Assembly: GCA_964536885.1 (NCBI GenBank) | Contig: CAZHYP010000002.1 | Span: 1 to 33,654, forward strand | Origin: an uncultured Gammaproteobacteria bacterium | Lineage (GTDB): Bacteria; Patescibacteriota; Patescibacteriia; Patescibacteriales; UBA12465 | Length of the DNA stretch: 33,654 nt | Direction: 5' to 3' | Notes under the pieces: model-generated | Told to the model about the DNA's origin: nothing | What the model saw: the letters and a program-made list of their open reading frames with translations, nothing else | Databases searched by the model: none | Made by a program: the position numbers and the translations under genes | In this document: piece by piece, positions 1 through 33,654 of the stretch | Layout: every line of letters starts with the position of its first letter | Position numbering within the stretch: position 1 is the first letter of the stretch

Positions 1-41
1 AATTAAAGTTCTATAGATGATATAGGGCTTTAATTGTATTT

Positions 42-299
42 ATGAAAAATTATATTGATCTTTATTCAAGAAAATTGGTGGTGGCGATGATTAGATTTTA
101 TCAAAAAACCTTTTCTTTTGATCATGGGCCACTAAAAAATTTCTATCCCCACGGCTTTTGCAAGTTTTACCCCAGTTGTTCACAGTATGGAATAGAAGCG
201 GTGGAAAAGTATGGTATAATTAGGGGAGGACTAAAAGCCGTTTGGCGCATCATGCGTTGTAACCCATGGAGCAAAGGCGGAAACGATCCTCTTATTTAA
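42..299 (+). CDS. yidD: membrane protein insertion efficiency factor YidD
   Basis: 85-aa ORF with YidD hallmark FYQK...CKFYPSCSQYGIEAVEKYG...G..LAVWRI.RCNPWSKGGNDP. Lies immediately upstream of yidC. Confidence 0.9.
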   Translation: MKNYIDLYSRKLVVAMIRFYQKTFSFDHGPLKNFYPHGFCKFYPSCSQYGIEAVEKYGIIRGGLKAVWRIMRCNPWSKGGNDPLI

Positions 300-320
300 T
301 ATATTTATTTATCTTTTATT

Positions 321-1082
321 ATGTCTTATCTTTATCAAGTTATTTGTTATCAGCCAGTTTTAAACATCCTTGTTTTTATCTATAGTCATGTTTTTGATTT
401 AGGTGTAGCTATTATTTTGCTTACCGTGGTAATTAAATTAGCTCTGTGGCCATTATCCCAAAAGGCAATTAAGTCTCAAGCTGAGCTTCAGGAAATTCAA
501 CCAAAAATTGATGAGCTTAAGAAAAAATATGCTGACAACAAAACTGCTTTAGGACAGGCCACAATGGATTTGTATAAAGAACATAAAATAAACCCATTAT
601 CATCCTGTCTTCCCTTGTTAATACAGCTTCCTTTTTTCTTTGCGGTGTTTACAGTTTTAAAAACAGGACTACACCAAGACTTAGGGCTTGTTTATTCTTT
701 CTTAACCAAACCAGAAACCTTTAACACACTATCGTTTGGTTTTATGGATCTTAGTAAGCCCGTTATTTATCTAGCGGTTCTAGCTGGTCTCGCTCAATTT
801 ATCCAAAGCAAAATGATGTTAGCAAAGCAAAAAAAGGCTAATATTAATCAAAAAACTGTAGAAAAAGGATCGGTTGAAGAAAGTATGTCAAACATCATGA
901 ATAAACAAATGACCTATATTCTTCCTATTATGACAATTGTTATTGGTGCCTCACTTCCTGGTGGACTAACATTATATTGGTTTGTGTTCACTGTTATAAC
1001 AGTGCTGCAGCAATTTATTGTTTTAAAAACTGCTAGCAATAAAATACCAACTGGACCTATCGAAGGAGAAATAATAAAGTAA
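321..1082 (+). CDS. yidC: membrane protein insertase YidC (short Oxa1-type)
   Basis: 253-aa polytopic ORF. Has an amphipathic KSQAELQEIQPKIDELKKKY segment followed by YKEHKINPLSSCLPLLIQLPFFFA, typical of the YidC core. yidD-yidC synteny. Confidence 0.9.
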   Translation: MSYLYQVICYQPVLNILVFIYSHVFDLGVAIILLTVVIKLALWPLSQKAIKSQAELQEIQPKIDELKKKYADNKTALGQATMDLYKEHKINPLSSCLPLLIQLPFFFAVFTVLKTGLHQDLGLVYSFLTKPETFNTLSFGFMDLSKPVIYLAVLAGLAQFIQSKMMLAKQKKANINQKTVEKGSVEESMSNIMNKQMTYILPIMTIVIGASLPGGLTLYWFVFTVITVLQQFIVLKTASNKIPTGPIEGEIIK

Positions 1083-1087
1083 GATAC

Positions 1088-1120
1088 AAAAAAACAGAGC
1101 TTTAAAAAACTCTGTTTTTT
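1088..1120. terminator. bidirectional intrinsic terminator between convergent yidC and kinase-like gene
   Basis: AAAAACAGAG-N10-CTCTGTTTTTT hairpin flanked by an A-run and a T-run. Confidence 0.5.
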
Positions 1121-1132
1121 ATATGGTTTTGT

Positions 1133-1879
1133 TTATTCAAAACTTCTGTCTTTACCGACCACAACATTTAACTTGCCGGCAATAACACTAATATCGGCTG
1201 GGGTTTTCAGTTCAATAATATCATCTAATATTAAGGGGTGGTTTTGATTGCTCACTCTTAGTTTATCAACTGATAAAAAACTTAAATCTTTTCCTTTACT
1301 TTTAATATAGATATCCAACTTACCATCAATTGGATTTACTTTAATGTTTTTATCATCATTGGCAGAGCTTTTAAGATTGAAAATGTTTATTGTACCTTTT
1401 TCTTGAGGTTCTAAAACATATTCTCCATTGATATCTATAACAGACCCCTGACTTTCAATGGTTGCTTTATTCAAAAAATAATAATTGTTTACAAAGCCAA
1501 TATCAATTTTTTTAACGCGACGAGCTAGTAGTATATTGCAAGCCTCTTCTTCTTTTTTAATTCCCAGTGAGTCAGCAATGGAGTTGTCTTCGCCTATTGG
1601 TATAATCGAAAAAAGAATGTTTTTTTGGAAAAAACCGTATAATTCATTATCAATTACCGATCCAATAATTTTATTAACGGTTTGATTATTGCCAACAGCC
1701 ACAATGGTTTTAGCACCATTTTTAATTTCATTTTGAATAACGTCGCGAATATTTTTGATAGCGCCTAGTCTGATTATCTTTCCGTTTAATCCTAAATCGG
1801 TTAAACGAATTTCCACCCGATTCAAAACCCGGCTATACTTGCTTTTGTTCAAGTAGTCATCATATATATAAATATTCAT
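1133..1879 (-). CDS. diacylglycerol/lipid kinase catalytic-domain family protein (YegS/BmrU-like) with divergent nucleotide motif
   Basis: N-terminal layout of DAGK_cat proteins: beta-strand start MNIYIYDD, then ...AKTIVAVGNNQTVNKIIG where GGDGT is normally found. At 248 aa it is shorter than typical members. Confidence 0.55.
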   Translation of the reverse strand: MNIYIYDDYLNKSKYSRVLNRVEIRLTDLGLNGKIIRLGAIKNIRDVIQNEIKNGAKTIVAVGNNQTVNKIIGSVIDNELYGFFQKNILFSIIPIGEDNSIADSLGIKKEEEACNILLARRVKKIDIGFVNNYYFLNKATIESQGSVIDINGEYVLEPQEKGTINIFNLKSSANDDKNIKVNPIDGKLDIYIKSKGKDLSFLSVDKLRVSNQNHPLILDDIIELKTPADISVIAGKLNVVVGKDRSFE

Positions 1880-1905
1880 ACATTTAAGCTAGTATATTTA
1901 TATAT

Positions 1906-2322
1906 TTATTCAGCTTCTTCTTCAATTTCTTCTGTTTCTGAGGCTGTTTTTGATTTAGTTTGTTTTCCGTTGTTAGCTACGTAAATAATTTGACCATTAA
2001 TTACAGCCCCTTTTTCAATAGAAATTTCTGAATAATTAACGTCACCAACAATCTTAGCTGTTGGACCAAGGGCTAAATATTGGCGAACCTTAAGAGAGCC
2101 CCTTACTTCACCGTTGATAATAGCGTCGCTTGCCTCAATGTTGGCAACGACCTTGGCTTTATCGCCGATAAAAAGATTAGCATCAGTTTTAATGCTTCCC
2201 TCGAGTTGTCCCTCAACTACAATGTTTCCTTCGCCGTAAAAGTTTCCTTTTACTTTGATAGAGGCACCAATAATAGTTTCGGCATCTTTAAATTTTTCTG
2301 GTTTGTTGTCTTTATTAAACAT
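1906..2322 (-). CDS. bactofilin (polymer-forming cytoskeletal protein)
   Basis: 138 aa. Repetitive beta-helix pattern IKVKGNFYGEGNIVVEGQLEGSIKTDANLFIGDKAKVVANIEASDAIINGEVRGSLKV...IVGDV...ISIEKGAVINGQI with an acidic C-terminal tail. Confidence 0.85.
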   Translation of the reverse strand: MFNKDNKPEKFKDAETIIGASIKVKGNFYGEGNIVVEGQLEGSIKTDANLFIGDKAKVVANIEASDAIINGEVRGSLKVRQYLALGPTAKIVGDVNYSEISIEKGAVINGQIIYVANNGKQTKSKTASETEEIEEEAE

Positions 2323-2460
2323 AGTTTTAAGAATCCAGGCGAATTAACCCCAAGGATTATAAAATAAGAGTAAATCTATAGACTAATTGTATGGTATCGC
2401 TTGGAGTTTGTCAAAGATTTGACTTAAAATCATAAAAAAAATATAGTTAAGAAGTGTCTT

Positions 2461-2532
2461 GTCCTTGTAGTTTAATGGATAAAACGAGAATCTCCTAAGT
2501 TCTAAATCCAGGTTCGATTCCTGGCAAGGACA
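2461..2532 (+). tRNA. tRNA-Arg (anticodon CCT)
   Basis: Cloverleaf by eye: acceptor GTCCTTG/CAAGGAC, anticodon stem AGAAT/GTTCT with loop CTCCTAA, T-arm CCAGG-TTCGATT-CCTGG. Confidence 0.9.
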
Positions 2533-2595
2533 CAATAATAAAAATATTGACTATTGAACTAGATGTCGCTATTATAATAAACAGCAAATATTTAT

Positions 2596-2669
2596 GGGCC
2601 ATTAGCTCAGTTGGCTAGAGTACTTCCATGGCATGGAAGGGGTCAAGGGTTCGAGTCCCTTATGGTCCA
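2596..2669 (+). tRNA. tRNA-Ala (anticodon GGC)
   Basis: Acceptor GGGCCAT/ATGGTCC with the G3:U70 alanine identity pair. Anticodon stem CTTCC/GGAAG with loop ATGGCAT. T-arm AAGGG-TTCGAGT-CCCTT. Confidence 0.9.
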
Positions 2670-2675
2670 CAGTTA

Positions 2676-2702
2676 AAGAAGCTTTTTGAGCTTCTTTTTT
2701 TG
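2676..2702 (+). terminator. intrinsic terminator after the tRNA-Arg/tRNA-Ala pair
   Basis: 8-bp stem AAGAAGCT/AGCTTCTT, loop TTTTG, followed by a T-run. Confidence 0.75.
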
Positions 2703-2734
2703 TTTGTCGAGATTATCGTGGACAAAATAGGTTT

Positions 2735-2750
2735 TGTTCCTCAAGGAACA
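2735..2750. promoter_or_regulatory. 16-bp perfect palindrome copy 1 (TGTTCCTCAAGGAACA), putative operator
   Basis: Perfect dyad read directly from the sequence. Identical to copy 2. Confidence 0.5.
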
Positions 2751-2781
2751 ATTAGCTTTTATGAAAAATATTAACCCTTAA

Positions 2782-2797
2782 TGTTCCTCAAGGAACA
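2782..2797. promoter_or_regulatory. 16-bp perfect palindrome copy 2 (TGTTCCTCAAGGAACA), putative operator
   Basis: Perfect dyad flanked on both sides by CCCTTAA (2775-2781 and 2801-2807). Confidence 0.5.
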
Positions 2798-2816
2798 CAG
2801 CCCTTAAATACAAAAA

Positions 2817-2832
2817 TGTTCCTTAAGGAACA
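2817..2832. promoter_or_regulatory. 16-bp perfect palindrome copy 3 (TGTTCCTTAAGGAACA), putative operator
   Basis: Perfect dyad that differs from copies 1 and 2 only at the two central positions. Ends 12 nt upstream of the trxB -35 box. Confidence 0.5.
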
Positions 2833-2844
2833 TAATTAAACGGG

Positions 2845-2873
2845 TTGCCAAGATACTCAAAAACCCCTATAAT
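2845..2873 (+). promoter_or_regulatory. sigma70-like promoter of trxB
   Basis: TTGCCA, 17-nt spacer, TATAAT. About 30 nt upstream of the ATG at 2906. Confidence 0.6.
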
Positions 2874-2905
2874 ATATAGTATAAACTAATTTAAAGTATA
2901 TATTT

Positions 2906-3847
2906 ATGATTTACGACACAATCATTATTGGATCTGGACCAGCTGGCATGACAGCTGCCATTTTTGCCACTCGTCGAGAGATGAAAACCTTGGTTATTGG
3001 TAGAGAACTTGGTGGACAGGTCGTTTGGGCGGGGGAAATCGAAAACTACCCTGGTTTTAAAAGTATTCAAAATTACGACTTAATTGAGAAGATGAGGGAC
3101 CAAACAGTTTCCTGTGGTGCTGAAATCAAAAGCGCCGAGGTAAATAAGATTGAAAAAGTTGATGATATGACCTTTAAGGTTATGACCAACAAGGAAGAGT
3201 TTTTAACAAAAACAATCATTTTAGCTATGGGGCTCTCCCCAAGACGTTTAGCCGTTCCGGGAGAGATTGAGTTTGCTGGTAAAGGGATTTCTTATTGCGC
3301 TAATTGTGACGGGCCATTATATAGAGGTAAAAGCGTTGCTGTAATTGGTGGTGGAAACGCCGCTTTTGACGCTGCTGAGGTTTTATCTAAGATTGCTAGT
3401 CAAGTTTACTTAATCCACCGCAACAAAGAATTCAAAGCCTTTGACTCATTAGTGTCTGACGTTGAGCAAAGAGAAAATATCACCATTCTAAGTGACACTA
3501 AAATTAAGGAAATTACTGGAAATGGTAAGGTTGAAAAGATAATTTATACTAATATTAGCGAAGAAGAGCAAGAAATTGCTGTTGATGGTGTTTTTATCGA
3601 AATCGGAAGAATTGCCAGCACTGATTTGGTGGCTGATTTTGTAGATCGTGATGAAAAAATGCAACTGGTAGTTAATACTAGAATGGAAACAAAAACTCCT
3701 GGTATTTTTGCAGTAGGTGACGTCGCAAATATTAGTGAGTTCAAACAAATAACAGTGGCTATTGGACAAGCAACCATTGGCGCTTTAGCGGCCTATAAAT
3801 ATTTACAAGAAAAAGAAAGCATCAAACCAGCAACTAAACTTTATTAA
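2906..3847 (+). CDS. trxB: thioredoxin-disulfide reductase
   Basis: 313 aa. FAD motif IIIGSGPAGMTAA, redox-active CANCDG (CxxC), NADPH motif VAVIGGGNAAFDAA, C-terminal GIFAVGDV. Confidence 0.9.
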   Translation: MIYDTIIIGSGPAGMTAAIFATRREMKTLVIGRELGGQVVWAGEIENYPGFKSIQNYDLIEKMRDQTVSCGAEIKSAEVNKIEKVDDMTFKVMTNKEEFLTKTIILAMGLSPRRLAVPGEIEFAGKGISYCANCDGPLYRGKSVAVIGGGNAAFDAAEVLSKIASQVYLIHRNKEFKAFDSLVSDVEQRENITILSDTKIKEITGNGKVEKIIYTNISEEEQEIAVDGVFIEIGRIASTDLVADFVDRDEKMQLVVNTRMETKTPGIFAVGDVANISEFKQITVAIGQATIGALAAYKYLQEKESIKPATKLY

Positions 3848-3901
3848 TTCATAAAATAGAAAAATTATGATATAATGTAACTAAGAAATTAATTTTATTT
3901 T

Positions 3902-5173
3902 ATGAATATTGCCAAAATAAATTTAGTAGCTGCTGATATGGGCTACGGACATCAACGAGCCGCCTATCCTTTAATGGATATTGCTCTTGATAATAAGATA
4001 ATATCTATTAATAGTTACGAAGACATTCCTCTTTGGGAAAAAAAATATTGGGAGAACAGTTTAAAGTCTTACGAAAAAATTTCTCGACTAAAAAAAATTC
4101 CTGTTTTGGGAAAAATAGTTTTTGAGATCATGGATGCTTTTCAAAAGATTGCTCCTTTCTATCCCGCTCGTGATTTATCAGAACCCACTATTCAAGAAAA
4201 ATTTTTTTATCGAATTGTTAAAAAGGGTTTGGGCAAAGATTTGATTGAAAAATTAAACAACACTAAACTGCCGTTTTTAACGACCTTTTTCGTAGCAGCT
4301 TATTTCGCCGAAGCTCAAAATTATCAAGGCGATATTTATTGTGTTATCTGCGATACTGATGCTTCTCGTGCTTGGGCTAATTTAGATTCAGATGATACTA
4401 GAGTTATTTATCTACTACCCAGTGAAAAAGTGCGCGAGCGTTTTATGATGTATGGCGTTCCTGAAAAGAATTTAATTGTTACTGGTTTTCCTTTACCGAA
4501 AGAAAATATTGGTGAGGATAAAGAAATTTTAAAATCAGATTTAGCAATTCGGTTGCGACTCCTTGATTCTAAGGGGGCTTACTTTGAAAAATATTCATCT
4601 CTTATAAAAAATTATTTGCCGGAAAAAGCTGTTACCAGACCGCTTACTATTACTTATGCTGTTGGTGGAGCGGGCGCACAGAAAGAAATTGGTCTGATAA
4701 TTTTACGAAACTTGAAAGATAAAATTTTAGCTGGTAACTTAGCTGTTAATTTAGTTGCTGGCAATCGTCCCGAAATCAAAGAATATTTTGAGGAAGGAAT
4801 TTATAATTTAGGACTCGATACTAACACCAATGTTAAAATAATTTTTGATGCTGATAAGGTTAACTATTTTAGAAAGTTTAATCAGGCTTTGCGTAGTACT
4901 GATATTTTGTGGACCAAACCATCGGAACTATCTTTTTATTGTGCTTTAGGACTGCCTATTATAATGTCGCAACCGGTGGGCTCTCAGGAAGATTTTAATC
5001 ACGAATGGCTTATTAATTTAGGCGCTGGCATTGACTCTTATGATCCAGAACATGTTGAAGAGTGGTTGCCAGATTTGTTAGAGTCAGGAAGATTAGCTCG
5101 CGCCGCTATGGACGGATTTCTAAATGCCGAGGCAATGGGCACATATAATATTGAAAAAATTTTTAACAAATAA
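3902..5173 (+). CDS. GT-B fold glycosyltransferase (MGDG-synthase/UgtP/MurG-like, GT28-type)
   Basis: 423 aa. N-terminal AADMGYGHQRAA resembles the G-x-GH-x-x-A motif of MGDG-synthase/MurG-type enzymes. Central YAVGGAGAQKE resembles the start of the second Rossmann domain. Confidence 0.45.
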   Translation: MNIAKINLVAADMGYGHQRAAYPLMDIALDNKIISINSYEDIPLWEKKYWENSLKSYEKISRLKKIPVLGKIVFEIMDAFQKIAPFYPARDLSEPTIQEKFFYRIVKKGLGKDLIEKLNNTKLPFLTTFFVAAYFAEAQNYQGDIYCVICDTDASRAWANLDSDDTRVIYLLPSEKVRERFMMYGVPEKNLIVTGFPLPKENIGEDKEILKSDLAIRLRLLDSKGAYFEKYSSLIKNYLPEKAVTRPLTITYAVGGAGAQKEIGLIILRNLKDKILAGNLAVNLVAGNRPEIKEYFEEGIYNLGLDTNTNVKIIFDADKVNYFRKFNQALRSTDILWTKPSELSFYCALGLPIIMSQPVGSQEDFNHEWLINLGAGIDSYDPEHVEEWLPDLLESGRLARAAMDGFLNAEAMGTYNIEKIFNK

Positions 5174-5176
5174 ACT

Positions 5177-6124
5177 ATGTCTTGGTTCCTGGTCGCTATT
5201 TTGGCTTATTTTTTGTTAGCAGTTGTTAACTTAACTGATAAGTTTTTAATTGATAATGTTGTTCGCAGCAGCAAAACTTATGCTTTTTTAGTTTGCTCTT
5301 TAGGCGCTTTGGTTTTCTTAATTTCACCTTGGTTTTTGCATTACCCGGGAGTTTTTTTACTGGGCGCCAACTTAATTACGGGGGCTATTTTCGCAGGGGC
5401 TATTTTCTTTTTGTATGAGGCTTTGCGACGTGGAGAAGCGGCGAGAACAATTATTTTAATTGGCGGGCTTATCCCGGTTTTTTCCATCTTTATTAGTTGG
5501 ATATTTTTAGGAGACACTTTTAATTTTGTTCAGATACTTGGTTTAATATTTCTCTTAATTGGAATATTTTTAGTGGCCTTTTTACCCGGTCGTCATTCTT
5601 TCTGGGAAAAACTCTGGCTTAGTTTAAGAAAAGAATATTACAAAAAAAGATCAATTCGTTTAATCTTATTAGCCTCTTTTTTTTATGCCGTATTTTTTAC
5701 GGCCACTAAATATGTTTATGCGTCCCAAGAATTCTGGAGTGCGTTTATCTGGGTAAGACTAGGGGCAATGATTACGGTTTTGTTTTTTCTGTTTAATAAA
5801 AAAAGCCGCCAAGAAATATTCGAAAATCTTAAAGGTAACAAAAAATCAAAACATAAAAATAAAAATATCTTTTTGTTTTTATTTAATCAGGGGCTGGGAT
5901 CTTTAAGCTTCATTCTGCAAAACTATGCCATCTTTTTAGGACCAGTGGCGATTATCACTGCTCTTCAGGGGGTTCAATATGCCATCATGATGTTCTTTTC
6001 TTTTTTTCTGGGAATGTTCTTTAAAGAATATAAAGAAAGATTTTCTTGGCGAACTCTTATTCAAAAAATTATTGTTTTAATTTTTATCAGTTTCGGTTTA
6101 TATTTTATTTCTCTTTATGTTTAA
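5177..6124 (+). CDS. polytopic membrane protein, DMT/EamA-like (possible glycolipid or sugar carrier transporter)
   Basis: 315 aa with about 9-10 hydrophobic helices in two halves, separated by a basic loop KKSRQEIFENLKGNKKSKHKNKN. Overlaps the next gene by 8 nt. Confidence 0.4.
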   Translation: MSWFLVAILAYFLLAVVNLTDKFLIDNVVRSSKTYAFLVCSLGALVFLISPWFLHYPGVFLLGANLITGAIFAGAIFFLYEALRRGEAARTIILIGGLIPVFSIFISWIFLGDTFNFVQILGLIFLLIGIFLVAFLPGRHSFWEKLWLSLRKEYYKKRSIRLILLASFFYAVFFTATKYVYASQEFWSAFIWVRLGAMITVLFFLFNKKSRQEIFENLKGNKKSKHKNKNIFLFLFNQGLGSLSFILQNYAIFLGPVAIITALQGVQYAIMMFFSFFLGMFFKEYKERFSWRTLIQKIIVLIFISFGLYFISLYV

Positions 6125-7142
6125 ATATAAAAATAAAAAAAATAGACTTTGGCTTATTACTCTGGCGGTATTTATCGCCCTACTTATTTATTTTGTTTTA
6201 GCTTTAAAGGTTTTTAACAATTATCCTGCAAAAATAGACTTAAAACACCGACCGGGAGAATTTGGCGTCACCTTTTCAAAAAAATATTGCGAAGAGCTGG
6301 CGTTAAATTGGAAAGAAACATATTTAGCAATTCTTGATGATTTGAAAGTGCGCTATTTAAGGTTGCCTGCTTATTGGGATGAAGTTGAAAAAGAAGAGGG
6401 CGTTTATGATTTTTCCGATTTTGATTATATGGTTAACGAGGCCAGCGCTAGGGATGCTAAAATAATTATTACTTTAGGAAGAAGACAGCCAAGGTGGCCA
6501 GAGTGTCATAGTCCGGCTTGGGTAAATAAAAAAAGCACCGAAGCGGCTCAACTTAGTTTACTTGAAACAATCAAAATAACCGTTTTGCGTTATAAAGATA
6601 ATCCAAATGTTGTTAATTGGCAAGTAGAAAACGAAGCGTTTTTAGGAACCTTTGGCGTCTGTCCTGAGTTCGATCAAAATTTTTTACAACAAGAAGTTGA
6701 TCTTGTTCGTTCTCTTGATTCGCGTCCTGTAATTATTACCGGCTCCGGTGAAATGAGCATGTGGCGCAAAGAAAAAGCTATGGGTGATGTTTTTGGAACC
6801 ACGATGTACCGGGTGGTTTATAATAGCTGGGCTGGTTATGTAAAATATTTTTTCCCTCAAGGTTTCTATAGTTTAAAAGCTAAGTTGGCTGGCATCGATC
6901 CGGCTGAGGCCTTAATTATTGAACTACAAACTGAACCTTGGGTGGCACAAGGTAAAATGATTTACCTAACTGAAAAACAAAAGAATATTACAATGAGCGT
7001 TGCTCAGTTTAAGGCCAATATACAATATGCAATTAACGAGAAGTTCAAACAAGTTTATGTTTGGGGGGTGGAATGGTGGTATTGGGAAAAATTATATGGC
7101 AACCCACAATATTGGGAAATTGGAAAAACTCTTTTTGATTAA
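6117..7142 (+). CDS. membrane-anchored glycoside hydrolase, clan GH-A TIM-barrel-like
   Basis: 341 aa with an N-terminal TM anchor. Contains YWDEVEKEEGVYDFSDFDYMVNEA and NWQVENEAF (an Asn-Glu acid/base-type motif), typical of GH5/GH42-like barrels. Confidence 0.5.
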   Translation: MFKYKNKKNRLWLITLAVFIALLIYFVLALKVFNNYPAKIDLKHRPGEFGVTFSKKYCEELALNWKETYLAILDDLKVRYLRLPAYWDEVEKEEGVYDFSDFDYMVNEASARDAKIIITLGRRQPRWPECHSPAWVNKKSTEAAQLSLLETIKITVLRYKDNPNVVNWQVENEAFLGTFGVCPEFDQNFLQQEVDLVRSLDSRPVIITGSGEMSMWRKEKAMGDVFGTTMYRVVYNSWAGYVKYFFPQGFYSLKAKLAGIDPAEALIIELQTEPWVAQGKMIYLTEKQKNITMSVAQFKANIQYAINEKFKQVYVWGVEWWYWEKLYGNPQYWEIGKTLFD

Positions 7143-8224
7143 CGTTTAAGAGTTATAATGTCTACTATCTTATTTTCTTCTTGATCAACAAAATTCTTAA
7201 AAATCCGTCCCGGTTCTTCTTGGCGGATTTTTTGATTAGCCAGAGCGGCATCAATATTAAAGAAAGAATCAAAAATAGCCAACCCAGCACGTAGAGCATC
7301 ATGAGCGTTGCATAATTGTTCATACTGATTCTTAACCGGAACCATAAGAATGTTTTTTTGTAGATAAGCTGCTTCGGAGATAGAATCAAAACCACCAGTG
7401 GATATGTAAGTTGAACAATCACGAAGTAAATCTAAGAACTTCTGCCCACTGATAGGATGAAAATTCAAATTAGGGCCAAAAGACTTAACATTTGGCTCGT
7501 CTTTCTTATCCCAAAAAGCTTCAATTTTTTGTTCGGGATTTTTTTCAGACCAAATTTTTATCTCATCGCAGTAACCAGGATTTAACATGTATGACAAAAT
7601 AAAGTCTTGGCGAGTCGGTACTAATTTTTTTATTTCCTGACGGATCAGTGGTGGGCAAACATAGATTTTTCTGTCAGGAATATCAACCTCTTTAGTAAAT
7701 GACAGTGCTAACAGTGCTTGCGAACCATAAGAAGTTAAGTGATTGTAGAAAGAAAAATACTCATAGTCTTTAAAATGCCCCTCGGGTTTTTTAAAAACAG
7801 GATGTTCAATAAAAAATTGGTGTCCCACTGAAAAACAAGGTATCTTATTCTTAAAAAATAAATTATAAATACCACACAATGGTTCGAAAAAATTAACTAT
7901 CACATCAGGTTGATATTGTTTGTATAGCTTATGAATATTTTTTAAGCTAATGATATAGGCTCTAAGACGCAGAAGGTTAAAAACAATACTTTTTCTAAAA
8001 TCAATTCCAGTACCATCTTTGTTAACTAGAAAATAGGGGCTTTTAATATAATGTATTGGAGCAGAGATTCCTTCAATAAAGAAGTCAGGTGTTTTCCTAA
8101 TAGGATTTTGGTTCATTATAACACTAATAATTTCATGGCCCTGGTCTCGCAGTTCTTCCGCTAAAGACAGCGCCTGAGTCATGTGCCCTCGTCCCTCAGA
8201 TTGAACAAAAAAAATGTATTTCAT
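7139..8224 (-). CDS. GT-B glycosyltransferase (MJ1255/TIGR00661-like, MurG-related)
   Basis: 361 aa. N-terminus MKYIFFVQSEGRGHMTQALSLAEEL carries the G-x-GH-x-x-(R/Q) motif. C-terminal GGFDSISEA resembles the donor-binding segment. Confidence 0.6.
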   Translation of the reverse strand: MKYIFFVQSEGRGHMTQALSLAEELRDQGHEIISVIMNQNPIRKTPDFFIEGISAPIHYIKSPYFLVNKDGTGIDFRKSIVFNLLRLRAYIISLKNIHKLYKQYQPDVIVNFFEPLCGIYNLFFKNKIPCFSVGHQFFIEHPVFKKPEGHFKDYEYFSFYNHLTSYGSQALLALSFTKEVDIPDRKIYVCPPLIRQEIKKLVPTRQDFILSYMLNPGYCDEIKIWSEKNPEQKIEAFWDKKDEPNVKSFGPNLNFHPISGQKFLDLLRDCSTYISTGGFDSISEAAYLQKNILMVPVKNQYEQLCNAHDALRAGLAIFDSFFNIDAALANQKIRQEEPGRIFKNFVDQEENKIVDIITLKR

Positions 8225-8278
8225 AGATATTTGTTTACCATATAATTATGGCAATAATTGTTTTCTTTGGCAACCAAC

Positions 8279-8311
8279 AAAAAAAGAAGCCCATTTAGAG
8301 CTCCTTTTTTT
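8279..8311 (-). terminator. intrinsic terminator downstream of tRNA-Gly
   Basis: On the minus strand: AGGAGC-N9-GCUUCU (one G.U pair) followed by a U7 tract. Confidence 0.45.
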
Positions 8312-8317
8312 AATTTG

Positions 8318-8390
8318 AGCGGGTAGGGGGAATCGAACCCCCATCCTCAGCTTGGAAGGCTGATATAAAAAACCATTATACGATACCCGC
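8318..8390 (-). tRNA. tRNA-Gly (anticodon TCC)
   Basis: Reverse complement gives acceptor GCGGGTA/TACCCGC, anticodon stem-loop TCAGC-CTTCCAA-GCTGA and T-arm GGGGG-TTCGATT-CCCCC. Confidence 0.85.
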
Positions 8391-8436
8391 TTAACTTATA
8401 GATATAATAACTGAACTTCACCCACTAGTCAACAGC

Positions 8437-9612
8437 TCATTTTGTGTCTTTCATAATCAATATAAACGGAAAGGCGGAACAGGTGAAAACGGCTGTTGTA
8501 ATAAAAATATATTGAATTGGCCAGATTGACAAAGTAGCAATCGAAATAAAGGAACCAATAAGATAGCCAAGTGGCAACGAAGCCCTAAAAATATTAATTT
8601 TATCTAAATCTTGACAACTTACTTTTTTGAAAAAATAAGCTTCACGCATCGCTTCTATTAGGGCGGCGCCAATACGACTAATAAATAATATAACAGCCCA
8701 AAACCAGATGTTTTCTGAACTGCTGGTAGAAAAAATTGCCAAACAGACAATCACAATTAGAAAGCCCAAAGCAAACATTTCCTTTTCGCCAATATACTTA
8801 TCAGCAATGAATCCGGCCGGAATCTCTACTATCAAAAAAGGAATAAGCATTATAGAGAAAATAATTCCAATTTCTGGCCACGAAAAATGTAAATAATGAT
8901 GTAGATAAATTGGCACCGTAATAACAGCCACACTGAAGAACACATTTAATAGGGTTGCTAACCAAAAAACACTGCCTAAATTTTTATTTTTAAACATTGC
9001 TTTTGCAGATTTAATCAAAGACACTTTATATTTTTGTTTACTATATATTTGGGAACCTTTTAAATAAAAAATTAATAAAAATGGAAATAATAATAAAGCA
9101 GAGCTTAAGAAAACCCCATAGTAACCACTTAACCCAATTATCCAAGAAGAGATTGTTGGCGAAATAATCCAGGCGAAGTTTATAATTGTAAAATAAACCC
9201 CCCTGGTTTCTCCAGTTGTGGCATTGTCAGAAAACTCTTTTACAAATATATCCATGTTAATCCAAATCAAATAAATTGCGATTTGCATTAGGATAAAAAA
9301 GAAAAAGATGAGAACCGGATCGGTGGTAAAACCTAAAACCGATAAAGAAATTAAGAATAGGAGAGCAATAATTCCTGTTGTTAAATAATTGCCATATCTT
9401 TTTATCAGTTTCGGAAAAACTAAAATCGCAAATAAAGACACCAAATTAGCAGCAATAAAAAACCAATTAACTGCAGAGATTCCCGCATAAGATTCTATGT
9501 AACTGGACTGAATATAGGCCGGCAGAGCACCAGAAAGGGACAGAAAAAAGGCCATTACGTATAAAACCGTTAAACTCTTTTTAGGTTTTCTCCAAAAAAA
9601 TAAATTAAGCAT
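8437..9612 (-). CDS. MFS-type transporter
   Basis: 391 aa with about 12 predicted helices in a 6+6 arrangement around a basic central loop (SKQKYKVSLIKSAKAMFKNKN). Confidence 0.65.
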   Translation of the reverse strand: MLNLFFWRKPKKSLTVLYVMAFFLSLSGALPAYIQSSYIESYAGISAVNWFFIAANLVSLFAILVFPKLIKRYGNYLTTGIIALLFLISLSVLGFTTDPVLIFFFFILMQIAIYLIWINMDIFVKEFSDNATTGETRGVYFTIINFAWIISPTISSWIIGLSGYYGVFLSSALLLFPFLLIFYLKGSQIYSKQKYKVSLIKSAKAMFKNKNLGSVFWLATLLNVFFSVAVITVPIYLHHYLHFSWPEIGIIFSIMLIPFLIVEIPAGFIADKYIGEKEMFALGFLIVIVCLAIFSTSSSENIWFWAVILFISRIGAALIEAMREAYFFKKVSCQDLDKINIFRASLPLGYLIGSFISIATLSIWPIQYIFITTAVFTCSAFPFILIMKDTK

Positions 9613-10399
9613 GGGATGATTTTTTATAAATAATAATTGCTACTACTATAATAGCTAAACTTATAAATTGTGGCCAGCGTAAATACAAAAATATTGGTGT
9701 GGTGTCTACTTTAATAAACTCTAAACCAAATCGAAGCAATGAATATAGGGCTAAATAACTAGCAACAACGCGCATCGCTATTTTTTTGGTTAAATTATTT
9801 CTATAAAGAGTGTTTGTTAAAAAAATCGTGATTAAAATTAACCCTAAGCTTTCATATAAAAATGTTGGATGAAAAAAACTGTTATTAAGATAATTTAAAG
9901 GGCGATGGATTATGTCTATTGGAATTCCCCAAGGTAAATTTGTTGGCAAACCAAATAGTTCTTGATTAAACCAATTTCCCCATCTGCCAATGGCCTGCCC
10001 TAAAGCAACTCCAGGAACGATAACGGCCGCGAAATTCCAAAAATTTAATTCATTTTTTTTAACAAATAAAAATATTGTTAGTGCTCCGGCAATAATCGCT
10101 CCGTGAATAGCGAGACCCCCTTCCCAAATTTTAATTATTTGATTTGGGTTGTTTAAATAATATGGAAATTCCAAAAATATTTCATAAATCCTGGCTCCAA
10201 TAATTCCAAATAAAACCAAATAAAAACTAAGGTCCCAAATATGATCAGACTTGATATTAAATTTCTTTGCTAGTTGTAGTGTTAAAAATAGGGCCAAAAC
10301 TATCCCTAAAACAATAAAAAGCCCGTACCAATGAATACTAATTGTACCTAAATTAAGCAATATTGGATTGGGCAAAAAATTGTGAAGTAAAGAAAACAT
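9605..10399 (-). CDS. lgt: prolipoprotein diacylglyceryl transferase
   Basis: Lgt signatures IHWYGLFIVLGI and GRWGNWFNQELFG. Start trimmed to the internal ATG at 10399, because the ORF-track start at 10429 runs into the tRNA-Leu gene. Confidence 0.9.
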   Translation of the reverse strand: MFSLLHNFLPNPILLNLGTISIHWYGLFIVLGIVLALFLTLQLAKKFNIKSDHIWDLSFYLVLFGIIGARIYEIFLEFPYYLNNPNQIIKIWEGGLAIHGAIIAGALTIFLFVKKNELNFWNFAAVIVPGVALGQAIGRWGNWFNQELFGLPTNLPWGIPIDIIHRPLNYLNNSFFHPTFLYESLGLILITIFLTNTLYRNNLTKKIAMRVVASYLALYSLLRFGLEFIKVDTTPIFLYLRWPQFISLAIIVVAIIIYKKSSHA

Positions 10400-10402
10400 A
10401 TG

Positions 10403-10484
10403 TGCGGGCGGAGAGACTCGAACTCTCACGGGTTGCCCCGCTAGCTCCTAAGGCTAGTGCGTCTACCAATTTCGCCACGCCCGC
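10403..10484 (-). tRNA. tRNA-Leu (anticodon TAG)
   Basis: Class II tRNA on the reverse complement: acceptor GCGGGCG/CGCCCGC, anticodon stem-loop CTAGC-CTTAGGA-GCTAG, long variable arm, T-arm GAGAG-TTCGAGT-CTCTC, discriminator A. Confidence 0.85.
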
Positions 10485-10563
10485 GTGAGATTATCTTATA
10501 TGATAATTCGTTAATTGTAAAGATTGTGATATAATAATAAAAAATAACTCTAAAAATATTAAT

Positions 10564-12966
10564 ATGAAAAAAATTTCGTTCATTAAGTTTTTTAAGGAGC
10601 TCACAATTTTTGACGTTCCTTCGGTTGGTGGAAAAAACGCTTCGCTTGGCGAGATGTATCGTCGTTTATCCGACAAAGGAATCAATATTCCTAACGGATT
10701 TGCGACCACCGCTGAGGCTTATCGCTACTTTTTAGAAAGCACTGGCCTTAAAAATAAAATTAAAGAAATTCTATCTGATCTTGATACGCACAATATTAAG
10801 AATTTAATGAAACGCGGCGCCACAGTGCGTAAACTTATTTTGGAAACTGAGCTGCCGGAAGATTTTAAAAAAGCGATTTTAACCGCTTATCGTAAACTAT
10901 CTGCTGAGAGTAAAGTAAAGAATTTAGACGTTGCGGTTCGTTCATCGGCAACTGCTGAGGATTTGCCGGATGCTTCTTTCGCTGGGCAACAAGAAAGCTT
11001 CTTAAACGTTGTGGGTGAAAAGGCTTTAATTCACGCCGTTCGAATGTGTATCGCTTCCTTATTTAATGATCGAGCAATCTCTTATCGCGCTGATAAGGGT
11101 TTTGATCACTTTTCAATTGCTCTTTCGGTTGGTGTGCAAAAAATGGTGCGCTCTGATTTAGGCGCCTCTGGTGTAATGTTTACTATTGATACCGAATCCG
11201 GTTTTAAAAATGCGGTTCTTATTAATTCCATTTATGGTTTAGGTGAAAATATGGTTCAGGGTCGAGTTAATCCTGATGAGTTTTATGTTTTTAAACCAAC
11301 CATGGCAATTGTTTATAAATCAATTGGCAAAAAGGCCCTGAGAATGGTTTATGACGCAAAATCTAGATTAGCAGTTAAAAATATTCCCGTTCCTCATGAT
11401 CAACAAATAAAACAATCAATTACTGATGAACAAGTAAAACAATTAGCTGCCTGGGCAATGTTAATTGAAACCCATTATAAAAGACCAATGGATATTGAAT
11501 GGGCTTATGATGGAAAATCAAAAAAACTTTATATTGTTCAAGCACGACCAGAAACTGTTGAGAGTATTAAAGATCGAAATTTTTTGGAACGCTATGTAAT
11601 GAGTAAAAAGGGATCAGTAATTATTAGTGGTCAGAGTGTTGGCAGTCGAATCGGTAGTGGTACGGCTAATAAAATAATGAGTATTCGTGACATTAATAAA
11701 TTTAAAAAGGGCGATGTTTTGGTTACTGATATGACCGATCCGGACTGGGAACCAATCATGAAAATTGCTTCGGCGATTGTTACCGATAAAGGAGGAAGAA
11801 CCTGTCACGCCGCTATTGTGTCTCGTGAACTAGGTATTCCTTGTGTGGTTGGCACTAATAATGGTTCTACCAAAATAAAAACCGGAACCGCAGTTACCGT
11901 ATCTTGTGCCGAAGGAGATTTAGGCTTTGTTTATGAGGGTAAAATTCCGTTTAAAGTTGAACGAACAAATATTAAAGATATCAAACGCCCTAAAACAAAA
12001 ATAATGATGAATATTGCTGAACCAGATTTAGCTTTTTCTTGTGCTCAAACTCCTAACGATGGTGTTGGACTAGCTCGTTTGGAATTTATTATTAATAATT
12101 ATATTAAAATTCATCCTCTAGCACTACTTAATTATAATAATTTAAAAGACAAGGCGGCTAAAAAGAAAATCGATGAACTAACAGAGGGCTATAAGAAAAA
12201 ATCTGATTATTTTGTTGATCGTTTGGCCCAGGGAGTGGCGATGATTGCTTCCGCTTTTTATCCTAAAGATGTAATTGTTCGTTTGTCAGATTTTAAAACT
12301 AATGAATATGCTAATTTAATTGGCGGACGAGAATTTGAACCAATTGAATCAAATCCGATGATTGGCTGGCGCGGGGCGAGTCGTTATTATGCTCCTGAGT
12401 TTTTACCAGCCTTTGAACTAGAGTGCCAAGCGCTCAAGAGAGTTCGTGATGAGTTTGGTCTTAAAAATTTAAAGGTTATGATTCCCTTCTGCCGTACTGT
12501 TGAAGAAGGCAAAAAGGTTTTAAGTATCATGGCGGCAAACGGCTTGAAGCGCGGAGTAAATGGCTTAGAAGTTTATGTGATGGCTGAGATTCCTGCCAAT
12601 GTTATTCTAGCGGAAGAGTTTTGTAAAATATTTGATGGTTTTTCAATCGGATCCAATGACTTAACCCAGCTTGTTTTAGGAATTGATCGTGATGCTGGAA
12701 CCCTGAAGATTGAAGGGGTTTCCAATGAAAAGAACGAAGCCGTTAAAACTCTAATTAGGTCATTAATCGCTACTGCTAAAAAGAATCACCGCAAGGTTGG
12801 TATTTGTGGTCAGGGACCAAGCGACTTCCCTGAATTTGCTCAGTTCTTGGCTGATAACGAAATCGATAGTATTTCGTTAATTCCTGACACGGTATTAAAG
12901 ACTACTATTGCTTTAAGTAAGAACGAAAAGTCTAAAAAACGGGGATTCCTATCATTTATATTCTAA
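10564..12966 (+). CDS. ppsA: phosphoenolpyruvate synthase (pyruvate, water dikinase)
   Basis: 800 aa. N-terminal ATP-grasp segment VGGKNASLGEM, swivelling phosphohistidine motif GGRTCHAAIVSRELGIPCVVG, C-terminal PEP-utilising TIM barrel (SIGSNDLTQL). Confidence 0.95.
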   Translation: MKKISFIKFFKELTIFDVPSVGGKNASLGEMYRRLSDKGINIPNGFATTAEAYRYFLESTGLKNKIKEILSDLDTHNIKNLMKRGATVRKLILETELPEDFKKAILTAYRKLSAESKVKNLDVAVRSSATAEDLPDASFAGQQESFLNVVGEKALIHAVRMCIASLFNDRAISYRADKGFDHFSIALSVGVQKMVRSDLGASGVMFTIDTESGFKNAVLINSIYGLGENMVQGRVNPDEFYVFKPTMAIVYKSIGKKALRMVYDAKSRLAVKNIPVPHDQQIKQSITDEQVKQLAAWAMLIETHYKRPMDIEWAYDGKSKKLYIVQARPETVESIKDRNFLERYVMSKKGSVIISGQSVGSRIGSGTANKIMSIRDINKFKKGDVLVTDMTDPDWEPIMKIASAIVTDKGGRTCHAAIVSRELGIPCVVGTNNGSTKIKTGTAVTVSCAEGDLGFVYEGKIPFKVERTNIKDIKRPKTKIMMNIAEPDLAFSCAQTPNDGVGLARLEFIINNYIKIHPLALLNYNNLKDKAAKKKIDELTEGYKKKSDYFVDRLAQGVAMIASAFYPKDVIVRLSDFKTNEYANLIGGREFEPIESNPMIGWRGASRYYAPEFLPAFELECQALKRVRDEFGLKNLKVMIPFCRTVEEGKKVLSIMAANGLKRGVNGLEVYVMAEIPANVILAEEFCKIFDGFSIGSNDLTQLVLGIDRDAGTLKIEGVSNEKNEAVKTLIRSLIATAKKNHRKVGICGQGPSDFPEFAQFLADNEIDSISLIPDTVLKTTIALSKNEKSKKRGFLSFIF

Positions 12967-12973
12967 TGTTAAA

Positions 12974-13013
12974 CAAAAAAAGACCCTTGGGCTTACACCC
13001 AGGGGTCTTTTTT
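12974..13013. terminator. bidirectional intrinsic terminator between convergent ppsA and the 3D-domain gene
   Basis: AGACCCTTGGG-CTTACA-CCCAGGGGTCT flanked by A7 and T6 runs. Confidence 0.8.
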
Positions 13014-13033
13014 AAAGTATATTGACTTAAAAA

Positions 13034-13600
13034 TTATTCTAAAACTTGAATTTTGGCTGTTTTAACGCCAAATTTAATAGCACTAGAACGGTCCTTCATC
13101 CAAATATCTACTCTGTTGGGGTGTTTTTTGTTCATACGATCACGAACCACAAAAACACGGTCACCGTATAGTTCAGGAATTTTTACCTTTGTTCCCATTT
13201 TTAAGAAGTTAGCAGCAATAGTATCTTCAACTCCGTGTTTACAAACATTGAAACCGTTTGCAGTGATACATGGGGAATCATCGGTTTGTCCTACTTCAGA
13301 GTTGTAGGCGGTAATAACGTGAACACTAGTACTCTTTACTTTGTATTCAGGGGTGGTAGAAGCGACAGCAGTGGCAGTATCAGCCACTTTCTTAGCCTCA
13401 ATATCCATTTCAGCGCTTTTGTTGACTTCCCCAAGACTAATCTCTTCTTGTTCCTGGGCGGCCACAGTTTCGGCGGCTAAAACAGGGGTAAAGAATAAAA
13501 CAAACTGAAAGATACAAGCAATAAGCAAGAATAATAAAATACTCTGCTTGCTACTGAGAGGCACAATATCCTCTCCAAATTTTTGAAGACGTTTTTTCAT
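13034..13600 (-). CDS. 3D-domain cell-wall-associated protein (MltA/RlpA-like double-psi barrel)
   Basis: 188 aa with an N-terminal TM/signal anchor. C-terminal VITAYNSEVGQTDDSPCITANG...GTKVKIPELYGDRVFVVRDRMN...VDIWM matches the 3D-domain pattern (the three conserved Asp). Confidence 0.8.
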   Translation of the reverse strand: MKKRLQKFGEDIVPLSSKQSILLFLLIACIFQFVLFFTPVLAAETVAAQEQEEISLGEVNKSAEMDIEAKKVADTATAVASTTPEYKVKSTSVHVITAYNSEVGQTDDSPCITANGFNVCKHGVEDTIAANFLKMGTKVKIPELYGDRVFVVRDRMNKKHPNRVDIWMKDRSSAIKFGVKTAKIQVLE

Positions 13601-13661
13601 AAGTTTATAATTTGGCCGAAAATAAAAACCCTTTTTTAGGGGGTCGTTTTTTCGACCTTTA

Positions 13662-13690
13662 TTTATATCACACTCGTCTTTTTAAGTCAA
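13662..13690 (-). promoter_or_regulatory. sigma70-like promoter of the 3D-domain gene
   Basis: Minus strand: TTGACT, 17-nt spacer, TATAAA. Lies back-to-back with the plus-strand promoter at 13712. Confidence 0.5.
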
Positions 13691-13711
13691 GACCCCACTG
13701 GGGATAAGTCA

Positions 13712-13740
13712 TTGACAAAAAGATGTAAATATGATATGAT
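13712..13740 (+). promoter_or_regulatory. sigma70-like promoter of the lipoprotein gene
   Basis: TTGACA, 17-nt spacer, TATGAT. Confidence 0.55.
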
Positions 13741-13806
13741 ATTTTTAGTTAAGAAAGAGAGTCTTAACCTAAAAAATAGTAAATTAAAAACAAAATCAGA
13801 TACATC

Positions 13807-14325
13807 ATGAAGAAAATGTTATTATTTTTACTCGGCACACTGTTGCTGGGTGCTGCTATGACCAGCTGTGTTTCTACAAATGGTCTCACTCGATACGAAT
13901 ACGTACGTACTGTTCGTTCGCAAATTTTTCAGGCGAACGGAAACGACAGCGTTCCTGATCAAATGGGGCGACTGAGGTACAATCAGGGCACCAGAGAGCA
14001 AATCGTTAAACTGTCTGTGGCAGCTGACACGGTGAAGTTTTTCCCTTGCTTGCTGATAAACAGTAAGATTGGCCGCAATGAGATGGCCACATTTTACTTT
14101 AGCAGCCGCTATGTAAAAGACGTTGCCAAATCTTTTGCCCTCAGACCTGAAAGTGAAATGATTGTGTCGTTGCCAGCCGGAGAATACTTTGTCAGAATTG
14201 TTTCTAGCAACTTTGATGAGACGTTCATTTCGCATGTTGACCCCAGAGTGACTCATACCACTAATAATAATGGTAAAGACCGCACATTCTATCTAATTGC
14301 TGAAAAGCGGTTGAATGATCACTAA
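13807..14325 (+). CDS. hypothetical lipoprotein, compositionally atypical
   Basis: 172 aa. Signal peptide MKKMLLFLLGTLLLGAAMTSC ends in a lipobox-like Cys. Visibly more G+C-rich than its neighbours. Has its own promoter and terminator. Confidence 0.55.
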   Translation: MKKMLLFLLGTLLLGAAMTSCVSTNGLTRYEYVRTVRSQIFQANGNDSVPDQMGRLRYNQGTREQIVKLSVAADTVKFFPCLLINSKIGRNEMATFYFSSRYVKDVAKSFALRPESEMIVSLPAGEYFVRIVSSNFDETFISHVDPRVTHTTNNNGKDRTFYLIAEKRLNDH

Positions 14326-14330
14326 CCAAT

Positions 14331-14373
14331 AAAAAAAGGACCCAATCCAATAAGGAAAGGGTCCTGTTTTTTT
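14331..14373. terminator. bidirectional intrinsic terminator (lipoprotein gene / end of pilin-like array)
   Basis: A7-GGACCC-N15-GGGTCC-TGTTTTTTT. Confidence 0.7.
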
Positions 14374-14384
14374 AAAAAAACTGA

Positions 14385-14804
14385 TTAAGGAGTGACCGAG
14401 GCGCCACCAGTTCCGTTGCTAGCAAATGGTAAATATTTAAAGACAGAGTAAGTTATAGCGTAAGCAGCTAAGACAATGATAATACCGATCACGGAGTTTT
14501 TAATAGAACCTTTAGCGGCGTCAATTTCTTTTTCATTCCCTTGAGACATCATCCATTTAAAGCCTGCTAAAATTGTTAAAACCAAAAAGACAACACCTAA
14601 GAAACCAAGAACCACCTGAATAATAACTGATATTATAGTGGCTAAATTTGAACTACCCGCCAACCCAGCGGCGCCCGCTAGAGCTTCGTCTTGGGCATCT
14701 AGGCTGTCGGTTTTTAGGCTCGCCGCTTTAATAAATGAAGCTAAACTGAATTGAGTAATAAATAAAAAAATGAAAGCCTTTATTTTGTTAAATTTATTTA
14801 TCAT
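14385..14804 (-). CDS. VirB2/TrbC-like two-helix pilin paralogue P6
   Basis: 139 aa. Signal peptide ending IKA/AS, variable segment, TM1, loop GFKWMMSQGNEKEIDAAK, TM2. Overlaps P5 by 4 nt. Confidence 0.6.
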   Translation of the reverse strand: MINKFNKIKAFIFLFITQFSLASFIKAASLKTDSLDAQDEALAGAAGLAGSSNLATIISVIIQVVLGFLGVVFLVLTILAGFKWMMSQGNEKEIDAAKGSIKNSVIGIIIVLAAYAITYSVFKYLPFASNGTGGASVTP

Positions 14805-15211
14805 ATTTTTGAAATAAAGTAAGTCTTAATAAAGAACCAAACAGCATAAGAAGCGATAACAACAACCAAACCAATAACGGCTCTAGTTACCGAATCTTTG
14901 GCTTTCTCTACTTGTGATTCATTGCCCTGAGCAGTCATCCACTGATATCCAGACATGATTGTAATCGCCAAGAAAATAATACCTAAAATACTTAAGGCGA
15001 CACTAATAACAAGTCCTAAAGTGGAGGCCAAAGTGGTTTCAGTCGCGGTTTGTGAATATGGGCCATAACCAGTAGCAGCGTTGTTAAGACGATCGATTGG
15101 TGAAGCCTTACTCTTTAAAAGTGTTGCATCAGCTGAAAATACTAATCCCGGAACAATTAGAATTACTGTTAAAAAGAAAACGTTTAGCCAAGATTTAAAT
15201 TTTTTAACCAT
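14801..15211 (-). CDS. VirB2/TrbC-like two-helix pilin paralogue P5
   Basis: 136 aa. Signal peptide, variable segment, TM1, loop GYQWMTAQGNESQVEKAK, TM2. Confidence 0.6.
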   Translation of the reverse strand: MVKKFKSWLNVFFLTVILIVPGLVFSADATLLKSKASPIDRLNNAATGYGPYSQTATETTLASTLGLVISVALSILGIIFLAITIMSGYQWMTAQGNESQVEKAKDSVTRAVIGLVVVIASYAVWFFIKTYFISKI

Positions 15212-15215
15212 ATTA

Positions 15216-15605
15216 TTAATTAAAGATTCTTAACAAAAAGATTGTTAAAGCGTATCCACCTATTATAAAAATTAGACCAATAATAACTGTAAATAAATTA
15301 TCTTTAGCTTTGGTTACTTGAGCTTCGTTACCACGAGCGGTCATCCAAGTAAAACCACTATAAATTATAAGAGCAATTGCAATAATTCCTAAAAGTGAAA
15401 AGAAGGCAGTTAAGATTATTCCAACATAACCTTCGACGGCGATTGGATCTTTTTCATAGCCAGATTGTTGTGCCAACGTGGATAAAGAACCTTCTTTATT
15501 AAAGCTATCTTTAAAACTAAAAGCCAACGCTGGCGTGTTAATTAAAAAACTGGCAGTAATTATGATGGCTAATAAATATTTAGTTATTTTTTTTGGGTTT
15601 AACAT
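15216..15605 (-). CDS. VirB2/TrbC-like two-helix pilin paralogue P4
   Basis: 129 aa. Signal peptide ending ALA/FS, TM1, loop GFTWMTARGNEAQVTKAK, TM2. Confidence 0.6.
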   Translation of the reverse strand: MLNPKKITKYLLAIIITASFLINTPALAFSFKDSFNKEGSLSTLAQQSGYEKDPIAVEGYVGIILTAFFSLLGIIAIALIIYSGFTWMTARGNEAQVTKAKDNLFTVIIGLIFIIGGYALTIFLLRIFN

Positions 15606-15606
15606 T

Positions 15607-16011
15607 TTAGTTGGAAGTATTTTCTACTTGTCGTGCTGTATTTTGAAAGGCATTCATTACAAAATATGTTATGCCATAAGCGGAAAGACAAATTATTAAA
15701 CCAACAATTGCTTTTACTATGGTGTTTTTAGCCTTATCAATTTGACTAGTGTTTCCTTGAGCGGTCATCCAATTAACCCCGGCATAAATAGTTAGAATTA
15801 AAAAAATTAAACCCATGAAAGAAAAAATAACGCTAAGAACTAAACCAATATAATATTCTGGAGTCATTTCTGAATTAGCATCGTATCCCATTGTTGGAGC
15901 AACCTCCTTAATTCCGCTATTCTGTTTAAAATCATAAGCCGCACTCGCTGGTGATACGGAGATGGATAAGATGGTAAAATTTAATAATATTAAGGCTAAT
16001 ATTTTTTTCAT
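15607..16011 (-). CDS. VirB2/TrbC-like two-helix pilin paralogue P3
   Basis: 134 aa. Signal peptide ending ASA/AY, TM1, loop GVNWMTAQGNTSQIDKAK, TM2. Confidence 0.6.
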   Translation of the reverse strand: MKKILALILLNFTILSISVSPASAAYDFKQNSGIKEVAPTMGYDANSEMTPEYYIGLVLSVIFSFMGLIFLILTIYAGVNWMTAQGNTSQIDKAKNTIVKAIVGLIICLSAYGITYFVMNAFQNTARQVENTSN

Positions 16012-16019
16012 AGCTTAAA

Positions 16020-16421
16020 CTATTTAGCAAGATTTTGACCAACAAAGGTGGTGATTGAATAAGCAGCCGTAATTATTACCAAACCAATAACAGCATTTAT
16101 TAATAAATCCTTAGCTTTTTCTACTTGAGCAGAATTTCCTTGAGCGGTCATCCACATTATGCCAGCATAAATAGTTAAAATTAAGAAAATAACGCCCACA
16201 AAAGATAAAATTAAACCAACAATACCACCGACTCTGTTAAGTAGCATTGTTCTAATAGATGCCTTTTCCTGCTGATATTGGGAATTATAAAGAGAAACGC
16301 CACTAACTGTTTTAGTAAGGCCCTCAATAGTTGGGTCGGTGGTGGTAGCTAAAGCAGGGCTTATGGAAAATAATGATACCCATAAGATTGCTACCGCTAA
16401 TAAATATTTGGTTAATTTCAT
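16020..16421 (-). CDS. VirB2/TrbC-like two-helix pilin paralogue P2
   Basis: 133 aa. Signal peptide ending ALA/TT, TM1, loop GIMWMTAQGNSAQVEKAK, TM2. Confidence 0.6.
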   Translation of the reverse strand: MKLTKYLLAVAILWVSLFSISPALATTTDPTIEGLTKTVSGVSLYNSQYQQEKASIRTMLLNRVGGIVGLILSFVGVIFLILTIYAGIMWMTAQGNSAQVEKAKDLLINAVIGLVIITAAYSITTFVGQNLAK

Positions 16422-16521
16422 ATGGTTTTTTTACGGCTCTAAATCTAAAGAATTTAGGTTTAAGGCGGCAACCCCCATAAAAATATGAGGGGACCGTTTT
16501 TCTGAAATCGATTTCGGAAAA

Positions 16522-16926
16522 CTAGTTAGCAGAACCTGTTCCAGTTGTAGTAACAGTAACAGCCTGAGTAAGAACCCACTTAGCAATACCCCAAGCAGAT
16601 AAAATGATGACGATACCAACGATACCGGCGCTCATTAATTTCTTAGCTTCAGTGATTTTGTCATCACTTCCACCAGCGGTCATCCATTTGAAACCTCCCA
16701 TTAAGATAATAACTACAGCAACTAAGCCTAAGAAAAGCATAGCGGTGTTAATTAAGTTAGTAGCAAGAGCAACTGGAGATTTTTCACCTAATTTTAAATT
16801 GGTAGATACAACGTTTCCGCCTAAGTCAGTGTTAACGTCTAAAGTACCAGCAGCTAAAACAGCTGGAGCTACTACGAAAGACATAACGATGGCCAAGGAT
16901 AATAAGTGTTTTGCAAATTTTTTCAT
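16522..16926 (-). CDS. VirB2/TrbC-like two-helix pilin paralogue P1 (candidate major subunit)
   Basis: 134 aa. Signal peptide ending VLA/AG, TM1, loop GFKWMTAGGSDDKITEAK, TM2, Thr/Gly-rich tail. Strong SD AAAGGTGGTG and its own promoter. Confidence 0.65.
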   Translation of the reverse strand: MKKFAKHLLSLAIVMSFVVAPAVLAAGTLDVNTDLGGNVVSTNLKLGEKSPVALATNLINTAMLFLGLVAVVIILMGGFKWMTAGGSDDKITEAKKLMSAGIVGIVIILSAWGIAKWVLTQAVTVTTTGTGSAN

Positions 16927-16973
16927 AATTCACCACCTTTCTAGTTTTTAATATTTTTTTATTTTATGTAATT

Positions 16974-17002
16974 ATTTTAGCATAACCATAGTAACAAGAC
17001 AA
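16974..17002 (-). promoter_or_regulatory. sigma70-like promoter of the pilin-like array
   Basis: Minus strand: TTGTCT, 17-nt spacer ending TGC, TAAAAT. About 45 nt upstream of the P1 ATG. Confidence 0.55.
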
Positions 17003-17022
17003 ATAAACAAAGGGTATATTTC

Positions 17023-17364
17023 TTAAATGTCAAGGTAGTGTTTAAGTCTGATAGCGCGCCTGTCTTTTGCTTCGATGATTATCAAATCCAATCTGGTTTG
17101 TTGGTATTTAAAATGGTGCAAACGACAGTATTCTCGGAGCACCAAACGGAGTCTGGAAACCTGATTGGCCCCTAAAACTGTAAATGGTGGGCCTAAATTG
17201 GTTCTAGTCTTTACCTCAAAACCAACAACAACTTCTTTAAAGGCAATAATATCCATTTCCTTGTGCCCGTTTCGCCAATTTGTTTCTAAAATAGTATAAC
17301 CCTTGTTTTCCAAATATTTTTTAGCCACCCTCTCTCCCCAATTGCCAATAATTTTTTTATCCAT
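17023..17364 (-). CDS. yraN: YraN-family (UPF0102) endonuclease-like protein
   Basis: GNWGERVAKKYLENKGYTILETNWRNGHKEMDIIAF...VGFEVKTR matches the YraN pattern. Start placed at ATG 17364 (MDKKIIG), just after the upstream terminator. Confidence 0.8.
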   Translation of the reverse strand: MDKKIIGNWGERVAKKYLENKGYTILETNWRNGHKEMDIIAFKEVVVGFEVKTRTNLGPPFTVLGANQVSRLRLVLREYCRLHHFKYQQTRLDLIIIEAKDRRAIRLKHYLDI

Positions 17365-17365
17365 A

Positions 17366-17393
17366 TAAAAACCCCTCACAATGGAGGGGTTTT
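17366..17393 (-). terminator. intrinsic terminator abutting the yraN start codon
   Basis: Minus strand: CCCCUC-CAUUGU-GAGGGG followed by UUUUUAUAUG, where AUG is the yraN start. Confidence 0.6.
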
Positions 17394-17419
17394 GTGACTT
17401 AAACTAATTTTTTGAAAAC

Positions 17420-17803
17420 TTATGGTAAGTATTTTTTTATCTCATCGACCTCTGATTGGTCTTTTTTGGTAGCAACTATTTTTTTTGCTTTAACCAAAAT
17501 TCCAGCCAACCAAGCAATCATGACAATTATCCAAATTAAATACCAGAAATAGGCGGAGAAAAAGGGAATGATTTCGTAGTTAAAAAATAATAGCATCAAA
17601 CCAATAATAGCGTTTGAAAGACTGAAATTATAAAGGTTAGAAAATAGACGACGGTAAGAATTTTTTTTTCTTTTGGCAATAAAAGTTACAATCGCGGCCA
17701 CGATTAAAGCAATGATGAAGCCAATAAAGATGTTTCTAGGGGTAGAACCCATACTGCCCGGTCTCAAATTGAACCAAAAAGTTAAGGTAAGTAATGTTGA
17801 CAT
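17420..17803 (-). CDS. hypothetical small membrane protein (about 3 TM helices)
   Basis: Hydrophobic helices IFIGFIIALIVAAIVTFI, AIIGLMLLFFNY and FWYLIWIIVMIAWLAGILV. Start trimmed to ATG 17803 to avoid overlap with the upstream methyltransferase gene. Confidence 0.4.
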   Translation of the reverse strand: MSTLLTLTFWFNLRPGSMGSTPRNIFIGFIIALIVAAIVTFIAKRKKNSYRRLFSNLYNFSLSNAIIGLMLLFFNYEIIPFFSAYFWYLIWIIVMIAWLAGILVKAKKIVATKKDQSEVDEIKKYLP

Positions 17804-17807
17804 AGAA

Positions 17808-18359
17808 TTACAGTTTTTTAAGGATGAAGGCGTGATAGTTTGTTCCGACCTCAAATTCCTCAATAATAGTTAGACTTAATTTAGGGGCAGCCTGTTTCAA
17901 GGCCTCTGTTTTTACTCGATATTCTAATTTAGGACCAAATAGCAAATCATCACTCTTCCAGTCGACGATTAATAATTTTCCACCGGTCTTTAACATTCTA
18001 ACAGCTTCACGAATAATCTCAACCTTTTTCTCGGACTGACTTAAAATATTGATCATTAAAGCGGTATCGACACTCGAAGCTTCTATTTTAGTACCTTTAA
18101 ATATTTCTAAATTACTCCAAATAGTTTTTATTTGTGGAAAATTCTCAGTGTGAGCTCGTCTTTTTATCTCATCTAAAACAAATGGCAAAATATCAATAGC
18201 GTATAAGGTTCCATTCTTACCAATTAACTTAGCAACCGGAAAAACGAAATGACCAAAGTGGCCACAACCGAGCTCGGCGATTGTTTGACCTTCCTTTATT
18301 GCTATTTTATTTAAAATTAGATTTATGTCAAACATTTTTGTTGCTGGATTATTAGGCAT
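17808..18359 (-). CDS. class I SAM-dependent methyltransferase
   Basis: 183 aa. Motif I IAELGCGHFGHF, followed by YAIDI (motif II) and GGKLLIVDW (post-motif). Confidence 0.7.
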   Translation of the reverse strand: MPNNPATKMFDINLILNKIAIKEGQTIAELGCGHFGHFVFPVAKLIGKNGTLYAIDILPFVLDEIKRRAHTENFPQIKTIWSNLEIFKGTKIEASSVDTALMINILSQSEKKVEIIREAVRMLKTGGKLLIVDWKSDDLLFGPKLEYRVKTEALKQAAPKLSLTIIEEFEVGTNYHAFILKKL

Positions 18360-18373
18360 ATTTTTATATTTGA

Positions 18374-19036
18374 TTATTCGACTAATATTTGTCTTAAAAC
18401 CGATGCTTCGCCACTATACTTTTTTTTCGCTTTAATTACAATGTTATTTAATCCCTTTTTAAGATTAATTACGGTTTCAAACTGACCACGATTGGTGTTT
18501 AGAATTGCTTCACCATTAATGCTAAGTTCAGCTTCCGGTTCAGTGGTTCCTTTTATTTGAATAAAGTTTTCAGAAATTTTTAAGTTTTTATCTGGTTGGT
18601 AAACAATTAATTCTGGTGGAAAAACAATTTTTTTAAAGTAAAAAGCCAAATAAAGAATACAGGCTAAAAAAATTAGAATTAAGCCGATGTTCTTTATTAG
18701 TTTGGGGAAAACAATGAATTCTTGCTTTCTAACCACCTTTTGTGAAAAGGGGTCATTTACCTCATTGATAACTTCTAAATTTTCACTTAACCATTTTTTA
18801 ATCTCAGCTCCTGGTAAACCAACTAGCCGGGCGTATTCTTTTATGTAATTTTTACTATACAGTCCTGCTGGTAAACGATCAAACCGATCCTCCTCAATGG
18901 CTATTAAATATTCTAACCTAATATTCAGCTTGTGAGCTGCTACTTCTGGGGTTATTTGTCTTAGTTCGCGAGCAGCCTTTAATCTAGCGCCTAATCCGTG
19001 ACTATAGCAAAGGGCTTTTTTAGTAAATTCAGTCAT
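18374..19036 (-). CDS. RodZ-like HTH membrane protein
   Basis: 220 aa. N-terminal XRE-like HTH LGARLKAARELRQITPEVAAHKLNIRLEYLIAIEEDRFDRLP...YIKEYARLVGL, a single TM helix (IGLILIFLACILYLAFYF) and an extracytoplasmic beta-rich C-terminus. Confidence 0.6.
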   Translation of the reverse strand: MTEFTKKALCYSHGLGARLKAARELRQITPEVAAHKLNIRLEYLIAIEEDRFDRLPAGLYSKNYIKEYARLVGLPGAEIKKWLSENLEVINEVNDPFSQKVVRKQEFIVFPKLIKNIGLILIFLACILYLAFYFKKIVFPPELIVYQPDKNLKISENFIQIKGTTEPEAELSINGEAILNTNRGQFETVINLKKGLNNIVIKAKKKYSGEASVLRQILVE

Positions 19037-19038
19037 GG

Positions 19039-19440
19039 TTATTTGGTTGTGTTAACAGCGCCCGTTTTTTCATCCCATTTTACGCCCAGTCCACCAAAAA
19101 ACAAATTAATAATTAAGACGCTGGAGAAAACTAAAATTAAACCCATAACCGCCGCTTTGATTATTTCCATTCCTTTCTTTACATTGTTTTGATTGCCGGC
19201 TGATATTAAAAAAGTTACTCCGCCATAGACAAACATAACAAGAGACAGTGTTCCGACTAACCCTAAAATAATCTGCATTATATAGATAGCGTAATCGCGC
19301 ACATTATTTAAAGTGTAGTCACCACTCGCATATCCAGGATTTGAAGTGTCAACTAAACTAGCCGCTAAACATGAATTAACTAACATCAAAGATGATATTA
19401 AGAAAATTATTATTAACCCGCTTTTTATTGTTTTTTTCAT
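19039..19440 (-). CDS. divergent VirB2/TrbC-like two-helix pilin paralogue P7
   Basis: 133 aa. Signal peptide ending CLA/AS, variable segment, TM1, loop GGVTFLISAGNQNNVKKGMEIIK, TM2. Same architecture as P1-P6 with a degenerate motif. Confidence 0.5.
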   Translation of the reverse strand: MKKTIKSGLIIIFLISSLMLVNSCLAASLVDTSNPGYASGDYTLNNVRDYAIYIMQIILGLVGTLSLVMFVYGGVTFLISAGNQNNVKKGMEIIKAAVMGLILVFSSVLIINLFFGGLGVKWDEKTGAVNTTK

Positions 19441-19445
19441 ATTTT

Positions 19446-20813
19446 TTAGTTGATTGTTTGTTGAACTTTAGAGGCGCCATCATTTAAAACGTCAAAAATT
19501 CTATCACCGGCGTTGGCGGCGGCATCAATCATTTCCGAGATTGCTCCTTCAGCATCAATAATACTTCGTCCACGATACCAACTTTTAGCGCTTAAAATTT
19601 GTTCTGCAAAAACACCTAAATCTTCACTGTCTTTTTGAGAATTAATTAAAGATTTAAGGGCGGTTGGTTTCTTGGTTTTTTCTAAATATATTTTAGCATT
19701 CTCTTCCTTAGTTAAGAATTGAATAAAGTCCCAAGCTTCGTTAGGGTGTTTACTTTTTTTAGAAACAGCATCAACCCAGTAATTAGCAAAATTTATTTGT
19801 AGTGAATTACCTTCTATTTGTGGTAGTTTAGCGATGCCAAAATTTAATTTCGGAGCCTGAGCACGAATTTGTTCGACATTAAATGAATAGCCAAAGAACA
19901 TAGCTAGGTTACCGCTGGTAAAAGCTTCTAAAGCATTTGGCATTTCATTGTTCCAGGAGTAAACCTCTTTATTTGGGTTAGCAAAATCAGTATAAAAACG
20001 TAGAGCCTCAAGTCCTGGGTTATAGTTATTCGACATGGTTTCTGGAATTGCGTGGAAAGTGACCTGATTACCGCTGGTCATCACAGCTCCATTTTGCATC
20101 ATTAAAACGGAGAGAATATCACTAAAGCGATTGATGTTTTTTGAGGTGCCAAGAGCCACGCCAGACTGAACTATGCCCGCTTTTGGATCTTGTTTAGTTA
20201 ACTTCTTCACATCTTGTTGAAATTCTTTATTCCAATAAGCTGGAGCGGCAGTGATGCCAGCATTGTTTAGTAAGTCTCGATTATAATATAGAGCTAAAGT
20301 ATCAACTGATAGTGGCAAGCCGTAGATTTTACCATCTTCTAGAACAACGTCAGAATAAACAACATCCGCAAAGGTGTTTCTTAAATCACGAATTGTCAGA
20401 CTTTTAGTAGTTTTAAGCTGAGGTACTACCTCTTTTTGGATGGTTCCGGTTTCAACCATATAAGCCATGGTAATTTCTGCCGGCATCGGAGTTAATTTTG
20501 TTTGATACTTTTTTATCCAAGTGTTTTGAATGGCAAAAATATCTGGACCGCGATCCTCGGCCCAAGCGTTAAGTAACTCGTTCTCATATTCTTCATAACG
20601 GAACTTTTTGTATTCAATATTAATGTTGGGGTGTAGTACTTTGTATTTAGCAATAATGTCGTCAAAAGCGTCGCTATCATCAAAAGCCTGCCAGAATACT
20701 AAGGTAATTGGCTTGCTGGCTTCTTGAGTTGCTTGGCTAGATGTTTTGCAACCAAAGCCAGCTGTTAAGACAAAAACTAGCAATAACGAAAAAGCAATTA
20801 TTTTTTTAGACAT
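19446..20813 (-). CDS. extracellular solute-binding lipoprotein (ABC family 1, sugar-type)
   Basis: 455 aa. Lipobox LTAGFGC, then ITLVFWQAFDD...YKKFRYEEYENELLNAWAEDRGPDIF, typical of SBP_bac_1. No permease or ATPase partner in the window. Confidence 0.75.
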   Translation of the reverse strand: MSKKIIAFSLLLVFVLTAGFGCKTSSQATQEASKPITLVFWQAFDDSDAFDDIIAKYKVLHPNINIEYKKFRYEEYENELLNAWAEDRGPDIFAIQNTWIKKYQTKLTPMPAEITMAYMVETGTIQKEVVPQLKTTKSLTIRDLRNTFADVVYSDVVLEDGKIYGLPLSVDTLALYYNRDLLNNAGITAAPAYWNKEFQQDVKKLTKQDPKAGIVQSGVALGTSKNINRFSDILSVLMMQNGAVMTSGNQVTFHAIPETMSNNYNPGLEALRFYTDFANPNKEVYSWNNEMPNALEAFTSGNLAMFFGYSFNVEQIRAQAPKLNFGIAKLPQIEGNSLQINFANYWVDAVSKKSKHPNEAWDFIQFLTKEENAKIYLEKTKKPTALKSLINSQKDSEDLGVFAEQILSAKSWYRGRSIIDAEGAISEMIDAAANAGDRIFDVLNDGASKVQQTIN

Positions 20814-20896
20814 AATATTAAAACCCGAGTTTTAAAAGTTTTCGGGTAAGTACTTAAGTGTTTTTATTATACCAAAAAAAGAGAAAAGAATAAAAT

Positions 20897-20924
20897 AAAA
20901 ATCCGCTTTAGAAGCGGATTTTAT
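20897..20924 (-). terminator. intrinsic terminator downstream of smc
   Basis: ATCCGCTT-TAG-AAGCGGAT, with a U-rich run on the minus strand (UUUUAUUUUAUU). Confidence 0.75.
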
Positions 20925-20932
20925 TTAAGAGT

Positions 20933-23900
20933 TTATTTGCTTTTAACGTCTTCTAGTTTAACGCTCAGTAGTTTACTAATACCGTCTGATTGCATCGTTA
21001 CTCCGTAAAGGATATTGGCTCGTTTCATTGAGGCGCGGTTATGAGTAATAACGATAAACTGGGTTTGATTAGACAGGTCATCAAGAATCTGAGCTAGGCG
21101 TTCGGAATTGGCTTCATCAAGGGCGGCGTCAACTTCATCTAAAACCACAAACGGTGATGGATTGGCGCTGATAATAGCACAGATAAGAGCAATGGCGGTT
21201 AAAGCACGTTCGCCGCCTGACAGCATTGAAATGGTGCCAATTTTTTTGCCAGGAGGGGTGGCTTGAATTTCGATGCCGGATAATCCCAAAGCATTTCTCT
21301 TTTTAAGTAGTTTAACTTTTCTTAAATTATCAGTGCTTGGATTATTATCGGTTGTTTCAGCTCCTTCAGTGGCCGTCTTTTCTTCTTCAGTTAATTTAAA
21401 TATTTTGGCAGTGCCGCCGTTAAATAAAATTTTGAAGTATTCACTGAACTTTTCCGAAATAATATTAAACTCTCTGTCGAAACGGTCTTTGATGTTAACA
21501 TCAAGTTCGGAAATAATTTTTTCCAGTGATTTAACGGCACTATTTAAGTCATCGGTTTGCTTACTTAAGAAATCGTAGCGCTCTTTAGTCTCGTTAAATT
21601 CTTTTTCGGTTTCAGGATCAATGCCGCCAATCATTTCTAATTGATTTTTGCATTCAGTTAAGCGTTTGTGCCAACGATTAATATCAATTGGCTCTTCAGT
21701 TATTTTATGATTTTTAATCTCCGTTAAACTAAGTTCATCGTTGCGGATATTGTTTTCTAAATCTTCCAATTTAGTTTCTTGACGAGTCGCTTCAATTTTT
21801 AAATCATTAAGTTCAGCAGATAGTGAATTAATTTCGTGTTGAATTTCTTGAAGTCTTTTTTGTAAATCAAACATCTGAGCCTTTTCGGCTTCTTTAGCTT
21901 CGTTTAATTTAGTAATTTTAGCTTCTAGGTCATCAATTTCAACTTGAATCTTTTCTAATTTAGAATTTATTTCCGCTTTTTCTTTTTCAATACCTGAGGC
22001 ATCAAACTTAATCTGGCTTTTAGCAATTTTTACTTCAATGTCGGCGATTTCTTTTTTGACTTGAGCTTCTTTTTCTTGAAGAAGACGCATTCTCTCACGA
22101 GCCGAAGACATCTTTAAGCGATATTCATTAATTTTATTTTGAATATTTTGTTTTTTCTCTTGTAGTTCTCTGGTTTGTCCCTTAGGATATAACTCTTTAA
22201 TTTCAGTTTCTAAATTATTTATTTGTTTAGCGAGATTATTTTTTTCTGCTTCTAAACTTGAGGCATCAAACTTAATTTGGCTTTTGGCAATTTTTACTTC
22301 AAGGTCGGCAATTTCGCGGTCGCTTTGTTTCTTCTTGTCTTCAAGTAATCTAAGACGTTCACCGGTGCCAGACAGCTTTAAACGTTCTTCGTTTAATTGA
22401 TTGTTTAAAGTTTGACGTTCTTCGCTCAAGCTAATAATTTCATCTTGAATTTCTTTAACACGATTTATCTTGTCTGCATTTTCATCGGCTAAGTGTTCTC
22501 TAATTTGATCTTGAAAATTATTTTTTGCCTCATCAAGTAAGGTTTTCATTTTAACCAAGTCGCTTTCTTTTTTTATTTCTTCTAAACGAGCCAAGAATTC
22601 ATCGACAATGCGACTAATTTCTTCACGATTATTTTTAACTACTCCTGGTTTTTTTAATTCATTTTTTATAGCCTCTACTTCTTGGTTTAATTTGTTTAAA
22701 TGAGTGGTAACAACATTTAATTTCTCTCTTAAATTATTTTCAATATCACGATTATTATCTTTTTGTAGAGTAGTAATTTCTTCATTTAAAGCCTCGAGTT
22801 CGGCAATTAACTCTTCTTTTTTATTATTAAGCCAAGAAACATCATATTGTCCTTGAGCTTCTAAATTGGCTTCAATAGTCGCTTCAATCTTAGTAATTTG
22901 ACGCGCAAAATCATTTTTAGAATTTTCTTTACGTTCAATTTCTCGACGCACTTCATAAGCCTGATTAATTTCTTTCTCAATGACTGTTAATTCTTCTTGA
23001 TAAGATTTTTCTTCTTGGTTGTTTTGAGTATATTCTAGAGAAGCAATTTCGCTGCTAATCTTTTCTAAATCAGAATTTAGTTCACTATGTTTATTATTAA
23101 GCCAGGAAATATCAAATTGCCCCTGAGTTTCTAGTTGAACCTCGAGCTCGGCTTGTAATTTTGCTAGTGATTTATGTAAAGAATTTTTTTCAGCCTCAAG
23201 CTCTTTAAGACGAGGTTGCAGGGTGTTTATCTCTTGGAAATTATTAGTATTTTTGATGCGATTTAATTCTTCATTTAATTTGTTTAGTTTATCTTCGCGG
23301 TCAATTTTAATTTTTTCTAGTTCTAAAAATTTGGCGTTAGCGGCCTCTAATTTAGTATTAGCTTCTTGATATAAGAAATGATAATAATTAAATTGATTGC
23401 TAACCAGTTCGGCTTCAATTTCACTGCGGCGTTTTAATTTTTCAACTTGTCTAGTTAAACTTTTTAAGCGCGGACGAATTTCAGATAACAACATTTCCAC
23501 TTGTTGCAAGTTTTCATAAGAGCCCTCTAATTTATTAAGAGACATTTCTCTTTTAATTTGAAACTGTTTAACGCCGGTCGCTTCATCAAAAAAATCTTTA
23601 CGTTCAGAGGCGCTAGTGTTTAAAAAGTTTTCTACCATGCCCTGACCAATAACGCTGTAAGTTTTTTGACCAACACTGGCTTTAGCAAGCAACATTTGAA
23701 TATCAGCCAAGCGCACCCTCTTATTATTAATCAAATATTCACTGTCGCCACTACGATAAATACGACGAGTAATGATTATTTGCTCTGCTTTTAAAAATTC
23801 CCGAACTAGGTCGAAATCGTTTTCTTCTTTTGGATCTTCGCTGTCGATTTTGTTTTCATCAAAATTACGTAAGGCACTTTTATCAGCATTGTTTAAAATT

Positions 23901-24166
23901 AAAGAGACCTCAGCAAAGCTCAGTTGATTTTTTTGATCAGACCCAGAGAATATTACGTCTTCACTTTTTTTACCTCTTAAAGTTTTTAAACTTTGTTCAC
24001 CGAGTACCCAACGAATGGAGTCAGCGATATTTGATTTGCCAGAGCCATTTGGTCCAACAATGGAAGTTAGTCCTCTTTTTCCGCCAGCAATTAAACCGGG
24101 GAAAATTAAACTATTTTTATTAGCAAAGGATTTAAATCCTTGAATTTCTAATTTTTCTAAATACAT
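20933..24166 (-). CDS. smc: SMC chromosome condensation ATPase, apparently hinge-less
   Basis: 1077 aa. N-head LEIQGFKSF...IVGPNGSGKSNIADSIRWVLGEQS. C-head signature LSGGERALTAIAL, Walker B FVVLDEVDAALDE, and ITHNRASM. About 330-aa heptad-rich arms on each side of KKPGVV (aa 505-510). No globular hinge seen. Confidence 0.85.
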   Translation of the reverse strand: MYLEKLEIQGFKSFANKNSLIFPGLIAGGKRGLTSIVGPNGSGKSNIADSIRWVLGEQSLKTLRGKKSEDVIFSGSDQKNQLSFAEVSLILNNADKSALRNFDENKIDSEDPKEENDFDLVREFLKAEQIIITRRIYRSGDSEYLINNKRVRLADIQMLLAKASVGQKTYSVIGQGMVENFLNTSASERKDFFDEATGVKQFQIKREMSLNKLEGSYENLQQVEMLLSEIRPRLKSLTRQVEKLKRRSEIEAELVSNQFNYYHFLYQEANTKLEAANAKFLELEKIKIDREDKLNKLNEELNRIKNTNNFQEINTLQPRLKELEAEKNSLHKSLAKLQAELEVQLETQGQFDISWLNNKHSELNSDLEKISSEIASLEYTQNNQEEKSYQEELTVIEKEINQAYEVRREIERKENSKNDFARQITKIEATIEANLEAQGQYDVSWLNNKKEELIAELEALNEEITTLQKDNNRDIENNLREKLNVVTTHLNKLNQEVEAIKNELKKPGVVKNNREEISRIVDEFLARLEEIKKESDLVKMKTLLDEAKNNFQDQIREHLADENADKINRVKEIQDEIISLSEERQTLNNQLNEERLKLSGTGERLRLLEDKKKQSDREIADLEVKIAKSQIKFDASSLEAEKNNLAKQINNLETEIKELYPKGQTRELQEKKQNIQNKINEYRLKMSSARERMRLLQEKEAQVKKEIADIEVKIAKSQIKFDASGIEKEKAEINSKLEKIQVEIDDLEAKITKLNEAKEAEKAQMFDLQKRLQEIQHEINSLSAELNDLKIEATRQETKLEDLENNIRNDELSLTEIKNHKITEEPIDINRWHKRLTECKNQLEMIGGIDPETEKEFNETKERYDFLSKQTDDLNSAVKSLEKIISELDVNIKDRFDREFNIISEKFSEYFKILFNGGTAKIFKLTEEEKTATEGAETTDNNPSTDNLRKVKLLKKRNALGLSGIEIQATPPGKKIGTISMLSGGERALTAIALICAIISANPSPFVVLDEVDAALDEANSERLAQILDDLSNQTQFIVITHNRASMKRANILYGVTMQSDGISKLLSVKLEDVKSK

Positions 24167-24245
24167 AGGGTAAGGCGTTGCACTTAGGCAAACATTGTTT
24201 TATGATAGTTATATAATAAACGTTTATCACTTAAAAGACAACCAG

Positions 24246-24821
24246 ATGATTATTTCAATTGGCGGCGATCTTGGGTCAGGAAAAAGCACTTTAGCCAAAA
24301 AAATAGCCGAAGTTTTAGGCTGGAACAGATATTATATGGGGCAGCTGCATCGTGATATGGCCGCTCGAAACGGAATGACGCTCGCTGAACATAATAAATT
24401 AGCTGAAAGTGATCCCAAAATTGATTTAGAAGTTGACCAGTATCAAAAGAAACTAGGAGAAACCGAGGATAACTTTATTATTGAGGGCCGAACCTCTTGG
24501 TATTTTATCCCTCACTCTTTAAAATTCTATATTAAAGTTGATGAAAATGTTGGAGCTGAGCGAGTTTTATTGGCAAAGAGAGAGGGCGAGGATAAGGAAA
24601 TGGATACAGTTGAAAAAGTTTTAAGCAGTTTGCAGGCTCGAAAGATTAACGAAAGAAAGCGTTATTTAGACTTTTTTGGCATAGATGTTTATGATAGAAA
24701 AAATTATGATTATGTCATTGATACGACCAATATGACCCCGGAGCAGGTTTTTAACGAAGTTTACACAATAATCAGCAATAAGCTGGCAGAGACTCAAACC
24801 ATTGACAAGCAAAGAATTTAA
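24246..24821 (+). CDS. cmk: cytidylate kinase, archaeal-type (Cmk2 family)
   Basis: MIISIGGDLGSGKSTLAKKIAEVLG P-loop, then ...EHNKLAESDPKIDLEVDQYQKKLGE..NFIIEGR and ERKRYLDFFGIDVYD...YDYVIDT. Start placed at ATG 24246 rather than the TTG at 24195. Confidence 0.7.
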   Translation: MIISIGGDLGSGKSTLAKKIAEVLGWNRYYMGQLHRDMAARNGMTLAEHNKLAESDPKIDLEVDQYQKKLGETEDNFIIEGRTSWYFIPHSLKFYIKVDENVGAERVLLAKREGEDKEMDTVEKVLSSLQARKINERKRYLDFFGIDVYDRKNYDYVIDTTNMTPEQVFNEVYTIISNKLAETQTIDKQRI

Positions 24822-24901
24822 TTATAATATTAAACAAGACAAAAAATATTTATTAAGATAAACGAGTTTTAAAGAACTCGTTTGTGAAATTTTATACTAA
24901 T

Positions 24902-25264
24902 ATGGCTGAAAAAAAAGCTACTCTAGCTGAGGAAGTAACAGACAAGGATATGGAGTTAAAACCAGGTCTAACTGTTAGAGTTCACCAAAAGATTAAAGAA
25001 CTTAATTCTAAAGGCGAAGAAAAAGAAAGAATTCAATATTTTGAAGGTATTATTATTGCTAGAAAACATAATAAAGAAATTGGAGCAACTATTACTGTTC
25101 GTAAGGTTTCCGATGGTATTGGCGTTGAAAAAATCTTCCCATTAAATTTACCTACCATTACTAAGGTTGAAGTTAAAAAGAAGGCGGCGGTTCGTCGTGC
25201 TAAATTAACTTTCTTAAAGAAGGAAGGTAAAACCAAGAAACTTAAAGAAACTGTAGTTCGCTAA
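24902..25264 (+). CDS. rplS: 50S ribosomal protein L19
   Basis: GLTVRVHQKIKE...ERIQYFEGIIIARKH...GATITVRKVSDGIGVEKIFPLNLPTITKVEV...RRAKLTFL. Start placed at ATG 24902 rather than the GTG at 24884. Confidence 0.95.
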   Translation: MAEKKATLAEEVTDKDMELKPGLTVRVHQKIKELNSKGEEKERIQYFEGIIIARKHNKEIGATITVRKVSDGIGVEKIFPLNLPTITKVEVKKKAAVRRAKLTFLKKEGKTKKLKETVVR

Positions 25265-25277
25265 ACTTTCAGTTTTT

Positions 25278-25361
25278 GGGCGGATGGTGAAATTGGTAGA
25301 CACGCAAGCTTGAGGGGCTTGTGACCGCAAGGTCGTGGAGGTTCAAATCCTCTTTCGCCCA
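25278..25361 (+). tRNA. tRNA-Leu (anticodon GAG)
   Basis: Class II tRNA: acceptor GGGCGGA/TTCGCCC, anticodon stem-loop CAAGC-TTGAGGG-GCTTG, long variable arm, T-arm GGAGG-TTCAAAT-CCTCT. Confidence 0.85.
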
Positions 25362-25394
25362 CAAGCCTAAAATATGGCAGTATTCTGCCTTTAA

Positions 25395-25468
25395 GGGCGC
25401 ATAGCTCAGCTGGTTAGAGCACTTCGTTTACACCGAAGGGGTCCAGGGTTCGAATCCTTGTGCGCCCA
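25395..25468 (+). tRNA. tRNA-Val (anticodon TAC)
   Basis: Acceptor GGGCGCA/TGCGCCC, anticodon stem-loop CTTCG-TTTACAC-CGAAG, T-arm CAGGG-TTCGAAT-CCTTG. Confidence 0.9.
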
Positions 25469-25476
25469 CCCTAATA

Positions 25477-25503
25477 AAAAGCAACCCGTTTGGGTTGTTT
25501 TTT
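25477..25503 (+). repeat. direct repeat L = intrinsic terminator of tRNA-Val (AAAAGCAACCCGTTTGGGTTGTTTTTT)
   Basis: Hairpin CAACCC-GTTT-GGGTTG plus T6. Repeated with one mismatch at 29814-29841. Confidence 0.8.
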
Positions 25504-25559
25504 GTTATATTAAGAAATTTTTTTATTTAAGTTCAATAAATTATTGGGTTTTAGTGTAA

Positions 25560-25583
25560 CAAAAAATCCAGCAGTTGCTGGAT
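25560..25583 (-). terminator. intrinsic terminator of the M-R-ATPase operon
   Basis: Minus strand: AUCCAGCA/UGCUGGAU stem followed by U6. Lies 22 nt after the ATPase stop codon. Confidence 0.75.
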
Positions 25584-25604
25584 TATTGTGAATTTTTTGT
25601 TTAT

Positions 25605-27767
25605 CTAGAGACTCTTTATATCTGTATATAAGTTTTTTAGATGTTCATCTGACATGTCTAATAGAGGCTCATACATAAAAGAATTTAAGTGAATGTTTTC
25701 TGGTGTCATTAAATTAACCTGATCAAGTATTTTTATTTTTTCTTCTTCTGTGGTTCCATATTCCTGTTTAAATCTGTCAAATAACACGCGGGTCTGATAT
25801 TTAGCGATTGGTGTTTTATCTGATATTCTACTTAATATATATTTTTCAGCCTGCAATCTTATTGCCATTGATAATATTATTTTATTTTCTAGGTTTATTC
25901 CATTTGTTGCCGTCAAACAATCATCAGCTAATTCAAAAATTAGCTCTATTACTTTTTTTGTTTTATTTGTAAAATTTATCGTTAAATTTGGAAAATTTTG
26001 TTTATATATATCTTCTAAATCACCTTTTGTTATATCTTCCGACGTATCTTTTATGTGTAATACAGAAGTGAGTGTTAAAAAAGATGTGTCCGCTGCTCCT
26101 TTTGTATATTCTATAATATTTCTAACAAATGCTAATGAAGCTATAAACTTTTTGTCTTGGTCAAGATGCCCCATGAAATCCTCAAAAGGTTTAAAATGTT
26201 CAGCTCTTACAAGTTTTGTTTCATCCTTTGTTTTTTCAACCATTAAACAATGTCCATCTCTGGATATATTTAATCTCTCTTTTGCTGTTCTAAAAAAATC
26301 AAAATTATGTGTTAAAATTATGTGAAAAAAATGATCACTTTCTGTCATCTCTTTTAGGTATGCTATGATTGCATATTTATTTTGATAATCAAATGAATCG
26401 GCAATATCATCAATTATAAATAAGGTTTTTTGGTTATCCTTCATTCTGGCTTGTACTTCAAATATTATATTCAACAAGTATAAGGCTCTTTTTTCTCCGC
26501 CACTTAATATTTTTATTAATTCTTTTTGTTCAACTGGAGCTTCGTCTCCTCCATCATTTTCTTTAAATACAAAAGAAATAGTTGGCGTATCCGTCCCAAG
26601 TATGGCATCTTCTTGATTTTGTATCATTAATCTAAATGGAACAAAAAATCTTTTATTATATGTATCTATAACTCTTGCCCAATCAGTAGCCTCTAACTTC
26701 GCTTGTTTTATGATTTCATCAATATCCTTTTTACTTTCAGTGTATTTATTTAATAAATTTGTGTATAGTTCGGTGTTGCTTTTTAAATATGATATCCAAA
26801 GTTTTTGTCTAAAGCCGGCAATATTTTCTAATTCAGTAATAATTTTTTCATTTTCGATTAAGTATGTTCTAAAATTTCTTAACTCAGCATTTTTTATTAA
26901 AGCTTTTTCTATATCATTAAATGCTTTAACGAGTGCCGGGTTATTTAAAATTGATGTTTTTTCTTCTTCAATAACTTTTTCTAATTCTTCTTCTGATCCG
27001 ATTTGTTTGTCATCAGCATCTTTGCCATGTAAAAAAACTGAGTGTTCTGCAGCAAAAAAACCATTTTCTACAAGATTCTTTGCTATTGTGGACGCATTAT
27101 TATGATTAAAAACACCTTTTTTAAAGTATTGAGATGCTTCCACTAGCTCATTATATTTATTAATATAGTCTAAGAGCTTAGTTTTAAAATCTTTTGTTTC
27201 TAAAAAAGACAGAACTTTTTCATTAAAAATTTCTTTATATACTATATCTGAAAACAAAGGCACTGTTTTGTCGGTAACTCTTGGTTGAGTACTTTCAAGC
27301 GCCACTAAAAAAGATTCGGTGTTATGAATAAATGCATCAGATATTTCATTCTCTATTCCGCTCTTAAGTCCACTCAATTGTTTTAATTCTGTTATTAACT
27401 TATCTTTTTCTTTGTTTATTTCTTCGTGTATTAAATCGTACTTATCTTTAAGGGTTTTATTTACTAATAGTGTAGATAGCTTTTCTGATTTAAAGAATTC
27501 GTTGTATGAGTCTATTACAAAGACTTCACCTGGCAATAGGTTTTGTCCGTTTTCTTTTTTAATATCTCTTTTTGGTATTCTCGAGGGAAATATTCTGTCT
27601 TTAGAAAGAGCATTGTTCTCTAAATCAGAAAAAGTATTTGCGAATGATGTTTTCATTGCTCCATTTGGGGCATAAATTATAAAAGAATGTCCATCTGAAA
27701 AATCAAATGATGTTTCTAATTTTTTTATTCCGTAGCAATTTTCTAGTAATAAGTTTAATTTTTCCAT
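25605..27767 (-). CDS. PrrC/RloC-like (AAA_13-type) ABC ATPase with degenerate Walker A and an uncharacterised C-terminal domain
   Basis: 720 aa. Walker A-like YAPNGAMKTS (aa 32-41), about 380 aa of helical insertion, ABC signature LSGGEKRALYLL (421-432), Walker B/D-loop LFIIDDIADSFD (449-460), H-loop ILTHNFDFF (484-492), then about 220 aa of C-terminal domain. Confidence 0.6.
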   Translation of the reverse strand: MEKLNLLLENCYGIKKLETSFDFSDGHSFIIYAPNGAMKTSFANTFSDLENNALSKDRIFPSRIPKRDIKKENGQNLLPGEVFVIDSYNEFFKSEKLSTLLVNKTLKDKYDLIHEEINKEKDKLITELKQLSGLKSGIENEISDAFIHNTESFLVALESTQPRVTDKTVPLFSDIVYKEIFNEKVLSFLETKDFKTKLLDYINKYNELVEASQYFKKGVFNHNNASTIAKNLVENGFFAAEHSVFLHGKDADDKQIGSEEELEKVIEEEKTSILNNPALVKAFNDIEKALIKNAELRNFRTYLIENEKIITELENIAGFRQKLWISYLKSNTELYTNLLNKYTESKKDIDEIIKQAKLEATDWARVIDTYNKRFFVPFRLMIQNQEDAILGTDTPTISFVFKENDGGDEAPVEQKELIKILSGGEKRALYLLNIIFEVQARMKDNQKTLFIIDDIADSFDYQNKYAIIAYLKEMTESDHFFHIILTHNFDFFRTAKERLNISRDGHCLMVEKTKDETKLVRAEHFKPFEDFMGHLDQDKKFIASLAFVRNIIEYTKGAADTSFLTLTSVLHIKDTSEDITKGDLEDIYKQNFPNLTINFTNKTKKVIELIFELADDCLTATNGINLENKIILSMAIRLQAEKYILSRISDKTPIAKYQTRVLFDRFKQEYGTTEEEKIKILDQVNLMTPENIHLNSFMYEPLLDMSDEHLKNLYTDIKSL

Positions 27768-27768
27768 A

Positions 27769-28845
27769 TTATCTTATAAATCTTATCTGTAGATTTAATT
27801 TTATATATAATTCACCATTTTCTTGATAAATTTTACCAAAGCCATGTTTATGAGTGCCCCCTGTTTCGAATTTTGTATTTTTAAATAAATAATCTTGAAA
27901 AGAGTCCATATTATAGAGATGATAACAGACCACATCCCCATCTTCTTTTACTATTAAATACCCACCATGAGCTGTATTAAGCCCATCCCATTCTTTGCTG
28001 GGCATCATACCAAGAGCAACTGCACGCAAAAAAGTTTTTATTTTATATTCAAAATCACTTGCTGTTAAATCGTATTTATCTTTTAAATATTGGTTACTTG
28101 CAAGGAGTTCGCAAATTGTTTGTAAATTTGAACTCTCTCCTCTATAAAAACAATTTAAAGCTGTAGCAATTATTTCTGGAAATACTATATCTATTTTTCT
28201 TAGATTATTCTTGAATTTAGAATTTGCCATTGAGTAAAATGATAAGATTCCTCCAGATGCTTCAATTGCTTTAATTTTATCTACAACCTTTGACCCTCCG
28301 TCAATTTGGTTTATTTCAGTATAGTTACCAATAAAATTATTTATTTTATAAATGAAATTTGTGGCCCCAGAAGCATTTAAAAGTGTAGCTGGCGCCCCGA
28401 GCATAGATTTTATACTAAATCCCAGATCTACAATCATAGGAGAGCCACACTCTCTTACTTTTGCTGTTAAGTCTGCTTTATGGCTATTTCCAGCTTTTAT
28501 TTGTGAGCACCCTAATTCTGTCATTAATTCTTCTGCCAACGGAACAGAAAATGCGCCAGTAGATTCTTTTATTGTTTCAAATATTCTACTTATGCAAGAC
28601 TTAATTTTTGTTTGGTTTACAGCACCAATAATTGTTTTATCTAATTTTGTTATTTCAATATTTTCACCATTGAACTTATATAATTTTCCAGTCTGGCCAG
28701 GCTCTTCTCTTAGAACCCCGATAACAGGGTAATGTTTGTCATTTATTCTATTTAATTCTGAGTCAGCAAAAAAAAGCTTTCTTTCATCAAGAACTTTTAG
28801 AAAAGTATAAATCTCGCTCCATTCACCCTTATTACCCTTTATCAT
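27769..28845 (-). CDS. type II restriction endonuclease, probably HpaII family
   Basis: 358 aa. The N-terminus MIKGNKGEWSEIYTFLKVLDERKLFFAD resembles, from memory, the N-terminus of HpaII-family enzymes. Overlaps the upstream C5-MTase gene by 14 nt. Family call unverified. Confidence 0.5.
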   Translation of the reverse strand: MIKGNKGEWSEIYTFLKVLDERKLFFADSELNRINDKHYPVIGVLREEPGQTGKLYKFNGENIEITKLDKTIIGAVNQTKIKSCISRIFETIKESTGAFSVPLAEELMTELGCSQIKAGNSHKADLTAKVRECGSPMIVDLGFSIKSMLGAPATLLNASGATNFIYKINNFIGNYTEINQIDGGSKVVDKIKAIEASGGILSFYSMANSKFKNNLRKIDIVFPEIIATALNCFYRGESSNLQTICELLASNQYLKDKYDLTASDFEYKIKTFLRAVALGMMPSKEWDGLNTAHGGYLIVKEDGDVVCYHLYNMDSFQDYLFKNTKFETGGTHKHGFGKIYQENGELYIKLNLQIRFIR

Positions 28846-29722
28846 ATTTCTTTAAGGTGTTGATGATTTGTTTAGCGTAGGCTGTTATAGCCGGAACAGC
28901 AACGGCATTGCCTAGCTGTTTCATGGCTTGGGAGTTGGTAACAGGAAAAATATAGTCTTCTGGAAAGCCCATCATTCTTTTTCCCTCTGTTGGCATTAGT
29001 CTTTTTACTTCGCCATCCACTATGTATGAATCCCAATTATGTCTATCTCCTATTTTAGATCCTCGCCCACCAACTCTTAATGTATATCCTATCTTCTTTT
29101 CGCATTTCCCTTTGAAAATATCGTCCATAGTCTTTTTTAATTCTGTTGGTTCTGGAAATTCGAATTTAATATCTTTATCTTTGAAACCAACCATAAACAA
29201 ACGTGGTCTATGTTGTGGCACACCGAAATCTGAAGCTTTAACTATTTTGTAATAAAAAGAATAGCCAAGGTCTTTTTCTATAGTTTTTTTGATAGTGGCA
29301 AAAGTTTTCCCGTCATCATGGTTTAGTAAATGTCTGACATTTTCAAGAAAAAATGCTTTTGGTTTTTTTTCTTTTATAATGTCAGCTATGTGAAAAAACA
29401 AGTTTCCACGGTCATCTTTAAAGCCCTTTTTAAAGCCAGATTGACTAAATGGCTGACAAGGAAAGCCTCCGCAAATAACATCAAAATCAGGTATATCTTT
29501 AGGAATTACCTTAGTTATATCTCCAACAAATTTATCTTCTTTAAATATTTTTGGTGATTTTTTTTCGAAGTTAGCTTTATAGGTTTTTCTGGCTGATTCG
29601 TCCCATTCGGACACAAAAACACATTCAGCCCCAGCATCATCAAAGGCTAAATGAAAACCACCTATACCAGCAAATAAATCAATAAATTTATAGCTTTTCT
29701 TATTTTTTATGGTCTTTTTCAT
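28832..29722 (-). CDS. DNA (cytosine-5)-methyltransferase
   Basis: 296 aa with C5-MTase motifs in canonical order: I FIDLFAGIGGF, IV GGFPCQPFS, VI FLENV, VIII QHRPRLFMVGF, IX/X MGFPEDY...QLGNAVAVP. Compact target-recognition region. Confidence 0.9.
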   Translation of the reverse strand: MKKTIKNKKSYKFIDLFAGIGGFHLAFDDAGAECVFVSEWDESARKTYKANFEKKSPKIFKEDKFVGDITKVIPKDIPDFDVICGGFPCQPFSQSGFKKGFKDDRGNLFFHIADIIKEKKPKAFFLENVRHLLNHDDGKTFATIKKTIEKDLGYSFYYKIVKASDFGVPQHRPRLFMVGFKDKDIKFEFPEPTELKKTMDDIFKGKCEKKIGYTLRVGGRGSKIGDRHNWDSYIVDGEVKRLMPTEGKRMMGFPEDYIFPVTNSQAMKQLGNAVAVPAITAYAKQIINTLKKYDKG

Positions 29723-29813
29723 AATATTTTTTATAAAATTAGTATATCATTTTTTTTGTTTTATATCTATTTTCCTTCCACCTACATTTTTGTTGTGTTT
29801 TTCACCTTAAAAC

Positions 29814-29841
29814 AAAAGCACCCCGTTTGGGTTGTTTTTTT
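29814..29841 (+). repeat. direct repeat R (AAAAGCACCCCGTTTGGGTTGTTTTTTT), degenerate copy of the tRNA-Val terminator
   Basis: One A-to-C mismatch relative to 25477-25503, which weakens the stem. No upstream plus-strand gene that it could terminate. Confidence 0.8.
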
Positions 29842-29867
29842 ATGCTTTTCCTTTTACAATTAAAACC

Positions 29868-30281
29868 ATGAAGGAATATATTACTCACAGTCCTGAAGAA
29901 ACAGCTGCTTTAGGAGAAAAAATTGGACAATCTTGCCAAGGAGGTGAGGTAATTTTGTTATTGGGTAATTTAGGGGCTGGTAAAACTTGTTTTACCCAAG
30001 GACTGGCAAAAGGTTTGGGCGTTAAAGGACCGGTAAATAGTCCAACTTTTAATTTAATGAAAGTTTATAAAATTAAAACTGGAGTATTGTGTCACATTGA
30101 TGCTTATCGCTTAGACTCCGGCAACGATTTAATTGCTATTGGGCTCGATGATTATTTAAAAAAGAAAGACGCCATTGTGGTTATTGAATGGGCAGAGCGT
30201 GTCAAAGATATTTGGCCAAAAAATAAAATCAAAATTGAATTTAAAAATTTTAAAGACGGACGTAAAATAAAAATATTTTAA
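29868..30281 (+). CDS. tsaE: tRNA threonylcarbamoyladenosine biosynthesis ATPase TsaE
   Basis: GNLGAGKTCFTQGLAKGLGV...VNSPTFNLMKVY...HIDAYRL...IEWAE. Start placed at ATG 29868, because the TTG at 29832 lies inside repeat R. Confidence 0.9.
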   Translation: MKEYITHSPEETAALGEKIGQSCQGGEVILLLGNLGAGKTCFTQGLAKGLGVKGPVNSPTFNLMKVYKIKTGVLCHIDAYRLDSGNDLIAIGLDDYLKKKDAIVVIEWAERVKDIWPKNKIKIEFKNFKDGRKIKIF

Positions 30282-30293
30282 AAAGACCCAAAC

Positions 30294-30755
30294 TTACTTC
30301 GGGTCTTTTTTAATAAGAGAAATAAATAGTGTAATTGAACAAATACTAATTAGAGCATCGGCGATATTAAAAATCGTAAACCATCTTAGGTCTAAATAAT
30401 CAATTACAAAACCATACTGAAGACGATCAATTAAATTACTGATGGCACCCAGCAATATACCAAAAAAGCTAATAAATTCAAGGGTTTTTAGACGGTTATA
30501 ATTTAAAATTATAAAAATAATAATCGCAATAATTATTCCACCAATTAAAAAATTAAGATACTGACCGCCAAGAGGTAGAGAAAAAGCGATATTATAATTA
30601 GGAACAAAATTAAAATTTAAGAGATTGGGAATTATTGTTTTTTCGCTTGAGTTAAGCGCTAGCAGTTTCAAAAATCTATCCAACATAAAAAATATAGCCA
30701 GAGCAAATAGCCAGGCTATATTTATTATAAGAAGTTTTAAAATTTTGTTATTCAT
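30294..30755 (-). CDS. lspA: lipoprotein signal peptidase II
   Basis: NYNIAFSLPLGG and GAISNLIDRLQYGFVIDYLDL...FNIADALI motifs. Start at ATG 30755 forms the overlap ATGAATAA with the dksA-like stop; alternative start at 30782. Confidence 0.88.
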   Translation of the reverse strand: MNNKILKLLIINIAWLFALAIFFMLDRFLKLLALNSSEKTIIPNLLNFNFVPNYNIAFSLPLGGQYLNFLIGGIIIAIIIFIILNYNRLKTLEFISFFGILLGAISNLIDRLQYGFVIDYLDLRWFTIFNIADALISICSITLFISLIKKDPK

Positions 30756-31131
30756 TTTCTTGTAATTCTGTTTTACAAGCAATACAAGCGCTAGCCACTG
30801 GACGAGCCATTAAACGTTTGGCGCTAATTGGTTTGTGACAATATTTACAAACACCGTAAGTGCCATTTTCAATTCTCTTTAGAGCACCATCAATGTCCTC
30901 TAGAGTTTTTTCCAAAACTTTCTCAGTCATTAAACTAGTTGAATAGTCAGTAATTTCTTGAGCGTTTTCATCTGGCTTATAACCATATTCTGGAAACTTA
31001 GCACCCAAAGAATCAGCGTCATGATTGTCTTGTTTTGATACTTCAAGCAGAGCAGTTTTAATCTGTTCTTTTCTAGCAATAAGGTCATTTTTAATTTGAT
31101 CAATCGTTTCTTTAGTTAATTCTTGTCCCAT
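30748..31131 (-). CDS. DksA/TraR-family C4 zinc-finger protein
   Basis: 127 aa. N-terminal coiled coil, then GTYGVCKYCHKPISAKRLMARPVASACIACK (CxxC-N17-CxxC). Confidence 0.8.
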   Translation of the reverse strand: MGQELTKETIDQIKNDLIARKEQIKTALLEVSKQDNHDADSLGAKFPEYGYKPDENAQEITDYSTSLMTEKVLEKTLEDIDGALKRIENGTYGVCKYCHKPISAKRLMARPVASACIACKTELQENE

Positions 31132-31222
31132 ATTTTTGGAGTTATTTTCTAGTAAAAATTAAACCGCCAAGTGGCGGAATAAGATTTATGTAACACTTTA
31201 ATTATATGGCATTTATAGGGGT

Positions 31223-31251
31223 TTGACAAGATATAAGGGCTTTGCTATTAT
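31223..31251 (+). promoter_or_regulatory. sigma70-like promoter of tRNA-Asp
   Basis: TTGACA, 17-nt spacer, TATTAT. About 40 nt upstream of the tRNA. Confidence 0.5.
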
Positions 31252-31293
31252 TTCCTTGTTGACCCTAGTAAAAATGGTCAATTTTTCAAATCT

Positions 31294-31370
31294 GGAGTGG
31301 TAGCTCAGTTGGTTAGAGCGCCTGCCTGTCACGCAGGAGGTCGCGGGTTCGAGTCCCGTCCATTCCGCCA
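31294..31370 (+). tRNA. tRNA-Asp (anticodon GTC), CCA encoded
   Basis: Acceptor GGAGTGG/CCATTCC, anticodon stem-loop CCTGC-CTGTCAC-GCAGG, T-arm GCGGG-TTCGAGT-CCCGT, discriminator G plus CCA. Confidence 0.9.
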
Positions 31371-31373
31371 GTT

Positions 31374-31406
31374 AAAAGACTCAAAATTATTTTTGGGTCT
31401 TTTTTG
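31374..31406 (+). terminator. intrinsic terminator after tRNA-Asp
   Basis: AAAGACTCAAAA-TTAT-TTTTGGGTCTTT plus a T-run. Confidence 0.75.
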
Positions 31407-31458
31407 TTACCCCGTGGTATAATAAAAAGATAAACGAACTTTAAAAAAGGAGGGCAAC

Positions 31459-31953
31459 ATGAAAACACAATTGGACTCTTTTCTGAATAATTTCAGTGAC
31501 TGGCACAACGAAGAAGATAGAGTACGCATTTTTTCAGAAGATATAGAAAGACTCAAAAGCATGGATGATACAAAACGCCTAGATTTTCAGGACAAACTGA
31601 CACTGGCTATTTCAGATAGTATGTCTTATGTCAGAGAGTTTGCGATTGATCCGGTAACTTTAAACAGTTTAGTGTGCAATCATTTCTCTGCCTGTCCAGA
31701 CGGGGTTAGACAAGAATTGTTAAAAAGCATTTGCTTAACCGAAAATTTGGGCACTAATGAAAAAAATGAACGAATCAGAGGATTTGTTTGCGGAACTGTT
31801 TTTCCTGAAGTGGATAATTTTAAGACTCCAATCTTAAGAATTAATTCAGGTAACAGATCTCTTGCTGGAAGTCCGGTCAAAAACATGATCTTGGCAGCTA
31901 TGGAATCTAAAAAAGTAATTTTTTTGGATTATTTCGGACACCCAGTGTTATAA
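31459..31953 (+). CDS. hypothetical cytoplasmic protein, no recognisable family
   Basis: 164-aa ORF preceded by a strong SD (AAAGGAGGG, 4 nt before the ATG) and followed by a terminator. No TM helix or signal peptide. Confidence 0.45.
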   Translation: MKTQLDSFLNNFSDWHNEEDRVRIFSEDIERLKSMDDTKRLDFQDKLTLAISDSMSYVREFAIDPVTLNSLVCNHFSACPDGVRQELLKSICLTENLGTNEKNERIRGFVCGTVFPEVDNFKTPILRINSGNRSLAGSPVKNMILAAMESKKVIFLDYFGHPVL

Positions 31954-31962
31954 ACAAACCCG

Positions 31963-31986
31963 GCCAGTAGAAAATACTGGCTTTTT
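31963..31986 (+). terminator. intrinsic terminator
   Basis: GCCAGTA-GAAAA-TACTGGC followed by T5. Confidence 0.8.
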
Positions 31987-32020
31987 GTTTGACATTACGG
32001 TTAGCTTTGATAATATTAAA

Positions 32021-32127
32021 ATAGAGACTGTGAAGGACCACAAAAAGAGCCCTGCGATGATGCGTTCCATCTGGGTCAGTGATATCCTCTAATACACTCT
32101 CATGCCCATTCTTGAAATGGGCTTTTT
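32021..32127 (+). ncRNA. candidate small RNA or cis-acting leader (about 105 nt), family unknown
   Basis: Promoter TTGACA (31989-31994), 16-nt spacer, TAATAT (32011-32016). Terminator GCCCATT-CTTGA-AATGGGC plus T5 (32104-32127). No credible ORF in between. Confidence 0.35.
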
Positions 32128-32171
32128 CATACCCTCTTGACATAAATGTTAGAATAATATAACATAGAAAT

Positions 32172-32738
32172 ATGTTAATTAATTCTAACAAATTTATGAA
32201 TCAAAAAACTTATCAAACTTGGCGAATTATCATTGTCTTTGTGTTAGCGATGGTGTTTAGCCAATCAATTGTTCGTGGTGATTATATCATCCCCTTGGTA
32301 TCAATGACGGTTGCCTCTTTGTTGCTTTGGTATCTGCGTAGTCGAGTCAAAGGCATTTTAGCTGATGAACGTGACTATACTTTAGCCGGTAAAGCTGCCT
32401 TGCTGTCTATTCAGGTGTTTGGTTGGCTAGCTTCGATGGCCACTTTGTTTCTTTATTCCCAAAGAGCGGTTAATCCAATGTATGAACCAATTGGGCTTAC
32501 CCTTTCTTATTCCGTTTTGTTTTTATTTTTGGTTTACGGAATTACTTTTCGCTATTATAATAAATTTAAATTTGATAAGAAAAAATTATTTTTATTTTTA
32601 GCTTTTTTAGCAATATTTATTGTTGCTATTATTGGACTGAGACTTTTTTCTGGTGAAGATAATTGGGTGTGTCAAAACGGCGCTTGGCAAAAGCACGGAC
32701 AACCAGATTTTCCAGCACCAACTACTGAATGCAAATAA
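32172..32738 (+). CDS. DUF2178-like four-helix membrane protein
   Basis: 188 aa with four hydrophobic helices and a Cys-containing tail [25 protein letters not shown]. Immediately followed by a small XRE regulator, a pairing I recall for DUF2178. Alternative start at 32196. Confidence 0.4.
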
Positions 32739-32740
32739 TT

Positions 32741-32935
32741 ATGAAAAATAATATTAAAGAACTTCGAGCTAAATTAAATATTACTCAAGACGATCTTGCT
32801 CAACTAGCTGGCGTGCGACGAGAAACCATTGTTTTTTTGGAGCAAGGAAAATATAATCCGTCGCTTAATTTAGCGCACAGCGTAGCCAAAGCGCTGAAAA
32901 CCACTATTGATGATTTATTTGATTTTGAAGATTAA
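32741..32935 (+). CDS. XRE-family HTH transcriptional regulator (y4mF/YozG-like)
   Basis: [57 protein letters not shown]. Alternative start at 32729. Confidence 0.85.
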
Positions 32936-32960
32936 AAAAAGAAGCTCGAAAGAGCTTCTT

Positions 32961-33353
32961 TTAGTTTAGTATTTCTATCCAGCCGAGTTTAAGCCATAGC
33001 ATAATTTCGTTGTAACACTGAACTTCTGGGGCTGGCAGATGAGCAATTATTAATTTTATATTTTGACCACTAACTAATTTTTGGGCGAGACCAAAACCTA
33101 ATTCGGCAAAAGTTTCAGCTCCAATATAACCACTGACGCCATTTTTTTCTTCGTTAGCAATAAATAAAATATCAGCTCGAGTTATATCTTTAAAGAAACT
33201 GGTATGAACATTTGGATATAGCTTTTCAAAGTTTTCACTCGGTATTTGCTTGGGAAAATTTAAAACTTCGCAGTCAGGTTGATTGCTCCAATACTGAACC
33301 CACTGATTAATTTCCGTTTGTAATTTGGCACTACCAGCAATAACTATTTTCAT
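32961..33353 (-). CDS. nucleoside 2-deoxyribosyltransferase-like superfamily protein
   Basis: 130 aa. MKIVIAGS...ADILFIAN..KNGVSGYIGAETFAELGFGLA pattern recalls this Rossmann-like family. Weak call. Confidence 0.35.
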   Translation of the reverse strand: MKIVIAGSAKLQTEINQWVQYWSNQPDCEVLNFPKQIPSENFEKLYPNVHTSFFKDITRADILFIANEEKNGVSGYIGAETFAELGFGLAQKLVSGQNIKLIIAHLPAPEVQCYNEIMLWLKLGWIEILN

Positions 33354-33363
33354 TTGAGTAGAA

Positions 33364-33585
33364 TTATCCTAAATAATCTTTTTTAATATTATTTTTATAA
33401 GCTTGTTGGGCTGCTTCTTCTTCAAAACGTTTTTTCGTCGCTGCTTTTGCATCATCTAAATAATCTTTGTGAGGATTGTAATGTTTGGTCCGGTCAAGAC
33501 GAGCATCTTTTTTCTTTTGCTGTTTTTTTATGGAAACTAAACTAACAATGGCGATGATTAAAAATATTAAAAGAGTAAGTTCCAT
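33364..33585 (-). CDS. hypothetical small N-terminally anchored protein
   Basis: 73 aa. One N-terminal TM helix (LTLLIFLIIAIVSLVSI), then a Lys-rich charged tail. Confidence 0.3.
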   Translation of the reverse strand: MELTLLIFLIIAIVSLVSIKKQQKKKDARLDRTKHYNPHKDYLDDAKAATKKRFEEEAAQQAYKNNIKKDYLG

Positions 33586-33599
33586 AAAATTAAAGTGTT

Positions 33600-33654
33600 T
33601 GGCGGAGGAGAAGGGATTCGAACCCTTGATACCTTGTGACAGGTATACCGCGTT
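33600..33654 (-). tRNA. class II tRNA, probably tRNA-Ser (3' part only, truncated by the window edge)
   Basis: Reverse complement ends ...long variable arm-AAGGG-TTCGAAT-CCCTT-CTCCTCC-G-CCA. Discriminator G plus the long arm favour Ser. The anticodon lies outside the window. Confidence 0.65.

Follow-up and report, generated by a model that had tools for sequence, protein, structure and literature searches.

Does a tandem row of divergent pilin-like genes that stands among housekeeping genes encode distinct parts of one assembly or variants of one part, and does it belong to a secretion system? We addressed this for a window of 33,654 nt, the whole stretch of DNA analysed, from a Falkowbacteria-type ultrasmall bacterium of the class ABY1. 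The locus is an operon on the chromosome, made up of six PF18895 paralogs that are ancient and probably non-redundant. They are encoded by six contiguous minus-strand ORFs of 129–139 aa each at 14385–16926, exactly where a previous reading of the letters alone (the sequence-only reading) had placed them: the lead gene P1 (16522..16926, 134 aa), which is VirB2-like and a candidate for the major subunit, followed by P2 (16020..16421, 133 aa), P3 (15607..16011, 134 aa), P4 (15216..15605, 129 aa), P5 (14801..15211, 136 aa) and P6 (14385..14804, 139 aa). The six genes are indeed adjacent, but a seventh, solo paralog, P0 (19039..19440, 133 aa), which is likewise encoded on the minus strand, 2.1 kb 5' of P1, had been overlooked.

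Arrays of T4SS-type pilins are a hallmark of Patescibacteria and essential in the one tractable species. The novelty that the sequence-only reading implied does not hold, since the phenomenon was already reported in 2020, 2023 and 2025 (McLean et al. 2020; Wang et al. 2023; Quinonero-Coronel et al. 2025). The latest of these studies lists 441 VirB2 arrays of Patescibacteria with 2–11 genes, a mean identity of ∼25% and a maximum of 54%, an array being at least two pilin genes in tandem or with one non-pilin gene between them (Quinonero-Coronel et al. 2025). The present locus falls under this definition with six contiguous genes and low identity between the paralogs (25–41% pairwise over the full length of P1–P6, mean ∼32%). 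The array itself is one more example in a catalogue of hundreds and leaves the picture unchanged. Beyond the publications consulted go the positional orthology of the 6+1 layout, the conservation of the variable segment, a covarying RNA element, the coupling of the solo pilin to a sugar-binding lipoprotein, and multi-unit fusions.

All seven proteins score above the gathering threshold of PF18895 (T4SS_pilin, 26.6 bits), within 28–42 bits: P1 reaches 42.3, P2 32.3, P3 31.6, P4 28.1, P5 33.1, P6 38.1 and P0 32.7 bits. Some of the 434 homologs of P1 are labelled 'pilin' by NCBI. The pilin family assignment of the sequence-only reading thus stands for all six array proteins with respect to PF18895, but none of the seven attains the gathering score of PF04956 (TrbC/VirB2, 27.9 bits), the best values being 22.8 bits for P2 (E = 1.1e-4), 20.8 for P4 and 13 for P1. 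P6 matches the NCBIfam VirB2 model PRK13857 with E = 0.005, and hhalign to Agrobacterium tumefaciens VirB2 yields a probability of 27% (P = 6.6e-4) with an alignment that is in register and superimposes the W-M turn. These matches weakly suggest that the array proteins are related to TrbC/VirB2, of which they do not qualify as members. For all seven the best NCBIfam match is NF045849 (Mbov_0395), with E-values down to 3.6e-10 and scores of 22–39.4 bits, which are under the curated cut-off of 40.

By hydropathy, each of P1–P6 consists of an N-terminal hydrophobic segment, a variable segment of 31–42 aa, and two hydrophobic helices. Small-x-small sites, judged by eye, follow the first segment in all six (VLA↓A, ALA↓T, ASA↓A, ALA↓F, VFS↓A, IKA↓A), and three of them have the strict AxA form. 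The loop motif G-x-x-W-M-(T/M)-(A/S)-x-G-N...K-A-K was likewise found, except that P1 has G-S for G-N. Identity among the six paralogs is 29% in the signal peptide, 18.7% in the variable segment, which is as hard to align between copies as had been noted, 41.2% in the core and 9% in the tail. The AF2 model of P1 comprises a signal helix (residues 3–28), a disordered stretch (29–50) and helices 51–83 and 88–129 joined by a 4-residue turn, with pLDDT 77–90 over the hairpin. The predicted layout of signal peptide and two-helix hairpin is that of PF18895, and the proposed hairpin topology is borne out by both hydropathy and model. When the P1 model was compared with the PDB by Foldseek, no match reached E ≤ 1e-3 and the top 50 contained no T4SS pilin; profiles built from P1 orthologs or from the seven paralogs gave only chance matches to PDB sequences (K2P channels, designed 'Pizza' proteins). 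The structure and sequence searches do not single out T4SS pilins, the scores of ATP-synthase c subunits and toxin hairpins being just as good, all with E > 1; since a bare helical hairpin is non-discriminating, the Foldseek result speaks neither for nor against the pilin assignment.

The architecture bears on an older view of such genes. In TM7x a 'Sec-secreted array' of 4–6 small signal-peptide proteins beside VirB4/VirB6 was compared with the Ptx/Ptl system of Bordetella pertussis (McLean et al. 2020), by which analogy the small proteins would be Sec-exported, toxin- or effector-like cargo of a T4SS. We consider this very improbable here: the mature proteins are mostly two long hydrophobic helices and hence not soluble subunits, all match a pilin family, and the TM7x array itself has since been re-read as VirB2-like pilins (Quinonero-Coronel et al. 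2025, and a 2025 review).

The operon has the anatomy of a single transcription unit: a promoter-like site and Shine-Dalgarno sequence, P1, a structured spacer, the packed genes P2–P6 and a terminator. The promoter-like site 5' of P1 (TTGTCT-17-TAAAAT with TG, 16974..17002, minus strand) counts as weak evidence, because the sigma-70 scan of the region as a whole is at chance level (26 sites against 25.8 expected). Among the array genes only P1 is preceded by a clear Shine-Dalgarno sequence, AAAGGTGGTG, at ∼16931–16940 (minus strand). Behind the 100-nt gap between P1 and P2, the junctions from P2 to P6 measure +8, +1, +4 and −4 nt, the same values as given by the sequence-only reading in reverse order; P3 begins 8 nt past the stop of P2, and the stop of P5 overlaps the start of P6 in ATGA. 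As no internal promoters or terminators were found within P2–P6, this packing implies co-expression, not choice. The operon is closed by an intrinsic terminator read directly from the sequence (GGACCC...GGGTCC followed by T7; 14331..14364, minus strand), which is common to the convergent gene 13807–14325 on the plus strand.

The spacer between P1 and P2 (16422..16521, minus strand) holds a conserved structured RNA, as seen from folding and covariation. It contains hairpin 0, a GAAATCGATTTC palindrome (∼16498–16521), hairpin A (∼16472–16495) and hairpin B (∼16433–16469), the last being weaker in the present genome, all on the minus strand; the minimum free energy is −25.1 kcal/mol (z = −2.1). 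In 27 related loci the same two-hairpin element lies 3' of the P1-type gene. It comes after all P1-type genes, among them all three tandem copies of P1 in locus L010. In an alignment of 25 sequences, 23 of the 25 pairs show compensatory changes; 93% of the cells are paired, compared to 78% in shuffled data, where none of 500 attains the observed value, and pairing drops to 35–47% when the partner is slid. Rfam holds no match to the element. We propose that P1 would be the abundant subunit, with its excess set by these hairpins downstream, while P2–P6 would be specialised subunits of lower abundance. The conserved RNA structure after the lead gene makes subunit stoichiometry accessible to experiment.

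Whether the paralogs are different parts or alternatives to one another can be judged from related genomes. The 6+1 layout recurs in 18 related loci, giving 19 genomes with the present one, and 78% of best hits between genomes fall on the same position, as opposed to 14% by chance; for P0 this fraction is 91%, for P4, the least conserved position, 39%. Between orthologs the variable segment is 35–69% identical with dN/dS 0.12–0.27, and the core 62–89% identical with dN/dS 0.06–0.09, these ratios being rough because dS is saturated (>1.4). The N-terminal segment of P1 also has invariant residues across 64 orthologs. Thus, the hypervariable exposed segment postulated earlier is not borne out by the ortholog alignments, and a segment of 26–42 aa that is paralog-specific yet kept between orthologs argues for distinct, non-redundant subunits instead of a fast-evolving repertoire.

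A diversifying set of alternative tips, as the sequence-only reading had also envisaged, is disfavoured by this conservation. In its general form the idea is that the paralogs are interchangeable major pilins or tips that widen the host range or evade defences, as proposed for VirB2 of Bartonella and Anaplasma, and it has been suggested for the Patescibacteria arrays as well (Quinonero-Coronel et al. 2025). It would account for exposed N- and C-terminal segments that are unalignable between paralogs around a conserved core, for array sizes of 2–15 between lineages, and for the duplication of the P1-type gene in four loci (L007, L009, L010 and L014). We nevertheless hold it to be distinctly unlikely, because positions are orthologous across genomes with saturated synonymous sites, purifying selection acts on the exposed segments, P2–P6 appear to be expressed together, and all six array pilins of Southlakia epibionticum are individually essential.

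Other loci encode natural fusions of 2–17 pilin units in a single polypeptide. Like the positional orthologs, they speak for paralogs that are different components of a single assembly, as opposed to versions of the same component. In one fused protein, P0241, collinearity of its six units with P1–P6 is unsupported, the best hits being ambiguous at 32–49 bits. The heteromeric assembly behind a lead gene that had been suggested from the array alone is consistent with the way the operon is built, with the positional orthology and with the fusions. The fusions also cut the other way, as chains of 6–17 hairpins would be awkward for the one-by-one extraction of subunits into a pilus.

As the sequence-only reading had stated, the window contains housekeeping genes but no secretion machinery: Pfam scans of all substantial ORFs revealed no VirB4, VirB6, VirD4, relaxase or prepilin peptidase, and phmmer and tblastn with a Patescibacteria VirB4 query found no VirB4 in it. 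With the VirB4 of L070 as query, the same programs found none within ±10 kb of any ABY1 array; in L070 itself, a locus of Paceibacteria that served as control, VirB4 lies 1.9 kb from the pilin. We discarded a Walker-A regex as a means to screen the surroundings of related arrays for VirB4, since it was unreliable and missed the true VirB4 of L070. We do not share the view that this absence is an anomaly. In Falkowbacteria GWF2_38_1205 the VirB2 genes (#589–591 and #595) are ∼200 genes away from VirB4/TrsD (#789–790), which makes distance from the machinery typical, and the genomes carrying the related arrays L018, L035, L058 and L060, one of them with the 6+1 layout, are all VirB4-positive (Quinonero-Coronel et al. 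2025). We reject an origin from an ICE or plasmid in view of the lack of an integrase, relaxase or coupling protein, the uniform GC (0.33–0.38, as in the remainder of the window) and the conserved chromosomal synteny, the flanking housekeeping genes being the same across many genomes. For a 188-aa protein encoded downstream, neither Pfam nor PDB sequences supported a role as 3D-domain cell-wall enzyme; its only match, in NCBIfam to the C-terminal part of EntA, is weak (E = 1.9e-7).

Across the class ABY1, the gene of the solo pilin is closely linked to that of a sugar-binding lipoprotein. Five nt upstream of P0 lies a gene (19446..20813, minus strand, 455 aa; SBP_bac_1, E = 1e-30) for a family-1 substrate-binding lipoprotein (SBP) of the ABC type, whose PDB relatives are sugar-binding SBPs and which has a conserved lipobox, ...GFGC↓K. 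The SBP gene occurs in 53 related loci, 46 of which have a pilin gene on the same strand as the next gene, at a median gap of 5 nt; the adjacency may partly be inherited synteny, as all loci were sampled via P1 orthology. The SBP is more conserved than the pilins: its best 120 homologs are all at least 64% identical, a search that returned close orthologs only and leaves distant SBPs outside the sample. Pfam scans of the substantial ORFs detected no ABC permease or ATPase in the window. In S. epibionticum, which was examined for a link of this kind in Saccharibacteria, the neighbour of the solo pilin, SEML1_0023, encodes a GT-C glycosyltransferase instead of an SBP.

These data could also fit a different explanation, in which the seven pilin-like proteins would form a T4SS-independent hetero-oligomer in the membrane, a ring or bundle of two-helix hairpins that acts with the co-transcribed lipoprotein and the envelope-glycan machinery. 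It could be an unconventional channel for uptake or a scaffold for sugars derived from the host, and no extracellular filament. The SBP gene is the most conserved neighbour and lacks an ABC permease partner in the window, the other recurrent neighbours encode Wzx, Wzy_C, a sugar nucleotidyltransferase, GT2 and DUF2079, and VirB4 is near no ABY1 array. Fusions of 4–17 hairpins behind one signal peptide would be polytopic proteins with 8–34 transmembrane helices, and c-ring subunits match the fold as well as anything. That conserved ABY1 neighbours are the lipoprotein and envelope-glycan genes, never T4SS genes, counts against a T4SS reading, and the statement of the 2025 review that no PF18895 filament has yet been seen in any Patescibacterium counts against a pilus. 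On the other hand, PF18895 proteins are found inside T4SS clusters of other classes, as in S. epibionticum and L070, with a pilin near virB4 in 1,135 of 1,948 assemblies (Quinonero-Coronel et al. 2025), ABY1 genomes retain VirB4/TrsD, the SBP link is missing in S. epibionticum and part of it may be synteny; on balance we regard a T4SS-independent oligomer as unlikely.

We therefore favour, with a probability of about 0.55, an operon of non-redundant pilins that build one heteromeric, T4SS-linked surface structure for contact or exchange with a host. The pilins would be inserted by Sec/YidC, cut by signal peptidase I and then lodge as hairpins in the cytoplasmic membrane, their basic loop on the inner side and the two termini on the outer side. 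By analogy to relatives, a distant T4SS of the VirB4/TrsD/PrgI type (MPF-FATA-like) on the same chromosome would recruit them and they would assemble into the heteromeric structure. A role in contact or exchange with a host cell is suggested by analogy to S. epibionticum, whose epibiotic growth requires the six array pilins SEML1_0014–0019 and the T4SS, while the solo PF18895 pilin is non-essential (Wang et al. 2023). The Tn-seq essentiality of each pilin could partly be due to polar effects.

The class-wide coupling of pilin and sugar-binding lipoprotein is a concrete lead on the role of the apparatus. A bolder and rather doubtful proposal is that in ABY1 an obligate seven-subunit assembly with RNA-set stoichiometry, coupled to the orphan lipoprotein, would be a host-directed conduit for nutrient capture and no conventional conjugative-type pilus, its tube or ring delivering or exposing host glycans or oligosaccharides to the lipoprotein. 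If true, this would give a molecular form to the idea of the Patescibacteria T4SS pilus as an uptake device.

The locus shares with the published Patescibacteria arrays the PF18895 family, tandem genes for proteins of ∼105–185 aa with signal peptides, ∼25–32% identity and the lack of a relaxase. In contrast to them, ABY1 arrays including the present one are neither inside nor beside a VirB4 cluster, and a conserved 3' RNA structure of the lead gene is undescribed in that literature. S. epibionticum has six tandem pilins and a solo seventh a few kb away as well, but no sugar-binding lipoprotein gene at the latter. With the VirB2/TrbC/TraA pilins of diderms (PF04956; T-pilus PDB 8cue, 8exh) the proteins have in common a long cleavable leader, two helices, a short basic loop and termini that are both predicted outside, and the G-I-S-W-M turn of VirB2 aligns with their G-x-x-W-M turn; diderm systems, however, usually have one pilin gene inside the T4SS operon, whereas seven paralogs are found here in a monoderm. 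Divergent tandem virB2 paralogs together with T4SS genes scattered on the chromosome are known from the rvh T4SS of Rickettsiales and from Bartonella; the former are also present here, and the latter would be expected from relatives. Those hosts are diderm intracellular Proteobacteria whose paralogs are thought to be antigenically variable, while the present orthologs are stable and evolve under purifying selection. The pilin-like conjugal transfer protein Mbov_0395 of Mycoplasma ICEs also has two helices and belongs to a conjugation system of the MPF-FATA type in wall-less or monoderm cells; it is a single copy on a mobile element, whereas the present locus belongs to the chromosomal core and has seven copies.

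Six tandem pilin genes occupy the minus strand of the window, P1 (the lead gene, 16522-16926), P2 (16020-16421), P3 (15607-16011), P4 (15216-15605), P5 (14801-15211) and P6 (14385-14804), with products of 129-139 aa each. The coordinates in the sequence-only reading proved exact and the six genes are real, but a seventh paralog on the same strand, the solo gene P0 (19039-19440), had been overlooked. P0 lies 2.1 kb upstream of P1, and the four genes in between encode a RodZ-like protein, a methyltransferase, a small membrane protein and UPF0102. A spacer of 100 nt separates P1 from P2, and the junctions from P2 to P6 are +8, +1, +4 and -4 nt. A clear Shine-Dalgarno sequence (AAAGGTGGTG) is found before P1 alone, P2-P6 are tightly packed, and P6 is followed by a clean intrinsic terminator. 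Paralog alignment and an identity count per region bear out the anatomy described earlier. The N-terminus of each protein is hydrophobic and ends in a small-x-small site; it is followed by a segment of 31-42 aa that is barely alignable between paralogs (18.7% identity), then by a conserved two-helix core (41.2% identity) with the loop motif G-x-x-W-M-T-A-x-G-N...K-A-K, and by a variable tail.

The assignment of these proteins to VirB2/TrbC-like pilins was right as to family, since all seven score above the gathering threshold of Pfam T4SS_pilin PF18895 (28.1-42.3 bits vs 26.6). For TrbC/VirB2 PF04956 itself the matches stay below threshold (best 22.8 bits, E = 1e-4); the NCBIfam VirB2 model matches with E = 0.005, and the Mycoplasma-ICE 'pilin-like conjugal transfer protein' model reaches up to 39.4 bits at a cut-off of 40. 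An AlphaFold2 model of P1, built from 64 orthologs, begins with a signal helix, which a disordered stretch connects to a hairpin of two helices (H51-83 and H88-129). Neither Foldseek against the PDB nor profile searches against PDB sequences found anything specific, and in Foldseek ATP-synthase c subunits match the bare hairpin about equally well. With hhalign, the paralog profile aligns weakly and in register with Agrobacterium tumefaciens VirB2 (sequence checked against PDB 8cue; probability 27%, P = 6.6e-4). PF18895 membership is thus established, while direct membership in TrbC/VirB2 is not.

The segment behind the N-terminus had been taken for a hypervariable exposed region. When the window is compared with its two nearest relatives, this segment is 35-69% identical (core 62-89%). 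Synonymous sites are saturated in these comparisons, and pooled dN/dS amounts to 0.12-0.27 (segment) and 0.06-0.09 (core). Several residues of the P1 segment are invariant in 64 orthologs. The segment is thus paralog-specific and under purifying selection between orthologs, not hypervariable. Among the 19 genomes that have the 6+1 layout (the array of six plus solo P0), cross-genome best hits fall on the same position in 78% of cases vs 14% by chance (0.91, 0.89, 0.89, 0.81, 0.39, 0.70 and 0.89 from P0 to position 6). It is quite unlikely that the paralogs are interchangeable variant pilins serving host range, in view of this positional orthology, the purifying selection, the co-expression of the genes and the finding that each array pilin of Southlakia epibionticum is essential. 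An exhaustive profile search (E <= 1e-3) gave a family of 75,341 representatives at 50% identity, and 103 of the best 150 of these contain 2-17 pilin units, with one signal peptide per polypeptide. In P0241 a single signal peptide precedes six hairpin units joined by short linkers; P0242 and P0249 also have six units, P0251 five, P0245 four, P0243 eight and P0244 17 with Cys-rich linkers. Further fusions occur at related loci (L047:8319-9839, L040:7564-9186, L044:3053-4480, L052:8303-9817). By Rosetta-stone logic these natural fusions indicate that the pilin units probably lie side by side in one assembly.

A genome scan identified 66 related loci, and 434 homologs of P1 were found, some of them named 'pilin' by NCBI in Falkowbacteria, Parcubacteria or Patescibacteria. 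The Patescibacteria-named records among the loci are Falkowbacteria or other lineages of class ABY1 (Komeili-, Uhr-, Magasanik- and Kerfeldbacteria), Falkowbacteria ELA424 being closest (73% identity in P1). An identical array is present in the sequencing runs SRR8925824, SRR27197509, SRR27197524 and SRR27197544. With an HMM built from the seven paralogs we counted as many as 15 pilin genes in a locus, and 18 related loci besides the window have the 6+1 layout. Falkowbacteria share the flanking order SMC or ComM, SBP (a sugar-binding lipoprotein gene), P0, RodZ, methyltransferase, TM, UPF0102, P1-P6, 188-aa protein, PPDK, Lgt and MFS. Since this order is constant, a mobile-element origin was rejected and the locus is assigned, on gene order, to the core chromosome. 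A single run of 15 pilin genes in a Parcubacteria-group genome of class ABY1 (L035:8933-16464) exceeds the maximum of 11 in a 2025 survey (PMC12102498), a number that L042 has as well. The Falkowbacteria loci L007, L009, L010 and L014 contain two or three copies of the P1-type lead gene and so 7-8 array genes in all; positions 2-6 remain single-copy, so that amplification is limited to the putative major subunit. The title 'uncultured Gammaproteobacteria bacterium' is given to many public MAG records in which this locus, typical of Patescibacteria, is found (L006, L007, L008, L011, L013, L015 and many more related loci); this looks like a systematic mislabelling of TPA assemblies.

The absence of secretion machinery from the window was confirmed by Pfam and NCBIfam scans, which found no VirB4, VirB6, VirD4, relaxase or prepilin peptidase among the window ORFs. 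Apart from an HpaII-type R-M pair, the other ORFs have housekeeping functions alone, including YidC, bactofilin, Lgt, LspA, a PEP-utilising enzyme, SMC, Cmk, L19 and TsaE. The HpaII-type restriction endonuclease (27769-28845, minus strand) and the C-5 cytosine methyltransferase (28832-29722, minus strand) precede a 720-aa SMC/RecF-like ATPase (25605-27767, minus strand); this stretch, 25605-29722, is probably a small defence island without relation to the pilins. Downstream of the array, as a separate transcription unit, lies the gene of the 188-aa protein (13034-13600, minus strand), which carries an N-terminal hydrophobic anchor or signal and is kept at this place in 26 loci. The protein has no match in Pfam or PDB sequences; a weak match links its C-terminal part to the C-terminal end of EntA, a cell-wall-binding protein of Bacillus (E = 1.9e-7). 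The protein could be a wall-remodelling enzyme with a VirB1-like role.

The missing machinery had been treated as odd, but it is typical of the lineage. When PF18895 and PF04956 were run against 3,035 genomes of Patescibacteria, 1,948 assemblies had VirB2-like pilins as well as VirB4, and the pilin lay close to virB4 in no more than 1,135 of these (Quinonero-Coronel et al. 2025; PMC12102498). In Falkowbacteria GW2011_GWF2_38_1205 the VirB2 genes are #589-591 and #595, each marked 'VirB4 proximity: No'; #789-790 encode VirB4 and TrsD (Table S3, PMC12102498). Four genomes with related arrays, ADurb.Bin115 (6+1 layout), Greene0416_36, GW2011_GWA2_38_13 and Komeilibacteria RIFOXYD1_FULL_37_29, are all of class ABY1 and VirB4-positive (Table S1, PMC12102498). 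Our phmmer and tblastn searches used Patescibacteria VirB4 from L070, the sole Paceibacteria locus, which is a positive control because VirB4 lies there 1.9 kb from a pilin; apart from L070 itself, neither the window nor any related locus yielded a VirB4 homolog. Due to the Falkowbacteria gene numbers, the VirB4-positive ABY1 genomes and the VirB4-free related loci, an array apart from its motor is the norm in class ABY1, and the present organism presumably possesses a VirB4 motor.

P0 and the SBP gene directly upstream (together 19039-20813, minus strand) are separated by 5 nt. The SBP product belongs to family 1 of the sugar-binding ABC substrate-binding lipoproteins and has a conserved lipobox (GFGC|K); its gene has no permease or ATPase partner in the vicinity. 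The gene occurs in 53 related loci, and in 46 of these, in class ABY1, a same-strand pilin follows directly (median gap 5 nt), an adjacency that survives rearrangement of the remaining neighbourhood. Solute-binding proteins are not mentioned in the 2025 survey (PMC12102498). This gene context and the long fusions would fit a membrane complex independent of a T4SS and coupled to the sugar-binding lipoprotein; such a complex is rather unlikely, as the family sits inside T4SS clusters elsewhere and ABY1 genomes retain VirB4. Further recurrent neighbours are the envelope-glycan genes for a Wzx-type flippase, Wzy_C (O-antigen ligase/O-oligosaccharyltransferase family), a sugar nucleotidyltransferase, GT2 and DUF2079, located upstream of SBP (L038, L041, L046, L050, L053, L060, L061, L064) or between UPF0102 and P1 (L012, L023, L028). 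DUF6498 and unannotated proteins of ~530 aa lacking a Pfam match also recur at these places. The neighbouring glycan genes suggest that exposed Ser/Thr-rich pilin ends may be glycosylated.

The P1-P2 spacer (16422-16521, minus strand) contains a conserved two-hairpin element that has no match in Rfam; 27 related loci (within L005-L036 and L039) carry it as well, 3' of their P1-type gene. A MAFFT alignment of 25 sequences has compensatory changes at 23 of 25 pairs. The fraction of paired cells is 93% vs 78% in shuffles (0 of 500 reach 93%) and 35-47% with the partner slid; the cores are best-folding windows, a choice that biases the percentage paired, not the covariation. Since G.U pairs are conserved, the structure is assigned to the mRNA strand. 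The junction motif occurs once per locus, directly 3' of the P1-type gene, with two stray matches elsewhere (L025, L041); L010, with P1 in three tandem copies, has one behind every copy. The core of hairpin A reads YTCTCAT...ATGGGAR; hairpin B is a stem of 17-20 bp closed by CACTG...CAGTG, its interior highly variable yet compensating. The window, L005, L006, L011, L012, L017 and L018 have an additional hairpin on the 5' side, with the palindrome GAAATCGATTTC. Hairpin B is probably not a simple terminator, because no U-tract follows directly. The element may act as a 3' stabiliser, processing site or attenuator that raises P1 over P2-P6.

We consider a T4SS-assembled heteromeric surface structure the most likely reading, with a probability of about 0.55. 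The seven proteins would be inserted by Sec/YidC, cut by signal peptidase I and held as membrane hairpins until a distal VirB4/TrsD-type T4SS assembles them into one structure, with P1 as abundant subunit and P2-P6 as minor, specialised ones. By analogy to S. epibionticum, this structure may be used for host contact or exchange. Of this scheme, the data demonstrate the family membership, an anatomy that agrees with the topology, the operon structure, the orthology, the purifying selection and the RNA covariation; cleavage, VirB4 dependence, formation of a filament, the excess of P1 and the part played in host contact are inferred. Toxin-like secreted cargo is a very improbable role for the paralogs, as the mature proteins are transmembrane.

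The array is one further member of an already published kind, noticed before in TM7x and further CPR genomes (McLean et al. 2020), and its value lies in the side results, namely ancient positional orthologs, a lead-pilin RNA element, the coupling to the SBP lipoprotein and multi-unit fusions. In S. epibionticum, where the pilin series in the T4SS cluster is essential (Wang et al. 2023), there is no SBP link; instead, a GT-C (STT3/PglB-like) glycosyltransferase adjoins the solo pilin. The tandem PF18895 genes SEML1_0014-0019 are essential in six of six cases, while the solo pilin SEML1_0024, a few genes off, is non-essential (Wang et al. 2023), a 6+1 shape that matches the one in the window.

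What the first reader, a model, noticed from the sequence alone, without database searches (positions are those of the whole stretch)
20933..24166. SMC with canonical heads and full-length arms but no hinge domain
The head halves are unmistakably SMC: GPNGSGKSN, LSGGERALTAIAL, VLDEVDAALDE. Everything between about aa 180 and 840 reads as uninterrupted charged, heptad-rich coiled coil. The only helix breaker near the midpoint is KKPGVV (aa 505-510, nt 22628-22660). It divides the rod into two arms of about 325 aa each, which is the arm length of canonical bacterial SMC (B. subtilis, for example, has about 330-aa arms plus a 150-170-aa glycine-rich hinge). The protein is about 110 aa shorter than typical SMC and has no glycine-rich globular segment and no Rad50-type CxxC hook. 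Without the hinge, the normal dimerisation and DNA-gating interface is missing. The protein would have to dimerise differently (via heads and kleisin, or an arm-tip bundle) or act as a folded-back monomer.
Basis: partly seen in the sequence, partly recalled or inferred. Interest (0 to 1): 0.65.

Follow-up and report, generated by a model that had tools for sequence, protein, structure and literature searches.

The report
Hinge-less SMC protein of Patescibacteria
This is the chromosome-organising SMC ATPase of a Falkowbacteria-like ultrasmall bacterium, in which the globular "hinge" that normally joins two SMC molecules has been replaced by a bare helical hairpin, a state shared by many relatives, so a textbook domain seems to be dispensable in nature.

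Summary
ORF 20933-24166 (minus strand, 1077 aa) has complete SMC head motifs and passes NCBI's bacterial SMC model. Residues 186-914 are predicted all-helical. No hinge signal appears with Pfam, with my own hinge HMM (-0.4 bits against 240-283 for hinge-bearing relatives) or with a profile-profile comparison. It is not an assembly artefact: contigs from three independent studies span the centre without indels, and over 100 homologues share the architecture.

- The chain turns at aa 533-536 (ESDL), not at KKPGVV, which is a kink 28 aa earlier.
- The canonical arm length is not inherited. It comes from a paired duplication of a 90-aa N-arm module and an 88-aa C-arm module. Relatives of about 890 aa carry one copy of each.
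- The hinge-less state is widespread in Patescibacteria (Falkow-, Buchanan-, Uhr-, Kerfeldbacteria), in length classes of about 750, 890 and 1080 aa. Hinge-bearing sisters are only 56-58% identical.

Most likely this is the working chromosomal Smc, dimerising through ATP-engaged heads plus the conserved hairpin tip or aligned arms. The dimerisation mode is inferred, and ScpA/ScpB could not be checked. A hinge-less SMC cluster was reported in 2025 for marine bacteria, but I found no report for Patescibacteria.

The parts
20933..24166 (-). smc-like ORF, 1077 aa plus stop
   Evidence: TIGR02168 SMC_prok_B scores 622.8 bits (cut-off 567.35).
23612..24166 (-). N-terminal half of the ABC head (aa 1-185), with a variable insertion at aa 98-127
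   Evidence: Aligns to the B. subtilis Smc head (5xg3, E 1e-95). Walker A, R64 and Q175 are invariant.
24029..24055 (-). Walker A motif GPNGSGKSN (aa 38-46)
   Evidence: Invariant in 142 relatives.
22571..23611 (-). N-terminal arm helix (aa 186-532)
   Evidence: AF2 predicts all helix with short breaks.
22961..23197 (-). N-arm module, copy 1 (aa 324-402), with the motif LETQGQFDISWLNNK
   Evidence: Internal repeat with z=16. The motif is invariant (G349, D352, W355).
22691..22927 (-). N-arm module, copy 2 (aa 414-492), with the motif LEAQGQYDVSWLNNK
   Evidence: The DNA core is 86% identical to copy 1 (D3).
22637..22654 (-). KKPGVV kink (aa 505-510). It is a break in the N-arm, not the turn.
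   Evidence: AF2 break at aa 505-512 / 506-509, mirrored by a break at aa 560-563. The sequence here is not conserved in the clade.
22478..22639 (-). Tip hairpin (aa 510-563): helix 510-532, turn, helix 537-559. This segment stands in place of the hinge.
   Evidence: Conserved hydrophobics F524, L525, L528, L537, A547, F551, I555. A related turn motif occurs in all hinge-less classes.
22559..22570 (-). Predicted chain reversal, KESD (aa 533-536), the start of the motif ESDLxKxK
   Evidence: AF2 break in both models. It is the centre of symmetry of the paired breaks.
21425..22558 (-). C-terminal arm helix (aa 537-914)
   Evidence: TIGR02168 model positions 681-1181 align to aa 544-1071.
22148..22402 (-). 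C-arm module, copy 1 (aa 589-673), with ERLRLLE...KIAKSQIKFDAS
   Evidence: Internal repeat with z=17. AF2 break at aa 629-635.
21890..22138 (-). C-arm module, copy 2 (aa 677-759), with ERMRLLQ...KIAKSQIKFDAS
   Evidence: The 75-nt DNA core is 88% identical to copy 1 (D1). AF2 break at aa 715-725.
20933..21424 (-). C-terminal half of the ABC head (aa 915-1077), with an acidic insertion at about aa 928-955
   Evidence: aa 957-1075 align to the B. subtilis head at 131.7 bits.
21185..21223 (-). ABC signature motif LSGGERALTAIAL (aa 982-994)
   Evidence: S983-E986 are invariant.
21113..21145 (-). Walker B and D-loop, VLDEVDAALDE (aa 1008-1018)
   Evidence: D1010, E1011, A1014, L1016 and D1017 are invariant, and so is the H-loop H1042.

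Best explanation
This gene is the chromosomal Smc (prokaryotic condensin ATPase) of a Falkowbacteria-like member of the Patescibacteria. It is a natural hinge-less derivative.

Shown:
- The heads are orthologous to bacterial Smc, with every ATPase motif intact.
- The gene sits in the housekeeping smc/rplS neighbourhood.
- The roughly 170-aa hinge is replaced by a roughly 55-aa helix-turn-helix tip that reverses the chain at aa 533-536.
- Each arm carries two copies of a module of about 90 aa whose conserved breaks face each other: QGQFDxSWLNNK in the N-arm and KSQIKFDAS in the C-arm. Relatives of about 890 aa have one copy of each.
- Hinge-less relatives fall into length classes of about 750, 890 and 1080 aa.

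Inferred:
- The protein still works as an ATP-driven DNA-organising motor. Two molecules are joined by ATP-dependent head engagement and presumably a ScpA kleisin at the highly conserved neck.
- At the far end they are held by the conserved hydrophobic tip hairpins packing into a four-helix bundle, by the arms zipping side by side into a rod, or by both.
- The paired duplication lengthened the arms by one step of about 90 aa, from the roughly 250-aa regime to the roughly 340-aa regime. This matches the periodic arm-length rule found experimentally for B. subtilis Smc. The same work showed that the hinge fold can be replaced by another dimeriser.
For: Identity as Smc:
- TIGR02168 scores 622.8 bits, above its cut-off.
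- The best PDB match is the B. subtilis Smc head, E 1e-95.
- Walker A, Q-loop, signature, Walker B and H-loop residues are invariant in 142 relatives.
- Synteny TsaE-rplS-cmk-smc is conserved in a 979-kb relative. The 886-aa Kerfeldbacteria homologue lies in rnc...smc-rpsP-KH-trmD.

No hinge.

Real and under selection:
- 120 of 120 closest homologues (57-91% identity) are 992-1110 aa (118 of them 1066-1110 aa) without PF06470.
- 120 of 120 homologues of an 895-aa relative also lack it.
- Independent contigs from three studies span the centre with 0-1 mismatches.

Hairpin geometry:
- Helix breaks are symmetric about aa 534-536.
- Foldseek matches are Smc arm fragments and chemoreceptor hairpins.

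Modules:
- Internal repeats score z=16-17.
- L001 (880 aa, 56% identity) lacks one N and one C module.

Tip and neck:
- The tip is more conserved than the flanking arm, 0.64-0.67 against 0.45-0.55, and the neck scores 0.91-0.95.
- A shared turn motif occurs across all hinge-less classes.

Literature (PMC5344682):
- Natural arm lengths have modes at 163, 238 and 341 aa, in steps of about 100 aa.
- The B. subtilis hinge can be replaced by the Rad50 zinc hook with normal growth.
Against: - No dimer model or experiment exists, so tip or arm dimerisation is inference only.
- The hydrophobic fraction at the tip (0.30-0.35) is only modestly above the arm average.
- ScpA and ScpB were not found in the window or in any held flank, and whole genomes could not be scanned. 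The kleisin partner is therefore assumed.
- I could not exclude a second, hinge-bearing SMC in the same genome.
- Head-based NJ trees are poorly supported, so the order of events (hinge loss, then duplication) is plausible but not proven.
- AF2 modelled the heads poorly in the full-length run (pLDDT 30-50).
Confidence: 0.7

Rival explanations
1. The tip does not dimerise. Two molecules meet only at the heads, through ATP engagement and/or a kleisin bridge, giving an open, two-pronged complex or a monomeric folded rod. Such a complex would clamp DNA at the heads and could not form a closed SMC ring. It would work more like an ABC-type DNA clamp or tether than a ring-shaped loop extruder.
For: - No known dimerisation device (hinge, zinc hook) is present.
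- The hydrophobic content of the tip is only slightly raised.
- The tip sequence outside the turn motif varies between length classes.
Against: - Arm length follows discrete classes and was restored by a matched duplication in both strands. This is hard to explain if the arms were mere appendages.
- The tip and the paired arm breaks are conserved.
- In B. subtilis a dimeriser at the arm end was retained in all functional constructs (PMC5344682).
Confidence: 0.22
2. It is not the housekeeping condensin. It would instead be an SMC-like paralogue with another role, such as a defence ATPase of the Lamassu or Wadjet type, or a RecN- or Rad50-like repair protein.
For: - PADLOC gives partial hits to mad3 (1.4e-51), LmuB (2.3e-23) and JetC.
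- A candidate defence ATPase and an R-M system lie 1.4 kb away.
Against: - Those hits cover head segments only and are far weaker than TIGR02168 (623 bits). Rad50 and RecN models score far below their cut-offs.
- No LmuA, JetABD or Mre11/SbcD partner is adjacent.
- The defence islet is absent from the syntenic locus of a relative that keeps smc.
- The neighbourhood is the classical smc region.
- Head identity to B. subtilis Smc is about 40-45%.
Confidence: 0.05
3. Artefact or decay. The hinge would have been lost through mis-assembly of a repetitive coiled-coil region, or the gene would be a degenerating pseudogene in a reduced genome.
For: - The gene contains internal repeats with 86-88% identical DNA cores.
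- One homologue (P0022, 992 aa) lacks a single C-arm module and may itself be a collapse.
Against: - Unitigs from three unrelated studies cover 21845-24167, 21688-24003 and 21818-23866 with no indels or joints.
- The ORF is intact, and ATPase motifs are invariant across hundreds of clusters.
- Arm motifs are as conserved as the heads.
- The repeats flank the centre rather than span it.
Confidence: 0.02

Closest known systems
Bacterial Smc of Smc-ScpAB (B. subtilis Smc, TIGR02168 / COG1196)
   Same: - Heads align over their full length and all ATPase motifs are present.
- It has a long antiparallel intramolecular coiled coil of about 340-355 aa per strand.
- The head-proximal neck is conserved.
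- It lies in the housekeeping smc/rplS-trmD neighbourhood.
- It passes the NCBIfam equivalog cut-off.
   Different: - The roughly 170-aa glycine-rich hinge (PF06470) is absent and is replaced by a roughly 55-aa helix-turn-helix tip.
- The arms contain a duplicated module of about 90 aa on each strand.
- Extra insertions occur in both head halves.
Engineered B. subtilis Smc(Zh) and Mini-Smc (Buermann et al. 2017, PMC5344682)
   Same: - Both are Smc without its hinge fold, and the engineered forms still work.
- Function tolerates arm resizing only in discrete regimes about 90-100 aa apart. The natural 750, 890 and 1080-aa classes and the 90/88-aa module pair fit that rule.
   Different: The engineered protein carries a Rad50 CxxC zinc hook as dimeriser. 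The natural protein has no Cys pair and no recognisable dimerisation domain.
Hinge-less SMC cluster from ocean metagenomes, assigned to Actinomycetes (Environ Microbiome 2025, PMC12153180)
   Same: SMC heads plus a coiled coil, no hinge and no CxxC. It was described as a cohesive, abundant environmental clade.
   Different: - It is assigned to a different lineage (marine Actinomycetes, against Patescibacteria from wastewater, bioreactors and groundwater).
- That paper does not describe arm modules, length classes or the tip.
- Sequence relatedness to this family was not tested here, because no sequences were at hand.
Rad50 / SbcC
   Same: ABC head, long antiparallel coiled coil and a small apex instead of a globular hinge. 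They appear among the Foldseek matches.
   Different: - The apex of Rad50 is a CxxC zinc hook, which is absent here.
- Rad50 NCBIfam models score 30-54 bits against cut-offs of 700-1087.
- There is no Mre11/SbcD neighbour.
RecN
   Same: An SMC-like ATPase without a hinge. From my own knowledge of the D. radiodurans RecN structure, its coiled-coil tips are thought to join two monomers.
   Different: - RecN is about 550 aa with short arms.
- TIGR00634 scores 27 bits against a cut-off of 408.
- RecN heads are much more distant (E 7e-07).
Chemoreceptor (MCP) cytoplasmic hairpin
   Same: A long helical hairpin. From my own knowledge, two of them pack into a four-helix bundle. It is among the best structural matches of the tip fragment (2ch7, 3zx6).
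   Different: It is unrelated in sequence and function. The matches are weak (E>0.03) and show shape only.

Membership tests
Bacterial Smc (Smc-ScpAB condensin; TIGR02168, COG1196) | ABC-type head with Walker A, Q-loop, signature motif, Walker B/D-loop and H-loop | tested here: met
   GPNGSGKS, Q175, LSGGE, DEVDAALD and H1042 are present and invariant in relatives. The B. subtilis head matches at E 1e-95.
Bacterial Smc (Smc-ScpAB condensin; TIGR02168, COG1196) | Whole-protein score above the curated equivalog cut-off | tested here: met
   622.8 bits against 567.35.
Bacterial Smc (Smc-ScpAB condensin; TIGR02168, COG1196) | Long intramolecular antiparallel coiled-coil arm | tested here: met
   AF2 predicts all helix for aa 186-914, with breaks symmetric about aa 534-536. 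Foldseek matches Smc arm fragments 5nnv and 5xg2.
Bacterial Smc (Smc-ScpAB condensin; TIGR02168, COG1196) | Central globular hinge dimerisation domain (PF06470) | tested here: not met
   There is no Pfam hit at E<=10. My own hinge HMM gives -0.4 bits against 240-283 for positive controls. hhalign gives 0.1% against 96.9% for the control. No strands are predicted.
Bacterial Smc (Smc-ScpAB condensin; TIGR02168, COG1196) | Kleisin ScpA and ScpB encoded in the genome | not testable with these tools
   None was found in the 33.6-kb window or in the flanks of 84 loci. Whole genomes of the clade cannot be scanned here.
Bacterial Smc (Smc-ScpAB condensin; TIGR02168, COG1196) | Housekeeping genomic context (rnc-smc-ftsY / rpsP-trmD-rplS region) | tested here: met
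   smc is adjacent to cmk-rplS here and in L081. The context is rnc...smc-rpsP-KH-trmD in Kerfeldbacteria.
Rad50 / SbcC | CxxC zinc hook at the coiled-coil apex | tested here: not met
   Only C839 and C996 are present and there is no CxxC.
Rad50 / SbcC | Family model score, and an Mre11/SbcD nuclease partner nearby | tested here: not met
   Rad50 models score 30-54 bits against cut-offs of 700-1087. No nuclease neighbour is present.
RecN | TIGR00634 match, about 550 aa with a short coiled coil | tested here: not met
   27.3 bits against a cut-off of 407.85, and the protein is 1077 aa.
Defence SMC-like ATPases (Lamassu LmuB, Wadjet JetC) | Full-length match to the family model, and partner genes (LmuA; JetA/B/D) adjacent | tested here: not met
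   Only partial head or coil hits are found (LmuB 81 bits, JetC 35 bits). No partners are adjacent.
Hinge-less environmental SMC (PMC12153180) | SMC heads, coiled coil, no hinge, no CxxC | tested here: met
   compared with the description read.
Hinge-less environmental SMC (PMC12153180) | Membership of the same monophyletic (marine, Actinomycetes-assigned) cluster | not tested
The source names of this family are Patescibacteria.

The most novel reading that the evidence does not exclude
Across a large part of the Patescibacteria the Smc hinge has been lost, possibly more than once, in favour of a bare helical hairpin, and the arms are resized in matched modules of about 90 aa. On this reading nature has repeated the Smc(Zh)/Mini-Smc experiments. 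A globular hinge, with its DNA-binding and putative gate functions, would be dispensable for the core Smc activity. The hairpin tips, or the zipped arms, would constitute a previously undescribed SMC dimerisation mode.
Probability: 0.4. Interest if true: 0.85.

Novelty: new variant of a known kind. Interest (0 to 1): 0.7.

Why it matters
The hinge is one of the three textbook parts of every SMC protein. It has been proposed as the dimerisation site, a DNA-binding site and, in cohesin, a DNA entry gate.

A large natural radiation of bacteria appears to have a sole Smc that lacks it, while keeping strictly tuned arm lengths. That would give a natural test of which SMC functions really need a hinge. 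It also supports the view that arm geometry is the constrained feature, not the dimerisation fold.

The shortest versions (about 750 aa) are compact targets for structural and single-molecule work. There are two practical consequences. Hinge-seeded searches, such as the one used to survey arm lengths in PMC5344682, miss this group by design. NCBI's pipeline names many of these proteins only "AAA family ATPase".

Tried and rejected
- **Vestigial hinge.** Pfam at E<=10, my own HMM with --max and hhalign all found nothing, while the controls were positive.
- **QGQFDxSWLNNK as a remnant of the coiled-coil/hinge junction.** Rejected. Hinge-bearing relatives carry the same motif (IGKQNLSWLE) about 85 aa before their hinge, so it is an arm feature.
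- **KKPGVV as the turn.** Rejected in favour of aa 533-536.
- **Self-BLAST for the repeats** returned only the identity hit. A local pairwise alignment with shuffled controls worked instead.
- **Head-only NJ phylogeny to count hinge losses.** Bootstrap support was too weak. The long class plus L001 and P0128 was recovered in 24% of replicates. Hinge-bearing and hinge-less sets were never monophyletic (0/100 each), so the number of losses is left open.
- **ScpA/ScpB search.** Probes recalled from memory, run against all ORFs of the held loci, gave no hits. The literature search also gave nothing.
- **Full-length AF2** gave poor heads and a low pTM. The Foldseek result only confirms the SMC family.
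- **Metatranscriptome contigs** give only weak, low-depth support for transcription.
Full report
**The object.** The window is AT-rich (about 34% GC). It carries ordinary housekeeping genes of an ultrasmall bacterium: YidC, bactofilin, TrxB, Lgt, PEP synthase, cmk, rplS, TsaE and LspA, plus arrays of T4SS-pilin-like genes. ORF 20933..24166 on the minus strand encodes 1077 aa. GPNGSGKSN starts at aa 38, LSGGERALTAIAL at aa 982, VLDEVDAALDE at aa 1008 and KKPGVV at aa 505. The protein has only two cysteines and no CxxC.

**Is it an SMC?** Pfam gives SMC_N at 2.9e-47. NCBIfam's bacterial SMC equivalog TIGR02168 scores 622.8 bits, above its cut-off of 567.35. Its positions 681-1181, which begin just after the hinge in the model, align to aa 544-1071. 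Rad50, RecN and arcadin models score far below their cut-offs. The best solved relatives are the B. subtilis and Geobacillus Smc heads (E 1e-95 to 4e-81), and no hinge chain is hit. Walker A, the Q-loop, the signature motif, Walker B, the D-loop and the H-loop are invariant in an alignment of 142 relatives.

**Is the hinge really absent?** Four independent tests agree.
- Pfam shows no SMC_hinge hit even at E<=10.
- The middle 244 aa searched alone against PDB sequences give only noise.
- Among 53 representatives of the nearest 50%-identity clusters, PF06470 is found in exactly ten (best E 1.5e-31), all 995-1035 aa long. These show textbook hinge sequences. An HMM built from them and run without filters scores those ten at 240-283 bits and canonical Firmicutes/Chloroflexi SMCs at 34-136 bits. 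It scores every other protein at 5.6 bits or less, and the query at -0.4.
- Profile-profile comparison of the tip, or of the whole arm region, with the hinge profile gives 0.1% probability. The weakest canonical control gives 96.9%.

AlphaFold2 on the full protein predicts continuous helix from aa 186 to 914 with short breaks and no strand. The aa 405-680 fragment is modelled with mean pLDDT 86.4 as helices only. Its best Foldseek matches are Smc arm fragments (5xg2; 5nnv with TM 0.63), chemoreceptor hairpins, Rad50 and the MukB elbow. None reaches E<=0.001 and none is a globular domain.

**Is it an artefact?** No.
- Twenty public runs from six studies (bioreactor, wastewater, digester) hold the central 1.4 kb.
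- Unitigs from three different studies span 21845-24167, 21688-24003 and 21818-23866 with 0-1 mismatches, no indels and no joints.
- All 120 closest homologues (57-91% identity, many independent assemblies) are 992-1110 aa (118 of them 1066-1110 aa) and lack PF06470.

**Where the chain turns.** The full-length model has helix breaks at aa 344-350, 438-440, 505-512, 533-536, 560-563, 629-635 and 715-725. Three pairs are symmetric about aa 534-536: 439/632 (95 and 96 residues away), 347/720 (187 and 184) and 508/561 (26 and 25). The turn is therefore at KESD (533-536). KKPGVV is a kink 28 residues before it, mirrored by the break at 560-563.

A related turn motif occurs at the centre of every hinge-less length class, while KKPGVV itself is not conserved. 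The motif is L-E-x-h-x-x-x-[ED]-[DE]-[LIF]-x-x-h-K, which reads ..LEEIKKESDLVKMK.. in the query. Within the clade the tip (aa 511-551) is more conserved than the flanking arm, 0.64-0.67 against 0.45-0.55. F524, L525, L528, L537, A547, F551 and I555 are invariant or nearly so.

**Paired modules.**
- The N-arm holds two copies of a unit of about 90 aa (aa 324-402 and 414-492; z=16 against shuffles).
- The C-arm holds two copies of a unit of about 88 aa (aa 589-673 and 677-759; z=17).
- Their cores, QGQFDxSWLNNK and KSQIKFDAS, coincide with the paired helix breaks. They are as conserved as the heads (0.85-0.89).
- The closest shorter relatives (L001 at 880 aa and 56% identity, and P0128, P0133, P0136) have one copy of each. 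L001 lacks about 83 aa in the N-arm and about 89 aa in the C-arm relative to the query.
- The cores keep 86-88% DNA identity within the gene. In P0089 the two C cores are 97% identical in protein. This points to occasional gene conversion between the copies.

**How widespread it is.** The exhaustive representative search lists the 150 nearest 50%-identity clusters. None has the canonical length of about 1180 aa.
- The complete hinge-less ones fall into length classes of 720-780 aa (43 proteins), 840-920 aa (75) and 1039-1092 aa (10).
- The ten hinge-bearing ones are 995-1035 aa.
- Source names include Candidatus Falkowbacteria, Buchananbacteria, Uhrbacteria, Kerfeldbacteria, Parcubacteria and "Patescibacteria group".
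- All 120 homologues of an 895-aa member also lack PF06470.
- Hinge-bearing and hinge-less proteins can be close sisters. L014 (1039 aa, Buchananbacteria, hinge) and L003 (924 aa) are 58% identical. P0142 (1035 aa, hinge) and P0166 (919 aa) are 56% identical. Their arms are colinear, including a single IGKQxLSW motif, and the roughly 170-aa hinge is exchanged for a helical segment of about 60 aa.

The hinge-bearing relatives therefore have arms of about 250-260 aa. The query's arm length of about 340-355 aa is a secondary gain by duplication, not retention of the canonical length. Head-only NJ trees place the long class next to 880-896-aa forms, but with weak support. Neither the hinge-bearing nor the hinge-less set was monophyletic in any of 100 bootstraps. 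The number of losses stays open.

**Context.** In a 979-kb contig of a 62%-identical relative the order TsaE-rplS-cmk-smc-ComM-SBP-pilin is conserved. The 886-aa Kerfeldbacteria homologue, which NCBI names "chromosome segregation protein SMC", lies in rnc...smc-rpsP-KH-trmD, the classical smc region. PADLOC hits of the SMC to mad3, LmuB and JetC are partial and weak compared with TIGR02168. This argues for the housekeeping orthologue rather than a defence paralogue.

**Mechanism.** It is established that the ATPase machinery is intact and that the head-proximal neck is the most conserved part of the arms (0.91-0.95). The neck is where the kleisin N-domain binds in B. subtilis Smc, as in PDB entry 3zgx ("kleisin-N SMC interface").

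My inference is that two molecules engage through their heads on ATP and are bridged by a kleisin. At the far end they would be held by the conserved tip hairpins packing as a four-helix bundle, by co-aligned arms with the conserved paired breaks as contact or flex points, or by both.

The literature supports the plausibility of this. In B. subtilis the hinge can be replaced by the unrelated Rad50 zinc hook with normal growth. Arm length is functional only in discrete regimes. Natural modes lie at about 163, 238 and 341 aa, in steps of about 100 aa (PMC5344682). The three natural length classes and the 90/88-aa module pair fit this rule. That survey seeded its sequence collection on hinges, so it would have missed hinge-less proteins.

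**Prior knowledge.** Full-text searches found one description of "hinge-less SMC". It is an abundant ocean cluster assigned to Actinomycetes, which lacks both the hinge and CxxC (PMC12153180). Nothing was found for Patescibacteria/CPR. The concept is therefore not new. The lineage, its breadth, the homologous hairpin tip and the paired arm modules are, as far as this library shows.

**Limits.**
- No dimer prediction or experiment was possible.
- ScpA/ScpB and a possible second smc could not be looked for genome-wide.
- The genome scan was truncated.
- The trees are weak.
- Evidence for transcription is thin.

Noticed in passing
window 25605-29722 (minus strand): A 720-aa ABC/SMC_N-like ATPase matches the PADLOC candidate defence family PDC-S46 over its full length (E 1e-265). 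It is followed by an HpaII-type restriction endonuclease and a C5 cytosine methyltransferase. The block is absent from the syntenic rplS-tsaE interval of relative L081, so it looks like an inserted defence islet.
   Followed up: partly
window 14385-17379 and 19039-19440 (minus strand): A tandem array of small paralogous ORFs (about 118-139 aa). The three scanned (14385-14804, 16020-16421, 19039-19440) match PF18895 (T4SS_pilin). The array is conserved in relative L081, and a bioRxiv paper on the Patescibacteria T4SS (10.1101/2025.01.22.634366) may be relevant.
   Followed up: partly
window 21977-22051 / 22241-22315 and 22820-22863 / 23090-23133: The cores of the two C-arm and the two N-arm modules keep 88% and 86% DNA identity within the gene, although the duplication predates the clade. 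In homologue P0089 the two C cores are 97% identical in protein. This suggests intragenic gene conversion.
   Followed up: partly
P0022 (992 aa, homologue): It lacks only the first C-arm module while keeping both N-arm modules. That would give mismatched arms, so it is either a real variant or an assembly collapse between near-identical repeats.
   Followed up: no
L021 (3001-5628), L053 (1289-3490), L057 (3001-5142): Hinge-less SMCs of 720-881 aa sit in MAGs labelled Anaerolineae or plain 'bacterium', and they group near Chloroflexi SMCs in the head tree. Either hinge-less SMCs exist outside Patescibacteria or the bins are mislabelled. Several short-SMC MAGs are also labelled 'uncultured Gammaproteobacteria', which looks wrong.
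   Followed up: no
window 21302-21385 (aa 928-955) and 23786-23875 (aa 98-127): Both head halves have clade-specific insertions with low confidence in the model. One is an acidic, low-complexity stretch (TEEEKTATEGAETTDNNPSTDN) in the C-head. The other is a variable acidic stretch in the N-head. Both are absent from Bacillus-type Smc.
   Followed up: no
L084 (Kerfeldbacteria, 10001-12661): The 886-aa hinge-less homologue keeps the classical neighbourhood rnc ... smc - rpsP - KH(KhpA) - trmD. This is useful as positional evidence of orthology.
   Followed up: yes
window 20933-24166, model mb460601a953e: Full-length AlphaFold2 gave very low confidence for the heads (pLDDT 30-50), although they are about 40-45% identical to solved Smc heads. 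The likely cause is the shallow alignment of closely related sequences, not disorder.
   Followed up: no

Follow-up and report, generated by a model that had tools for sequence, protein, structure and literature searches.

How did a three-gene defence operon come to lie between tRNA-Val and tsaE, with the terminator of the tRNA gene on both of its sides? In the 33,654-nt stretch of DNA analyzed here (the window), the tRNA-Val terminator AAAAGCAACCCGTTTGGGTTGTTTTTT (25477-25503) occurs a second time 4.3 kb downstream (29814-29840) with one mismatch, at the coordinates and with the sequences given by a first-pass annotation, which had proposed that an AT-rich island entered by recombination at, or duplication of, the terminator. 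At up to three mismatches the terminator has two copies in the window, compared to 0.00 expected (100 shuffles). With one gap allowed, the repeat grows to 37 nt on the left (25467-25503) and 38 nt on the right (29803-29840), and the alignment comprises 34 matches, three mismatches and one single-base indel. Its 5' end is CACC, i.e. the last acceptor base, the discriminator A and the CC of tRNA-Val. In the left copy (plus strand) the tRNA CACC is followed by the spacer CTAATAAAAAG, the hairpin CAACCCGTTTGGGTTG and a T-run, which make up a strong, bidirectional-looking intrinsic terminator; the right copy (plus strand) consists of CACC, the spacer TTAAAACAAAAG, a weakened hairpin CACCCCGTTTGGGTTG and a T-run. 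The suggestion that the single mismatch weakens the second stem is borne out by folding, which gives -9.3 kcal/mol (z -1.5) for the right hairpin vs. -19.3 kcal/mol (z -8.1) for the left. The left copy probably still serves as terminator of the rplS-tRNA operon, and the right copy would be a weakened relic upstream of tsaE.

On the left side, ARAGORN finds tRNA-Leu(GAG) (25278-25362, plus strand), the upstream neighbour in the rplS-tRNA operon, and an intact tRNA-Val(TAC) (25395-25470, plus strand). On the other side lies tsaE (29868-30281, plus strand, 137 aa), identified by its Pfam TsaE domain, its homologues and synteny. The TTG at 29832 had been suspected of being a spurious start, and indeed the close TsaE homologues all have 137 aa and begin at the ATG at 29868.

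The ancestral order had been predicted as tRNA-Val, terminator, tsaE, and precisely this order was found in relatives from five distinct lineages (L084-L087, L089, L090, L091/L092, L093/L094/L099 and L102), with a TsaE identity to the window of 85-91% where scored. Their gene order is SMC, cmk, rplS, tRNA-Leu, tRNA-Val, a single terminator, tsaE, lspA and dksA, with no island, so that tsaE is the native right-hand neighbour of the terminator and carriage of the three genes is not common to all relatives, contrary to one of the two refuting outcomes named in the first-pass annotation. In blastn comparisons of these empty sites with the window, the left alignment ends at 25503 (25511 for L102) and the right one starts at 29803, and what the two have in common on the relative is exactly its single repeat copy, which thus aligns to both copies of the window; the overlap is 38 nt on L093 and L099 and 45 nt on L102. 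The interval 25504-29802 (4299 nt) is a strain-specific insertion between tRNA-Val and tsaE, and a native 38-nt segment, which starts with the final four bases of tRNA-Val and includes the operon terminator, is directly duplicated around it. Among GTDB representative genomes searched with TsaE, the best match is 58% identical and non-syntenic; the species representatives therefore do not include the source lineage. Exact-protein look-ups with the TsaE and the ATPase of the window matched solely contigs identical to the window.

What was inserted is one defence operon with its own conserved promoter block and terminator. ORF and profile searches agree with the first-pass annotation that only three genes, all on the minus strand, lie between the repeats. 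The C5 cytosine DNA methyltransferase (28832-29722, 296 aa) matches Pfam DNA_methylase (E 1.7e-86) and NCBIfam dcm and is M.HhaI-like in a PDB sequence search. Its gene overlaps by 14 nt that of an HpaII-family type II restriction endonuclease (27769-28845, 358 aa; Pfam RE_HpaII, E 1.1e-107; PADLOC REase_II). The third gene encodes an SMC/Rad50-like ABC ATPase (25605-27767, 720 aa), which matches over its full length the PADLOC profile PDC-S46, a candidate single-gene defence family (E 9.7e-266, residues 1-720 on positions 1-718 of 719). Its Pfam match, SMC_N, is weak; Foldseek with an AF2 model shows an SMC/Rad50-type head with a helical insertion, and the C-terminal domain (approximately residues 530-720) is modelled as helical. 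Full-length homologues are widespread, and homologues are found on plasmids, amid nucleases and toxin genes. The promoter and leader block (29723-29779, minus strand), with sigma-70-like sites, is conserved in L103 and L107/L108, and the intrinsic terminator (25565-25584, minus strand; AATCCAGCAACTGCTGGATT followed by a T-run) has a hairpin that is conserved after the ATPase gene of L103. The cassette ends are GTTATATTAAG... and ...CCTTCCACCTACAT (GTTATATTAAGAAATTTTTTTATTTAAGTTCAAT and ATATCTATTTTCCTTCCACCTACAT as search strings).

Judging by family membership, the endonuclease would cut unmodified incoming DNA, the methyltransferase would protect the host's own sites, presumably CCGG (the site cut by HpaII), and the PDC-S46 ATPase, which elsewhere occurs alone, would be an independent candidate defence gene. 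The literature searched contains no mention of PDC-S46 and no demonstration of defence activity for it. CCGG occurs 54 times in the window compared to 50.7 expected, and its avoidance, used within the window as a clock of restriction-modification (R-M) residence, gave a signal in neither direction.

Insertion sequences and transposons are recognized by terminal inverted repeats, a short target duplication and a transposase. A domain search of the three genes detected no integrase or transposase, tblastn with the L103 integrases found no homologue anywhere in the window, and no terminal inverted repeats of the island were among the reported pairs, as had been noted before. Lacking both terminal inverted repeats and a transposase, and flanked by a duplication of 38 nt, the insert was rejected as an element of this type.

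The compositional part of the earlier description holds only partly. The island has a GC content of 0.298 vs. 0.349 for the rest of the window, and both the ATPase gene (0.282, z -2.25) and the endonuclease gene (0.312, z -1.3) are low; in contrast, the methyltransferase gene (0.340) is host-like, and host lspA (0.272) lies below every island gene. The anomaly is a modest one.

The same cassette occupies the same site in the more distant relative L103, where it is part of an 11-kb island that encodes two tyrosine integrases and in which the tRNA-Val 3' end is duplicated. The order there is tsaE, attR, two genes, the methyltransferase, endonuclease and ATPase genes, three genes, two Phage_integrase genes and the tRNA-Val 3' half, and attR combines the native terminator with a displaced 3' fragment of tRNA-Val. 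The L103 cassette aligns to 25517-29773 of the window at 75.3% nt identity (72.6% for the core flank); at the protein level the methyltransferase is 94%, the ATPase 80% and the endonuclease 55% identical, compared to 77% for the host TsaE. In L107/L108 the methyltransferase is 92% identical to that of the window, and the cassette promoter borders directly on the attR arm known from L103 and on a tRNA-Val fragment that has been displaced. At this site L088 retains a scar of 86 nt, flanked by a 17-nt repeat of the 3' end of the tRNA, and has the CCCAC|ACAA junction in common with L103; L105 carries a DUF378 module. Repeats of att type at the tRNA-Val 3' end are present in L103 (about 22 nt), L088 (17 nt) and L107, so this end is a recurrent integration target in the lineage. 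Rfam reported only tRNAs on L103, L104 and L088. The range of states (the L103 island, the arm-linked cassette of L107/L108, the L088 scar and the L105 module) therefore indicates that the tRNA-Val/tsaE site is an integration hotspot in this lineage. The mechanism, which the first-pass annotation had left as unclear, is partly resolved by the finding that the same cassette rides tyrosine-integrase islands targeting tRNA-Val in relatives. The R-M pair without the ATPase is also found at an unrelated locus in L106, adjoining the suf operon.

The junctions of the insert were inspected for remnants of such an island, and the two candidates are individually too short for significance. On the left, the 13 nt GTTATATTAAGAA (25504-25516) match the first 13 nt of the L105 module, GTTATAGTAAGGA, directly after the terminator. 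They also weakly resemble the 3' end of int2 in L103 and may on that account be a remnant of an integrase gene, a likeness without significance by itself; for the first 27 nt of L105 the resemblance to the int2 3' end has a score that was reached by 8 of 1000 shuffles. The only convincing match for the left junction is the position-specific one to L105. On the right, the 23 nt ACCTACATTTTTGTTGTGTTTTT (29780-29802) contain TTGTG-TTTTT-CACC, loosely like the tRNA end TTGTG-CGCC-CACC. Although statistically non-significant, this likeness is a weak lead that the stretch could derive, by decay, from a displaced tRNA fragment or an att arm. Comparison of 29774-29806 (the 29-nt right-junction linker plus CACC) with the L107 att arm was non-significant, being equalled by 1735 of 2000 shuffles. 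No displaced tRNA-Val 3' fragment (20 nt, at most four mismatches) was found elsewhere in the window, which also lacks the arm-type motif GGACACAATATGGACACAG and the CCCAC|ACAA attL junction of the L103/L088 type. Scans of IMG/VR with the left-junction motif, the L103 arm repeat and the L103 integrase returned nothing relevant.

The two copies themselves look like different alleles of the site, rather than products of a duplication in situ. Compared with L088 after removal of its scar, the window has no differences over 25335-25503, an identical tract of 169 nt that ends at the island (the last difference is at 25334), and the left copy has the same sequence as the native one in the L088 lineage. 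The right copy with the leader is 85% identical to L088, and the right flank about 80-82%; the 5' part of the right copy, CACCTTAAA, is the allele of L084, L090 and L093. Because the divergence of the right copy from relatives matches that of the rest of the right flank, the right copy appears to be the resident native one. Since the left copy equals a foreign allele of L088 type and the right copy has diverged like its flank, recombination probably brought in the island along with a copy of the site of its own. Most of the zero-difference tract consists of tRNA, with about 65 nt free to vary, and L088, a sister lineage, is the closest relative of the window, so shared ancestry and constraint on a working terminator could account for part of the identity. 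The earlier proposal of recombination at, or duplication of, the terminator is supported, with the corrections that the duplicated unit has 38 nt and begins inside tRNA-Val and that the copies look allelic and not duplicated in situ.

Taken together, we regard it as reasonably likely that the locus is a defence-operon insertion, with functions assigned by family, whose att-like origin involved a foreign left copy drawn from the cargo pool of integrase islands. The island would have entered by recombination in or next to the segment formed by the tRNA-Val 3' end and the terminator, bringing with it a second, foreign copy of the terminator segment; this would be the left copy, of the L088-lineage allele, and the resident copy would have been displaced to the tsaE side. 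The cassette would come from the cargo pool of the tRNA-Val-targeting tyrosine-integrase islands seen in L103 and L107/L108, and the island in the window would be a reduced member of this pool without integrase. The joining step may have been performed by a since-deleted integrase of the island or by homologous or homology-facilitated recombination of the host, and the sequence fits either. Against this reading, the window lacks an integrase and an arm-type motif, and a complete displaced tRNA fragment is likewise missing from it. The missing attL junction also speaks against the integrase route, which therefore requires a variant of the element with a terminator-like sequence in its arm; the one indication of such a variant, a weak one, is L105. 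Finally, the cassette has diverged from L103 (75% nt identity) about as far as the host sequence has (72.6%), which is compatible with long residence.

Other explanations were weighed against this one. The two hairpins could be a common terminator or REP-like sequence present twice by coincidence, with the three genes native to the locus; the first-pass annotation had itself named a common genome-wide terminator or REP-like element as a refutation. In all JGI metagenome contigs, a relaxed pattern detected 10 loci, four representing the same syntenic site and six belonging to unrelated organisms. As those six contigs have a near-identical simple hairpin, AAAAACAACCC(A/G)TTTGGGTTGTTTTT, convergent origin of such terminators is possible. 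However, all 10 loci are single-copy, and the dispersed many-copy pattern of a REP-like element was not seen there or in the 33.6 kb of the window, where the two copies stand against an expectation of zero; moreover, the likeness is not confined to the hairpin but takes in the spacer and the tRNA end, and the empty-site relatives align over both copies with the 38-nt overlap. Coincidence is effectively refuted and retains almost no probability. An unlikely alternative is that the R-M cassette was inserted without a recombinase-specific site, in an event that itself copied 38 bp of resident target sequence; the four differences between the copies would then be later changes, the result of decay in a right copy that no longer acted as a terminator. 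R-M gene complexes inserted with long target duplication were reportedly described by Nobusato and co-workers in 2000. The criteria that the Kobayashi group lists for such insertions are R and M genes inside an insert of less than 20 kb, a duplication exceeding 30 bp for which the genome without the insert has one aligning copy, and the absence of mobility genes (Furuta, Abe & Kobayashi 2010; PMC2853133). The window has all of these, with R and M inside 4299 nt, no mobility gene and a direct repeat of more than 30 bp corresponding to one empty-site copy; the occurrence of the R-M pair without the ATPase in L106 agrees with this explanation as well, and the mismatch in the right stem fits relaxed selection. 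Nevertheless, at 34/38 the copies are less alike than the examples tabulated in PMC2853133 (44/46 and 47/47), their differences are allele-like and not random (the left copy equals L088, the 5' part of the right copy equals L084/L090/L093), the same cassette occurs within integrase islands at the same tRNA, and the left junction is shared with different cargo in L105.

A further alternative, to which we assign a low probability, is that the common ancestor of the window lineage and L103 already had an integrase island with this cassette at its tRNA-Val, which was precisely excised in most descendants and was reduced by deletion in the window. The cassette identity (75.3% nt), about equal to that of the core flank (72.6%), and the integration scar in the sister lineage L088 are in agreement with such a history. 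It would require, however, that at least four or five lineages branching between the window and L103 each lost the island cleanly and independently, and it fits poorly with the mosaic divergence of the proteins (94%, 80% and 55% for methyltransferase, ATPase and endonuclease vs. 77% for TsaE), the absence of an L103/L088-type attL junction and the anomalous identity of the left copy to L088. More speculatively, the tRNA-Val terminator hairpin and the left-end motif (a T-run followed by GTTATAnTAAG) may form an integrase-independent docking site, at which small cargoes are exchanged by recombination at the 38-nt segment; we consider this very doubtful. If true, it would be a cassette-exchange system in Patescibacteria-like genomes, unlike integrons and classical tRNA islands. 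To date, the cargoes observed next to these elements are the R-M and PDC-S46 operon of the window and the DUF378 gene of L105.

Among known systems, the insert shares with the R-M complexes of the long-target-duplication class, besides the features given above, a GC content below that of the host. It differs from them in that its repeat starts in a tRNA 3' end, its copies differ like lineage alleles, its cassette is carried in relatives by integrase islands at this tRNA, and a third, non-R-M defence gene accompanies the pair. Where one expects repeats that are near-identical, as both derive from the resident target, and unique in the genome, we find an identity of 34/38 with allele-like differences, and uniqueness within the window and the metagenome contigs. 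With tyrosine-integrase islands of tRNA genes, the locus has in common its place just 3' of an intact tRNA, the flanking direct repeats and the empty site in relatives, and the full form with the same cargo is present in L103 and L107, the scar in L088. Such islands have an integrase gene at one end, and their direct repeat is a 3' portion of the tRNA, typically of at least 15 nt, with a displaced tRNA fragment at the far end. The window, in contrast, has no integrase, its repeat covers four nucleotides of the tRNA and otherwise the downstream terminator, and the canonical attL junction of the L103 type is missing. Genomic islands and units of R-M genes plus an integrase that enter tRNA 3' ends through a tyrosine recombinase are discussed in PMC2853133. 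Homology-facilitated illegitimate recombination, or the import of islands through flanking homology, during natural transformation is described in PMC3240628; one side of the insert, with its 169-nt tract, resembles homologous import of this kind and the other junction has only the CACC microhomology, whereas a 38-nt duplication is not a defining product of the process.

The predicted SMC/Rad50-type head and helical insertion of the ATPase resemble those of SMC-like defence ATPases (the retron Ec83 ATPase chain, LmuB of Lamassu and AriA of PARIS), although TM-scores to the solved ones are only 0.2-0.3 and, unlike the known systems, the island encodes no partner nuclease. Since it travels with an HpaII-type R-M pair, PDC-S46 is a defence candidate worth testing. 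On the whole, the island is a clear but fairly ordinary case of defence genes moving between related genomes; it introduces no new principle and leaves the understanding of island formation unchanged, and its value is that of a well-documented natural case in a poorly sampled, small-genome lineage, which the named homologues and the low GC content mark as probably Patescibacteria/CPR. The tRNA-Val/tsaE site is seen there in five states, namely empty, with a scar, with a small module, with the integrase-less cassette and with a full integrase island, and the occurrence of the same R-M and ATPase cargo with and without an integrase ties the long-target-duplication class to decayed or recombined tRNA islands.

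The 27-mer 3' of tRNA-Val (25477-25503), which the first-pass annotation took to be a duplicated terminator, is indeed found again at 29814-29840 with one mismatch, and no further match at three or fewer mismatches occurs in the window or in shuffled sequences. Gapped alignment extends the repeat unit to 25467-25503 and 29803-29840 (34 matches, 3 mismatches and 1 indel), with its 5' limit at a CACC consisting of the last acceptor-stem base, the discriminator A and the CC of tRNA-Val. On folding, the left copy forms a strong hairpin (-19.3 kcal/mol, z -8.1), and the right copy, weakened as proposed by an A-to-C change in the stem, reaches -9.3 kcal/mol (z -1.5). A scan of metagenome contigs with a relaxed terminator pattern gave six matches outside this site, all of them single hairpins in unrelated organisms (GC 0.28-0.44), which rules out a multi-copy element in the sequences scanned. 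With only single copies on those contigs and no further match in the window or in shuffles, a chance or generic repeat is effectively excluded.

The source lineage, probably Patescibacteria to judge by its named homologues, is absent from the GTDB representative genomes searched, and contigs of relatives were reached via TsaE homologues in the protein database (70-91% identity). On the related contigs L084-L087, L089, L090 and L091/L092 the gene order is SMC, cmk, rplS, tRNA-Leu, tRNA-Val, one terminator, tsaE, lspA and dksA; the distance from the tRNA to the start of tsaE is some 60 nt. The terminator scan added L093/L094/L099 and L102, with the same arrangement. In blastn comparisons of these added contigs with the window, the left alignment ends at 25503 (25511 for L102), the right one starts at 29803, and the two overlap on the relative by 38 nt (45 nt for L102), a pattern that is the sequence signature of insertion with target duplication. 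The ancestral order tRNA-Val, terminator, tsaE is thus found directly in relatives, as an empty site with a single repeat copy; not all relatives carry the three genes here, and the main interpretation of the first-pass annotation, insertion after tRNA-Val, is correct.

Only three closely packed genes, all on the minus strand, lie between the copies (25504-29802). Their products are a cytosine methyltransferase of the C5 type (Pfam E 1.7e-86; M.HhaI-like by comparison with PDB), an HpaII-family restriction endonuclease (E 1.1e-107) and an ATPase of 720 aa, a full-length match to PDC-S46, a candidate defence family in PADLOC (E 9.7e-266). The operon is equipped with a terminator of its own (25565-25584) and, ahead of the methyltransferase gene, a promoter-like block; searches bore out the reported absence of an integrase, a transposase and terminal inverted repeats. 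The AlphaFold model of the ATPase (pLDDT 82.5) combines an SMC/Rad50-type head and its helical insertion with a C-terminal domain that is also helical, and its Foldseek matches are SMC, Rad50 and retron Ec83 ATPase chains, with TM-scores of just 0.2-0.3. Homologues with 42-63% identity occur in many phyla and on plasmids, where the gene stands alone amid nucleases and toxin genes; judged by this gene context, the ATPase is an independent module, joined here to a restriction-modification pair. On contig L104, which carries a further related cassette (its ATPase 83% identical), a gene for a Vsr very-short-patch repair endonuclease lies between the endonuclease and ATPase genes (L104:151-513), which fits a predicted 5mC-generating methyltransferase in the unit.

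The description of the island as markedly more AT-rich is only partly right. Its GC is 0.298 versus 0.349 in the rest of the window, and the ATPase gene has the lowest GC3 among 37 ORFs (z about -1.9; GC z -2.25), but the methyltransferase gene has a host-like composition, and GC in lspA, a host gene, lies below that of the island genes. The window shows no avoidance of CCGG (54 observed versus 50.7 expected). Its compositional outlier on the high side is an ORF at 13807-14325 (GC 0.434, GC3 0.462, z about +3).

Among the long contigs, the closest ATPase homologue (80% amino acid identity) is encoded next to tsaE on L103, from a more distant relative (core flank 72.6% identical in nucleotides). 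In window orientation, this contig runs through the tRNA-Val 3' half, ACAA and an element terminator, two tyrosine-integrase genes, three small genes, the ATPase, endonuclease and methyltransferase genes, a DUF3800 gene and a 161-aa gene, and an att-type arm ending in a displaced tRNA-Val 3' fragment (GTTTCGAATCCTTGTGCGCCCACC), followed by the native terminator and tsaE. The 11-kb island on it is bracketed by a ~22-nt repeat of the tRNA end and by a 26-nt direct repeat (TTTTGGACACAATATGGACACAG) near both ends (L103:1222-1247 and L103:11854-11879), which recurs in the att arm of another cassette carrier (L107:1832-1857), probably represents integrase arm-binding sites and is absent from the window. 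The L103 cassette aligns with window positions 25517-29773, promoter block and terminator included, at 75% nucleotide identity. Its amino acid identities are mosaic (window:27769-29722 vs L103:2796-4788): 94% for the methyltransferase and 55% for the endonuclease, beside 80% for the ATPase and 77% for the host TsaE, suggesting replacement or rapid past divergence of the endonuclease allele and retention of the methyltransferase. In L103, the ATPase gene is also separated from the next one by an imperfect, GC-rich hairpin some 140 nt long (L103:7089-7230; minimum free energy about -69 kcal/mol, z about -6 on both strands), the outer end of which is also present at L104:2748-2811; it matches no Rfam family, is not present in the window and may be either a structured RNA or what is left of a palindromic mobile element.

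Other contigs show further occupants. On L107/L108 (methyltransferase 92% identical), where the neighbouring host genes differ, the cassette promoter directly abuts an L103-type arm and a displaced tRNA fragment; L106 has the methyltransferase-endonuclease pair without the ATPase, at an unrelated locus. In L088, the closest relative of the window, an insert of 86 nt lies directly 3' of tRNA-Val (L088:3023-3125). A 17-nt direct repeat copied from the tRNA 3' end (AATCCTTGTGCGCCCAC) flanks this insert, which opens with the CCCAC|ACAA junction seen in the L103 island; inside it are a terminator hairpin of its own and a tRNA 3' half that has lost part of its sequence. The insert resembles the scar of an integrase island deleted nearly in full. 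In L105 the interval holds a DUF378 gene of 68 aa that has a promoter-like site and a terminator to itself (L105:5611-5975); the empty site is seen in L090, the sister lineage of L105. Empty, scarred (L088), with a small module (L105), with the bare cassette (window) or with a full integrase island (L103), the tRNA-Val/tsaE interval is, by comparison of contigs, a hotspot with five states in one clade. A second variable region beside a tRNA is apparent at window:31410-33362 (~2 kb after tRNA-Asp, 31294-31370), which does not align to L093, L099 or L102, homology returning at about 33363; it holds a DUF2178 membrane-protein gene and two ORFs without family match, and no displaced tRNA-Asp fragment was found.

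The two repeat copies differ in their affinities. Over 25335-25503 (end of tRNA-Leu, spacer, tRNA-Val and left copy) the window shows no difference from L088 with its scar removed, and in rplS just upstream differences occur every 15-60 nt. The right copy and tsaE leader are 85% identical to L088, and the whole right flank 80-82%. L088 and L105 have the allele of the left copy (CACCCTAATA); that of the right copy, in its 5' part (CACCTTAAA), occurs in L084, L090 and L093, evidence that the copies are different alleles. From the identity tract, the flank-like divergence of the right copy and the allele distribution, we infer that the resident copy is the one on the right, the left one having arrived as part of the island or of the recombination tract by which the island was delivered. 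The 13 nt 3' of the left copy (GTTATATTAAGAA) match the post-terminator sequence of L105 at the same position, and the first 27 nt there resemble the 3' end of int2, an integrase gene of L103 (INYNF vs INSNF encoded; 8 of 1000 shuffles reach the score). At the right junction, CCTTCC follows the cassette promoter block, as at the L107 arm start, and TTGTG-TTTTT-CACC stands at the expected place of the displaced TTGTG-CGCC-CACC, matches that are individually not significant. Both junctions lend weak support to an incoming island.

On the best reading, the island would be a reduced, integrase-less member of a pool of tRNA-Val islands, and recombination at the tRNA-end/terminator segment would have brought it in. 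The joints may have been made by an integrase, since deleted, or by host recombination (single-crossover, flanking-homology or homology-facilitated illegitimate recombination); the data fit either. Insertion in situ with a long target duplication fits the formal criteria of that class throughout (PMC2853133) and is still a real alternative provided that the four differences between the copies reflect decay of a functionless right copy; the allele-like nature of these differences and the integrase-island context speak against a purely in-situ event. A further rival is ancient vertical inheritance of the island with repeated loss. The comparable divergence of cassette and host from L103 suggests it; it needs many independent clean losses and leaves the mosaic cassette identities unexplained.

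The comparison goes beyond the initial observation in that it proves the empty site directly, defines how far the repeat extends, identifies the genes, reveals the five-state hotspot, places the same cassette within integrase islands at the same tRNA and gives evidence for an allelic difference of the repeat copies. The general significance is modest, and the main use of the locus is as a clean comparative case from a lineage that has been little studied; a restriction-modification-bearing island that lies at a tRNA between target repeats is of a kind already known.

Follow-up and report, generated by a model that had tools for sequence, protein, structure and literature searches.

The 720-residue protein encoded on the minus strand at positions 25605..27767 of the window (the whole 33,654-nucleotide stretch of DNA analysed here) is a real and intact member of PDC-S46, a large and horizontally spread family of ATPases. 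Its aa 1-720 match positions 1-718 of the 719-position PADLOC model PDC-S46 with an E value of 9.7e-266 (882 bits), no sequence-level difference sets it apart from the family, and its insert and its C-terminal domain each match PDC-S46 when searched alone. Because of this membership, and of the enrichment of restriction-modification (RM) genes around its homologues, we regard the ATPase as a defence candidate; a defence role is plausible, and we infer a mechanism for it. The reading that we modestly favour is that of a stand-alone ABC-ATPase module, carried on defence and RM islands and moved horizontally, in which the head would be a switch and the C-terminal domain an effector, the whole providing a second layer behind RM.

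PDC-S46 is a widespread single-gene family

The PDCs are explicitly untested phage-defence candidates, which were found by their embedding in BREX, DISARM or type I RM systems (Payne et al. 2024 preprint, 10.1101/2024.01.29.577857). No paper in the literature was found to name PDC-S46, nor do the supplements of 10.1101/2024.01.29.577857, and none was found that describes its repeated occurrence behind type II RM pairs. The first-pass annotation had called the pairing of such an ATPase with a type II RM system undescribed, which has to be corrected as far as the family is concerned, PDC-S46 being already catalogued in PADLOC as a candidate. The screen behind PDC-S46 was directed at BREX, DISARM and type I RM; the window adds another context, one in which the ATPase comes third, after a type II HpaII pair, and the genome probably belongs to the Patescibacteria.

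The family comprises at least 1,980 clusters at 50% identity, nearly all of 715-745 aa, and occurs in at least 412 species representatives from nearly all bacterial phyla and a Woesearchaeote, at 43-58% identity. Copies are also present on 29 plasmids and 11 viral contigs. Thousands of full-length homologues with conserved motifs place the observation in the window beyond chance. No conserved partner gene was found, the largest cluster of neighbours covering only 5 of 76 loci; with no fixed partner, and with plasmid copies that stand alone, PDC-S46 has the properties of a single-gene system. The plasmid copies lie among toxin-antitoxin (TA) modules, HNH and restriction endonucleases and IS elements, some of them adjoining TA and partition genes, and RmuC/DUF2130 and helicase-type genes occur among the neighbours of the family.

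The ATPase gene closes an RM operon on a small island

In the window the ATPase follows a complete RM gene pair. The gene for a C5 cytosine DNA methyltransferase of 296 aa (28832..29722, minus strand; Pfam DNA_methylase, PF00145, E=1.7e-86; NCBIfam dcm) overlaps by 14 nt that of an HpaII-family type II restriction endonuclease of 358 aa (27769..28845, minus strand; Pfam RE_HpaII, PF09561, E=1.1e-107 over its full length; PADLOC REase_II). The endonuclease gene ends with AGA-TAA, one base (t) follows, and the ATPase starts with ATG-GAA-AAA. No minus-strand terminator-like site was found between the three genes. A promoter-like site (29741..29769, minus strand), which is a consensus match only (TAGATA-17-TATACT with TG), lies upstream of the methyltransferase gene, and a terminator-like hairpin (25565..25584, minus strand) with an 8-bp stem, 4 GC pairs and a T-rich tail is found 21 nt past the ATPase stop codon. 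The three genes are one predicted transcription unit closed by this hairpin, and both the start of the ATPase 1 nt after the endonuclease stop and the tight operon described in the first-pass annotation were borne out. An RE_HpaII endonuclease and a C5 methyltransferase within one operon fit an HpaII-family type II RM system; its CCGG specificity is predicted only, and no avoidance of CCGG, as a sign of RM activity, was seen in the window (O/E 1.07). The CPR-type genome proposed earlier is plausible, since one protein in the 90% cluster of the methyltransferase is named as coming from a Patescibacteria group bacterium.

The cassette of methyltransferase (M.C5), endonuclease (R.HpaII) and ATPase spans 4.3 kb, has a GC content of 30.3% against 34-35%, and is bracketed by 27-nt direct repeats beside a tRNA-Val (TAC) gene (25395..25470, plus strand; ARAGORN), a probable integration target. 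The left repeat (25477..25503, AAAAGCAACCCGTTTGGGTTGTTTTTT) begins 7 nt past the tRNA gene, is att-like and also forms a hairpin; it is identical in 26 of 27 positions to the right copy (29814..29840), which lies just upstream of tsaE. One further locus (L082) has the same island core together with two integrases, and related Patescibacteria, with the M-R.HpaII pair at the same site of the chromosome, have other cargo attached to it. The ATPase is thus swappable cargo on a small RM island and not, as had been suggested, hard-wired to HpaII.

RM linkage is real but promiscuous

A DNA methyltransferase gene is found within 3 kb of the PDC-S46 gene in 21 of 80 loci. The density of methyltransferase genes drops with distance from 6.7 to 0.5 per 100 kb, with its peak within 2 kb, and the difference between the near region and that at 4-10 kb is significant (p=7e-5), so that the enrichment of RM genes near homologues for which a neighbourhood survey had been proposed is indeed present. 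About 70% of the loci contain no recognisable methyltransferase gene within 5 kb, a point against the reading favoured here. In 13 of the 80 loci the gene immediately upstream, in the same orientation, is an RM gene. In the loci L058, L071 and L072 (Pfam-confirmed) the order is hsdM-hsdS-ATPase-hsdR. On elements bearing integrases or recombinases, PDC-S46 comes last, behind a DpnII/N6_N4 or an N6_N4/MvaI_BcnI type II pair. The linkage therefore is real but promiscuous, extending over type I, type IIG and several type II families, and the module is independent of any particular RM partner. Linkage to HpaII as a family trait was also considered and ruled out, as it occurs in only 2 of 81 loci; it is kept only by the closest relatives, which are 80-83% identical.

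These surroundings could also be explained if the ATPase served the mobile element itself, through post-segregational killing, stabilisation or exclusion of competitors, with the RM link reflecting no more than shared residence on islands and plasmids. Integrase, recombinase and Rep/primase genes nearby, the 29 copies on plasmids (in some cases next to TA and partition genes) and the repeat-flanked cassette at a tRNA gene are what such a role would predict. However, the peak of methyltransferase density within 2 kb is tighter than general island co-residence predicts, the gene can lie within type I operons, and it has no conserved antitoxin-like partner. We give this explanation little credence; it also overlaps with defence, many such genes doing both.

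An SMC/Rad50-like head with an unusual Walker A

The ATPase has the split head, Walker A Lys, signature, Walker B Asp, D-loop and H-loop His that define the ABC superfamily. All the motifs quoted in the first-pass annotation are present where it had placed them, with the signature LSGGEKRAL at aa 421-429, the Walker B/D-loop stretch LFIIDDIADSFD at aa 449-460 and the H-loop stretch ILTHNFDFF at aa 484-492. The ABC motifs of the C-lobe, L421-S-G-G-E425, D453-D454-I-A-D457-S-F-D460 and T486-H487-N488, are recognised by conservation and by an AAA_13 match at aa 419-529, and are encoded at 26292..26507 (minus strand). The Walker A, A33-P-N-G-A-M38-K39-T40, corresponds to 27648..27671 (minus strand); the range 27645-27671 given before takes in S41. 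Two residues depart from the ABC norm: Met replaces the Gly that precedes the P-loop Lys, and Asp replaces the catalytic Glu, so that the Walker B reads DD.

The family consensus of the Walker A is [AS]-x-N-G-x-M-K-[TS]-S. Among 140 homologues of 35-56% identity, the conservation reaches 98% for M38, 99% for K39, 96% for N35 and 98% for S41, and in 121 closer homologues M38 and K39 are invariant. Since the Met-Lys motif is kept throughout the family, the odd Walker A is, as judged from its conservation, not a product of decay, and its earlier description as degenerate cannot be retained in that sense. The Met before the P-loop Lys could still impair nucleotide binding altogether, which would count against the reading that we favour.

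An AF2 model of the ATPase (pLDDT 84.9) matched the heads of SMC and Rad50 proteins in Foldseek with E values down to 8e-7, and also those of RecF proteins; the defence ATPases of retron Ec83, retron type I-A, AriA and JetC were matched as well, at E values of 5e-5 to 6e-4. In Pfam the full-length protein gave only a sub-threshold SMC_N match, and the scan reported AAA_13 (PF13166) neither in it nor in any of 56 family members. When scanned as a fragment, the C-lobe (aa 419-529) scored 38.2 bits with AAA_13, for which the gathering score is 36, at model positions 498-615 of 713, and the N-lobe scored 16.7 bits; model positions 616-713 were unmatched, and the AAA_13 similarity stops short of the C-terminal domain. 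The head resembles SMC and Rad50 and, marginally, AAA_13. Of the earlier assignment to AAA_13, the ABC/SMC-type head, the large helical insert and the extra C-terminal domain hold good, whereas the match to the family itself appears only in the separately scanned halves.

As the best fold matches (SMC, Rad50/SbcC, RecF and JetC) are DNA-handling proteins, the ATPase might instead be a DNA-directed, SMC/Rad50-like accessory and not a toxin. It would bind or bridge DNA, such as ends or unmodified DNA, and either aid the neighbouring endonuclease or process the DNA that this enzyme has cut, with the C-terminal domain serving to bind DNA or a partner. Its usual place as last co-directional gene in RM operons and the RmuC/DUF2130 and helicase-type neighbours would suit such a function. 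On the other hand, the coiled coil is short, with neither a hinge nor a zinc hook, no conserved partner resembles Mre11/SbcD or a kleisin, plasmid copies occur alone without any RM system, and the near-invariant His, Glu, Asp and Asn of the C-terminal domain look more catalytic than DNA-binding. Such an accessory function appears improbable to us.

Similar heads, and the logic of a sensor ATPase in defence islands, are common to our ATPase and to PARIS AriA, Septu/retron PtuA, Gabija GajA and Wadjet JetC. These systems use a separately encoded nuclease, namely AriB, PtuB, the TOPRIM domain of GajA and JetD, respectively. PDC-S46 differs in that it has no conserved partner, its sole candidate output being the fused C-terminal domain, and the PADLOC models of these systems did not match the ATPase. 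Weak matches were found with PDC-S06 (E=9.7e-10, aa 419-503), whose model of 740 positions is of similar length, and with mad8 of MADS (E=3.3e-7) in the signature/Walker B region, but in both cases the similarity covers only some 85-260 aa within the ABC core and leaves the insert and the C-terminal domain unmatched.

The insert and a C-terminal domain of conserved polar residues

The helical insert (approximately aa 100-375; 26643..27470, minus strand) is about 275 aa in size and, according to the secondary structure of the model, consists of two long helices and a globular helical apex with no zinc hook; its sole PADLOC match is PDC-S46. The only cysteines of the ATPase are C11, C507 and C617, which leaves no CxxC and agrees with the absence of a zinc hook noted previously.

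The C-terminal domain (aa 520-720; 25608..26210, minus strand) is all-alpha and a candidate effector. Its model is confident and compact (pLDDT 88.3, pTM 0.87), and R549, N550, H571, K629, R637, E641, H693, N695, E700, P701 and D704 are each conserved at 96% or more. A search of Pfam gave no family at E<=10, and a sequence-profile search of the PDB gave no match at E<=10; PADLOC returned only PDC-S46 and a weak match to PD-T4-9_A (E=0.009), with no PrrC, RloC or HEPN model. Foldseek searches with the domain model gave a best E value of 0.5 against the PDB, with TM<=0.3 and no HEPN match, and of 1.0 against BFVD, and a profile search of a big protein database retrieved only fragments of the PDC-S46 family itself. 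Because the domain is without detectable similarity to any enzyme, its putative effector role is derived solely from the pattern of conservation. An HD-domain assignment, to which a few Foldseek matches at E values of about 4 pointed, was ruled out, there being no conserved HD doublet. The family alignment likewise contains no Rx4-6H motif in this domain with both residues conserved.

Comparison with the anticodon nucleases PrrC and RloC

The first-pass annotation had compared the ATPase with PrrC and RloC. In PrrC, as here, an ABC ATPase N-domain and a C-terminal domain form one polypeptide (the head of our ATPase being marginally AAA_13-like), the gene is linked to RM, and the prrC slot between hsdS and hsdR is used by some PDC-S46 members. 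If the ATPase were an anticodon nuclease of this type, the HpaII RM system would silence it by contact, and inhibition of restriction by a phage would free it to cut tRNA; the tight coupling of the ATPase gene to that of the endonuclease in the window would fit such an arrangement. PrrC is however embedded in the type Ic EcoprrI locus, while the ATPase lies beside a type II pair. For PrrC the linkage to type I RM is invariable (PMC2610378), whereas PDC-S46 is RM-linked in about one quarter of its loci and with many RM types, type I being a minority. As the RM partners belong to unrelated families or are absent, a conserved protein-protein interface for silencing is argued against, and the HpaII pair is also found without a PDC-S46 ATPase. 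PrrC furthermore has no large insert, in contrast to the approximately 275 aa here, and differs in lacking the Met before the Walker A Lys and the DD Walker B.

The resemblance to RloC lies in a Rad50-like organisation, in which a helical or coiled-coil insert divides the ABC head and a C-terminal domain follows, and in an RM link that is only occasional (8 of 72 for RloC, PMC2610378; 21 of 80 within 3 kb for PDC-S46). Unlike RloC, the ATPase has no CxxC zinc hook, the apex of its insert being a globular helical domain, has no R-x3-E-x36-52-H motif and matches no RloC model.

The C-terminal domains were also compared. That of PrrC and RloC is an RNase domain of the HEPN type (PMC3710099) defined by the triad Arg-X3-Glu-X31-52-His (PMC2610378). 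In the ATPase, R549, E553 and H571 (nt 26055-26123) do stand in an R-x3-E...H layout, in which R549 is invariant and H571 is conserved at 99%. The spacing R549-X3-E553-X17-H571 nevertheless falls outside the PrrC/RloC range (x31 in PrrC), no Ser adjoins the His, and E553 is only 84% conserved, with Asp and Gln as the commonest substitutes, so the proposed likeness to the PrrC triad is not sustained. The suggested structure and sequence comparisons also failed to reveal homology of the C-terminal domain to PrrC/RloC or HEPN in Pfam, PADLOC, the PDB or Foldseek, even at E<=10 in the Pfam and PADLOC searches, and PADLOC gave no match of a PrrC or RloC model to the whole ATPase. There is no detectable relationship of the ATPase to the PrrC/RloC tRNA nucleases, and we consider an anticodon nuclease of this type quite unlikely.

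A possible mechanism and its implications

We return to the favoured reading, a stand-alone defence module. Two SMC/Rad50-like heads would engage on ATP. The Met-Lys Walker A and DD Walker B would keep the Lys, Thr, Asp and His that contact the nucleotide and probably slow its hydrolysis, a slowness that would let the head work as a switch. The insert may sense an infection-associated cue. The C-terminal helical domain, which carries the near-invariant Arg, Asn, His, Lys, Glu and Asp residues, would provide the output, most likely by acting as a hydrolytic effector to arrest growth or destroy a nucleic acid. The module would thereby form a second protective layer behind whichever RM system accompanies it. 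A more specific version, in which PDC-S46 is an abortive-infection system with a new all-helical effector fold, distinct from HEPN and from all known nucleases, a head gated by Met-Lys and DD, and a generic role as second line behind any RM type, so carrying the principle of PrrC past type I systems, is rather doubtful, and we offer it tentatively.

PDC-S46 is a large family and unusually well conserved for a mobile gene, and it stands in a defence database as a candidate only. It offers several experimental handles: a P-loop that is nearly invariant and has Met at a position where Gly is almost universal, a confidently folded C-terminal domain of 200 aa in which about ten polar residues are near-invariant and for which no structural neighbour was found, and a recurrent position as last gene in RM operons of unrelated types. 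If it has no role in defence, the ATPase would be ordinary island cargo. If it has, a single-gene system would be added to the little-known defence repertoires of CPR bacteria, and the idea of RM plus a suicide back-up would be widened past PrrC and type I RM, to include type II.

Organization of the cassette

The 720-aa ATPase gene (25605..27767, minus strand) is the last of three closely packed genes on that strand, following those of a 296-aa C5 cytosine methyltransferase (M; 28832..29722, Pfam E = 1.7e-86) and a 358-aa HpaII-family restriction endonuclease (R; 27769..28845, full-length Pfam match, E = 1.1e-107). M and R overlap by 14 nt, while R ends in AGA-TAA, separated by 1 base from the ATPase start ATG-GAA-AAA; this nucleotide reading bears out the 1-nt gap and the tight packing described in the first-pass annotation. 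A promoter-like site precedes M, no terminator-like site interrupts the three genes, and a terminator-like hairpin with a T-rich tail (25584-25565) lies 21 nt past the ATPase stop. The ATPase is co-transcribed with the HpaII pair in the window. The feature is real and its earlier description at the sequence level is correct: the protein indeed lacks a CxxC, and every motif lies at the residues named for it, although the nucleotide coordinates for the Walker A were one codon off.

The ATPase belongs to a widespread candidate defence family

The ATPase matches PDC-S46, a PADLOC phage-defence candidate model, end to end (E = 9.7e-266, 882 bits, residues 1-720 against model positions 1-718 of 719). 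By this profile match it is already catalogued, as a known kind of candidate whose defence role is predicted. The model comes from a set of 145 'phage defence candidates' that were defined by guilt-by-embedding in loci of BREX, DISARM and type I RM systems and explicitly left untested (10.1101/2024.01.29.577857); no mention of PDC-S46 was found in the literature searched, including the supplements of that source preprint.

The family is large, uniform and mobile. A word-indexed search retrieved 6,335 proteins, and an exhaustive search gave at least 1,980 clusters of 50% identity at E≤1e-3 (791 at E≤1e-30), with nearly all members 715-745 aa long. Homologues of 43-58% identity occur in at least 412 GTDB species representatives, from nearly every bacterial phylum and one Woesearchaeote, and members are also carried by 29 plasmids and 11 IMG/VR contigs. 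In the source records they are annotated as 'hypothetical protein', 'AAA family ATPase' or 'phage infection protein'. The last label, given on plasmids CP140800.1 and NZ_CP098804.1 and in the UniRef entry of the family protein P0042, is unsupported and seems to be a propagated annotation, since no evidence was found behind the name.

An ABC head with a conserved, unusual P-loop

In the AF2 model (pLDDT 84.9) the ABC head of the ATPase is interrupted by ~275 aa of helical insert, consisting of two long helices with a globular helical apex. Foldseek matched the model to the heads of SMC, cohesin/condensin, Rad50/SbcC and RecF proteins (E down to 8e-7), and also to the defence ATPases of retron Ec83 and type I-A, PARIS AriA and Wadjet JetC. 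Against Pfam, the full-length protein gave only a sub-threshold SMC_N match; AAA_13 was not reported by hmmscan even at E≤0.1, and was matched by none of the 56 family members scanned. When the halves were scanned separately, AAA_13 was the best family for both lobes of the head, with 16.7 bits for the N-lobe and 38.2 bits (gathering score 36) for the C-lobe (residues 419-529, model positions 498-615 of 713). The head is therefore AAA_13-like, and the match ends before the C-terminal domain. Automated annotation of the family should allow for AAA_13 being visible in an isolated half and missed at full length.

The first-pass annotation had called the Walker A degenerate. Its sequence is unusual, but the notion of decay does not hold: across 140 homologues of 35-56% identity the consensus is [AS]-x-N-G-x-M-K-[TS]-S, with M38 conserved in 98% and K39 in 99%, which identifies the P-loop as a selected family hallmark and not as decay of the window copy. 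The Walker B residues D453-D454 (99% each in the same set) place an Asp where a catalytic Glu is usual, and conservation extends to the signature L-S-x-G-E, D-loop and H487-N488. None of the residues that ordinarily contact the nucleotide has been lost, and the site is predicted to be slow-hydrolysing and switch-like. A motif at the insert apex, YFKKGVFNHNNA...NGFFxAxH (residues 214-242, nt about 27042-27128), is invariant in relatives of at least 50% identity and much less conserved in the divergent set; it may form a lineage-specific sensor surface.

The C-terminal domain is not a recognizable PrrC, RloC or HEPN nuclease

Modelled alone, residues 520-720 form a compact ten-helix domain (pLDDT 88.3, pTM 0.87). 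R549, N550, H571, K629, R637, E641, H693, N695, E700, P701 and D704 show little or no variation, even among the divergent homologues, several of them lying within NLMTPENIHxNSFMYEPxLD, a pattern that resembles an active site or ligand site. An anticodon-nuclease or HEPN reading, based on a PrrC-like Arg-Glu-His triad, had been suggested for this domain, and none of the tests run supported it. The PrrC/RloC triad is Arg-X3-Glu-X31-52-His (PMC2610378), whereas the spacing in the ATPase is X17 and the Glu, E553, is only 84% conserved; the HEPN signature Rx4-6H (PMC3710099) is not conserved either. The domain had no match in Pfam, and its profile had none among all PDB sequences (both at E≤10). 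PADLOC returned PDC-S46 and one weak PD-T4-9_A match, with no other, and Foldseek found nothing significant in the PDB (best E = 0.5, TM≤0.3) or BFVD (best E = 1.0).

The same domain is also represented by dozens of independent 217-aa 'proteins' (P0269-P0387), which start near the conserved Met508. Most are gene-call fragments, since they lie on contigs of ~1 kb; the few on long contigs (P0334, 106 kb; P0360, 174 kb) could be split genes or stand-alone domains.

Recurrent association with RM systems

There is no conserved partner gene for the ATPase, the largest neighbour cluster covering 5 of 76 loci. RM and defence families abound among the adjacent genes, including type I S subunits, ResIII, HSDR_N, N6_N4, Eco57I and N6 methylases, type ISP, the DpnII and PstI endonucleases, Vsr, MADS-like components and nSTAND3. 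Using DNA methyltransferases from iterative HMM searches as an RM proxy in 80 loci, we found one within 500 bp of the ATPase in 11, within 3 kb in 21 and within 5 kb in 25. They thin out with distance, from 6.7 per 100 kb (0-2 kb away) to 0.5 per 100 kb (8-10 kb away; ratio of near to 4-10 kb, 4.7; p = 7e-5), and 13 of the 80 loci have an RM gene immediately upstream in the same orientation. The recurrent RM linkage of homologues for which the earlier reading asked is found, and the ATPase as an RM-linked defence candidate is supported.

The partners are diverse. By Pfam assignment, three loci (L058, L071 and L072) have the order hsdM-hsdS-ATPase-hsdR, in which the ATPase occupies the slot between hsdS and hsdR that prrC holds in the type Ic EcoprrI locus. 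The embedding of prrC in an hsdMSR neighbourhood has been described (PMC3710099). Independent type II cases include a DpnII-N6_N4 methyltransferase-ATPase array with a 2-nt gap and resolvase/recombinase genes close by, and an N6_N4 methyltransferase-MvaI/BcnI-ATPase array within an integrase/Rep/primase element. Plasmid copies stand alone amid TA modules, HNH and restriction endonucleases and IS elements. Direct silencing of the ATPase by a cognate RM enzyme, as in PrrC, is unlikely as a general rule, because the RM partners are unrelated or absent while the conserved surfaces of the ATPase are everywhere the same. We speculate that a generic trigger of the RloC or PARIS kind, such as DNA damage, unmodified DNA or anti-restriction proteins, would fit better.

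A variable cargo slot in Patescibacteria

A 27-nt direct repeat brackets exactly the three-gene cassette, with its left copy (25477-25503) 7 nt past tRNA-Val and its right copy (29814-29840) just before tsaE. The copies are 26/27 identical, each is also a hairpin, and the GC content is 30.3% in the cassette and 34-35% in the flanks. The repeats look like attL/attR of a decayed integrative island. The tsaE ORF as listed (29832-30281) has a TTG start overlapping the right repeat; its true start is probably the ATG at 29868, and the product would then have the 137 aa annotated on the public contig.

L082, a locus whose ATPase is 80% identical, likewise has an island between lspA and tsaE flanked by this tRNA-proximal sequence, but one of 10.9 kb containing DUF3800, M, R.HpaII, the ATPase, several hypothetical genes and two integrases. 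L002 (ATPase 82% identical) has R.HpaII-Vsr-ATPase. In the relatives L093 and L096-L100, which come from the 90% cluster of the window methyltransferase, the dksA-lspA-tsaE site again carries the M.C5-R.HpaII pair, with other cargo downstream: Vsr and then a convergent 914-aa AAA_21-type protein in L096-L098 (L096:8391-11135, a weak AAA_21 match); an S8 peptidase in L099 and L100, in L099 of 820 aa and followed by a 295-aa AAA ATPase (L099:5719-9071); and three hypothetical genes in L093, with a Schlafen/AlbA_2 gene upstream of the pair. The alternative cargo of L096 and L099 may include further defence candidates. Since relatives carry different cargo there, the site after the M-R pair is a variable (defence-)cargo slot in Patescibacteria. 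The ATPase is accordingly not functionally tied to HpaII, contrary to the 'hard-wired' pairing first suggested.

No Vsr gene lies beside the window's C5 methyltransferase (28832-29722 and surroundings); Vsr directly follows the same R.HpaII in L002 and L096-L098. CCGG is not avoided in the window (54 observed, 50.7 expected, O/E 1.07), so there is no sign of long residence. TGCA (0.56), GGCC (0.64), CGCG (0.65) and GATC (0.70) are under-represented, which may reflect other restriction pressures, past or present. The MAG L002 (CAZYNT010000008.1) bears the label 'uncultured Gammaproteobacteria', yet its SMC/cmk region shows synteny with the window (68-77% nucleotide identity), and the 90% cluster of the window methyltransferase (19 members) includes one protein named from a Patescibacteria group bacterium; one taxonomic label is probably wrong.

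Proposed role

Altogether, the best-supported reading is that of a stand-alone sensor-effector ABC ATPase that would ride with RM systems as a second layer. In this reading the ABC head would be a switch gated by ATP, sensing would fall to the helical insert, and the C-terminal domain would supply the output. What the data establish is membership of the family, its mobility, its proximity to RM genes and the conservation of its residues; a role in defence and each step of the mechanism are inferred. With its conserved Met-Lys P-loop, its orphan C-terminal fold and its recurrent position as the last gene of RM systems, including in CPR genomes, the family is a reasonable experimental target.
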